Assembly: GCA_032718475.1 (NCBI GenBank)
Contig: JAUCBJ010006878.1
Span: 1-48,843 of the forward strand
Reading direction: 5' to 3'
Length of the DNA stretch: 48,843 nucleotides
From: Nemertoderma westbladi
Taxonomy: Eukaryota > Animalia > Xenacoelomorpha
Shown: positions 1 through 48,843 of the stretch, in pieces
Numbering within the stretch: position 1 is the stretch's first letter
Layout: every line of letters starts with the position of its first letter
Notes under the pieces: model-generated
The model's input: only the letters and a program-made list of their open reading frames with translations
Databases searched by the model: none
Told to the model about the DNA's origin: nothing
Made by a program: the position numbers and the translations under genes

Positions 1-1
1 A

Positions 2-2784
2 ATTTTAATTAAACATGCAGAGTTACGCAAAAAAGAGTTATGTGCGAATTTTTTATCACTTAAAGCGAAAATAAGAAGGGTTACAGACACACATCAATGC
101 AAGGAATTAATAACTAAATGTCACAGGTATTTATTTAGAAAATCTCAAGAAATGTACAGTCGTATTTTGAAGAAAAAACAATCACTAATAAAGGAGATTA
201 CAAACTACCAAGGGGAAGTAGGCCAATCAGAAATAAGCCCAACACAAACCCCCTTACAGAATATACACCAGCATGAAACACACGCCCGGCATAGGTTTGG
301 ACACATGCACACTTTGCAACGTTCACGTAGTCGATTTAGAAATAGACAGAAGCTGGCCGAAAAAATAGAGGACGGTATAAGAAACAATATTTGTGACCCA
401 AGAGTATTTGATCCGTTAGTAGCAGATGGCTTGTCCCTATCTGACAATCAAAAAACGCTACTTCGATTGGGACCTTCATTTTGCCCCACACCAATGACTG
501 TTGATTTGTATCAAGCACATTTGGACTTCAATGACTTTGCAACTAGATTACGTGACAAATACAACCAGGTAATAAAAGGAGTCGATGTAAATACTGAAAA
601 AGAATCATTGAATACTACCCAGGATGATGACGATAACAACGAATCGAGATGCAAACCAAAACAGCCATGGGAGGTAAGTAAACATTTTACTAAACCATCC
701 GGAAATAGTACGCTGGAGCAATTTTTAACAAATATATATACTGAAACGTTTAGTGATGAGAACATGAAATACGTGGAAGACAATCTCTCTTCAGGAGAAA
801 GGGAGGCTCTTAGGGAACTGAAGCGGGCAATAAAGGATGATGAACAAGGAACCATTCTTAGGATACAGGATAAGGGCTCAAAACGCTTTGTTCTAACCAG
901 TAAGGATAATTACGTAAGTGCAGTTGAAGATTACCTAGGTGACACTAATATTTTCATTAAACATAGTAATGATCCTACAGGTAAATACAAGAATAAAATA
1001 AAAGAATTTGTTAATAAATGGAAAGATACAGTACCAATAATTAAACGTTGTGAAAAATGGCTCACAAAGGATGACGTCAAACCTGGAACTGCTTTCGCGA
1101 ATGTGAAGACACACAAACCAAACTGGCCATTAAGGAATATTTTATCGGCCTGTGGGACAGCCTCAGAGAATCTGGGCCGTTTTCTAGAACATTTTTTAAA
1201 AAATTTTGCCACTGCACATAAAGCATATCTCAAAGACACACGTCATCTAATAAAATGGATTCAACAACAGAATAAAAGATTTGCCCCCTTTCCCACTTCA
1301 GCAAAACTTATTTCTGTAGACATTACAAACTTCTTCCCTTCAGTGGATAACATAATGGGTATTGCAGCAGTTAGGAGAACAATTACGGAACACCCAGATT
1401 TATTACTAGAAGACTCTCCCCCAGTAGAATGTTTGACTGAAGCTCTAGAATTATGTTTAAATTGTAATAATTGTAGTTTTAATGGAAAACATTACACACA
1501 AGTGGATGGGTCGGCAATGGGCCCATCATACTCTTGCTCTTACACAGACATTTTTGGTGCTGAATATATTGATACAGCAGTCCGAACTTCACCAAAGCCT
1601 CCAGAAGAATGGAAACGATTTAGAGATGATGGAATAGCTATTACACTTGAACAAGAAGATGAAGATATCGGTATTCTGATTGACCACCTCAACAATACCG
1701 TTAAACCTGGGAAAATAAAGTTTAAATTAGAAGAATATGGAAGGAAAATTAATTACTTAGATTTAACTATATTTTTTGATGACAATGGAATACTTCAAAC
1801 AAAAATATACCACAAACCAACAGACGTCCATCAATATATATGTCCGCACTCAGCCCATCCGCACAGTCAACTTAAACACGTTCCATATGGGGTTGCCCTA
1901 CGATTGAGGCGTAACAATTCACGAATGGAGGATTTAATGCAAGCACTTTATGAATATGGAGCAGCATTCATTGCTAGGGGTTGGAGAATGGCCGATGTTA
2001 CTACACAATTTGCAGCGGCAGCTATTCAGACACAGTTAGAATCTCTACAAAATGATAAAAAACGAAATAAAAGTAAATATACCATATTTTATGTTAGTAA
2101 CACTGAACCTATATTAGGATCAATACAAAAGATAGTAGACAAACATACACCTATTCTAAGAACAGACATCAGGACCAAGCAACTCATTGACTCTTATAAA
2201 ATAGTAAATATTAACCGTAGGGCCCCTACGCTAAAGGGAATTTTAGCTCCATCCAGTTTAACATCAAAGCAGAAGAACCAGGCAAATACAACACATGCTG
2301 GATCTAAAAAATGTACAAGACAGAAATGTATACCATGTGAAGCGATAAAACCAACAAAACAATTCGGATTAACCTCGACCCGTTTGAAAACTAAATATGA
2401 AATTAAACAGCGCCTTACCTGTGATGACAAAGATATAATATATTTAGCAAAATGTAAAATATGTAACTTACAAGGAATCGGATCAACAGAAACATTTAAA
2501 CCAAGGCTATCACAATATAAGTGTAATATAAAGAATCATAAGCCACAAACGACTATAGAGAAACATTTTGTAAAAATGAAAACCATGATTTTTCGCATTT
2601 CGAAATAACACCCATTGAAAAGGTTCATTACAAAGGCAGGGGAAAGAAAGATCAGCGACGGGAGATCCGTACAAGGGAAGGATACTGGCAGTGCACCTTA
2701 AGAACAATCAAGCCATTTGGTCTCAACACTATAAATGAAGCGGTTTGCAGTAATTTCGGCTTAGACGTATTTAATCCAGATTAG
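2..2784 (+). CDS. PLE reverse transcriptase-GIY-YIG polyprotein, 5'-partial, one frameshift near 2575
   Basis: Frame is open from base 2. RT motifs SVDITNFF, GSAMGP, RFRDDG, YLDL, YHKPTD; CTRQKCIPC; IIYLAKC..GIGST. The endonuclease C-terminus (NHDFSHFEITPIEK...REGYWQCTLRTIKPFGLN) continues in another frame after the A5 run at ~2572-2576 and stops at TAG 2782-2784. Confidence 0.9.
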
Positions 2785-2874
2785 AGAACTCATTATGTAG
2801 ACTAATGTACTGTAGACGCTTAATTTCATGGAAACTGTAATGAATTAGCTATTTATTTATTTAATTATTTAAAT

Positions 2875-2914
2875 CACTTGAAAAAGAAATATTATATTAT
2901 TTCGAAAGCTTGTG
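2875..2914 (+). ncRNA. Minimal type-I hammerhead-like ribozyme motif with non-canonical core
   Basis: CAC-[TTGAAAAA]-GAAATA/TATTTC stem II-GAAA-GCTT-GTG, with AAGCTT palindrome at stem III; lies 3' of the PLE ORF where PLE hammerheads are usually found. Confidence 0.55.
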
Positions 2915-2991
2915 TAATTTCTTATAATTTTTATTTAACGTGGTTGATCTTGGTTTCCTTACAATTATATTTATATATTTTATTATATATA

Positions 2992-3540
2992 TGTTAGCTT
3001 ATCCAATTCCGCTAACATGAACCCACAAAGTAAGCCGTTGAGCAATATTGGGAGCACGAGGTTGATTACCAATCAACCTCGTGTCAGCCCAGTAAACGGG
3101 GACAATAGGCCCCAAAGGAGACACACACAATAAGGGTCAGGGGCCAAACCCCTAACAGAGAGAGAACAACAGGGGCAACGGGAAACACACCAGGGAAGGT
3201 GAAAGGGCGAGAAGTGGGATATTAGCCAATGGGGGGACAGCATCGACTAGGTACAGTAATATGGCCAACTGTGCAGTACATATATTACCTGTTGGTGCTT
3301 CCCTATTCAGTTTAGTTTACTCAGTCAGATCAGTAGGGTGGAACGGGGACTTCTGTCACCGTCCGCTACCGCCATCATACTTATCTACCGGTAACCGTGT
3401 CATACTATACTGTGCTATATCAGACTATTATACCTTTATACATATTACCGAACATCAGAACTCTTTTACCTTTCACACACGGCGGGGACGCGTGGATAGA
3501 AAACCCAACGGATAAACCGGGATCCGTAGATCCCGTCACA
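2992..3540 (+). repeat. 5' LTR of element A
   Basis: TGTTAGC...GTCACA; appears identical to 36465-37013 by eye; contains a 13-bp hairpin at 3055-3083 and CCAAT at ~3226. Confidence 0.95.
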
Positions 3541-3549
3541 GTGACAGAA
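3541..3549 (+). promoter_or_regulatory. PBS-position sequence GTGACAGAA, complementary to LTR 3351-3359
   Basis: Directly follows the LTR; no TGG; reverse complement TTCTGTCAC is at 3351-3359. Confidence 0.65.
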
Positions 3550-3670
3550 TCAGATACGCCCAGCTGCCCTGACAGTGATAGAATCCTAGCAGCTGCCCTA
3601 ACAGTCTGACAGTGATAGAACTAGATCCAACCAACTGACAGACTGTGGCGGCCAGCCGCCAAAGACGAAG

Positions 3671-6600
3671 ATGAGTCGAGAGAAAGGAACGACACCGCCG
3701 CGGACCCCGGACGACGATCTAACGATCCGCGAGGCCACGGCGAGACGATACGAACCCACGACGCCGGTCGATGCTACGCCGACCACGTCGACGCACGTTG
3801 ACGCCACGTCGATAACGAGCGACCCGGCGAACCAAGATGTGGGGGGTCGTCTACAGAGAGAGGACGAGTCGGGAGTCGAAAGGGAGAAAGACGAGTCGAC
3901 AAGGAGCGAGGGTCGACGTACCGATGTCGCCGGCCAGCCACAGGCCGAGGACGACGAACGGTCCACCGGAACGGCGACGGTGGGGCCGTCGGTACGACGT
4001 CGGACCCGGAGAGATGGAGGAGAGGTCGGCGACGAGGACGTCGGGGTTTCTGATCGACTTCGACGGGCCTACAACGCGACCCGGGAACTACTAAAGGAGG
4101 CCAAGGAGGGGGCGAGGATAGACGAGGTCAAGATGAAAAAAGGACTAGGTGAGTCGAACAGATACTTTGATCACCTAGTGTGTTCTGGGCAGAGAGAACT
4201 AGCCGAGGAGAGAGCGAGGGGGGTTGCCAACGAACTGATTGAACTATGGGAATGTGGGGGTATGGAACCTAGCGTAGTGTACGTAGGGCCATACTTAGTT
4301 GATGCCTGGGGAGTAAAATTAGTGGGTTGGAGGAGACCTGAGGAGGGCGAATCCGAGGTTAAACCCGAGGATTCGGTCTCGTCGGTCGGAGGAAGTTCCG
4401 GGAGGCGGGGGAAAGTTAATAGGACGGAGGGGCGGCGGGAGTCCGTCGCAACCGATAAGTCTGCTACATCCTCCGCAAAAGAAAGAAGGGTGCGGGAGAT
4501 AAATCTGACGTATAAATTAGAAATGGCGGCGAATAAGCAGAATGGGTTAGAGAGACAATTGAGGGGTAAAACCGCATACTTAGAGAAGTTAGGAGAGTTG
4601 GCGAGGGAGTATAGAAAGAGAGTCGAGGAGTGTATAGAGCGGGAGATGAGAGTAGGGGACGAGCCGGCGATGTGGCTTGAGATAATTGCGAGAGTTGAGT
4701 TGTTCGAGCAGCGTAACCGAGAGAGAGAGATAGAGGCAGAGCGTGAGCGGGATGATTTGCGTGCCCAGCTAAGGGGGCTTGCGCAATATCAAGCCAAACT
4801 AGACCAGCGCCGACTAGAACTGGCGCGGTTGGAAATATCAGAGAGTGAGACCCCACTTACATACACCGGGCGAGAGAACCAGAACTGGTGTAGCCGTACG
4901 GGCGGGGGGGGGTAGTAATAGTACGTTAGAAATAGTTAACATTAATAGTACCGTAGTAAATAACCCTAATCCCTTTATTACAGGAAATAATATTTTACCT
5001 GGTAGTAGTAATTTAAATTTAAATTCAAATAATAATATTAATTCAAATATTCAGAATAATTCTAATTTAAATAATTTAAATCCCGTTTCAAATTCTAATA
5101 ATTTAATTGATTTAACAAACAATATTGGGAATGGTGCTATTAATATGAGCGTGTCGGACGTACATAACCCGGCAGACGGGGGCCTGGTAGGCCACGTGCT
5201 TAGTAGGCAGGAGGTGGCAGGGTTGAGCCAACCCGACGGCGGCCTGGTAGGCCACGTAGTTGGTAGACAGGAGGTAGCGGGGTTGAGCCAACCCGAGGTG
5301 GGCCTGGTGGGCCACGCAGTGGTAGAGAGAGAGGCGGGGGGGAATAGACCCAGCCGTAGTAAAGACAGTGCGTCGACTAGAGAGGGGTGTAGAGACGAAG
5401 TAAGAGATAGTGAAGTTAGATGTGGCGAGTGGGGGGGGGGCTACCGGCGCCCCGGAAGTTAGATGTGGGGAGTGGGGGGGGGGGCTACTGGCGCCCCACC
5501 ACATAAGACTAGTGGCGAGAGAGGGGGGGCAGAGAATGCCCCACAAGGGGGGTGTAGAGGTGTAGTAGGAGGTAGTGAAGTTAGAAGTAGTGGGTGGGGG
5601 GGGGGGGGCTACAGGAGCCCCACCACGAAAGATTAGTGGCGAGAGAAGGGGGGTAGAGAATGTCCGACAAGAGGGACGCAGAAGTGTAGTAAGAGATAGT
5701 GAAGTTAGAAGTGGCGGGTGGGGGGGGCTACGGGCACCCCACCGCGAGAGATTAGTAGAGAGAGAGGGGGGGCAGAGAGTGTCCCACAGGCATCGGCGGA
5801 TAATGCGCGGGCCGAGCTAGGTAAACCGCAACACCCGGCGATGGAGAATAATAAGGGGATTGCGAGTATCCCCAGCGGCGTGCGATCGAGCAGAGAGAGG
5901 TAGGTTGATGTCGCGAGAGGGCAGGCGAAGCGTCGAGCCCGATCAGAAGAGGGAAGAAGAACAGTGGAGTTTAACCGGGAGGTCGACGAGAGATCTCACG
6001 AGCGGGAATACTGCACGAAAAGGGGAAGAAGAGAAGATAGTAGAAGAAGTGTCGCCACGAACGATAGCAGTGTGAGGACAGATAGCGGACCGTCGATAGT
6101 AGAGATGGAGTTAGGGAGTCAGTGGGGTCGAACTTCGGGAGATTGCCGTCACCCCGGAGAAACGCACCGCACGCCAAGAGAGGGGTACAGGAGGTACCAA
6201 TACAAAGTCGAGAACAGGAGAGGGGATCGAAGAGAAGCTTCCCGACGGGATATAGCTGCCGATCGAGAGTGCAGTAGTCGCGGGGAGATTCGAGATTCGC
6301 GAAGAATAAACTTCGGTTCGGAAGGGCACATGCAGACTGCAGGACATACTGTAGGCCTTACTGCACATACTATTATAGGCCATGCTGGGAGAGATAGAGT
6401 AGGCGATGGGGTAGCGCGAACGACGGGATTAAACCCGGAAGTCGCGGAGTACATACCGGTAGGTAGGCGAGAGGTAGGTAGGCCTATATCGGTACAGCAG
6501 CATGACTATAATACACAGGGACATAACATATATCCAGGGGAGGGGGGAGTTATTGGAGATAGACGTATGGGCCCCAATGTATTAACATCAACCCCAGTAC

Positions 6601-6777
6601 CAAACATACCGGCCGGGGGGGGACAGGGTGACATTCCCCCATCACAATATCGACAATATACCCCGATAGGAGCAAGAACATCTAACTCCCTGGACGAGAG
6701 CAGGTCGTGCGGACAGTCACCACCACACGCGGCCATACAGGGGACTGCTAGTCCACAGTTAGCTGGTAGCAGGGCCA
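3671..6777 (+). pseudogene. N-terminal part of element A gag-like polyprotein, broken at G homopolymers and by the LINE insertion
   Basis: Consecutive ORFs 3671-4915, 4845-5462, 5718-5903, 5964-; BEL-gag-like PEDSVSSVG motif, coiled coil, LNPEVAEYIP; several frame changes coincide with G runs. Confidence 0.65.
5170..5790 (+). repeat. Coding tandem repeats: 60-bp unit x3, then ~120-bp G-rich units
   Basis: (D/E)xGLVGHxx repeated three times; GAAGTTAGA..GGGGGGGCTAC repeated four times. Confidence 0.75.
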
Positions 6778-7149
6778 CATTCATTCATTTCATTTCATTC
6801 CCGGATTTGGCCCCGGTGGCTTTAATTGAATTAAAATGTTAAAACCAAATATATAAAACGTCACATGACCGGTACTATAAATATTACAAAACATGACCGG
6901 TATATATAGACGATAAAATATTGCAAAACACATAAAACAGCAGAATATTATACTATACATACTTTGCTCTATCGATAGAATAAAATATTTAGGGTTGCAC
7001 AATATAATATATATTTTGTCCCAAGATCGTTAAAATATTTAGGGTTGCAGAATATAATATATATTATTTTTTGTCCCAAGATCGTGGTCGGAATTCTAAA
7101 CAATCTATTATTGTTTTTCCTAAGTACCACACCAGTGTATGTGTTGCTT

Positions 7150-10100
7150 CTAAACTATTTGCCACCTGGGTTGAAAATATTCAACTAACACGTCATGTTT
7201 TACGTTGAAATTATACTTGGGTTTATTTAAAACTACCTGCATATATAGTGCGTCAAAGTGAATGCTGAAACGTGTGTTAATTAAGTCGTGTTTTCCTTCC
7301 TGTTTTTTCTGATAAATGATCTGTTTAATTTTGTATTGATTAATTGAGAGCGCTTCTAGCGATGGAATTCCAAGTTGAAATGCGTATCTGCTGTAATCTT
7401 GTAGCATTAAATCTTTCGATATTCCCGCTATGTGGTGAGAAAGGAAGTAATAAGAGAGATAGATCCCCTTGGTATTAGAATTGAATGCGCTGTAATTAGA
7501 GCGAAGACTTGCTGACTTTAGAAGAAATTCGAAATTTGGAATGAGGAATGTACTATCTATTGTTTGGTCGGATACATAGTTTTTGACAGATAGTATGCTT
7601 CTCAGTGCTTTATACCAGGTTATTTTAATATCTTCTATAATGTTACTTGGAATGCAAGCACATCCATAAAGTGCTGATGGTAAGCAGACCGTATTCCATA
7701 TTAGTCTAGTAATATCAAATGGAACACTGTCAGCTCCAAACCCATTCTTCTGTAATTGGTGCAGATTTCCCCATATGCGCTTGGTGTAATGGTCTCTTAA
7801 CTTCCAGTTTTCTGCTGGTAGAGGAAGACCCAAGAAAGAAATAAAATTCGATTGAATGATAGCAGTGCCACTCTCCAAGTACACTTGTTCATCTTTACGT
7901 GGAATCATTCCAGATGGGATCTCAAGTTTCGTGTAGCTTGTGACAAACCATGTTTTTCTCAAATTTAATCTCAGGTTGTGCTTTTTGAAATAACTTTCAC
8001 AAGTAGTTAGCAAGAACTGTGCGTCGTTTTTGAGGTTAGCCATAATAATTAAATCATCCGCATATGCCAGCATTGGAAATGATATTTTGTTTAAGTGCAG
8101 TCCTTTCCCGGATTGTTCGAGTTCTTCGACTAGGTCTCGCATGTAAAAATTAAAGAGGAATGCAGAGATGATCCCTCCCTGGCGTACTCCCTGCTTTAAC
8201 ACAATAGATTGTCTGGATATAATGTTATTCAGGGCTATAAATGCTTTTGACTGGTAGTAATAAGATGCTAAAGTTAGAAGGATTGATTTGTCGATGTTGG
8301 TGTTCTCCAATTTGTCGAAGAGGGTCTTGTAAGATACAGTGTCAAAAGCTGATGAAAGGTCTAGGGATATAATATACACGTTTGATCCATGGGAATTGAA
8401 ATGTTTTGTTAATCTGTTTGCTAGGATGTATGGCAACTCTGTGCTTTGTCCACTTCTGTAGCCCATTTGAAGATCACTAAGTCTGATCTTTTTTATTTCA
8501 TTCACTATTAGGATCTCCCATATTTTAGTTAATATTGGCATCACCGAGATAGCACGGTAATTCTCATTGGTATGTATATCTCTATTTCCTGGTTTGAGGT
8601 GGGGAAGAATGAGAGTTAAACATAAAGTTGTAGGCATGTGGTGTGACTTGTTTATGGAGTTATATAGGACTGCAAGAAAATTATATAATTCTTCTGAGTC
8701 ACCATATATCAGATGTTCTGAGGTAAGACTATGCGCGTCGGCTGCCTTATTTCTGTGCAAACTTTTAACTGCCTCCTTGATTTGGCCTGGCGTGATATTA
8801 ATTTTTGTGTCGTTTGCTGCAGATTCATGAGTGGTATCACTTGCAGTCCATTCATCTTCAGTATTGTTCCCATTGAAAAATGATTTATAATGCATAAATA
8901 AATCATCAGCATTTGATACAGGAACATCTTTCTTTTGTTCTTTCTTAATGCTCCGCCAGAATTTAGTTTTATTATATTTACTGGAAGATAATAATTCAGT
9001 GATGTGGTGAACATATTCACTGTGTTCTAATTGTGATCTAGCTTGGAGATACTCAAGTTTCTGAACTGCAGACAATTCTGTTGTGTTGTGTAACTTACAA
9101 TATGTATCTGCAGGGTCTTTAAGGGTAGTTCTTCTTCTGCGCTGTTTCATTATGTGCCGTTTAGGTCGAATCAAGGGGATGTATTTGGTGGCACTTTTGT
9201 ATACTGTTGAAATAAGTTGAGAGGTCGCTTTCTCTAAAGTGCTTTCTATGGACTCGTTCTCTGTAAGTCGTTTTTCCAGTGTTTTAATGTTCTCTGTGAC
9301 TTCTTTTTTGTAGTTGTTAACTTGTTGCTCTGTGGCTCTGTTGAATAAAAACCTTACTTTTTTCCTCCTTTTCCAGAGTTCTTCATGGTTTTGTTCGCCT
9401 CTATTTCCTTTTCTGGTTATAGGTACAGAAAACGCACAGCAAACAGGAAGATGATGTGATTTGTTTAAGGTACTTCTGTTTATAACCCTGTAGGAATCAA
9501 CAAAGCAGGTTAGACCAGCGGATGACACAATATGATCAATTCTTGATGATCTTATGACGTTCCCTCTTTTATCGTGGAATTGGTATGTTGATAAACTTTG
9601 ATTCTCATGCTGGGTGTCTATGAGATCAAGATCGCACTCGCTAAGTATAGTACTTGAGAATATGTCTCGGAATGTATCTGTTTTCTTTTGTGGGTGTCGA
9701 GTTTGCTTGATTAGAGATGGATTACAATTTATGTCGCCGATTATCAGGATGTCTGATGAATTGTTGTAATCTTTAATGATTGATGCTAAGGTGGCTATGG
9801 AGGCAAGATATTTCTCTCTGTCGTATATATTTCCACCATTTGATGGCAGATATACAGCTAGAACAGTGATTTCTTTTTGATATAGTTTCTTTATAGAGAT
9901 TCCAAGAATTCTATCAGATCCCGTGTCTATCTGTGAGCAGAAGCTACTGACATCTTTATCAATAAGAAGTGCTACCCCACCCTCTCCCCTAACCCGTTTT
10001 TTTGCTTCTAACATTTCGCTTGCTACTGTGTAATAGCAGGTGTATCCATTTGGTATATTTTCATTGCTGAAGTAAAACCGTGCTTCACGTGGACTAAGCC

Positions 10101-10305
10101 AGTGCTCTTGAAGAGCTAGAATAGTTGGATTTGTTTCAGTTATCAGAGAATGTATATATTCTAGGTTGTTTTTATATCCTGTACAGTTGTAAGTTAAGAC
10201 ATTAAGGTTTTTTGATGTTCTCGTCTCAGTTTCTAAGTATATTTCTTTTGTACCAGTTATCTTAAAAACAATAGTTCCTGCCTTCGTGTAGTTGTCTCGT
10301 TTCAT
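7150..10305 (-). CDS. LINE ORF2: APE endonuclease + reverse transcriptase (1051 aa)
   Basis: TYNC, LQEHW, VYLPS, GDIN, IDH, SHHLP; YRAIS, LDLSSAFD, GVRQGG, YADDL. Confidence 0.95.
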   Translation of the reverse strand: MKRDNYTKAGTIVFKITGTKEIYLETETRTSKNLNVLTYNCTGYKNNLEYIHSLITETNPTILALQEHWLSPREARFYFSNENIPNGYTCYYTVASEMLEAKKRVRGEGGVALLIDKDVSSFCSQIDTGSDRILGISIKKLYQKEITVLAVYLPSNGGNIYDREKYLASIATLASIIKDYNNSSDILIIGDINCNPSLIKQTRHPQKKTDTFRDIFSSTILSECDLDLIDTQHENQSLSTYQFHDKRGNVIRSSRIDHIVSSAGLTCFVDSYRVINRSTLNKSHHLPVCCAFSVPITRKGNRGEQNHEELWKRRKKVRFLFNRATEQQVNNYKKEVTENIKTLEKRLTENESIESTLEKATSQLISTVYKSATKYIPLIRPKRHIMKQRRRRTTLKDPADTYCKLHNTTELSAVQKLEYLQARSQLEHSEYVHHITELLSSSKYNKTKFWRSIKKEQKKDVPVSNADDLFMHYKSFFNGNNTEDEWTASDTTHESAANDTKINITPGQIKEAVKSLHRNKAADAHSLTSEHLIYGDSEELYNFLAVLYNSINKSHHMPTTLCLTLILPHLKPGNRDIHTNENYRAISVMPILTKIWEILIVNEIKKIRLSDLQMGYRSGQSTELPYILANRLTKHFNSHGSNVYIISLDLSSAFDTVSYKTLFDKLENTNIDKSILLTLASYYYQSKAFIALNNIISRQSIVLKQGVRQGGIISAFLFNFYMRDLVEELEQSGKGLHLNKISFPMLAYADDLIIMANLKNDAQFLLTTCESYFKKHNLRLNLRKTWFVTSYTKLEIPSGMIPRKDEQVYLESGTAIIQSNFISFLGLPLPAENWKLRDHYTKRIWGNLHQLQKNGFGADSVPFDITRLIWNTVCLPSALYGCACIPSNIIEDIKITWYKALRSILSVKNYVSDQTIDSTFLIPNFEFLLKSASLRSNYSAFNSNTKGIYLSYYFLSHHIAGISKDLMLQDYSRYAFQLGIPSLEALSINQYKIKQIIYQKKQEGKHDLINTRFSIHFDALYMQVVLNKPKYNFNVKHDVLVEYFQPRWQIV

Positions 10306-11038
10306 TTGCAGAACTACTGTAGAATATATGATGTGGTCTCCGTGCTGGTAAAGTGCCAGGTGAGCTGTAAGTTGTTGGAGTTGGTAGTAGCGGTGGCCTT
10401 CTTGGGAAGGTTGTCAGTTTGTCTCTTTCCAGCATATGTGAATTCTTCAGCATGGGATTCATGTAATACTGGTGCAGGTAGCTATACCTTGAATTACTTG
10501 TGGTTCCACATGTTGGGATTGTAGAAGTGGTGGAATTGACTCCTAATTGATTAAGATTTAGTCTGTCTTTATTGTTCTGTCTAGTAAAATTGTGCATTTC
10601 CTGTGATTTCTGAGAATTTGTTCTGCTATAAACATGTTCTGTTAATTCCCTGCGCCGTTCACCAAGGACTGGTAAGTTGTGCTTCATTGGATTAATAGTG
10701 TCGGAAGAATTTTGAGCAAATTTGTTTGTATCTTTAACTGAGTGCAATACTTCAATCTGTAAATTCTTCCATGGCCACATATTGTAATAGAGATAGGTTG
10801 CAACTTCCTCCTTTTGTACATCAATGTGAGCAGTACTTTCTGCCTTTTTAGTATCCTTTGCGATTAAGCAATTTGTAGGGTAGGTCCCTGTTTGTTTAAA
10901 GCATATATTTCTCAGTGTCTCTGCTGAGATATTTGGGGGAAGGCCCGAGATGATGATTGTTTCTTTGTCTTGGGAAGACTTCAGGGGTTTGTTGTACTTG
11001 AGCTTTCCTTCTAAGTTATTTGCAATTTTCTCCATCTT
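10262..11038 (-). CDS. C-terminal segment of LINE ORF1 (RRM-like), joins in frame to 28262-33771
   Basis: Removing element B and one ATCTT gives ...QFIEK-MEKIANN...; IIISGLPPNISAETL RRM-like stretch; overlaps the ORF2 start by 44 nt. Confidence 0.85.
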   Translation of the reverse strand, partial: KMEKIANNLEGKLKYNKPLKSSQDKETIIISGLPPNISAETLRNICFKQTGTYPTNCLIAKDTKKAESTAHIDVQKEEVATYLYYNMWPWKNLQIEVLHSVKDTNKFAQNSSDTINPMKHNLPVLGERRRELTEHVYSRTNSQKSQEMHNFTRQNNKDRLNLNQLGVNSTTSTIPTCGTTSNSRYSYLHQYYMNPMLKNSHMLERDKLTTFPRRPPLLPTPTTYSSPGTLPARRPHHIFYSSSANETRQLHEGRNYCF

Positions 11039-12266
11039 TGTTCGCGCTTTTGAAGACCTTTAGCAGTTTAACCTGCCAAAATTTATATGTCTTTTAGTTA
11101 ATTAACACACCTTTAGCATACGACAATATTTTATGCTAATAAACAAAACATTAGCCGAAGCCAGCCCATGCGCGATCATTCACCCGATGGATCTACACCC
11201 GGGAGGCTGAATTCGGATGCTTAGATTTATTATTGCAGTGTAAGGTTGCAGTGTAAGCCTACTGTATTATTCGATTGATCGCTAATATGTAATTTCTGAC
11301 AGATATTATTAACTTTCGGGAAATATTAACAGTTCCTTTAGGACGTGGCGCTCTATCTATTTAAACAGAGCTAGGACTTATACTAAACGCAACGATAAGG
11401 CTTATGATTAAAGTATAAGTCGCATTCTTTAGGAAATGCTTTGTTACCAGTCACATCACACTCACAATCATGCACACTATTCTGCCGACCGTCAGTATAT
11501 TTGATCACACATAAAGAGAACAGCAATTGACTCAGGTAGTGTCTACTAAATAACATTAGATTCAATACACACCACATTGATATAAATCGCAATTGTTATA
11601 TATAGCCCGCCTCTCTAACCTGTAGTGTATCAATAAAATTGGGAATTTTGGGTGATTTATCCGTATTCTCCAAAGAGCAATATTTCCATCAACAAATAGA
11701 TACAATTAATAACTGACGGTAAATAGCAGTACAAACAATATGATTAGTGCAGTTGAATTAAGTGAGGTAACACCGCCGGTAACAGTTATACTTTCTATAA
11801 TCTAAGCAGTTTTACTAGAGTTCTTAGAGCCGGTGTTTCTGGCTTAGACAGCAATAACAACAAAGTATCAAGTAAAAACAGTAAGACTGAACACTCTCCT
11901 TATGATCGGCCGAAAAGCTACACGTCGACAGGAAAAATCGCTCTGATTGGCTCAAGCCAAACAAAGAACCATGCATCCAATGGCTGTTTCCATGTCAGCA
12001 ACCAGCTGTTAGATGTCGTAATATGAATCATCACGGCTAAGCTGTGAAAGGTAGTTGGTGCATTGCAGGTTTTTTGCCTTACCATGTCCGCCAAAACACG
12101 TATATAGCAGAATGACTTTTATGTCCGTTAAAACACGTGTAACGGTACCTTGCGGGCGAGGGGAATATATATACAGTTAGAGAACCTTTTTAGAGTATTC
12201 CAGCGCCTGGGGGGAAACTGGATTGCGAAGCAAAGGGGCCAGTTATATCCCACAGAAGCTTTTACA
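11039..12266 (-). repeat. 3' LTR of element B
   Basis: Matches 27034-28261 with about 2 substitutions seen; AATAAA on the minus strand at ~11226-11231. Confidence 0.95.
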
Positions 12267-12274
12267 CCGCTCCC
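12267..12274 (-). promoter_or_regulatory. Polypurine tract of element B (GGGAGCGG)
   Basis: Purine-rich tract abutting the 3' LTR on the minus strand. Confidence 0.6.
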
Positions 12275-12911
12275 AGAAAATGGGATTTGAGTCTATGAAA
12301 TATACAAAATCACAGTTTCTCAAATACGAAAATACTCTAAACAGTTAGTCTTTCATGCGCGGACGGCATTTACGCAGTTTTTTAAAGCTAGCCAGAGTCT
12401 TTTTCTCTTTGGGGCGAGCCACTTTACAAGGAGGGCTATAACTCCTGGGTGAAGGGTGCAACATGATTGCATCAGAGGGTATATGATTATGGTCGGTGTA
12501 TCCGCCAGTCGAAGTGCCGAGTTGATTGACATCAACGTCGGGGGAGAGGGGTCTAACGGCTTTGAGAGCTCGTTTCAAGACAGCCGCTCTTACGGGTCCT
12601 TTACGAGTGGTCTGAACGAGGGCCGTGGGTGGACCATAGGCAGTTAAATATAAATAATAAATAAATAATAATTCTTTTATTCATTCTCGATAGTTATAAG
12701 CACCAATCGAGGCAGTTTGTCTCAGGCGACAACTGATAATTGAATAAGCGTTAAAAGACCACATGCATATAATGCATGAGCTGTACAGTAGAGGACATAC
12801 AGTATTGTAACAACTTAATTTAAATTTAGATACACAATTTATTTAGATACCCACAATCCAATCATTGCCCCCCCCCCCCCCCCCCCCACAACAAAAACTT
12901 AAATAAATATT

Positions 12912-15900
12912 TTAGGTGACTTCCTCCCGGTGGTAGCGAGATAGAAAATGGGATTTTAATTTGTTTTTGAATTCTGTCGGTTTGTTATAACATTTTTTGA
13001 TAGGTAAAGGTAACATATTCCACATTTTCGTTAGTTGTACTATCATACTGTTGTGGCCATAGATATTGGTTGTTTTCGGCAGTCTTAGTTGAATAGTGCG
13101 TTTATTTAGATGGATATGTGTATTTGATATAAATGGTAATTCAAGGATTTTGTATGGTTCTAACAGGTGAAATAGGTATTTGTAATAATATATTAGCCCA
13201 AAATATTCCCGATATGCTGTTAGAATTGGAATTTTAGCTTTTGATCTTAGTTCAGTGCCGGTACAGTCCCTGGTTTTTTTGTTAAATATTGAGCGAAGTG
13301 CGAAGTTTTGCATCTTTTCTAGCTTATATAGTAGTTCTTTGTATCCGTATTTATTGTGTAGGGAAACCAGAAGTTGGCTACAGTAGTGATGGTGCGGTAG
13401 AACTATTGTTTTATATATGTTAATTTTGGTTTGTATCGGTAATTGTCCTTTAATTTTCCGTAAACATGATATACTTAGTGACATTTTTCGTACTACAGAG
13501 TCTATTTGTTCTTTCCAGGTCAGTTTGTTGTCTATATGTACTCCTAGGTATTTTACACTTTGTGATTGGTTAATATGAATGTCATGGGATAACGTAAGTT
13601 TAGAATCGTCAATATTGCTGCGGTCAGTTTTTGGGGATAATAGTATGAATTCAGTTTTTTCAGGATTTAATTTTAGTTTCTTCTTACCGAAAATGTCAGA
13701 TATTTTATTAATTGTTAGTGTTAGTTTGTCAGTTGCTTCAGTGGGATCGTGAGACGAAATATAGATTGCTGTGTCGTCTGCATATTGGACAGTATTGGCA
13801 GAGTCAGATATTAGTTCTGGTATTTCGTTTGTATATAGTGAGAATAAAAGCGGTCCAATAAGTGTTCCTTGTGGTACCCCCCGTTGCTCCTTCAGAAAAG
13901 ACGATAATTGTGACCCAACCCTAACCCTCTGGAATCTGTCAGTTAAATAACTTTTAATTAATTTGCAAGCTGTTGTGTGGAACCCCAAATTTGATAAGAC
14001 ATTTATGAGCTGTGAATGATCGAGAGAATTAAAGGCCTTACTAAGGTCGAGAAACGCTACTGCCACATATTTTTGTTTATCTAATTGTTCACGCCATCGT
14101 TCGGTCGCATACGTAACAGCGTCAATTGTAGAAAATTTCTTACGAAATCCGAACTGAAAAGCAGTGCGTAATTTGTGTTTGTAAAGATAGCATTCAATTT
14201 GGCTTACAAGTACCTTTTCTATTATTTTTGAAATTGGATGTGTGATGCTTAAAGGGCGATAGTTTTGTGGGTCATCATCGTCTCCCTTTTTAAATACGGG
14301 CGTTATGGTTGAGAGCTTTAATGTGTCTGGGAAAATGGAACGTGTAATACAGTCATTTATAATATGAGTTAGAGGTGATAAGATCATAGGGCGAATCTGT
14401 TTCAATATTCTTATAGGGATTTTAGAGTGGCCGCATGGTTTGTTTTCGTTCAAATTTTGTATAATTTTATCTAGGTCAAAAATATTAATAGAAGAAAAAC
14501 AAAAAGCGTTGTTGTTTGGAGAAATTTGAATTGTGTTTGGAATCGGTAGTGACTTACTTGTAATATTAAGATCTGAAAATTTACCAATATCAATATATAT
14601 TTCATTTAAAATGTTCGATATTTCTTTTTTATCAAATATACTTTTCCCACCATAGCTTATTTCCGAAACAGATTTACTATTTTTATTTTTATTTAAAACC
14701 TCATTTATCACCTTCCAACGTCCCTGAGTTGTGTTTTGAGTTAAGAATTTATTTTTTACGTATGCATTTTTTAAATTTTTGTTTAAATTATTGTACAAAT
14801 TTCGCGTTTTCTTGAAGGAATTAAAATCAGCAATATCTTTAGAAGAGCGCCAAATGTTTAATTTTTCATACTTTAATTTTCTTAAATTTCCGAGTTCTGT
14901 TGTGTGCCATTTCTGTGTGGCTCCTAAGTATTTTTGTGGCATTTTTAGTTTTCGTTTTAGAGGTGCATGTCTGTCAATAATTTTTTCGATTTCAGATTCA
15001 AAATAAGACAGCTTTTTATTTACATCAGATTCGTAATAAAGTGGGATCCAATTAATATTAGCAATTTCGTGACGAAATATATTTTGATTGAAATTTGAAA
15101 AGTCCCGGTATTCAATCCACTCATTTGTTTCATTGGCTGATTTTGGGATATTATGTGCAATATTAGTTAAGGTATATTCATGGTCAGAATAATGACAAAA
15201 AAATACTAAGCTTTCAATTACAGTAGAAGAAGGAATATTAGTTATAACTAGATCAATTAATGTGTTAGTACATTTTGTATATCTCGTTGGTTTGGTAGTA
15301 TTTAGTATACGTAGGTCGTGCGCAGTTGTCATACCTCGCAGTTTTGTTGTCTGGCTACTATTAGTGTTTAATAAATTGATGTTAAAGTCCCCTTGAATGA
15401 GAAAGTTACAGTTTGGTTCAAGTAGCATGGCATTGTCAATTTCTTGTTCAATATCATCAATAAAGTGTGGGTTGGCACGGGGTGGATTATATACTGTACA
15501 TACCAATATATTATCGATCTGAACCCATAAACTCTCTAGTTTATCATTGTCCTTAATGTCCTTGTTACGTATTTTCGCTTTATAGCCATCCGGAATGTAA
15601 ATTAGAACACCACCACCCCTCTTACGTTTACGGTCTAGACGAAAGTGTGTGAAACCTTTCATTTTTATGGACTCACAAGAGGTATTTCGCTTTAGCCAAG
15701 TTTCAGTTACTGACACAATAACATTTCGCGAACCCAACAAGACTTCTTTCAGCTCGTCGAAATTTTTGTTTAGACTTCTAGCATTTATATGAATAAATTT
15801 CAGTTTGTCTGTGTCTTTTGCAATATAGTCCTTAATGTCAGTAAATGAATTTTTTACTTTAGCATTTGTGGATGTAAAGTAGTAATGTTGTGAATTGTTA

Positions 15901-16994
15901 CTTGTGGTTGGATGTTTGCGACATTTACGTCCTGGACCTGGGTTAGGGTGTATGTTGCCAGAAATTTTTAGTAACAAGTTGATAGTAACGGCGAGAATGA
16001 TAGTTATATCAAGTACGAATGTGTGGTATATTTGTATGCAGTACTTAAGTGTCAAATATGTTAATATAACTAATTGTGTGATGCTTAATTTCCTATTGGC
16101 AATTAATTTCTTCGAATAGTTTAAGTGAGTAATATCTTTGTTATTTATAGTGTACATATATTGACAATTATGTGGTAGAATGACAGTTAAATATAAAAGT
16201 GAAACAAATAAGTGACAATGTGACTGTTTATTATTTAGTGTTGCTGCTATTTCTTTAGAATGCCGAAAAAAACAGTTAGTTGTGAGCTGTACAATTTGAT
16301 AAAACAAAAATAAGAGAGAATAGTGGTGGGTGAGCCACCACGGAGAGGAGGTCACACGAAAATGGAAGACCGAAACTACAAGGAAGATGCAACCCAATAA
16401 ATTTATGATATAACTCTTACGTAGATATGAATGAAATTTCCATTTGTTATTTTTTGAAAAGGGATTGGAATGTGAATATCTATGCACATGAGAAATATAT
16501 CGACCAACAGTAATAATAGAGGTAAATGTTGGATATAATAGGGTAAGTGCATAAAACACGGCGCATACTGTAAGTAGCATACAGTGATATATAATGAAAA
16601 ATTGTATGGATATAAGTTTTGCAATGATTTTGTACTTTGACAGTGCCAATATAGACAGTAAGCTAAAAGGGATAACCCAAATTAGAGGATTACATAGCAC
16701 TAAATCGGTTAAGGTTAAGAGTTTGACAGTGCAATAAAATGTGTATATCTTACTCCAACCAAACACCAATAATTCCAGTAAAATATCAATTGCACAGGCT
16801 AGACCTGAGTATTCATATTCATTTAGTGCTGAAAAATTTACCGCCGTAGTTGGGAGATCATTGCAAATATATACATAAGACAACTTACAATTTTTTAAAT
16901 ATTCATTGGTTGATGTGCAAGGTACAATTAAACATAGTAATATGAAAATAAACACAAATATAATATATTTATTTAAAATACAATCAATAGACAT
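12912..16994 (-). CDS. LINE ORF2: hydrophobic leader + 2A-like motif + APE + RT (1360 aa)
   Basis: LLLKISGNIHPNPGP; HINARSL, VTETW, YNPP, GDFN, SDH; NYRPLS, QFGFR, LDLSKAF, GVPQG, YADDT, YLG. Confidence 0.95.
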   Translation of the reverse strand: MSIDCILNKYIIFVFIFILLCLIVPCTSTNEYLKNCKLSYVYICNDLPTTAVNFSALNEYEYSGLACAIDILLELLVFGWSKIYTFYCTVKLLTLTDLVLCNPLIWVIPFSLLSILALSKYKIIAKLISIQFFIIYHCMLLTVCAVFYALTLLYPTFTSIITVGRYISHVHRYSHSNPFSKNNKWKFHSYLRKSYIINLLGCIFLVVSVFHFRVTSSPWWLTHHYSLLFLFYQIVQLTTNCFFRHSKEIAATLNNKQSHCHLFVSLLYLTVILPHNCQYMYTINNKDITHLNYSKKLIANRKLSITQLVILTYLTLKYCIQIYHTFVLDITIILAVTINLLLKISGNIHPNPGPGRKCRKHPTTSNNSQHYYFTSTNAKVKNSFTDIKDYIAKDTDKLKFIHINARSLNKNFDELKEVLLGSRNVIVSVTETWLKRNTSCESIKMKGFTHFRLDRKRKRGGGVLIYIPDGYKAKIRNKDIKDNDKLESLWVQIDNILVCTVYNPPRANPHFIDDIEQEIDNAMLLEPNCNFLIQGDFNINLLNTNSSQTTKLRGMTTAHDLRILNTTKPTRYTKCTNTLIDLVITNIPSSTVIESLVFFCHYSDHEYTLTNIAHNIPKSANETNEWIEYRDFSNFNQNIFRHEIANINWIPLYYESDVNKKLSYFESEIEKIIDRHAPLKRKLKMPQKYLGATQKWHTTELGNLRKLKYEKLNIWRSSKDIADFNSFKKTRNLYNNLNKNLKNAYVKNKFLTQNTTQGRWKVINEVLNKNKNSKSVSEISYGGKSIFDKKEISNILNEIYIDIGKFSDLNITSKSLPIPNTIQISPNNNAFCFSSINIFDLDKIIQNLNENKPCGHSKIPIRILKQIRPMILSPLTHIINDCITRSIFPDTLKLSTITPVFKKGDDDDPQNYRPLSITHPISKIIEKVLVSQIECYLYKHKLRTAFQFGFRKKFSTIDAVTYATERWREQLDKQKYVAVAFLDLSKAFNSLDHSQLINVLSNLGFHTTACKLIKSYLTDRFQRVRVGSQLSSFLKEQRGVPQGTLIGPLLFSLYTNEIPELISDSANTVQYADDTAIYISSHDPTEATDKLTLTINKISDIFGKKKLKLNPEKTEFILLSPKTDRSNIDDSKLTLSHDIHINQSQSVKYLGVHIDNKLTWKEQIDSVVRKMSLSISCLRKIKGQLPIQTKINIYKTIVLPHHHYCSQLLVSLHNKYGYKELLYKLEKMQNFALRSIFNKKTRDCTGTELRSKAKIPILTAYREYFGLIYYYKYLFHLLEPYKILELPFISNTHIHLNKRTIQLRLPKTTNIYGHNSMIVQLTKMWNMLPLPIKKCYNKPTEFKNKLKSHFLSRYHREEVT

Positions 16995-17093
16995 ATTTAT
17001 TATTATTTAACCTTTAAAATCATTAAAATTATATTCTGTATTTTTATTGAAGTAAATGTAGAATATAAATGTTAAAAAATATAGAGAATCACC

Positions 17094-19013
17094 TTAGTGC
17101 GATTTGGACTGCAGTGCATGTGACACCATACGTCCTATTATACCTGCAAGTTCCGTGGCGATATTATCTGGATTTTGTTGCGTTGGTCGGGGTGTGTTTC
17201 CATTGGATAATGGTGGCGGTAGCTGACTTGTCCGGGTTAGCGGTAGCCTACTCGGGTGGGTGTATGGATGATACTGAGATCGAGGGTTGTTAGAACCGTG
17301 AGATTGGAATGTTGGGCGATGTCCAGAAGGTCCGTGGTTGATAGAAGCCTGTCGCATTCGGCCACCAGCTGATGGGCCATTTACAAAGGATGATGGTCTC
17401 GACATCCAGCTGTCAGCAAGACGCCTGTTTGCTGACGCGCTGTCAGCCAAGGGCCCCGATCGCTGGCTACCACGTACAACGTCGGAGAACTTCCTCGGGT
17501 CGGGATTTTGTAGAGATGTTTTAAGTAACAGGGTTAATATTTGTTGACCCTGTCGAGATAAATGAACCCCATCCTTAGCGAACGCTTGTTTTAGGATAGT
17601 CTTATCAACCGTGAAGGAACTCCATGTGGAGATTGTAATTATATCGCATTCCGAACAGATTTCACGCAGAATGGTGTTCCTCTGCATAATGGAGGCCAAC
17701 TGGGCCGGATTTGTTACAGGAGGTATATCACATATATACATGTTCGTGGGAGAAAACACCGAACGACAGATCTTAATAGTTTCATATACATTTTCCCGGA
17801 AAGTTGCTAATGGAACCTTTAAATCATTGGTGCCAATTCCTAGCACGATATTTTTTAGCACTTCTCTGCTATATCTAGAAATTAAATTTGGTGCATCGGT
17901 GAAAGAAAGACCAGGGTACGAGTGTATTTGCGTTGTACGATCAATGTTTCGTGGGTCTACATAGTTAAATATAGATGAACCGATAATCAAAGTAGATGTG
18001 AAATTATTTCGACGCCTTGGTATGAATCCGACATTATATTCATTCGAAATCAGGCAGTCCTCGTTTGTATCGGAAACTTTCGAACCCAGCAGTGTAGGAT
18101 GATCGTTTGTATCGTTAGTATCGGAAACTTTCGAACCCAGTAGTGTAGGACGTTCAGTAGGCTTACCTGTAATCGGTATGTCATAATTTTCCGCTAGGTT
18201 TACCAAAACTACATCGACAGAATTATCGCCCACAACTTTGCTCTGGGTTGGAAGTCGTTGAGAAACGTTTGAGTCGTTCGTGGTGTAATTAATTACGTCT
18301 TGGGGATCGGATTCCTTGGCTGCGAATCTCGTTTCGTTGTCACTGCTATCGACTGATATCTGTACCGGTACCGGTATGTCTATATCAGATTGTTCTATAT
18401 TTACGTGGCTATAACCAGGATGGTCCTTCATTATACAGACTGTATTATTAGCAGCTAATATCGGATCAAGGTACTGGTCATCTATTTGTTGTTTACATTG
18501 TAGTATTAATTCTCTATCTTTTTCACGTTCCACTTTTAGCTGTTTGACTTGGTGTTCAAGATCTTTTAGTCTCTCTAAAATGGAACTGAGAGAAATTTTA
18601 TCATGGGTCATTGAGTTATCGCTGATAGGCCTACTGTTACTATTGTTGCTACCGGTAGCAGATTCCGGGTGGGTAATAATACTGTTATAACCATCCTCTG
18701 TATCCATGTCAACGCCAACACCAATATGGCAACGTGTAGTATGGATAACTGGATCTTCAGTTAAGTCTGACAAAGACCTAGTGTAATCATATAACGTAGA
18801 ATTATGTGTATCGGTCAGAAACGAACCTACATCAAGTGTGTCTACATTGGCTGCATCAGGCTGTAGGCCTAAAGGTCGTTCTAATTCTATGTTATTGTCC
18901 TCGATCCTCCTTAGTAATACTGTTCGACCGCCCGTGGTTGACAGGTTGTGTTGTATTAACAATTCTTTAAGCTCCGTTATACTCAGCTTCCGGATATCTC
19001 CACCGATATTCAT
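17094..19013 (-). CDS. LINE ORF1: SAP-like domain, coiled coil, SGNH/GDSL esterase (639 aa)
   Basis: LSITELKELLIQHNLSTTGGRTVLLRRI; LIIGSSI, SYPG, GIGTND, DGVHL. Confidence 0.85.
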   Translation of the reverse strand: MNIGGDIRKLSITELKELLIQHNLSTTGGRTVLLRRIEDNNIELERPLGLQPDAANVDTLDVGSFLTDTHNSTLYDYTRSLSDLTEDPVIHTTRCHIGVGVDMDTEDGYNSIITHPESATGSNNSNSRPISDNSMTHDKISLSSILERLKDLEHQVKQLKVEREKDRELILQCKQQIDDQYLDPILAANNTVCIMKDHPGYSHVNIEQSDIDIPVPVQISVDSSDNETRFAAKESDPQDVINYTTNDSNVSQRLPTQSKVVGDNSVDVVLVNLAENYDIPITGKPTERPTLLGSKVSDTNDTNDHPTLLGSKVSDTNEDCLISNEYNVGFIPRRRNNFTSTLIIGSSIFNYVDPRNIDRTTQIHSYPGLSFTDAPNLISRYSREVLKNIVLGIGTNDLKVPLATFRENVYETIKICRSVFSPTNMYICDIPPVTNPAQLASIMQRNTILREICSECDIITISTWSSFTVDKTILKQAFAKDGVHLSRQGQQILTLLLKTSLQNPDPRKFSDVVRGSQRSGPLADSASANRRLADSWMSRPSSFVNGPSAGGRMRQASINHGPSGHRPTFQSHGSNNPRSQYHPYTHPSRLPLTRTSQLPPPLSNGNTPRPTQQNPDNIATELAGIIGRMVSHALQSKSH

Positions 19014-19130
19014 TTATAACTATGGAAAATATATGCAAGTTCAGTTTATATATCAGTATTTCAATTTTTTTTCAGAGTACCGGTAGCATGCAGTCAGTCC
19101 GTACCGTTATTCAGTACAGCAGTATTATGA

Positions 19131-20121
19131 TTATACACTTCCTTGGTTTAATGGTTCTTTCCAACTAGCGTTCGCGGGCTCGGTACTCGTAAGGCCGTCG
19201 ATATACTTCCTGTAACTCGATATGCGTGATTTCTGTTCGACAGAAGCGAATAGATAAGGATGGAACGCATAAATTCCTTCGTAAGCGCGTCCAGGATAAT
19301 AGCGATGGCGCGAATCACGATGTAAATCAGCGTTCGCTTCCCAAGCTCTAATGTAACGTAGTGTGATCATTTCATCTACGCTTTCCAAATCGCGATTAAA
19401 AGGGCAATCGAAACTGGCGTGTCCCTTTAGTGGACAGTGGTGACATTGAGTCATAAATTGAGGGCAAACCGCAAAAATATGCAAATTATTAAATCTGCAA
19501 TACGCTCAATAAATTTCCATCGCCGGTTGTTCGTGGAAATAGGAACAGCGGACGTTTGTGTCCATGGGCGTAACATGGTCTCTCGATGCGCATAACCGAC
19601 AACGTTGCCGAGAAACATAGTTGGCATGGCGATAATCGTACGCAGTGAGACACTGTGGACCTTGATACCATTCTAGGATGTAATCGTTGTCGCTGTTCCG
19701 AGCGCGATAGGCTGAATCTCCTCAGATTCTAGGCATATTGGTTCGTCTTCCCAGTCTGTTACGAATAGAATTTTCGTGATCTAGTCTCGGTTTATCGTTA
19801 CGACTCCGCTGGGTATGATATTTAAATAGAACCATTTCCCTTTAGGGTGTCTACATCGTCCGTATCATGTAAATCAATAGGATGGCCGGTAGTTAAGAAG
19901 TCCATATACGTACCATTACGATGCGTATAGCGAGCGGTTAATTTTCGATAGTCCAATTCACGCGTAAGTTGCTCTTGGGACATCGGCGGTTCGATATAAC
20001 GACCATCGTCCTCCGTAATAGTCGGATCGGCTTCACCGCGTATCAAGCTATCCACAAACGCTTGTAAAGGTAGAGTATATCGCTCTCTAATAACAAGGTC
20101 ATCTTCTATTAATTCCGTCAT
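19131..20121 (-). pseudogene. Decayed accessory ORF with Cys/His knuckles in the 3' region of element B
   Basis: One frameshift (~19840) and two TGA codons (~19723, 19506-19508) join the fragments; CRLCASRDH, *AYCRFNNLHIFAVCP, CHHCPLKGHASFDCP. Confidence 0.55.
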
Positions 20122-20931
20122 ATCTGCTATCTGAGTTTATTAATATTAGTATGAGTCAATATTTAGGCAAGCGGGCGTCGCTGCCTACTAGTCTTTGACC
20201 CCGGACAGTGGGTTTCTCAGCGCCGATGTACCGTTGTCGCGGTGTTTGCGCCAACATGTAGCAACAGCACGACAACGATAATCGACACAAGTCCCACCAC
20301 TGTCCGTCCCAAAGGCTTGAATTCACTTGAGGTTATCTCGGTAGAGTTAGGCTACTTTACAATTGCGATTAGCTACTGTAAACACACTTTAGTAGTATCA
20401 TTCACCTATAAACGCACAAATTCCATACAATCATTACTTACTGCACACATGCATGCCATTTGTCCGTTAGTCAGTGTCTTCCAGAATGTCACGTTATTAC
20501 TATGTATCCTTGGATACTAATAGTGCGCTATGTATTCTCTTATGCTACGCAATGGGGCAAGCCTTTATTGTTCCTTTAACTTGCTTCTAATTCCAGCGTG
20601 GGTGTTGCCATGGTGACATTATGGAAAACTAGCGGTAGAATTAGGGTAATTCTCATGCATACAGATCTGGGATGTTATTTAATAGTAATTCTTTAATTGT
20701 CAATATCCTCTTTATGCATGATTTTATAAATTTTATCGGCTATTGACTATATGTTGGAGATTCTCACACTCTAATACACTCAATATGAATCTCCGCTCCC
20801 ATGATCTATTAATTACTGGAATTTTGGGAATGTTATAAATTGCACAAAATGACAATTTATGAAATTCATTTGAATATGAATTTAAATTTATTCCCGTGAA
20901 TTTTATTATTTGATGTTAAATTGACACAAAT

Positions 20932-21221
20932 TTTATTCCAGAGCATATCTGGGGACTTAGGATCCTTAATTCTATAAAATAGTCCTTCTAAGAATATCGG
21001 TAAATACTGCGATATCTTAATTGACTAGAAATTTTAAAGGATCGGGATTTTACAGATTTTAATAAATATTAAATTAATATTTAGGATGGGCACCGATTTA
21101 TTCCAGAACTTGTCTGGGGACATTAACCACTGATTCTAGAATTTGTCTTTCAAGTATATCGGTGGGTGCCACGATATCTTAATCGACTAGAATTACAGAA
21201 GGTCAAAAGTTTAACAGATTT
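20932..21221. repeat. Diverged direct duplication, ~165-bp period
   Basis: TTTATTCCAGA..TCTGGGGAC..TATCGGT..GATATCTTAA..GACTAGAA..ACAGATTT occurs twice. Confidence 0.7.
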
Positions 21222-21738
21222 ATTTGCGATTTACGCTACTGTTAGAGGGACATCACGCTACTATATGTATTATTTGTTATAAGGTAGAAGAGCAATATCG
21301 CACGAAGCAATGTCAGTGTGAAGAGGCAAGTCGTTTCCAAGGTCTACCCAGAGCTTGGTTTAGCCGAGACACGAGGATCTGAACTTTGCATTCCTAATAC
21401 TCTGCCTACCAATAATACTTAAATATAGTAGTGGCTTTATTGTACTTTAAGAAGTACTGACATGTCATCTTACTATAGTCTCGCATTTATAATATAATAC
21501 GGACAGTAAGGAAAGAGAAAAATAATTATTTCTTGCCGTCGCACTAAATATATTATAAGTAATTAAGTACGTAATAAACGCTAATATATTGCACTAATCT
21601 ACTAAATATTCTAAAATAACATTCCACTAAATAAAATTAAATAAAACGATTATAATAAAATTACATAATAATACATACATAAATATAAAATAAAAACAAA
21701 TATAAAATGATATAGCCACACGCCCACTCCACATGCTA

Positions 21739-24700
21739 TCACGTTCTGGAGTCCCTAGATATTTGTCGGATTAGGGAAGTAGTCGTAGGAAGAGTATCTT
21801 GCCTTCCATAGTTTTCAGACAGTTTTCGGTCTCTTTCCAGTAAACATAAACGACTAGCTGGGCGATTGAGTTGTTGTGTTACTTTCTCCGCTCCCTTGGC
21901 CTGTCTAATCTCAGCCGTGGTAAGATGAGGAGGCCATTCTTCTTCTTCTTTACTTAAGGAGTCGGATCCACCTAACCAGCCTGGAGTATCTATCAGTTCT
22001 TGAGGAGTTGCTCCTCTGGAAGCGATATCGGCTGGATTAATCGTCCCAAGGCAATGTCTCCATTGATCTACATTGGAGTTAATATCGTCATTATCTGAGG
22101 AGTATGGTGTTCCCTCAGTGGGTTCGTCCACTTCACTGCTCTCCACTTCCAAACCATTTATCTGGTATAGTCTTTCTGATGGTAGTCTCTCTTCGAGAGT
22201 TCTGCGGGAAGGACCAGTAAAGTACCAACCTACTCTAGTTCTTACCGCATAGGTTTGTAGTGGCTGCGGTTGAGCAGGTCGTTTTTCCAATGTCTCGAGC
22301 GCCTCGTGCGCGTTTTGGCCGATAAGTATTTGCACTCCAAGATAATCCGTCTGGAATCGAGGTATTTTAAGTTGTTGGATGCTCTTGTCCTCGTTCCAGT
22401 TATAAGGCTCTACTCGGGTATTAGCGAAGTTCTTTATAGCTACCATTTTTACTGACCTTATACTTTGTTCTCCTAATTTATCCTGTGGGGTGGACAACGC
22501 ACCTACATAGTAATCTGCCGTTATGGTAGATTTCCAAACCTGTATGACTCCTGACATATTTAACTTAGTTCGGAATTTGGGTTGTCCAGCAAAGATGTCT
22601 TCGGCTAGTTCTTGATCGATGAATGTTCCTGTACTGCCGGAGTCAAGGAGGGCATTCACTATGTAACTTTTGTTAGGACCCTGAACTCTTACCTGCACTA
22701 CAGGAAATTCTCTGATTCCTACGTTGGAAGTTGAAGGTTTCCAGGATGGTTGTCTGTCAAAGTTAGTTGGGGAGAACTCATTGTCGGTGTCCTTTTCGTA
22801 AGTAAGTGCTCGATACACTGCGGTATTTATTAGGTAACAGGATTCGTTGGCGTCGGAGAATTCGTCTGTATAGAATCCTTCCCACTCAGAACTTTGGTCA
22901 GTGTCGTTCACATCACTGAATTGGACATGTGATTTGGGCTCACTTACCTGACTCGGGCTGTTTCGTTCGAATTCACTTTGTAACAAGATGTGATGTTTCG
23001 CACCGCACTTTGCACACTTTATGTCGGAGTAACAGGTTCGCCGCTGGTGTCCGCGTCTGAGGCAATTATAGCATAACCGCTTGTCCCACACAACTGTACG
23101 TCTGTCTACAAGGGATTTCTTTAGGAATTCCGCACACGCACTCAAACGGTGGGGCCCGTCGCACAGCGCACAGTTTGGTTTAATGTTACTCACTTTACCT
23201 TGGGTGACGTTATGCACTCTAGTTCTTTCTTCGGGCTTTCTTCCGTGTACTCCGTTAGGAAACTGAAGAGGAGTCTTATCAACCTTTTCTCTCCTGTCAT
23301 GGGTTCGAGCCTTAGATTTACTTACGTTCTTTGAGGTCTTGTTAACATAGTAAAATTTCTCGGTGTCTTCCTCGCTGTCTTCTTCTTGAGAAGCTTGGCT
23401 TTCGCCGTCATCAGTATAACACACCGGTGTTACTCTTCTCCTAGAAACGGGTTTCTCACTTACCTTATTTTCCGGTGTTTTCTCTCTGGATTGCTTTAGG
23501 AGTTGTAATTTCACTTCGCCATCCAAGAATGACATGAGATCAGCCATGGTAGGGTCTCGTTGTTGTTGTTCCATAGTATATAACACCTTCTTGTCCCAGC
23601 GTGTACCTACTCCACCCTTGGGCAAAGTAGATGCTAAGGCTCCTACAACCATAGAATTCTGGTATTCATGAGACTTACCTAACCAATCTAGTTGTCTACA
23701 GATCTCCTGAATCTCATCGGAAAACTCTATAATCCCGCTGCTAAGAAACTTTCGGGGGGCCATTAATTTCGCATATAAATACCTAGCTATGTTATTCCTA
23801 TTACCATACCTGATGTTTAGTGTATCCCAAACTTGTCTTAATCCATCTGGATGTCCAATAAATTTTAACGCCATTGACTTGGGAGGTCCTTCCAAGCACT
23901 CGATGAGGAATCTAAGTTTCTCTCCGTTGGATAACACAGAGTTCTGTATGTTATCTTTATAATATTCATTAAAAGGTAACCATTTCATCTCATCTCCATT
24001 GAATTTGACGATCTCTCCCACTTTGACCGCTTGGCGGGCTTCTGTTCTAGCCATCTGACGCGTAAAGCTTTCTTGGGCCATCGTGTTATTTAATATCGAA
24101 TTATCGTTATACAAATTTCTCGGATCATTATCAGGTCTATAGGGAATATCATTAATAACAGGTCTATAATCACCCTTAATAGGGTTTGCTATAGGAGTTT
24201 CAACTTCACTAGCAGTATAGATGCGTGTAGGCTCCACACCTTGCGCATGTAATACTTCAGACCTAACAGGTTGGCACAATGTTACAGGGGGTATTGGTAT
24301 GCCCTTTTGTATATTGACTAATTTGTCGCATTCTAGCGCGATACTTTGCTGCACTTCCTGCAACTCTGCTCTACTTTCCCTCACTGTTCCCTTAAGTTGG
24401 TGGACAGTCTCCTCCATTTCCCTGACCTGCTGAGAGGAGCACAAACAGTGTTCCCTCAGCTGCTCGAGCAGGAGACCCATCTCCCGTCGTCCCTCAGCTA
24501 CCCACTCAACCGCCGAAGCGGGAGTCGCCAACGTAGTAGCGGGCGAGCGAGAGACGACGGGCGATAAATTCTTGATACCTCGCTCGGCGTCCAGGACGGG
24601 TTCGGACTCGGGAACAGTCCTACTGGGCACAGGTAGTCTTCTGGTTTGTTTCTTCAAGTAATCTTGTTTCGCCTGAAGGTTTTCCAGCTCTAGTTGGATA

Positions 24701-24846
24701 GTCGCTTCAGACGTCTTCCGTTCTGCTTCTGCCACTGCCTCTGCCGCTTTTCTGTCTTCTCTCCTTTCAAGACACTGTCCAAGTCGACGACTCATTCTAA
24801 AACCCTCTAAGAGACTATCTGACAATGTTTGTGTTGTGTCAGACAT
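21739..24846 (-). CDS. BEL/Pao gag-protease with RNase H and integrase C-terminal remnants (1035 aa)
   Basis: KFNGD..W..F and EKLRFL (DUF1759-like); knuckles CALCDGPH, CYNCLRRGH, CAKCGAKHH; ALLDSGS; WRHC..NPADIASRG; RPASRLCLLE; no RT. Confidence 0.92.
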   Translation of the reverse strand: MSDTTQTLSDSLLEGFRMSRRLGQCLERREDRKAAEAVAEAERKTSEATIQLELENLQAKQDYLKKQTRRLPVPSRTVPESEPVLDAERGIKNLSPVVSRSPATTLATPASAVEWVAEGRREMGLLLEQLREHCLCSSQQVREMEETVHQLKGTVRESRAELQEVQQSIALECDKLVNIQKGIPIPPVTLCQPVRSEVLHAQGVEPTRIYTASEVETPIANPIKGDYRPVINDIPYRPDNDPRNLYNDNSILNNTMAQESFTRQMARTEARQAVKVGEIVKFNGDEMKWLPFNEYYKDNIQNSVLSNGEKLRFLIECLEGPPKSMALKFIGHPDGLRQVWDTLNIRYGNRNNIARYLYAKLMAPRKFLSSGIIEFSDEIQEICRQLDWLGKSHEYQNSMVVGALASTLPKGGVGTRWDKKVLYTMEQQQRDPTMADLMSFLDGEVKLQLLKQSREKTPENKVSEKPVSRRRVTPVCYTDDGESQASQEEDSEEDTEKFYYVNKTSKNVSKSKARTHDRREKVDKTPLQFPNGVHGRKPEERTRVHNVTQGKVSNIKPNCALCDGPHRLSACAEFLKKSLVDRRTVVWDKRLCYNCLRRGHQRRTCYSDIKCAKCGAKHHILLQSEFERNSPSQVSEPKSHVQFSDVNDTDQSSEWEGFYTDEFSDANESCYLINTAVYRALTYEKDTDNEFSPTNFDRQPSWKPSTSNVGIREFPVVQVRVQGPNKSYIVNALLDSGSTGTFIDQELAEDIFAGQPKFRTKLNMSGVIQVWKSTITADYYVGALSTPQDKLGEQSIRSVKMVAIKNFANTRVEPYNWNEDKSIQQLKIPRFQTDYLGVQILIGQNAHEALETLEKRPAQPQPLQTYAVRTRVGWYFTGPSRRTLEERLPSERLYQINGLEVESSEVDEPTEGTPYSSDNDDINSNVDQWRHCLGTINPADIASRGATPQELIDTPGWLGGSDSLSKEEEEWPPHLTTAEIRQAKGAEKVTQQLNRPASRLCLLERDRKLSENYGRQDTLPTTTSLIRQISRDSRT

Positions 24847-24979
24847 TTCGCTTTATACAGTTGGATGCCTACTGCTATATATACAGTTAAAGCAAGTCTA
24901 GTAATTCAGTATCACTGCTAGCCTAATAATTAATTACCGATACTGCTACTCAATGTAGCGTGATATATATATATAATAT

Positions 24980-25232
24980 ATTAGAATACCGGTATGCTTA
25001 TAGTATATATAAGTATTATTACAGACTAGATTTGTCACAGAGTACCGGTATATAAATTTAGCACAAATATATATAAATATATAATAGGCCTATAGTGAAT
25101 ACCGGTATACAGCTTACACTTATAGTATATATAAGTATAATTATGAACTAGAATTAATTACAGAGTACCGGTATGATTTCAGCTCAAATTTATAGAAATA
25201 AATATAATAAGCCTATGGTAAATACTGGTATG
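24980..25232. repeat. ~115-bp tandem duplication in the element B leader
   Basis: ATACCGGTAT..TATAGTATATATAAGTA..ACAGAGTACCGGTAT..GCCTAT twice. Confidence 0.7.
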
Positions 25233-26199
25233 TCAATTATTTTAGAATAATTGAATTTCTGAATATTTTAGGGTTACTTGGTTACTTTAACTTACTTTAT
25301 TACCGTTATTTAAGCAGTAGTCCAACTGATATTGAGACCTAGTTGTTGTATGGCAGGCCTACTATTTATAAATCGTTTGAGTTGATTTATAATATTTATA
25401 TACCCGTTTAAAATGGGTTTTTGTCAATATTTGAAATAAATGTTATTATTTCTGGGGGAGTCACTACACAGAAGCTGAACGCCTCTCAGTGAAGTGCTAT
25501 TTATTTGACACTAAAACTGATAATTCTAATTTACCTAAGTTACTTAATACTACAAATTACTTACGATACGGGTGAGATTAATTCTCTAATTAAACACAAC
25601 TAAATATTACGTACGAAATTTTTAGGGTAATTTTACAGGAAGTCTACAAACCAGTCCAACAAAGGGTTAGATTTCTGGTTATTACAAAGGACAGGGTACT
25701 ACGGTATTTAAATAATAAGTAGTAGTAAATATATTGTACTGTCCAGATAGGAAAATACCACCGCCTGACGACCTATAACCGTATCGCTATAGGTACTACG
25801 TTATGTATCACGGATTGTTCCTACCCAGAAGCTAATAGAGCTAACGAATGTGCCTATCAACCACTTTACAACACAAATATACTGCCTACACTAATTACTT
25901 CGGAAAGCACTGTACACTAAACCCTAAATTAGGTACAAGTACCGGTATAACAAATAATCAGTAGTTAAATATACTTGAACAGTTAAAAGAACCACGGCAT
26001 CTGCTGGAGTGACCGAAGCACAAAATCTCCAGTCTTTACCTACGCCGAGCAGCCCTGATGTAGTACCGGGGTTAGTTTAACTATAACGGTATGTATAACA
26101 AGCACAATTACTGTAGGAATAAACTTGGGGACATGAATGTTGCGAATAATCGCATAAACTCTGAATAATAAATATTACGCTACCCGTACAGAATACTCA

Positions 26200-26737
26200 A
26201 ACAAATACAAACCAAACGCTGGCAGACTACTATTAAGCCTAAACAAACTACTGTATGTGCAGGTTCTGAAACTGTTAGTTAGTATGCGTTCTAACACGGT
26301 AGTACGACTTACTCTTTAAGAGGGGATTGACCTTACCGCTTATGGCTGCCCCAACTTACTAACGGCACTTTATCAGACAAACTCTACACACGCAGCAATC
26401 CCTTCAGGCCTAAGAATAGCTAGACAACAATCCAGCCTACAAAATATCTGAGTAATAACTATCACGGTACCTGAACAGACCACACAAACAAACACAGGCT
26501 AAAACACTGGCAGACTACGATCAAGCCTAAATTAACTACAGTATATGCAGATTCTGAAACTGTTAGTTAGTATGCGTTCTAACACGGTAGTACGACTTAT
26601 TCTTTAAGAGGGGATTGACCTTCAGCATATGGCTGCCCCAACTTACTAACTGCACTTTATCAGACCAACTCTACACACACCGCAATCTCTCCAAACTCAA
26701 CAACAGTCAGACAGCAGCTCAGCCTACAATTATCTGA
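26200..26737. repeat. ~290-bp tandem duplication in the element B leader
   Basis: CTGGCAGACTAC...TTCTGAAACTGTTAGTTAGTATGCGTTCTAACACGGTAGTACGACTTA...CAGCCTACAA twice. Confidence 0.85.
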
Positions 26738-27022
26738 ACAATCTGAGCAGGGTCACACGCCTTCTGCTCAATATTAGCCTACTAGTAAATAAAACCGACA
26801 GAAATAAGTAAACTATACAAAAGAATGAGGGGTGATCAATCCCTATTCCCCTGGCAGCCTACAATATACAATAGATCACAATCGAAATAATACTAAATGT
26901 ACTTGTACAGCAGTACCGGTACCGGTGATGACAGTTAGGCCTACTGACCTACAGAAGTACCGGTTCAGTTTTACCGGTCACTACGGTATTTTGCAACCTT
27001 ATTGCTCACTGCAATAAGATCG

Positions 27023-27033
27023 ATAACTGTTAC
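27023..27033 (-). promoter_or_regulatory. PBS-position sequence GTAACAGTTAT, complementary to LTR 27774-27784
   Basis: Directly follows the 5' LTR on the minus strand; no TGG; 11/11 complementary to an internal LTR site. Confidence 0.7.
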
Positions 27034-28261
27034 TGTTCGCGCTTTTGAAGACCTTTAGCAGTTTAACCTGCCAAAATTTATATGTCTTTTAGTTAATTAA
27101 CACACCTTTAGCATACGACAATATTTTATGCTAATAAACAAAACATTAGCCGAAGCCAGCCCATGCGCGATCATTCACCCGATGGATCTACACCCGGGAG
27201 GCTGAATTCGGATGCTTAGATTTATTATTGCAGTGTAAGGTTGCAGTGTAAGCCTACTGTATTATTCGATTGATCGCTAATATGTAATTTCTGACAGATA
27301 TTATTAACTTTCGGGAAATATTAACAGTTCCTTTAGGACGTGGCGCTCTATCTATTTAAACAGAGCTAGGACTTATACTAAACGCAACGATAAGGCTTAT
27401 GATTAAAGTATAAGTCGCATTCTTTAGGAAATGCTTTGTTACCAGTCACATCACACTCACAATCATGCACACTATTCTGCCGACCGTCAGTATATTTGAT
27501 CACACATAAAGAGAACAGCAATTGACTCAGGTAGTGTCTACTAAATAACATTAGATTCAATACACACCACATTGATATAAATCGCAATTGTTATATATAG
27601 CCCGCCTCTCTAACCTGTAGTGTATCAAGAAAATTGGGAATTTTGGGTGATTTATCCGTATTCTCCAAAGAGCAATATTTCCATCAACAAATAGATACAA
27701 TTAATAACTGACGGTAAATAGCAGTACAAACAATATGATTAGTGCAGTTGAATTAAGTGAGGTAACACCGCCGGTAACAGTTATACTTTCTATAATCTAA
27801 GCAGTTTTACTAGAGTTCTTAGAGCCGGTGTTTCTGGCTTAGACAGCAATAACAACAAAGTATCAAGTAAAAACAGTAAGACTGAACACTCTCCTTATGA
27901 TCGGCCGAAAAGCTACACGTCGACAGGAAAAATCGCTCTGATTGGCTCAAGCCAAACAAAGAACCATGCATCCAATGGCTGTTTCCATGTCAGCAACCAG
28001 CTGTTAGATGTCGTAATATGAATCATCACGGCTAAGCTGTGAAAGGTAGTTGGTGCATTGCAGGTTTTTTGCCTTACCATGTCCGCCAAAACACGTATAT
28101 AGCAGAATGACTTTTATGTCCGTTAAAACACCTGTAACGGTACCTTGCGGGCGAGGGGAATATATATACAGTTAGAGAACCTTTTTAGAGTATTCCAGCG
28201 CCTGGGGGGAAACTGGATTGCGAAGCAAAGGGGCCAGTTATATCCCACAGAAGCTTTTACA
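27034..28261 (-). repeat. 5' LTR of element B
   Basis: Direct repeat of 11039-12266. Confidence 0.95.
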
Positions 28262-31200
28262 ATCTTCTCTATGAACTGGGACTGTTTCTGAATGAGAGTA
28301 GCAATTAGAGATTCTTGGTCCAGACACTCAAATCTATTTCGACATTTTGTTTCTTGGTATGTTTTTGGGATACCTGGGCTGGGTGGTCCAGTTTTCTTTG
28401 GGACTTGCCATGTATGTTTATCATCTATTATGGCTTCAACTGATACTGGTTTTTCTATTGCAGGGGACTGTTGTCGGTTCATATCCTTATGTCGGTTCAT
28501 ATTCATATCACAATTTGGACTACACTCGTATATGTTTTGGTTCTGAACTAGTTTTTCTTTCGCCGATTTGAAAATGTTTGGCTTTGGTGACTCGGTTTTA
28601 TGCTTAAGTTCCAATTTTTCTACTTGTTCTGATATTAGTATACCTGGGACTTTGGCTTTGTTAGTATGATGATTTATCTGTTCATGTCGTTTTTTATTTC
28701 CACTTTTTGTCTGCTTCTTGTTTCCTGCTGTTGATTTTCTGGGAACTTCAGATGTAGGATTAGTATTACTATGAATATGTAGAGTTTCTTGAGAGTTTCG
28801 ATCTTTGTCTTTTTCATCGTTTTTCTCTAGGGTGTCCAGCTTCGTTTGTAGTTTTTGATGTTCATGTTGCATTGTTTTCATTTGGAGTTGTAGATCAGTG
28901 ACAAGCTCTAATAATCGCAGGATCCCGAACGAATCAACTGACCCAACGTTCACCCGTTTACGGAAAGCATTTGTTAGGGACTTACTTTCATATACGATTG
29001 CAAATTCTGCGACGTCAGAAGCCAATTCGTCAATACTTCTACGTTTGATCATTGTTATGGATATTCCTGATTGTTTACCAACAATCTTTTCATTTACATC
29101 GTCGAACAACATCTTCTGCAAATAAGTAAGTCTTGCAGTTCTAAGTTCTGTTAATTTTTTGGCAAATGTATCTCTGGGGTTTTGTATCATCCTATTCTGT
29201 TTGATAAATTCAATAAATTGTTCTGATGTTTGAAAATCAACACTGCTTTCCATATCACTCTCTTTGTGGTTGTCTTTGTATTGATTTGTTGTTAGTTCAT
29301 ATGTTTTAACTGTAACATATTCCGTTGATACTAACTTAATACTATCAAGACATTCCGAAATCCATTTCCTAGCCAGATTACTGTGCTTGTGGATCTGGGG
29401 TAGTTGCCTTTCATGTTGTGCTATTGCAAGTGAAGCTAGACATACATAGATTCCACAATCGTATGTATTGTCCTGCTTTTCGAAGGTGGGGGGGCCTGTG
29501 ATCAACTTCCATTTATTCTGCTTGTAGGTTTTAAATTCACTCATTGGTGCACAGTTGTCAATTAGGGTTAGTAGATGTGATATTCTCTTTGTGGTTTCCG
29601 TTGGTTTATTGTTAGAGTGTTGGAGTGAATCAATAGAATACACTTCCTTGTTGTTTGTGTCAGCGACATGAAGAATAAAATGTGAGTTTCTTAATTCGGG
29701 GAAGAACATTAGCGTAGGTCGTGGCAATACTTGTCTGTTGGATCTTGACCTACATAGTTTCCCGAGATATTTTGGAGCTATATACTTAATTGTGCTATAT
29801 TTATCATAATTATCACGTTGCATCTTCTCAGTACACATGCTGGAAATGGCAGCGATTGTGTGGTCATGGTGTGATTCTATCAGGTACATAAAGCTGTCTA
29901 CTATGCAGTTTGTAATCCAAGTTTCTGGTTTCAGGTATGTATATCTTTCTTGATTTGTTGTCACAATTGGCCCTGGTCTTTCCTTTGGATTGAGATTATA
30001 TAGGTAATCTATTATTTCTCCAATGGTCTGTTCCTCAGTTTTTTGTGAGCAATCAGGATATACTTCTATGCCAACAAACTCAACTTCGTTCTCATCGCTA
30101 CAGGTATTGGTCTTAACACTTGCTTCTTCTGAATCGTTTGTTATAGTTGTATTCCTTGGGTTGAAGAACTTGGTAATCAGTTGTTGGTATGTTGATTTGA
30201 TTTCTTTATCTATGTGACTGTTAGTGTTGGGGACAGTACCTTGACTCCGAACCGTGTCGGGAGAAACTGGAGTAAATCCTCCCTTGCAACCGGGTTTATG
30301 TGTCGGACTCGAAACTGCTTCAGGAGGAGAAAATGGAGTAGATCCTCCCTCGGGTCCGGTTTTGTGTGGCTGACTCCCAACCACCTCAGGAGAAACTCGA
30401 GTAGATTCTCCCTTGAAATCCGGTTTATGTGGCACACTCCGAATCCAAACTGCCTCTGTACCTGGAGAAACTGGAGTAGATTCCCCCTTGGAACTGTGTT
30501 TATGTGGCGGAGTATTACTGGTTTCAGATGAAAATATTTCATTATTGATCACTGAATTACCAATATTAATTCCACAAGGGGTCGAAAAATTACCAACATT
30601 ACTGGTTTCGGAGGCAAATATTCCATTGTTGGTCACTGAACTACCGATATTATTATTACTGGCGCCAGGGGTTGAATAAATGCCAGCATTACTAGCTGTA
30701 GACACCAAAAAAGCATCGTTGGACCCTGGGTTATCAAAAAGACCAGTTCCAGGGACAACGACATTACTGGGTTCAGGCCCAAAAGTATCACCATTGGTCA
30801 CAGTAAAGTCGGCTCCAGGGACCGAACAGTTAGCAGCATTACTGGATGCAGACATGAAATATTTGTTATTGGTCTCTAAATTATAAATGTTATTTGCACA
30901 ATGGGTCGAAAATTTACCGACATTACTGGTCTTGGAGGCAAATATTTCATTATTGGTCATTAAATTACCAATATTATTATTACTGGCACTGTCACCAGGG
31001 GTTGAAAAAATGCCAGCAGCATTACTAGCTGTGGACACCACAAAAGCATCGTTGGACCCTGGGTTACCAAAAGGACCAGTTCCAGGGACAACGACATTAC
31101 TGGGTTCAGGCCCAAAAATATCACCATTGGTCGCAGTAAAGTCGGCTCCAGGGACCGAACAGTTAGCAGCATTACTGGATGCAGACATGAAATATTTGTT

Positions 31201-33771
31201 ATTGGTCTCTAAATTACAAATGTTATTTGCACAATGGGTCGAAAAATTACAGACATTACTGGTTTCAGAGGCAAATATTTCATTATTGGTCATTAAATTA
31301 CCAATATTATTATTACTGGCACTGTCGCCAGGGGTTGAATAAATGCCAGCAGCATTACTAGCTGTGGACACCACAAAAGCATCGTTGGACCCTGGGTTAT
31401 CAAAAAGACCAGTTCCAGGGGCAACGACATTACTGGGTTCAGGCCCAAAAGTATCACCATTGGTCACAGTAAAGTCGGCTCCAGGGACCGAACAGTTAGC
31501 AGCATTACTGGATGCAGACATGAAATATTTGTTATTGGTCTCTAAATTACAAATGTTATTTGCACAATGGGTCGAAAAATTACAGACATTACTGGTTTCA
31601 GAGGCAAATATTTCATTATTGGTCATTAAATTACCAATATTATTATTACTGGCACTGTCGCCAGGGGTTGAATAAATGCCAGCAGCATTATTAGCTGTGG
31701 ACACCACAAAAGCATCGTTGGACCCTGGGTTATCAAAAAGACCAGTTCCAGGGACAACGACATTACTGGGTTCAGGCCCAAAAGTATCACCATTGGTCAC
31801 AGTAGAGTCGGCTCCAGGGACTGAACAGTTAGCAGCATTACTGGATGCAGACATGAAATATTTGTTATTGGTCTCTAAATTATAAATGTTATTTGCACAA
31901 TGGGTCGAAAAATTACAGACATTACTGGTTTCAGAGGCAAATATTTCATTATTGGTCATTAAATTACCAATATTATTATTACTGGCACTGTCGCCAGGGG
32001 TTGAATAAATGCCAGCAGCATTATTAGAGTTAGCAGCATTACTGGATGCAGACATAAAATATTTGTTATTGGTCTCTAAATTACAAATATTATTATTACT
32101 AGCGCCTGGGGTTGATGACGGGCGCACTGTCGGACTGTTACATACACAATCAAAAATTGCACTTGTACTATGCTCCTCTAGGGAAGATACATTAAAAGAC
32201 ATGCACCCGGTGGCGTTATTACTTTGTGAGCCTTCATCAACCGAATTGTTATACATGCTATTATGCTCATTAGTAGATACTATATAATTAATACTATTAT
32301 TATCAGTCATGACGGTATTAACACAATGATCATTAAAGGGATTGCTAACGGCATGATTGGTTAGAGATCTATGTTTCCATGTACCGTTCTCCTGGAGGTC
32401 TTCAACCAGAAAATGCGCCCTGGATGAGTGCAGGACACTAGGATTGACCTCGGAATTATTTGGATTCGCGGTTGGTACAGTCAATGTTGAACCGAGAGAA
32501 ACATTCCGGGGTTTAGACGAATTCGAAGAGTTGTCGGCACGGGTGATGGTCGACCACACTGAGGACAACGAATCGAGAGAATCCTTCCAGGGTTTAGTCG
32601 AAGTCGACGAGTTGTTGGCACCGGTATTGGTGGGTCGTACAGAGAAAGACGAACCAACGGAAACCTTCAGGGGTTTGGATGAAGTCGACGAGTTGTCGGT
32701 ACTAGTATTAGCGGGTCGTACAGAGGACGACGAACCGGGAGTAACCTTCCGGGGTTTATTCGAAGTCAACGAGTTGTCGGCACCGCTACCGCTATTGGAG
32801 GGTCGTACAGAGGACGACGAACCAAGAGAAACCTTTCGGGGTTTAGTCAAAGTCGACGAGATGTCGGTATCGGCATTGGTAGCTCGTACAGAGGACGACG
32901 AACCGGGAGTAACCTTCCGGGGTTTAGTCGAAGTCGACGAGTTGTTGGCACCGGTATTGGTGGGTCGTACAGAGGACGACGAACCAGCGGAAACCTTCAG
33001 GGGTTTGGATGAAGTCGACGAGTTGTCGGTACTAGTATTAGCGGGTCGTACAGAGGACGACGAACCGGGAGTAACCTTCCGGGGTTTATTCGAAGTCGAC
33101 GAGTTGTCGGCACCGCTACCGCTATTGGAGGGTCGTACAGAGGACGACGAACCAAGAGAAACCTTCCGGGGTTTAGTCAAAGTCGACGAGATGTCGGTAT
33201 CGGCATTGGTAGTTCGTACAGAGGACGACGAACCGAGGGAAACCTTCTGGGGTTTAGTCGAAGTCAACGAGTTGTCGGTACCGGTATTGATGGGTCGTAC
33301 AACAGAGGCCGATGAACCGAGAGAAACCTTCCAGGGTTTAGTTGAAGTCGACGAGTTGTCGGTACCAGTATTGGTGGGTCGTACAGAGAACAACGAATCA
33401 AGAGAAACCTTCCGGGGTTTAGTCGAGGTCGAGGAGTTGTTGTCGGTAGGCCTATTCGCATTTCGTGCAGAACTGAGAGAAAGACTTCTCCTTCCGGATA
33501 CCGTAAGTTTTCCTGTGTCTGACAGCTTTAATTCTAGAGATGGATTGGTGGCTAGAATTTCTGTCATGTTCGGTTCACCAGTATTATTTGCAGTTATTGT
33601 AGTTTCTCCTTTATTGCAGATTTCGGGATGATCCATTCGTTGGTGGCTATCGTTTTCCAATACATCCTTTTGCCCACCATTCGCAAAAGCTCCCGATTTA
33701 GGGTCCGTTAGTTTTATGCGTTTACGTGCGGCAGCTTGGCGACCCCTTGGTTTGGGAACAGAACCCAGCAT
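28262..33771 (-). CDS. N-terminal segment of giant LINE ORF1: repeats, Ulp1/C48 protease, coiled coil
   Basis: LKPETWITNCIVDSF, NSHFIL, IDSL, QDNTYDCGIYV; NRFECL; the last ~46 codons of the ORF-track call are read-through into the LTR. Confidence 0.85.
30580..32110 (-). repeat. 333-bp (111-aa) coding tandem repeat, ~4 copies
   Basis: Unit markers at 30680, 31010, 31343, 31676, 32009. Confidence 0.9.
32480..33450 (-). repeat. ~81-bp (27-aa) Ser/Thr-rich coding repeat with a 330-bp higher-order unit
   Basis: VRPxNxxxDNSSTSxKPxKVSxGSSSS about 12 times; 32621 matches 32951 and 32791 matches 33121. Confidence 0.9.
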
Positions 33772-33919
33772 GCTGTTTATCTCAGTATCTGCAGATCTGC
33801 CTGTCAGTACAGCAGTACAGGAGTTACAGTGTCGGCCGTGTTCCTCTGTGGAATTCCCAGAGTGTGGGTGTATTCATTGTATTCATTGTGTTCACACCGT
33901 GGCAGGGACAGAAAGAAAA

Positions 33920-34598
33920 TAACATCATAAATAAACATAATCCCAATATACCCAGTAGGCCGAGTCTAGACAACCAAAACATTAAATCGGTACATATAAA
34001 CCTAAGCGCGATACGTGAAGGACTATACAGGAAACGCTATAATCCAGGATTCCAATGTCAATTACATCGGGACGGAACCCATAAGACCAGGAGTTGCAAG
34101 TACTGGCAAGCGTTGCCCAAACGAGATCGTGTAGCCTACACAGACGCAAACGGACTATGTCATCGATGTGTGGTAAAAGGACACAGATCCGGAGAGTGTT
34201 GGAAAGGGAGAGGATATGAAAGGACTAAACCAGGGGCAGAGAAGCCCATGAGTAAACATAAAGGAGTCGGGAAAGTAGAAGGAGGCGTGTTGCATACGCA
34301 CGCAGGACTGACACAGTGCGAGGGGGCATTACATGGGCAGACGCCGTGTATACCGAGGGACGAGCGGGGGTCGTCGAGGCCTTTAATGCCAGCGCACATA
34401 CGAAGGGGGAGGCTAGCAGAGGTAGTACCGAAGAGAGTGTGGCGAAGAGTTAGAGGACGCATAGGAGGGCAGCAGGAGAGTGCCTACTGGAAGAAGGGGC
34501 ACGTGAGAGTTTTTAGTCGTCCAAAGTTTTGGACTGAGGGGGGTGGGAATGAGGGCGAGACGCCCTTCCCACGCACAAAATATAAAATAATTATTTAA
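33920..34598 (+). pseudogene. C-terminal part of element A gag with nucleocapsid knuckles
   Basis: CQLHRDGTHKTRSC...DRVAYTDANGLCHRCVVKGHRSGEC, BEL-type spacing. Confidence 0.75.
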
Positions 34599-34679
34599 TT
34601 AAAAATAAGAAAATAATTAAATAATAGAATAGGTAGAAGTTAGGTAGTAAGAGTTAGTTAGTTAGTTAGTTAGTTAAAG

Positions 34680-36030
34680 GGTGGTACGTAGTACCGCTAG
34701 TTAGTTAGAGAGTTAGAGGGTACGTAAGTACCGTTAGTCAGTTAGAGAGTTAGAGGGTACGTAAGTACCGCTAGTTAGTTAGAGAGTTAGAGGGTACGTA
34801 AGTACCGCTAGTTGGTTAGAGAGTTAGAGGGTACGTAGTACCGCTAGTTGGTTAGAGAGTTAGAGGGTACGTAGTACCGCTAGCTAGTAGAGAGAGCTAG
34901 AGTAGTAGGAGGGTACGTTGTACCGCTAGCTAGTAGAGAGAGCTAGAGTAGTAAGAGGGTACGTAGTACCGCTAGTTAGGAGTGTTAGTAGAGCAGTAGA
35001 GGGTTGTGGGCACCATAAGCGCCACATAGATGGAAGTAGCAGTAGAGGTTGTGGGCACCGTAAGCGCCACGTAGTTAGAGTTAGTAGGGAATGCGCTGAA
35101 CTTAGTGGGGCACGGGCGTGATGACGTGTTTGATGTAAGAGCAGGGTATGTTAATTAGGGTGGGTGCCGGGCACAAGAGGTGCCGGGCACAAAAAGAGTT
35201 AGTAGTAGAGTTAGTTGAGTTAGTAGTAGAGTTAGTTGAGTTAGTAGAGAGTTAGTGGAGTTAGTAGAGTTAGTAGAGAGTTAGTAGAGTTAGTAAGAGT
35301 TAGTAGTAGTTCACATAATTAACGTACCCACTCTGCCGGCATTCAGAGCGTCACGTGCAGGCGAGTGGATGTAAAGGAAGTAAGTTAGAGATAGAGTAGA
35401 GTAGTAGAGAGGGCACATAGGGTGCCAGGTAGTAGAGTAGAGTGTTAGAGGTAGCAGAGAGGGCACATAGGGTGCCAGAGAGTAGAATAGTAGAGACGGG
35501 CACATAGGGTGCCAGGTAGTAGAGTTAGAGAGTTAGAGATAGAGTAGAGTAGTAGAGACGGGCACATAGGGTGCCAGGTAGTAGAGTTAGAGAGTTAGAG
35601 ATAGAGTAGAGTAGTAGAGAGGGCACATAGGGTGCCAGGTAGTAGAGTTAGAGAGGTAGTAGTGTAGTAGAGAGGGCACATAGGGTGCCAGGTAGTAGAG
35701 TAGAGCAGAGAGGGCACATAGGGTGCCAGGTAGTAGAGCTAGAGAGGTAGTTGAGTAGTAGAAGGGCACATAGGGTGCCAGATAGTAGAGTGGTTGTGGG
35801 CACCGCAAGCGCCACGTAGTTAGAAGAGTGGGTAGAGTTAGAGAGTTGGTAGACTTAGATGAGTCAAGTAGAGTTAGTAGAAGTAGAGAGTTAGTAGGAG
35901 TTAGCTAGACTTAGTAGTTCTAGTTAGAGTTAGTAGAAAGTTAGAGGCTTTAGTTAGAGCCAGAAGTAGTGAGAGTTAGCGGAGAGTAGAGTTAGTAGTT
36001 AGTAGAGTTAGATAGTTAGAGTTAGTAAGC
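34680..36030 (+). repeat. Array of repeated hairpin motifs in (AGAGTT/GTA)-like C-poor linkers
   Basis: 8x GGTAC-GT(A/AA/T)-GTACC, 8x GGCAC-ATAGG-GTGCC, 3x GTGGGCACC..AAGCGCCAC. Confidence 0.9.
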
Positions 36031-36455
36031 AGTAGGTAGATGGTATGATAGCACAGGGGTAGCATTAGAGATTAGGGCCTTAGGGAGGGCAAGAGAGATA
36101 GCGAGAGGTGGTATGGAGATAGTGTGGAGAGAGTGTGGGCGCAATTCAAGCGTGGGGGGGGGGGAGAAGTGAGAGGAAGAGTGAGGGACAGGGAAGTCCA
36201 AGAGTTAGAGCAAGAGAGGAGAGGAAGAGTAGAGTCAGGGCGAAAGTGTTGGGGAAACAAAAGTTGTGTGAGAGAAGCGCACGATCGGCCCGACACGAAA
36301 CGCCAGAGGGTAGCAATATCATACCCATAGGGAGCGGCCCGGAAAGCCGGCTCCGAAAGAAAATAACCCACCCCACACCCGATACTAGATCGGGATCCAG
36401 CGGAATTGTAGCGCACTTTTTGGTGGATGCTATCTTCTCACCGGGAAGATAGCAT

Positions 36456-36464
36456 GGGGGGGAG
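36456..36464 (+). promoter_or_regulatory. Polypurine tract of element A
   Basis: GGGGGGGAG abutting the 3' LTR. Confidence 0.8.
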
Positions 36465-37013
36465 TGTTAGCTTATCCAATTCCGCTAACATGAACCCACA
36501 AAGTAAGCCGTTGAGCAATATTGGGAGCACGAGGTTGATTACCAATCAACCTCGTGTCAGCCCAGTAAACGGGGACAATAGGCCCCAAAGGAGACACACA
36601 CAATAAGGGTCAGGGGCCAAACCCCTAACAGAGAGAGAACAACAGGGGCAACGGGAAACACACCAGGGAAGGTGAAAGGGCGAGAAGTGGGATATTAGCC
36701 AATGGGGGGACAGCATCGACTAGGTACAGTAATATGGCCAACTGTGCAGTACATATATTACCTGTTGGTGCTTCCCTATTCAGTTTAGTTTACTCAGTCA
36801 GATCAGTAGGGTGGAACGGGGACTTCTGTCACCGTCCGCTACCGCCATCATACTTATCTACCGGTAACCGTGTCATACTATACTGTGCTATATCAGACTA
36901 TTATACCTTTATACATATTACCGAACATCAGAACTCTTTTACCTTTCACACACGGCGGGGACGCGTGGATAGAAAACCCAACGGATAAACCGGGATCCGT
37001 AGATCCCGTCACA
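36465..37013 (+). repeat. 3' LTR of element A
   Basis: Direct repeat of 2992-3540. Confidence 0.95.
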
Positions 37014-37029
37014 ATATATGGTATATAGC

Positions 37030-37760
37030 GCGGTTTTTTGGACACTGATCACGATTATATAACTTAAATATAATATTCGAGAACATTTTAGGTATTTTTG
37101 AATGTGCCTTCTGGGGCACGAAAAACAAGTTAGTTCAAATATGATAATGAAAAATCACCACAATATCAAATTGATTTTATGACCATATAGGTTTTTTGGG
37201 TGGCTGTTCACGAATATTGAATATGACACTAAAATATATCGTACATTGTTGATTGGGGCATTCTGGGAAATGTGTCAATGTGCGGCACGAAAAATACAAG
37301 TAACACAAATTTAATAATCAAAAATAATCACCTAATTAACCTGATTTTTAGACATTATGGGTTTTCTGAGACGCTGATCACGAATATGACACTCAAAAAT
37401 ATCGTATTATCCAACCAAATTCGATTTTTGCCGTTTGAAATTTTATTCTACTTTTATTTTTCGTCCCACCAGACTAGCACCAAAAATGATAGTTGCGTTA
37501 CCACGAATGATTTTTAACGAGTTGTATCGTGATAAGCGACCTTGAAAACCAGTATAGCTTCAGAATCACAAAACCAAATGCAAAATTTTAACAGTTTATA
37601 ATTTTGTGATACTTGTAATTTTCGTTCTGGAGCAACAGAATTGCACCAAAATTGGGTTTGCATTACCAGAAATATTTCTTAACTAGTTTCATCGTGATGA
37701 GCAACCTCGAAAACCCGTATACGTTCAGAATTATCAAACCAAACACAAAAGTTTTTAGTT
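37030..37760. repeat. Degenerate ~165-bp repeats sharing a GGTTTT..CGCTGATCACGA motif, 3 forward and 2 reverse copies; probable DNA-transposon or satellite relic
   Basis: Forward at ~37032, 37190, 37360; reverse at ~37527, 37692. Confidence 0.5.
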
Positions 37761-38663
37761 TGACATAAGGTATCAGATAGTGCAAAGCTGTGCCCAACAA
37801 CAATTTATAATAATATGAAAACCACTCATCACCCATAACACCATAAATAAGATACAAGTACAGTATGTATGAAATGTGTTACTCAACGGATCTTACAAAA
37901 AATAAAAACCCATCGAATTTATCAGTTTACATTTTAAAGGCTTTTATGTACCAAAACATATGATGCTCACATTCGCTGATAGAAAGTAATTAGGAGCCCG
38001 CTTGACAGCGGGATACTGTAAAAATCTCAGGATATATAACTCTGACTGACTGACAAACTGATAATTATCCAGGTTCAGGCACTTCCTGCCTGGTGATTTC
38101 TATGAAATTTTGCAAGTATATTGCTTTGGTGGTTCATAATCGCGTTACAAAATTTCAGCTCGATTCTATGTGTGGTATTCGATATATTTAGTTTTTTGAC
38201 ATTAATTTGTCGCGAAATTAAAAGCAATGGTAAAATAACAGCTGGTGTTCATGATGACATATGGCTTAATATGTTATACACAGTCATAGTAAAAGGTGTT
38301 GGTTGCCAAGTTTTACTAGTAGGCTATAAGGAAAGGCAATGTTTACTCACACATAACCCGGTTTCTAATGTATTACCCTATAAGCTGATTGCTCTCCCAG
38401 TGCTTCCTAAAGGTACATCTAAACTAAGGTTACTCACTCTGCTATGTTAGGGGGTTGGATCAGGAGAATGAATTTTCATTACACAAAGCAGTGTGTTGTG
38501 TCCTATTGCAGTTGTTACTCACTGTGGATTGCAAAATGTTTTATAGTTGACCTACAGTATAATACAGTAGTTGCATGTATTTAAGGAGCCTGCTCTGGCC
38601 TACCGCCTAACTTAGCAGGAGTATTAGCATATTACATATTCACATAGGATTCACTGGGAAGAG

Positions 38664-38910
38664 ATATTCCGCTTGATGTCGGGGTAACACCTATAGAAGG
38701 AAACTAAATTTGTTATTTGGCTCTATTCCGTGTTATTTATCTGGTTGTGCATCATGGGCATTTTTTATAAATATTCGGTAATCTAGATAAGATTACCGAA
38801 TATTTATAAAAAATGCCCATGATGCACAACCAGATAAATAACACGGAATAGAGCCAAATAACAAATTTAGTTTCCTGCTATAGGTGTTACCCCGTCATCA
38901 AGCGGAATAT
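38664..38910. repeat. Near-perfect palindrome: 121-bp arms, 5-nt loop; MITE/foldback-like
   Basis: Arms 38664-38784 and 38790-38910 with 2 mismatches seen. Confidence 0.92.
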
Positions 38911-39539
38911 ATATCTTGTAAACGTGCTTGATAATGACATTTTTTGCTTCATATTATATTTTTGTTAGTGGTAGCTCAGTTGCATACTGCTGACTCACAT
39001 AGTTCTTTGTAATAATCTTGGCTAGGAGTTTTCCCCCGGGCTCCTTCCAGCCAGCTTGCTGGCTTTTTGTATAATCATGAGCGAAAGCAGCACTGTTTTC
39101 TACTAATTTCAGTGTGAAAAGTGGATTTTTCAGATAAAATAATTGTTCATTGCATATTATGAATAAGCCTACTAATGTATCTCCCACAAAACATTGAAAT
39201 AAATATAATTATTGTTGTCGAAAAAACTAACCTTGTACGATACAATAACAGTTCGTTATAGCAGTTAAAATAACCATCAATAATATTAGCAATAATATTA
39301 GGCCTAAGTGGTATTTATATATTTTTACTTATAGTTATCTGTCACCTTAAGTTTCCTTAGCGACCTACAGTAGTTTCCAAAGTTAGGACAATTCCGACAC
39401 ATTGAGAAAAATCAAGTTTTGAAATGAGTCGGAATAATCCCTTGTCCTTTGTCCTTGGTTTCCGACGTCCCAATTCTCTTATGTCAAAATTGTCTTAGGT
39501 CAGAATTGTCCTATGCTTATTCACTCCATGAGACCGCCA

Positions 39540-42270
39540 AAGCTCAAGATGATGCACTGGCTGGGGCTAGTCCTCATGGGGAAAGAAATATCCTTCAAAG
39601 CGGAGGCGGATTCGTTCAAGTATCCAACTAGGAGAGACTATGTAGTATAGAGTGTTATTGGAGATTGTGTTCATTGTGTTCATTGTACTTGACACAATGA
39701 ACCCGGCGTAGCATTCTTGTGAAAGTGCCATCCAGAGATTTGGCATCTTCTCCAGTTAGAACCCAACATGGACTCCCATATAAGAGAACTGGTACTACTA
39801 CAGCCATAAATAATCAAACCTTGAGGTTACGTTTTTTCTAAGGGACTCACAAATCCTGGAATGACTATTCAATTCTGCCCATTCCTTCCTCTTACATGTC
39901 CGACTTTCGAATCCATAATCCCAACTAGAAGTCATCCATGTGCTCAAGCAAGCCATCCCTGGAGCTTATGCCCTTACGATCAGACATTTCTTGAGGGCTG
40001 TCAAGGGTAACTGTAATAATTTTTGTCTTCTTGGAGTTTACAAAAAGATTAACACCAGAAGCAAACTGATCCAATAGGCAGAGGAGCCTTTGGCTCCCTC
40101 TAGTGATTCTGACAGTACCCATAAGTCTTTAGCCATGTATAGATCAGTAAGGTACTTTGCAGGATTTCCTCTACTTCTTGTGCCTGTGGGGGGTGTTAAC
40201 AACATCCTACAATTACTTTATTAAGATGGTCTATCGACATGCGTAGAACATAATCAACCACAATTATGAATAAGAAAGGTGCAAGTATCACCCTGAAGGA
40301 CTCCCCCCATAAGACTTAGAATGGATCTGTGTCACAATTAATAGTAGATGTGGTGGATGTGGTGAATATGGATGTGGATATGGTAAATGTGGTGGAACCA
40401 TCGTACAGTGATCTGAAAGCTGCAATAATTTCCTCAGGAATCCCATATGCTGCCAGTATGCTGCACATGCATGGTCGAGAGACTGAGTCGAAGGTTTAAA
40501 GAAGTCAACAAAGATAATAGTTGCCTGTCTTTCTTTAATGATAACTCTTCGATTATACTTCTAAGTACCAGAATAGGCTCCATTGTCACACGACCTTTAC
40601 GGAACCCATTTTGGTTCCCTGATGCGATTTAATCGAATTCTGTTGTATAGCTTTGCAGCAATCGAGAATATCGAGATTCCACTCAAAGATCCGCTCGTTA
40701 TATTGCCCTTCTTTGGGGCTGGGACCAACTTAATTGTTTTAATTTGTTGGGGGGCTCTTCTTTGTCCGATACATATCCACAATAATGGGTTGAATGAGCT
40801 CCAAACACTTCAAACACCAAACACACGAAATTTTACAGACCATTGGGGGCACGCCATCTATTTCACTGCCACGATTGGTCCTAGCTGCAGTCTTGATTTC
40901 AGCAAAGGACATGTCACCAATGGTAATATCTTTGAGCACAGACACAGATATTGTTAGGACACACACATGTTATTAGGCAAAAAAAAAGTAAATTTTCTTC
41001 GGCTGCTAGGCCAGGGATTACGCACAAAGTCTGACGACTTATTTCCAGTGCGGTCCCCCCAGAACTTTACTCCCCAGAGGAAACTCTAGTACTCATTTAG
41101 CTACCACTCAAGGATGCAAGGCAGAGATGCGCCCTGGCTGGTCCCTTTAAAGCATTCGTGCCGAAACGAAAACTCCCCTGGCCCATATGAGGATCGAACC
41201 CACGACCTTTAGGAGATGTGAATTCAATGCAACCACTACACCAAGGCGGAACCTTGGTGTAGTGGTTGCCCTGTCATTGTTTAGAAGCTTCTCTAACTGG
41301 GCTTTCCATCCTTTGAGTGTTCAGGAGATTCAGCCATAACCTTGGTGGTAGGTTAACTTTTACTCCCAGTGAGCAGGTTTATTGATTGCCATGCCTGCGT
41401 TGATTGCCTCATATCATCAGCATTATTATTGGAATAAACCTGCTTATTGATAAGCCCCTTCAGATTATCAGAGTACTGCTTGTTAAGGGACCTAGATGCA
41501 GCCTAAACTGCATCCTTGTCTGTCCTAGTGTGCGCGACGCGCACTGCGCGTGTCGGCGGGACTCAATCTGCGCCTTAGAGAGGTTACTTCGACACTTCCG
41601 AATTCTGTGGTCAGTCCAGGTATGGCATTTTTCCTGTTTCGAGGGTATACACGAACTACTGTATTTCAGCGGATGAACACTTAACTTCTTCTGTGAAATC
41701 AGTATAGCTCTCAGCGATCTGTCGCCTCAGTGGCGAGATCATCATACATGTTGCTCGACTGTAGAGTAAACGGGATCTCACACTTGGCTGTTACAACATA
41801 GAGGACCACTCATGCCGTGGCAAGGTAGATTTCGTAATTCTGATAGCGCGGATACTAAGTCTTACATTGGCCACTATAAGGTGGAGAAGGGTCGAAGTCT
41901 AAATGCACTACAGTATTGTACAGAGCTCACGTATTTCCTACGAAACAGAATATGGTCTATCTGGGACTTATGGCCACTGGGTCCACCGAGTCCATAGCTT
42001 TCCAGTTCACTTCTTGAACTGGCTACCAGCCGAAAACAATCAATTTCCAGAGAAGAAATCCTGAAGATGGATGGAATTTCGGTTAACACTATCGCTATAG
42101 ACCCAGGGCGATGCAGACTTGCATTAAAGTCTCCCAGGAATGTTAAGAATGCATGCTGATCCACTCCATCAGTTGCTGCCTGTAGATTGAGGTATAAATT
42201 TTCCACCTCCTCTACAGGGACAACACTACTTGGAGAGTAGCACACAATCAGAACAACAATCAGCGGTCGG
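39540..42270 (-). pseudogene. Decayed RTE-clade LINE (APE + RT fragments)
   Basis: CYSP, LGDFNA, SQIDHIL, PKKG..IAAKLYNRI, LAPFLFIIVVDYV across several frames. Confidence 0.8.
40979..41249 (-). mobile_element. tRNA-derived SINE with a Nin/Deu-like central domain, inserted in the RTE
   Basis: Minus strand: A box TGGTGTAGTGG, B box GGTTCGATCC, CTCTGCCTTGCATCCTT..TAAATGAGTACTAG, T-rich end. Confidence 0.7.
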
Positions 42271-42367
42271 AGATTAAATATAAAACATAATTACACAACA
42301 ACAGTAGGCCTATTTGTTTGATTAGATATGCTTTGGTCGAAATTATATTCAACTAATAGAATCAGGT

Positions 42368-43001
42368 CAGTCCCATTTCGGAACACTGTGGGAACCCTTT
42401 AGATCTATATTCGAGTCCTGAACCGAGCCAACACGCCATACTGTGCTCCATTAGATCTATTCTCACATCCTGAACCGAGCCAACACGCCCTACTGCGCTG
42501 CATTAGATCTATTCTCAAGTCCAGAACCGAGCCAACACGCCCTACTGCGCTGCATTAGATCTATTCTGACGCCCTGAACCGTCCCAACACGCCCTACTGC
42601 ACTCCATTACATATATTCTCACGTGCTGAACCGAGCCAACACACCCTACTGCGGTGCATTAGATCTATTCTCAAGTCCAGAACCGAGCCAACACGCCCTA
42701 CTGCGCTCCATTAGATCTATTATCACGTCCAAAGCGAGCCAACTACTGTCTACTGCGCTGCATTAGATCTATTCTCGCTTCCTGAACCGTGCCAATACGC
42801 CCTACTGCGCTGCATTAGATATATTATCACGCCCTGAACCGAGCCAACACGCCCTACTGCGCTGCATTAGATATATTCTCACGTCCTGAACCGAGCCAAC
42901 ACGCCCTACTGTGCTCCATTATATCTATTCTCATATCCTGAACCGAGCCAACACGCCCTCGACACGTTCCCATATAGTGTTCCCAAATGGGACACTAGCT
43001 G
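42368..43001. mobile_element. MITE-like element: imperfect TIRs around ~11 x 52-bp tandem repeats
   Basis: TCCCATTTCGGAACACTGTGGGAAC ... GTTCCCATATAGTGTTCCCAAATGGGA; unit AGATCTATTCTCACGTCCTGAACCGAGCCAACACGCCCTACTGCGCTGCATT at 42401-42960. Confidence 0.65.
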
Positions 43002-43327
43002 GTCTTTTTTGATACAGCAAAACACAAATACATATATGTTATGTAATTTTAAACTATTTTTTAGAGTAATACATCGAGTAAAATTATTTTCTAATTTTTG
43101 ATATTCTATATTCTCACCAGTGTTCCCAAATGGGAACATCAATTTTTTTTAAAGGGAGTAATTTGGCACGAGATGGTCGTTTTTCTGAATTTTTTTTTTC
43201 AAATAATAATGTCATATTATTTAAAAACCTAATTTTAATGTCGCCGCCACTGGTTTGTAATATCAAATTTGTAACGTTTTTGACCACTATTGTTTGCATG
43301 TTGTTACGGTATATGGCGCTGTATCCA

Positions 43328-43428
43328 TAATATTAGTCATCATGCAGTATGCAATATTAGTCCGTTATGCAGTATGCAATATTAGTCCGTTATACTGTAC
43401 GTAATATTAGTCCGTTGTGCAGCATGAT
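43328..43428. repeat. 25-bp minisatellite x4
   Basis: AATATTAGTCCGTTATGCAGTATGC units. Confidence 0.8.
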
Positions 43429-43515
43429 ATTTTAGATAAGGCATAATAACGCAGTGGTATTTAGGTAGGGAAATCAAAACGCCCATATATTTGAAACCAT
43501 CCATTTTGTATAGTA

Positions 43516-46500
43516 TGTAGCCCTACCTACGTAATTTTGTATTAGGTTATATGTAGATAGTTCCAGGGTAAGTTTATTCGGACCCTGGATTCAGTGCTTG
43601 CTGATATTAGCTTTAGTAGGGCTAGCATATAGGGACGCTGTCCTGGCCATTCAGCAGCCAGAGACGTGAACCATTACCATATATGGTAATAATTCGAGGA
43701 AGGGAAGCAAATAGGGCTACAATCCGGCCTCCTTATTGGACTAGCTGCTTCCAGGTTGGTCTAGTGCTAGCACGGACTGGAGAGCCAATAGGAAGCGATT
43801 GAGTCACCCTATTGCATCACCCCATCCGGATCACCTATAAATTGGCGGTGTGCCGGTAAAGCCTCATCATTCTACTCATCACATGACACCTAGCCCTAGC
43901 ACCTGTCTTGCTGTTTTTTCTTGATATTTTCTGCAATTTGCTAATTTGATTAATTTTCGTGAAATGATTTGCTAGTGCGATTACTTGCTTGTGTTTCTCA
44001 ATAATTCCTTTGATTGCTGCTAATTACAATTGAACTATGATTTCTACCTTTGATTAATGGTTCTATGTGATTCTTTCTGCGCAATAATCCTAAGGGATTC
44101 TGAGACTGTCAGACTTTGTGATTTGCATGCGCCGCTACGGTAGCTATTAGCATCATGGAGAGCTAAGGTGCCAGTGGGCGGTGGGCGCATCGGGGGGTTG
44201 AGCGACTAGGAGAGAGCGGAGGATTCAAAGCGAGCAACGCTGGCCAGGGTCACCGTTGCGGGCGGGTAACTTGCACTGCGGCACGCAGACCGATCGCCGG
44301 TACAGCAAATTAGGGGGCTGATGATCCAGATTTTGTCTCTATTTAGTATTAGGGGGGCAGGAATTGGGTTAGTTAGGAGTCCTAGATGTACCTGGGAGAG
44401 GCCTGCGCGTATTACAACGTTGAGTGTGGAGTACGAGTAGTGAATTGCACAATTGTAAACTGTGATTTCTAACGCTGATTGGTGTGTTATTGAAGTGTGC
44501 CTAAGATTACGAATGCTTAGATAGGCGCTCTTTTCCTTTGATTGATTTCTATTTCTTAGTTACAATAATTAGTTATTGATTAGGTCAAAGTAATACGGCA
44601 AATTAGGCTATTACTATCGAAACCTGTTGCGTGATAAATTAGAATTACGTATTCTGGAACTCTTAGTAATTAGTACGCTGTTAAATATTTGTGACTGTAA
44701 TTAATTAGTAAAAAATTAAGAATTAGTACGCAGCATAGCGGAGAGTAGCTAAGGTAATAATTAGTGTACTGTAAACTATTCACGCTGAGCGGTTATTTGC
44801 ATTAGCGGGCAATCAGCTAGAACGCACTATTCGGTACGCACGATACGCTAGTAATTTTGCTGGCCTAAAGCCAGTCGCGGGCAGTTTTAGACCCGGGGTG
44901 GTATTATCCACGTAGAAACAGATACTGTACCGTTTTGATATTTTAAATATTCTCGCATTCACACATTACGTTAGGGAACCTCCAGTATTCGCGATTAGAA
45001 AGACGTAGGTAATAGCGTGCTTTAATAAGTGATAGAATTAGGCGTAAGAATACTCTGAGTGCAAGGCCTCTCGCACTCGTCTTAAGTAAGCTTAGGGAGC
45101 CGACTCGGGTTTATTGTTTTGGTTATTCCCGCGTGGCTCATAGATTCGAACAGTTAGCTCTCTATCGAGCGATCGGTAGAGAAAGGAACAAGCGATTTTG
45201 CAGGAGTTGTGTAAAATTAGTAAAATATATTAGTGGACGGCAGATTAGCGCCATCTAACGGTAAGTAGCGGTTTTGTATTTAGCAACCCTTACAATTTAG
45301 TAATAGCACGCTCCTGATCCCCTTTACTTAACAGTAGAGCAGTCTTCGTGTCTTATTGGTTAGGCGGGAACTTATTAGGTTGGCAGAGAAGTATACCAGT
45401 ATTTGTCTGTTCAACAGTTCTGCTGTTAGTATAGAGGTCGCGGTTGTTTATCAGTAATACGCGCATTATTGGCTGTTGCTTGCGGCAGTCAATAGTGTAT
45501 TCTTAGGCTGATAGTAGTATCACAGTATTAAGTAATAAGTTGGAGCACGTGATCGTCTGCTGTAGGCTATAGGCTAGCGTACAGTAAGACATTGAGTTTA
45601 TTCTATTAGGTTGTTAGTTTAGATTACTGTATTCACTGGTTGCGTACGATAGTACAGTAGTACATTAGGCTGATTGCTGTTACTGCGTACGGTAGAAGGG
45701 ACATTTGTTTTGCCGTACCATACACAGTATCATTAGGCTGTTAGGTTGGTGTACTGTTTTACTTACTGTACTGCATACAGTGGATGTACGGTAGTGCGTT
45801 TTTACTAATTGCGAATACAGCAGTTCCTTAGGCCTTAGGGCAAACAGTAATTAGTAAGTTTTTTGAAATTATTAGCTAGGTTTGCGAGAATTCAGTTTTC
45901 GGTCAAAATTATTTTGTAAAATTCTAGAGTTTTGTACCGGTATGTTAGGTAACCGCTTAGTTATTTTATACCATCTGGAGATACATGGCAAGACGGAACT
46001 TCTGAGTTTGGGGTTCGTGTGGGTCTGCGGGTTCGGTTTGCAATCAGCGAAGGGACTGAATCTTTGGACGCGGACGTGGAATCTCACAGCAAACAAGGTT
46101 AGTTGTTCTGTTGGCACCAGTGTGTTTGTGGAAGCAGTAAAAAATTATCGGTTGTTTAACTGCGAAGCTGAACTCAATTTATTAGTTAGGATATTTAGGT
46201 TTAGCCGGCCATGGTTTTGAATCGCTCAAGTTAGAGAGAGAGTTAGAGAGAGTCGCAACCCGAAGATGTAGCCACGCGCTAGTGGATACATAATAATATT
46301 TGAAATTAAAATTACGTTGATTAGAGCTATATATATATAAAATTAGAAATATTCGGGCGGCAAGTATATTTTGAATATTTTGTATTAGATTCAAAGTTAT
46401 TTTGTGCTATACCGGTATTTAATGCTATATAATAGCTATATAATAATATTTTTGTTTAAATATTGTGCTAGTATTTGCTATAACTATATACCCCATTAAA

Positions 46501-48843
46501 TTCACAATATTGCATTGCGAATTTATTCTGACATTTGGACCAACTGATTATTTGACAAATAATTTGACCGTATTTCGGTTAAATTATAATTATATCTCGA
46601 ACTTTTGCGAGATATTTTTGCCGGAAGGCAAAACATTATTAGACTATGAGTGTCTCAGACAAAGAGGCACTAGAGGACAGCTACGAGACGGCGGCTGGAC
46701 CGCCGACTGACGATAGCGTAAATATTACTGTTGACGACAATGCCGACTATGACGACGCAGCGAGCGACGCTGACGTAAGTGAACAGGAGGACGAGACAGT
46801 GACTAGTGAGGAAGAACAACAACCTCAGGTAATAGTATTAGGATCCCCTACCGCTACTGTAAGGAAGGACTGTACGGCAGCCCGGACAGAGGTGAGTGAT
46901 AGGGAGGGTAGTGTAGCAGAAGCGAGAGCCCGGAGCCCGGTTTCCAGACCTGTGGGTATGGTAAGTGCCGTGGTCCCGACGGCTGTAAGGAGTACCCGTA
47001 GTTCCCGAAATAATCCTTCAAGTCCACCGAGCGTAAGTCAGGTAAGTGATAGAGAACTTGACATTGCGATAAAGAAGAAATTTCGCGCGCACGCCGGACA
47101 TATAACCCGGACGGCGGACAAGGTAAGGAAGATGTTAGCTGACTCAGCGAACATCGGGAGGGTAGAGTTAGTAGAGGTTAGAAGAGGATATAACTCAGCG
47201 TTATTCAAGCAGACGGAGGAGCTTGCAGTCCTAGCGAAGAAGGCAGTAGAGTCTCAGTCGAGCGACGTAGCAACGAGGATTTACGACAGGGTTTTAGCAG
47301 CCTTGTTAGAGCACCGCGAGTTATCGGAGCGATTCCGACGAGTTAGGACGGAGAACTGGCTGCTATGGACATCACAAGCGCAGGCGACTCAAGTGAGTGA
47401 CGCAGAGCTGAGAGAGTTAGTGGAGCGAGAAGAGATCCAAGACAAGGAGGAGCGCAGGTATCAAAGGGAAGTTACTAGCTGGCTGATGCAGAATGGAGTG
47501 GTGGTACCAGGTCAGGTGCTACCGACGACGGAGAACATCCAACAGAGGACGTTGACTCCACCCGATGATGCATCTAGAGACAGCGGCGATTCCCAGGTTA
47601 GTCACGCGCGAGGTAAGGTAATATGTGCTAGATCCCTTGTTTCGCACAACTCGGCGGAGGAGAGAAGACGCCGACTGGACGAACAGCAGGCGGAAGTTTT
47701 GCGTGCATCGGAAGCACGGAAGGAAGCCGAGCGGGAACGGGAGCGAACACGTAAGTTAGACGCAAAGTTGCGAGAGTTGGAAGAGAAAGGTAAGCGCGAG
47801 CAAGCGGAACGCGAACGCAAGGAACGCGAACTCCAGCTCGAACGCGAACAGAAGGAACGCGAACTCCAGCTCGAACGCGAACAGAAGGAACGCGAACTCC
47901 AGCTCGAACGCGAGCGCAAGGAGCGCGAACTTGAGCGCGAGAGGGAGCGACGGGCGTTGTATGAAGAGAAGGCGCGTGTGGAAGAAGAGGGCGCAGCGAG
48001 ACGAGCAAGGGAGGAAGAAGAACGTAAACTGGCGCAGTTGGAAAGTGCGAGATTAAGTTTAGAGAGCGAAGAACGGACTAGGAAGGCGAACGAAATCGCC
48101 GAGAAGGGGATGCGAATGATCGAAGAATGTGGGGCGAGTGTAGGGACAGAGTTACGAGAACTGTTCGCACTGCAGAAGGCCGAACAGGAAGCGAGAACTC
48201 CGACTATACGCGAGTCGACGACGACCAGAATTCCTATACCCGGTCCAGCTATTACGAGTACACGGATCGCTAAACCGTTCTCTACATATCGCACGCCAGT
48301 TGGTATTAGTGCTTCACCCATCGCGCAGAATCCACGTCATCAGAACATCGCACCACTACACACCGAACACGACGATGAAGAGTTTAGAGAAACTCCGACG
48401 GGACGAGTACTTGGCGAACCGAACCCGCGGGTTTGGAATACGCGGACGGAGCGCCGACCCAGTTCGACGGAGAACTTCCGGGTTAAACCGGAAGAGGGAT
48501 CATATGAGAGACAGCGGATTACTCAGATAGAGCCGACTATACAACAGAACCCTAGCCAGGAATTTATTACGAGGGATGAGTTAAGTGCTAGTTTAGCGCA
48601 AGCTATATCGCCGCACATCCAACCTATAACGGACATGCTTAGCAACCTACGGTTAAAGGAAGCAGCCCAGGTAAGAAGTAATTCTAATCCTAGCAGGCCT
48701 GAGTTAGATAAAGTCCAGCCTAGTCAACGAGTACGCATATCGGAGGAGACTATACCACATAGACCTCAGGTAAGGACGCCTGTCCCGAATATCCATAACC
48801 CCAATTTCGAAAACTCAGCCGAGAAATTTATTGAGGAGGCTTG
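43516..48843 (+). mobile_element. LTR element C (BEL/Pao-like), 5' part; putative LTR ~43516-44307 and a long leader
   Basis: TGTA start, CCAAT ~43785, TATAAA ~43836, degenerate tRNA-Pro-like PBS at ~44310-44332, gag-like ORF; no second LTR in the window, so boundaries are uncertain. Confidence 0.55.
46646..48843 (+). CDS. Gag-like polyprotein N-terminus (>732 aa, 3'-partial, missing from the ORF track)
   Basis: ATG 46646 MSVSDKEALED..., read as open to the window end; RAHAGHITR BEL-gag-like motif; (KERELQLERE)n coiled coil. Confidence 0.8.
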   Translation, partial: MSVSDKEALEDSYETAAGPPTDDSVNITVDDNADYDDAASDADVSEQEDETVTSEEEQQPQVIVLGSPTATVRKDCTAARTEVSDREGSVAEARARSPVSRPVGMVSAVVPTAVRSTRSSRNNPSSPPSVSQVSDRELDIAIKKKFRAHAGHITRTADKVRKMLADSANIGRVELVEVRRGYNSALFKQTEELAVLAKKAVESQSSDVATRIYDRVLAALLEHRELSERFRRVRTENWLLWTSQAQATQVSDAELRELVEREEIQDKEERRYQREVTSWLMQNGVVVPGQVLPTTENIQQRTLTPPDDASRDSGDSQVSHARGKVICARSLVSHNSAEERRRRLDEQQAEVLRASEARKEAERERERTRKLDAKLRELEEKGKREQAERERKERELQLEREQKERELQLEREQKERELQLERERKERELERERERRALYEEKARVEEEGAARRAREEEERKLAQLESARLSLESEERTRKANEIAEKGMRMIEECGASVGTELRELFALQKAEQEARTPTIRESTTTRIPIPGPAITSTRIAKPFSTYRTPVGISASPIAQNPRHQNIAPLHTEHDDEEFRETPTGRVLGEPNPRVWNTRTERRPSSTENFRVKPEEGSYERQRITQIEPTIQQNPSQEFITRDELSASLAQAISPHIQPITDMLSNLRLKEAAQVRSNSNPSRPELDKVQPSQRVRISEETIPHRPQVRTPVPNIHNPNFENSAEKFIEEA

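Follow-up and report, generated by a model that had tools for sequence, protein, structure and literature searches.

Likely self-primed reverse transcription in LTR retrotransposons, at least one of them of Bel/Pao type, from Nemertoderma westbladi

In the present work, a stretch of 48,843 nt of animal-type DNA from Nemertoderma westbladi (assembly GCA_032718475.1, contig JAUCBJ010006878.1, forward strand; hereafter the window) was found to be built of nested retroelements, one of which, element A, carries directly behind its 5' long terminal repeat (LTR) a primer-binding site (PBS) that is complementary to an upstream segment of that same LTR. Two further elements of the window, B and C, show the same arrangement with different letters. 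Judged from these sequences, A, together with B and C, likely primes reverse transcription from its own RNA, in the manner of Tf1, instead of from a tRNA. The mechanism as such is known, whereas its Bel/Pao setting would be new, and the sequence support for it is good. In the literature searched, subscription papers and Repbase entries aside, we found no report of self-priming in Bel/Pao elements: the main texts of PMC3118150, PMC554778 and PMC2774666 contain none of the primer terms looked for, and passages of PMC8220671, PMC3601003, PMC6934838 and PMC5445492 mention no self-priming of Bel/Pao.

The elements of the window and their coding content

Given its identical LTR pair, A was copied recently. 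When compared with what defines Belpaoviridae at the level of termini, it has the LTRs, a polypurine tract (PPT) and a 5-bp target site duplication (TSD; ATATA at 2987-2991 and 37014-37018), the latter being weak as it lies within an AT run. The interior of A spans 33 kb, most of it foreign. Only ~7 kb of this belong to A itself, and they comprise gag-like frames that are broken where G runs occur, a region of zinc knuckles and a long tract of non-coding repeats. Purine-rich tandem arrays with units of 37-62 nt occupy 34690-36030 in its 3' non-coding region. Neither Pfam nor profile nor atlas searches found a capsid domain in A, and the top score of the atlas search with its first ORF (0.83) was uninformative. 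The knuckle region aligned to a profile of 25 Bel/Pao polyproteins with an hhalign probability of 83.7% (E 8.1e-6, 54 columns), but an unbiased search with this region returned ten candidates, none of them at E <= 1; a Bel/Pao origin of A is thus likely and not sure. Taken together, A is a gag-only LTR retrotransposon that inserted recently and is likely of Bel/Pao origin, the latter being an assignment that rests on one 54-column motif. Element B is clearly a Bel/Pao element by its domain content: its Gag matches PF03564 at E 1e-13 and its polyprotein matches are those of Bel/Pao. No reverse transcriptase (RT), RNase H or integrase was found in the ORFs of A and of B, and those of A also lack a protease; by coding content, both are non-autonomous derivatives. 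The ORF of C runs out of the window, and its part within the window did not match the Bel/Pao profile, so that C was assigned to no family.

The order of nesting can be read from the coordinates (Table 1): A is interrupted by a LINE whose first ORF harbours B, and B in turn harbours another LINE (12912-19013). ORF1 of the LINE nested in A (28123-33873 plus 10262-11059, minus strand) is very long, is split by B and has tandem peptide repeats of 81-333-nt units and a Ulp1/C48 protease domain (PF02902, 23.3 bits versus a cut-off of 20.7), which to our knowledge is unusual for a LINE ORF1. The LINE inside B, likewise on the minus strand, combines SAP and GDSL-esterase domains in ORF1 with an intact endonuclease-RT ORF. 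Besides, an open frame of 868 aa at 2-2608 has an RT-like core without a Pfam match and presumably resembles a Penelope-type element; A inserted ~380 nt behind it. An inverted repeat at 38664-38910 consists of two 121-nt arms that are 98% complementary and 5 nt apart, and a 52-nt tandem array (42334-43011) lies just ahead of element C.

Table 1. Positions in the window of the features discussed in the text
Feature	Position	Strand	Remarks
Element A 5' LTR (TG...CA), 549 nt	2992-3540	+	100% identical to 36465-37013
Promoter-like motifs of A	3226-3326	+	CCAAT 3226, TATA-like 3281-3287, Inr-like 3307-3312 and 3321-3326; motif scans
Predicted self-primer segment of A, TTCTGTCAC	3351-3359	+	3' end at 3359, ends in AC; 9-nt Watson-Crick complement of PBS
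Rival, fourth PBS-like site within A LTR	3492-3501	+	captures primer segment in folds starting at 3309-3340
U5 hairpin of A, 7-bp stem, 4-nt loop	3518-3535	+	ends 5 nt before PBS
PBS of A, GTGACAGAA, no TGG	3541-3549	+	directly behind LTR end ...ACA, no spacer
Three degenerate tandem units with extra PBS-like sites	3538-3646 (3538-3571, 3572-3608, 3609-3646)	+	pairwise alignments
A gag-like region, 5' part, several frames broken at G runs	3602-6776	+	no Pfam match
LINE nested in A, ends approximate	6777-33870	-	B in turn interrupts it, splitting its ORF1; RT and endonuclease ORF at 7150-10413
Bel/Pao-type zinc-knuckle region of A	33981-34289	+	hhalign to Bel/Pao profile
Polypurine tract of A	36456-36464	+	just before 3' LTR
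Element A 3' LTR	36465-37013	+	end equivalent to priming at site 1 (3541)
B gag-protease ORF	21739-24852	-	DUF1759, zinc knuckles, aspartyl protease, short pol remnant; no RT/integrase
Segment of the B leader complementary (10 + 11 bp) to LTR 27245-27225	26992-27017	-	this LTR stretch overlaps AATAAA at 27226
Element B 5' LTR, 1228 nt	27034-28261	-	3' LTR 11039-12266, 2 differences, TSD ATCTT
Predicted self-primer segment of B, 11 nt	27774-27784	-	PBS = 27033-27023
Element C 5' LTR, 2155 nt	43299-45453	+	second LTR outside window; end predicted from pairing
Predicted self-primer segment of C, 12 nt	44404-44415	+	PBS = 45454-45465

Pairing of primer-binding sites with the elements' own LTRs

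A self-complementary PBS in A had been proposed in a sequence-only reading of this DNA, and it is indeed present. TTCTGTCAC occupies LTR positions 360-368 and occurs a second time at 36824, inside the 3' LTR. The shuffled controls that the same reading had called for agreed with it: when the dinucleotides of the 549-nt LTR were shuffled, the 9-mer match at offset 0 arose in only 25 of 20,000 trials, and at offsets 0-3 in 54 of 20,000, while one of 143 pseudo-PBS controls from the interior of A reached at least 9 nt. Across the window, 76 of 5,924 CA sites (1.3%) have a match of at least 9 nt within 1.5 kb. Since a 9-nt match is thus not rare genome-wide, the weight of the finding comes from the position of the LTR end, which was fixed in advance. 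Among the variants listed for the very high-copy A family, none lies inside 3351-3359 or 3541-3549; positions that did vary in the contigs include 3550, 3551 and 3556.

The 11-nt match of B was reached in 15 of 20,000 shuffles at offset 0 and in 46 of 20,000 at offsets 0-3, and in none of 250 pseudo-PBS controls. For C, a scan of the region gave three candidates, the longest being the 12-nt complement, which implied an LTR end at 45453; none of 170 pseudo-PBS controls reached 12 nt. This end, predicted from pairing alone, was afterwards confirmed by contigs that were compared only after the prediction had been made: depth drops ~5-fold past that bin in three runs (X1-X3), and one contig of a fourth run (X4) departs into unrelated DNA exactly at 45454. 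The complement is contiguous and at offset 0 in all three elements, and in a cross matrix the PBSs of A, B and C reached 9, 11 and 12, respectively, against the LTR of the same element, compared with no more than 7 against the 10 others. Splice-extended primers were not found in A, B or C (best 4-6 nt). TGG after the LTR is absent from all three, and with it the 18-nt PBS of the tRNA-Arg or tRNA-Gly type. Of note, the LTRs of B (27882-27857, minus strand) and C (43905-43930) share a U-rich motif of 26 nt (88%, E 1.8e-4) upstream of the primer segment.

That the LTRs of A and B lack evident similarity, as stated earlier, was borne out by blastn (best E 0.29). The consensus described for the two, CTGTYAC followed by CG for the primer and GTRACAG for the PBS, is common to A and B, which differ by three double-sided changes (PBS positions 3, 8 and 9). 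Family C departs from it, however, so that the consensus does not extend beyond A and B and shrinks to ...AC for the primer and GT... for the PBS.

Outside the window, a scan of metagenome contigs yielded 79 Bel/Pao loci, of which 21 with less than 300 nt upstream were skipped and 58 were compared. Eight of the 58 were chosen by eye because their LTR end was fixed by both copies diverging after CA, and TGG was absent from the first 6 nt behind the LTR in all eight. In six of them (L009, L010, L031, L040, L046 and L059), a PBS complement of 11-15 nt runs across a predicted splice junction of the LTR, a length reached by 0-1 of 250 controls, and the predicted junctions have textbook GTRAG donors and pyrimidine-rich YAG acceptors. 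The matches of L021 and L063 are only 7-8 nt long (15 and 6 of 250 controls, respectively). In L009, L031 and L059, the 13 nt between a TAG and the donor resemble a micro-exon or, alternatively, a first exon of very small size. These outside loci are not independent of each other: in four of them the PBS is nearly the same and cross-pairing occurs, and the long LTR of C contains a chance 10-nt spliced match to the PBS type common to these four. Over all 11 segments, i.e. those of A, B, C and the eight loci, the 3' end is AC and the PBS starts with GT 0-3 nt after the LTR; the constant AC end suggests a shared cut or priming preference. Family C, the eight outside loci and the finding that A, B and C each pair best with their own LTR strengthen the earlier proposal that self-priming is functional.

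In a quick tree of 54 gag-protease rows (quick search only; L059 mis-cut, L063 without a row), B forms a long branch outside the clade of the outside loci, with its place unsure. A viral_contigs scan with a Bel/Pao alignment gave 220 pattern matches, none of which was confirmed. Another locus, L067, contains three identical 1289-nt copies (1-1289, 6139-7427 and 12277-13565) at a spacing of 6138 nt, corresponding to either a tandem Bel/Pao element or an assembly artefact.

Transcript start, duplicated sites and other explanations

The sequence-only reading had predicted that the RNA of A starts at 3349-3351. As an established start this is countered by the CCAAT, TATA-like and Inr-like motifs, whose positions would put it at 3309 or 3323, ~30-40 nt ahead of 3351; folding favours 3349-3351. 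The stretch 3291-3315 also reads as a splice acceptor. When A was folded from 3349-3351, the primer/PBS duplex formed with P 0.8-0.98, whereas in equilibrium folds starting at 3309-3340 it formed with P 0.08-0.35 and the site at 3492-3501 took the segment. G3355, for instance, pairs with 3497 (P 0.90) when the RNA starts at 3309 or 3323 and with 3545 (P 0.81) when it starts at 3349. The duplex of B, which would close over a 750-nt loop, had P 0.0 in all four folds, and that of C reached P ~0.5 with an RNA that begins at the segment, the other value being 0.1; in C, TATAAA and an Inr lie ~540 nt ahead of the primer segment.

The U5 hairpin of A recalls a U5 stem-loop that Tf1 reportedly needs, and in variant copies of the A family (loose ends at 3525, inspected by eye) the differences fall in the loop. 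According to the accessible part of PMC10085805, the Tf1 "pretzel" consists of three duplexes, including a leader duplex. A leader duplex of this kind was at shuffle level in A (46/150), in C (16/150) and in seven of seven outside loci (L021 left out). B has a leader duplex, as stable as which were 3 of 150 shuffled leaders, but no clear U5 duplex. Its leader can alternatively form a hairpin of its own, and the pairing of leader and LTR is possibly a switch that hides the 5' polyadenylation signal.

The extra PBS-like sites downstream of A's PBS had been taken as part of the covariation argument. Copies of GTGATAGAA are found at 3575-3583 and 3612-3620, each preceded by ACA, and the C>T by which they differ keeps the pairing as G-U (-10.0 versus -11.9 kcal/mol at site 1), so this part of the claim stands. 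They do not, however, amount to independent covariation. The tandem units (34-38 nt) align over their full length, with the last U5 bases included, and not just over the PBS; copies 2 and 3 have one C>T in common, which makes it one event instead of two; and unit 3 is skipped in family contigs of three runs (joints 3582->3645 and 3584->3652). The triplication is therefore a tandem duplication that varies among copies and comprises the U5/PBS junction; perhaps caused by slippage at the PBS, it adds little functional evidence. Site 2 takes 0.11 of the fold ensemble. Where the LTR ends is determined by the site of priming, and as the 3' LTR stops at the equivalent of 3540, this copy of A was primed at site 1. 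Sites 2 and 3 could engage in G-U pairing, yet they are dispensable and went unused for this copy. No PBS-like tandem repeats were seen by eye in B and C.

Several of these observations bear on explanations other than self-priming. The pairing of LTR and PBS might be real but structural, acting in packaging, dimerisation, translation or a 5' polyadenylation switch, with another RNA serving as primer. We regard this as unlikely, though the most probable of the alternatives. It would accommodate the alternative folds of A (3492-3501 versus 3541-3549), the B leader that covers the polyadenylation signal of the LTR and the absence of the B primer duplex from equilibrium folds. A switch does not, however, require what priming requires, namely that the complement meets the first base after the LTR, as it does in A, B and C, or falls 0-3 nt after it, as in the eight loci; the constancy of the AC end argues in the same direction. 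It is very unlikely that the primer is derived from the LTR in a different way, i.e. as the RNA's own 3' end, with a polyadenylation site at 3359, or as a short LTR transcript provided in trans. In A, the 250 nt ahead of the segment end contain none of 11 polyadenylation hexamer variants, and the nearest hexamer in C is more than 570 nt upstream. B does have AGTAAA 32 nt before the segment end, yet its canonical AATAAA lies 550 nt downstream. LTR transcripts should abound in a family of such high copy number as that of A, and a 5' fragment might be supplied in trans.

Still less probable is an alternative raised in the sequence-only reading, in which a tRNA-Asp cleaved where its anticodon loop ends provides its 5' half as primer. 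It starts from CTGTCAC, which we take to be the anticodon loop of tRNA-Asp, and from the layout of the tRNA-Asp 5' half as we assume it; in this copy of A, agreement with the layout is found over the first seven bases of the PBS and over the block 3553-3557. The five bases between the two blocks are unpaired, however, and other copies carry a different base at 3556, namely in 13,619 of 13,619, 9,223 of 9,283, 3,663 of 3,684 and 41 of 41 units of depth in four runs. The GATAC block is thereby broken in nearly all other family copies and the second block is private to this one. B, C and the eight outside loci have other PBS letters, which follow their own LTR. Half-tRNA priming does exist in Ty1/copia, as described in the accessible parts of PMC6317226 and PMC1181622, but the Hemiviruses treated in the latter prime from nucleotide 40. 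No tRNA gene was found in the window or in any of 115 loci, and the corresponding 17-mer occurs 36 times in prokaryote genomes, never in a tRNA gene, which says little about the animal host. As for chance, a coincidental 9-nt match in an A that merely shares a decayed or unrelated PBS is the least probable explanation of all. The rate of such matches at CA sites of the window and the broken frames of a non-autonomous element would be compatible with it, but with the position fixed beforehand the probability of a match is only ~0.001-0.003, the pairing is repeated in B and C, and the identical LTRs indicate that A was copied recently.

A proposed route for self-priming and its relation to known systems

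For self-priming, which we favour, the following course is conceivable. Transcription would start in the 5' LTR at 3351 or some tens of bases upstream, and the segment 3351-3359 would anneal to 3541-3549 beside the U5 hairpin (3518-3535). The RNA would then be cut after AC at 3359, by analogy with Tf1 through the RNase H of an RT, which an autonomous relative would have to supply in trans as A encodes none, and the new 3'-OH would be extended over U5 and R from 3540. Unlike in Tf1, a longer 5' fragment would probably be involved, with its paired 3' end serving as primer, and for other Bel/Pao lineages splicing is predicted to complete the primer. The nine pairs of A, worth ~-12 kcal/mol, are fewer than the 11 of Tf1 and lie below the 10-bp cut-off given in the accessible part of PMC6317226.

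A wider proposal, for and against which we see matters evenly balanced, is that self-priming constitutes the normal mode in large parts of Bel/Pao and arose apart from Tf1. The primer would be a capped 5' piece of RNA cut after the conserved AC, contiguous in A, B and C and spliced from an LTR intron elsewhere, and in A, with its rival U5 site, whether the primer forms would depend on the start of transcription. If the elements indeed self-prime, one of the three large families of LTR retrotransposons would use in many lineages a mechanism demonstrated only for Tf1, many Bel/Pao elements without a recognisable PBS would be explained, and Bel/Pao would be freed from the supply of host tRNAs and from control by tRNA fragments. 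Annotators would gain a rule for locating LTR ends, one that predicted the end of C correctly. Besides, the retention of the pairing by non-autonomous families would mark it as a requirement in cis.

Among known systems, the Belpaoviridae are described in their ICTV profile with a PBS of 18 nt that matches tRNA-Arg or tRNA-Gly at the 3' end, and with a tRNA-primed, poorly understood replication (PMC8742986). The elements described here resemble them in their TG..CA LTRs, their PPT, the animal host and the Bel/Pao gag knuckles (weak in A; clear in B, along with DUF1759 and the protease), and differ in that the tRNA PBS is missing from A, B, C and all eight outside loci and that A and B lack RT and integrase. 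The half-tRNA-primed Hemiviruses (copia, Ty5, Osser and 1731, to which Bianca can be added; accessible parts of PMC1181622 and PMC6317226) likewise have a PBS without TGG. These, however, are Ty1/copia elements in which the partner of the PBS is the 5' half of a tRNA, up to nucleotide 40, whereas the PBS letters of our elements go with the LTR of the element concerned. According to the accessible part of PMC6317226, self-priming is known for the Tf1/sushi group and the Tcn1 clade and has been proposed for plant copia elements of the TAR lineage (Houba, Osr-1). For the TAR lineage and Tcn1, it was predicted from complementarity between LTR and PBS, that is, from evidence of the same kind as ours, although in plant and fungal elements of other families and with at least 10 bases demanded.

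The closest parallel is offered by the Tf1/sushi chromoviruses of Ty3/gypsy, i.e. Tf1, Tf2 and Tj1, whose reverse transcription is self-primed (accessible parts of PMC7175516, PMC10085805, PMC4600332 and PMC5341516). Several features set our elements apart from this group: the gag is of Bel/Pao type, and neither a chromodomain integrase nor a polyprotein of the Ty3/gypsy chromovirus kind is present; the pairing extends over 9-12 nt instead of 11; the segment probably does not comprise the first bases of the RNA; A has duplicated PBS-like units; and in relatives the primer appears to be completed through splicing. What A, B and C have in common with Tf1/sushi is the lack of a tRNA PBS and the presence, right behind the CA of the LTR, of a PBS complementary to an upstream segment of that LTR, to which A adds a U5 stem-loop beside the PBS.

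Follow-up and report, generated by a model that had tools for sequence, protein, structure and literature searches.

How does reverse transcription begin in a BEL/Pao retrotransposon whose 5' long terminal repeat (LTR) is not followed by a tRNA-type primer-binding site (PBS)? BEL/Pao is one of five reverse-transcribing families, and the ICTV describes its replication as poorly understood and tRNA-primed, with an 18-nt PBS complementary to host tRNA-Arg or tRNA-Gly (PMC8742986). The question is raised by an element, here called B, in a 48,843-nt contig of Nemertoderma westbladi (JAUCBJ010006878.1) that was analysed over its full length and is referred to below as the window. A sequence-only reading of this DNA had proposed a self-priming BEL/Pao lineage in which the RNA starts at position 27784 and serves as primer with its first 11 nt, as in fission-yeast Tf1. 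We find that the tRNA-independent, self-priming part of this proposal stands, with covariation in 22 families of relatives, and that the start site and the use of the first 11 nt probably do not. In our reading, B is an RT- and integrase-deleted BEL/Pao element that is likely primed by an internal 11-nt stretch of its own RNA and not by a tRNA, to which we assign a probability of about 0.6.

All features of B lie on the minus strand. The 5' LTR runs without a spacer into GTAACAGTTAT (27023..27033), just as the sequence-only reading had it, and this PBS is not of the tRNA-CCA type: TGG is absent from the 133 nt following the LTR, there is thus no 18-nt site for the 3' end of tRNA-Arg or tRNA-Gly, and ARAGORN finds no tRNA in the window. 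The exact 11-nt complement, the predicted self-primer with the 3' end ...AC, was likewise correctly located at 27774..27784 in the 5' LTR and 11779..11789 in the 3' LTR; it occurs once per LTR, at LTR nt 478, and nowhere else in the window, and the match is exactly 11 nt, with no further extension. Its surroundings are also as first described, downstream of two CCAAT boxes (27941..27976; one reversed at 27976, one at 27945) and upstream of the single AATAAA poly(A) signal of the LTR (27221..27226), which is placed as strand transfer requires. As in the Tf1/sushi group, the PBS of about 11 nt thus has its complement in the element's own R region. The probability of such a complement by chance is about 1e-3, given that the 11-mer is present in 19 of 20,000 Markov-simulated LTRs (48 of 20,000 when the PBS is allowed to start 0-3 nt later) and that 30 of 46,346 other 11-mers of the window have a complement in the B LTR.

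The protein and ends of B bear out its assignment to BEL/Pao. The two LTRs (5', 27034..28261; 3', 11039..12266) are 1,228 bp each, begin and end TG...CA, differ by 2 mismatches over 1,228 bp and are flanked by a 5-bp target-site duplication, AAGAT (28262..28266 and 11034..11038), with a purine-rich tract (12267..12274) 5' of the 3' LTR. A single frame of 1,037 codons (21739..24852) encodes a Gag with DUF1759 and three CCHC knuckles, followed by an aspartic protease (LLDSG), an RNase H tail (NPAD..SRG) and the polyprotein's C-terminal BEL/Pao motif. B thus resembles the Belpaoviridae of the ICTV in its DUF1759 Gag, three CCHC knuckles, protease, Pao-type RNase H tail, TG...CA LTRs and polypurine tract, and differs from them, as do its relatives described below, in having no TGG PBS; unlike them, B also lacks RT and integrase. 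Nor does it fall with the Ty3/gypsy chromoviruses that include the Tf1/sushi group, its protein being BEL/Pao.

Of the RT-RNase H-integrase region only the RNase H tail is left. In-frame deletion has removed RT, integrase and the greater part of RNase H, a point that the earlier reading had not remarked, and the RNase H tail and C-terminal motif directly adjoin the protease. The frame (24852-21739) stays open over two large deletions, one from RT through most of RNase H and the other of integrase, which suggests selection on a Gag-protease-only product. Because RT and integrase are deleted B is non-autonomous, and it would be a young derivative that needs the enzymes of a partner. The frame is preceded by a 2.2-kb 5' leader (27022-24853) with a 288-bp duplication (26160-26737) and followed by a long 3' region (21738-19100) with short frames carrying Cys/His motifs at 19131-19721. 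The contig-only run X1 returns at least 652 contigs over 19000-28500, many of them B copies 80-99% identical, and at least 57 over 26960-27960, with a depth of only about 5 at the LTR site; among the X1 contigs listed, one differs at the PBS-distal end (27022-27024). Neither a search for close relatives of the B protein in viral and metagenome contigs nor a search of viral contigs with the BEL alignment found any.

The window contains a second BEL/Pao-like element, A (2992-37013, plus strand), in which RT was searched for and none detected. Its 549-bp 5' LTR (2992..3540) is identical to the 3' LTR (36465-37013), the target-site duplication is ATATA, Gag-like frames lie at 3602-6842, and BEL-type knuckles at 33702-34598 match the clade profile at E=1.5e-7. 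Its PBS (3541..3549) starts GT and has no TGG, and a contiguous 9-nt complement lies in the LTR at 3351..3359 (11 pairs with a 1-nt bulge), accompanied by an upstream helix; the chance of such a complement is 21 in 20,000. A CCAAT box, a TATA-like motif (3281) and an initiator TCAGTT (3307) lie about 40 nt 5' of the complement, and from these promoter motifs transcription of A is predicted to start about 40 nt upstream of it, near 3309. Nesting in the window is four levels deep (A > LINE > B > LINE). The outer LINE (33873-7150, minus strand) is split at 28261-11039 by B, which sits in its Ulp1-protease ORF; ORF1 comprises 1,916 aa and a 265-aa continuation past B, with tandem repeats and a Ulp1/C48 SUMO-protease domain (E=6.6e-5), and the second ORF (10413-7150) is an endonuclease-RT. 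The inner LINE (12912..19013, minus strand) lies within B and has an ORF1 with SAP and GDSL-esterase domains and an endonuclease-RT ORF2 of 1,364 aa whose hydrophobic N-terminal ~350 aa precede the endonuclease. Elsewhere, the window holds a near-perfect hairpin (38664-38910; 121-nt arms, 98% complementary, 5-nt loop) inside a longer inverted repeat, and a tandem array of about 12 copies with a 52-bp period (42334-43011).

Relatives of B were drawn from 131 loci, made up of 32 host-derived contigs of genome bins, 20 stretches of those bins and 79 metagenome contigs, the last retrieved by an RT query that favours the clade of P0001, the best match of B. Many prokaryote genome bins among the first 52 loci contain animal BEL/Pao elements, with at most 15 matches per bin, which indicates host contamination; two loci (L005 and L032) lie inside a Wolbachia-labelled chromosome. 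A blind test placed the 3' end of each LTR from nothing but the shared 5'/3' repeat, an end that could be defined in 40 of the 131 loci, the other 91 being left out of the count; splice donors were unconstrained, any GT being accepted. With the clade delimited by RT at least 45% identical to P0001, a cut-off chosen after the data were seen, a complement of at least 10 nt to the element's own PBS is found in 15 of 16 clade loci (14 families) versus 19 of 640 random internal probes. Only one of the remaining 24 BEL/Pao loci scores (L013), a spurious match with a mis-set repeat end, and TGG occurs within the first 10 nt in 21 of these 24.

Inspection of single loci qualifies these counts in both directions. 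The blind match of L078 used a wrong LTR end, and the corrected end gives a 12-nt contiguous match; in L043 the PBS complement is 10/11, with one mismatch. Two clade members with a non-TGG PBS, L006 (678-2700) and L008 (3239-4161), yielded no convincing complement in those stretches; the first 9 nt of the L006 PBS are the same as those of B and its LTR start is similar, and its contig contains Ns. Two further clade members, L044 and L088, have TGG near the LTR end. A boundary-free scan for junctions was noisy (30 loci with at least 11 nt versus 13 in a reverse-only null) and was used only to find candidates.

In most relatives the complement is formed only across a GT-AG intron of the LTR. This is seen, for example, in L007, L009 and L002, whose non-TGG PBS has a non-contiguous complement in the LTR that is joined by removing the intron, and the donor is GTRAG in 10 of 15 spliced blind matches. 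In the contig of L074 the 5' end is precisely spliced and the 3' LTR has the 117-nt intron; the spliced end could be RNA-derived or could stem from an intron-less DNA copy joined on in assembly. An intron-less complement is found in B, element A, L060 and L078, and the sister families L060, without the intron, and L061, with it, both retain the match. B shares with the clade a non-TGG PBS that starts GT, lies 0-4 nt from the LTR end and has a complement in its own LTR; its complement is contiguous where that of most relatives is split, and an intron-split primer sought in the B LTR gives a best spliced match of 6 nt.

The sequence-only reading had named covariation among related BEL families as a sign of such a lineage, and this is what we find. 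Among 22 families, from which the near-duplicates L009 and L046 and B itself were excluded, there are 19 distinct PBS 10-mers, each family matching its own LTR, and only 12 of 462 cross-family PBS/LTR pairs match over at least 10 nt. A curated set of 24 positive relatives and B (25 cases), which gauges covariation and not frequency, shows how constant the geometry is: the match is exactly 11 nt in 18 of 25, the primer 3' end is ...AC in 19, the PBS starts 0-4 nt past the CA of the LTR in 24, and in 21 the primer end is followed by a poly(A) signal ahead of the LTR end (2 not computable).

Trees and profiles bear on whether B belongs to this group. In a quick RT-RNase H tree the self-complementary elements fall on one side of a branch with SH-aLRT 99 and all 14 TGG elements on the other; a gag-PR tree places B on a long branch that joins a TGG element (L005). 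Profile HMMs score B at 167-187 bits for the clade versus 157 bits, and B has at its protease end the motif [YF]A[VIT][RK]T..GW, which is shared by 24 of 49 proteins of the clade and by 0 of 50 others. B may thus belong to the splice-primer BEL/Pao clade, a membership that is not proven: the position, length and AC end of its PBS match agree with the clade, and the profile scores are mildly in favour. Clade proteins are found in abalone and sea urchin; the accessible text of one survey describes the Sailor (Sinbad/Sparrow/Surcouf) and Suzu clades as dominating or occurring in such hosts (PMC6238403).

The relatives also indicate where the RNA begins. Fourteen nucleotides 5' of the 11-mer pair with sequence 3' of the PBS, forming a second helix whose mean gain of -7.4 kcal/mol is reached by 0 of 2,000 exchanges of flanks among families (-4.6±0.5 kcal/mol); the same flank-swap test gives no signal of a covarying helix on the 3' side of the primer. 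Only 1 of the 25 cases has a TATA at -25 to -33 relative to the primer start. The idea of a tiny first exon with transcription starting at the primer was rejected for the relatives on the grounds of this helix and the missing TATA at -30; in most of them, moreover, the complement spans a splice junction, for which an upstream exon is required. In B itself, an initiator-like TCAGTC (27880..27885) lies about 60 and about 90 nt downstream of the two CCAAT boxes, and applying the CCAAT-to-start spacing rule places the predicted start at about 27883, some 100 nt upstream of 27784. The Tf1-style detail of the earlier reading, an RNA start at 27784 with the first 11 nt as primer, is therefore probably wrong, given the upstream helix in relatives and the promoter motifs.

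Folding models suggest how the primer of B might be exposed. In the predicted fold of unspliced B RNA the primer:PBS duplex has a probability of 0-0.04 and the primer is mostly tied up elsewhere, with a partial partner of its 3' half at 27437..27445 as the predicted competitor. A putative downstream LTR intron (27378..27614), proposed from motifs and folding, would remove this competitor, and deleting 27614-27378 lifts the predicted primer:PBS pairing to 0.74-0.92. We regard such an intron as a lead only, as any deletion of the partner gives the same rise in the model. X1 contigs show deletions in the area of the partner (27445-27437).

Taken together, we consider it somewhat better than an even chance that there is a large marine-animal clade of BEL/Pao elements that dispense with tRNA and in which the spliceosome builds the primer from intron-split LTR sequence; only cap-proximally spliced RNA would be copyable, the intron would be inherited from the 3' LTR, and B would descend from such elements by intron loss, having perhaps come under splice control again by way of a downstream intron that takes out an anti-primer. 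The RNA start would lie 5' of the primer by some tens of nucleotides up to about 200 nt (near 27883 in B), and in intron-bearing families splicing of the cap-proximal intron would create the primer. The primer would then pair with the PBS and, by analogy with Tf1, be cut by RNase H just 3' of ...AC, with RNase H supplied to B in trans by an autonomous partner. Strong-stop DNA would be copied only back to this cut and transferred by means of the sequence that separates the cut from the poly(A) site, so that the intron would be inherited from the unspliced 3' copy; were the 3' copy also spliced, the product would carry a ready-made, intron-less primer, as in B. The poly(A) signal between primer and LTR end in most computable cases is consistent with this transfer.

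A strictly Tf1-type mechanism in B, with transcription starting at 27784 and the first 11 nt as primer, is the alternative closest to this scheme, and we judge it unlikely. In its favour, the match in B has exactly the 11-nt length known from Tf1, and B lacks a significant upstream helix (-2.6 kcal/mol, equalled by 1,451 of 2,000 shuffles), which leaves room for a start at 27784 in B; in the folding model, the duplex costs 2.2 instead of 6.2 kcal/mol to form when the RNA starts there. However, 27784 is 161 and 192 nt downstream of the CCAAT boxes and has neither a TATA at -30 nor a TCAGT initiator, the primer is probably internal in relatives and in element A, and a TATA at -25 to -33 is seen once in the 25 cases. 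A different possibility, which we hold to be quite improbable, is priming in trans, in which short transcripts of the LTR alone, started, spliced and polyadenylated within one LTR (solo LTRs included), would be packaged, trimmed and used as a private tRNA. The poly(A) signal that soon follows the primer in most families means that such short RNAs could be made, and the R region of the genomic RNA would stay intact, but the scheme has to assume an extra RNA species and a trimming step, and the cis model would account for intron inheritance and loss with fewer assumptions.

The duplex might also be structural or regulatory (packaging, dimerisation or splicing-dependent gating), with another primer such as a tRNA fragment starting synthesis. 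The evidence comes from sequence, and TGG lies near the LTR end in L044 and L088, which gives this reading some room; against it, the 19 different PBS 10-mers in 22 families each match only their own LTR, and 24 of 25 cases have the PBS within 0-4 nt of the LTR end, where synthesis must begin, which makes it very improbable. Scarcely credible, finally, is coincidence, for example a near-palindromic Myb-like motif that happens to be present twice. The 11-mer does include a TAACTG Myb-like motif, of which there are seven in the LTR, and the placement of B in the clade is not firm, but the chance of the match is about 1e-3, its position, length and ...AC end are the same as in relatives, and element A independently shows a complement, for which the chance is 21 in 20,000. 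Priming by an internal stretch of the element's own RNA is the preferred reading.

Self-priming with about 11 nt of the element's own RNA and cleavage by RNase H is established for Tf1/Tf2 of Schizosaccharomyces pombe and the Tf1/sushi/Tcn1 group of Ty3/gypsy elements, according to the accessible text of PMC7175516 and PMC5341516. Like these, B has a PBS that would pair with about 11 nt of its own RNA and not with a tRNA; unlike Tf1, which is Ty3/gypsy and uses the first 11 nt of its RNA, B is BEL/Pao, and its primer is probably internal and in most relatives spliced. Self-priming has also been predicted from sequence complementarity for the TAR, Houba and Osr-1 elements of plants, which are Ty1/copia; an intron-split primer such as that of the BEL/Pao relatives is absent from their description in the accessible portion of PMC6317226. 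In the literature searched, within which Repbase Reports, subscription papers and supplements did not fall, we found no description of self- or splice-priming in BEL/Pao: a word search of the accessible portions of PMC554778, PMC3118150, PMC6238403 and PMC8556966 found no relevant discussion of PBS or primer, and such priming is not described in those of PMC3601003, PMC8220671 and PMC3286476.

In the BEL class, Cer7 of C. elegans is said to encode a tRNA-like primer in a tRNA-like repeat outside the LTR; it would share with the present elements an element-encoded primer but not an 11-nt primer from the LTR or a splice junction.

The PBS and complement of B are a real feature, and B would be an intron-less, non-autonomous case of self-priming in a superfamily described as tRNA-primed. 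The prediction is precise and directly testable at the primer end, the splice junction and the strong-stop end. If it is true, a further self-priming lineage exists in a different superfamily, and a major BEL/Pao clade primes itself with a spliced primer, so that the ICTV description would be corrected. It would also account for the failure of tRNA-based annotation to find a PBS in these elements, which may escape silencing by tRNA fragments at the PBS, and retrotransposition in this clade would be tied to the control of host splicing.
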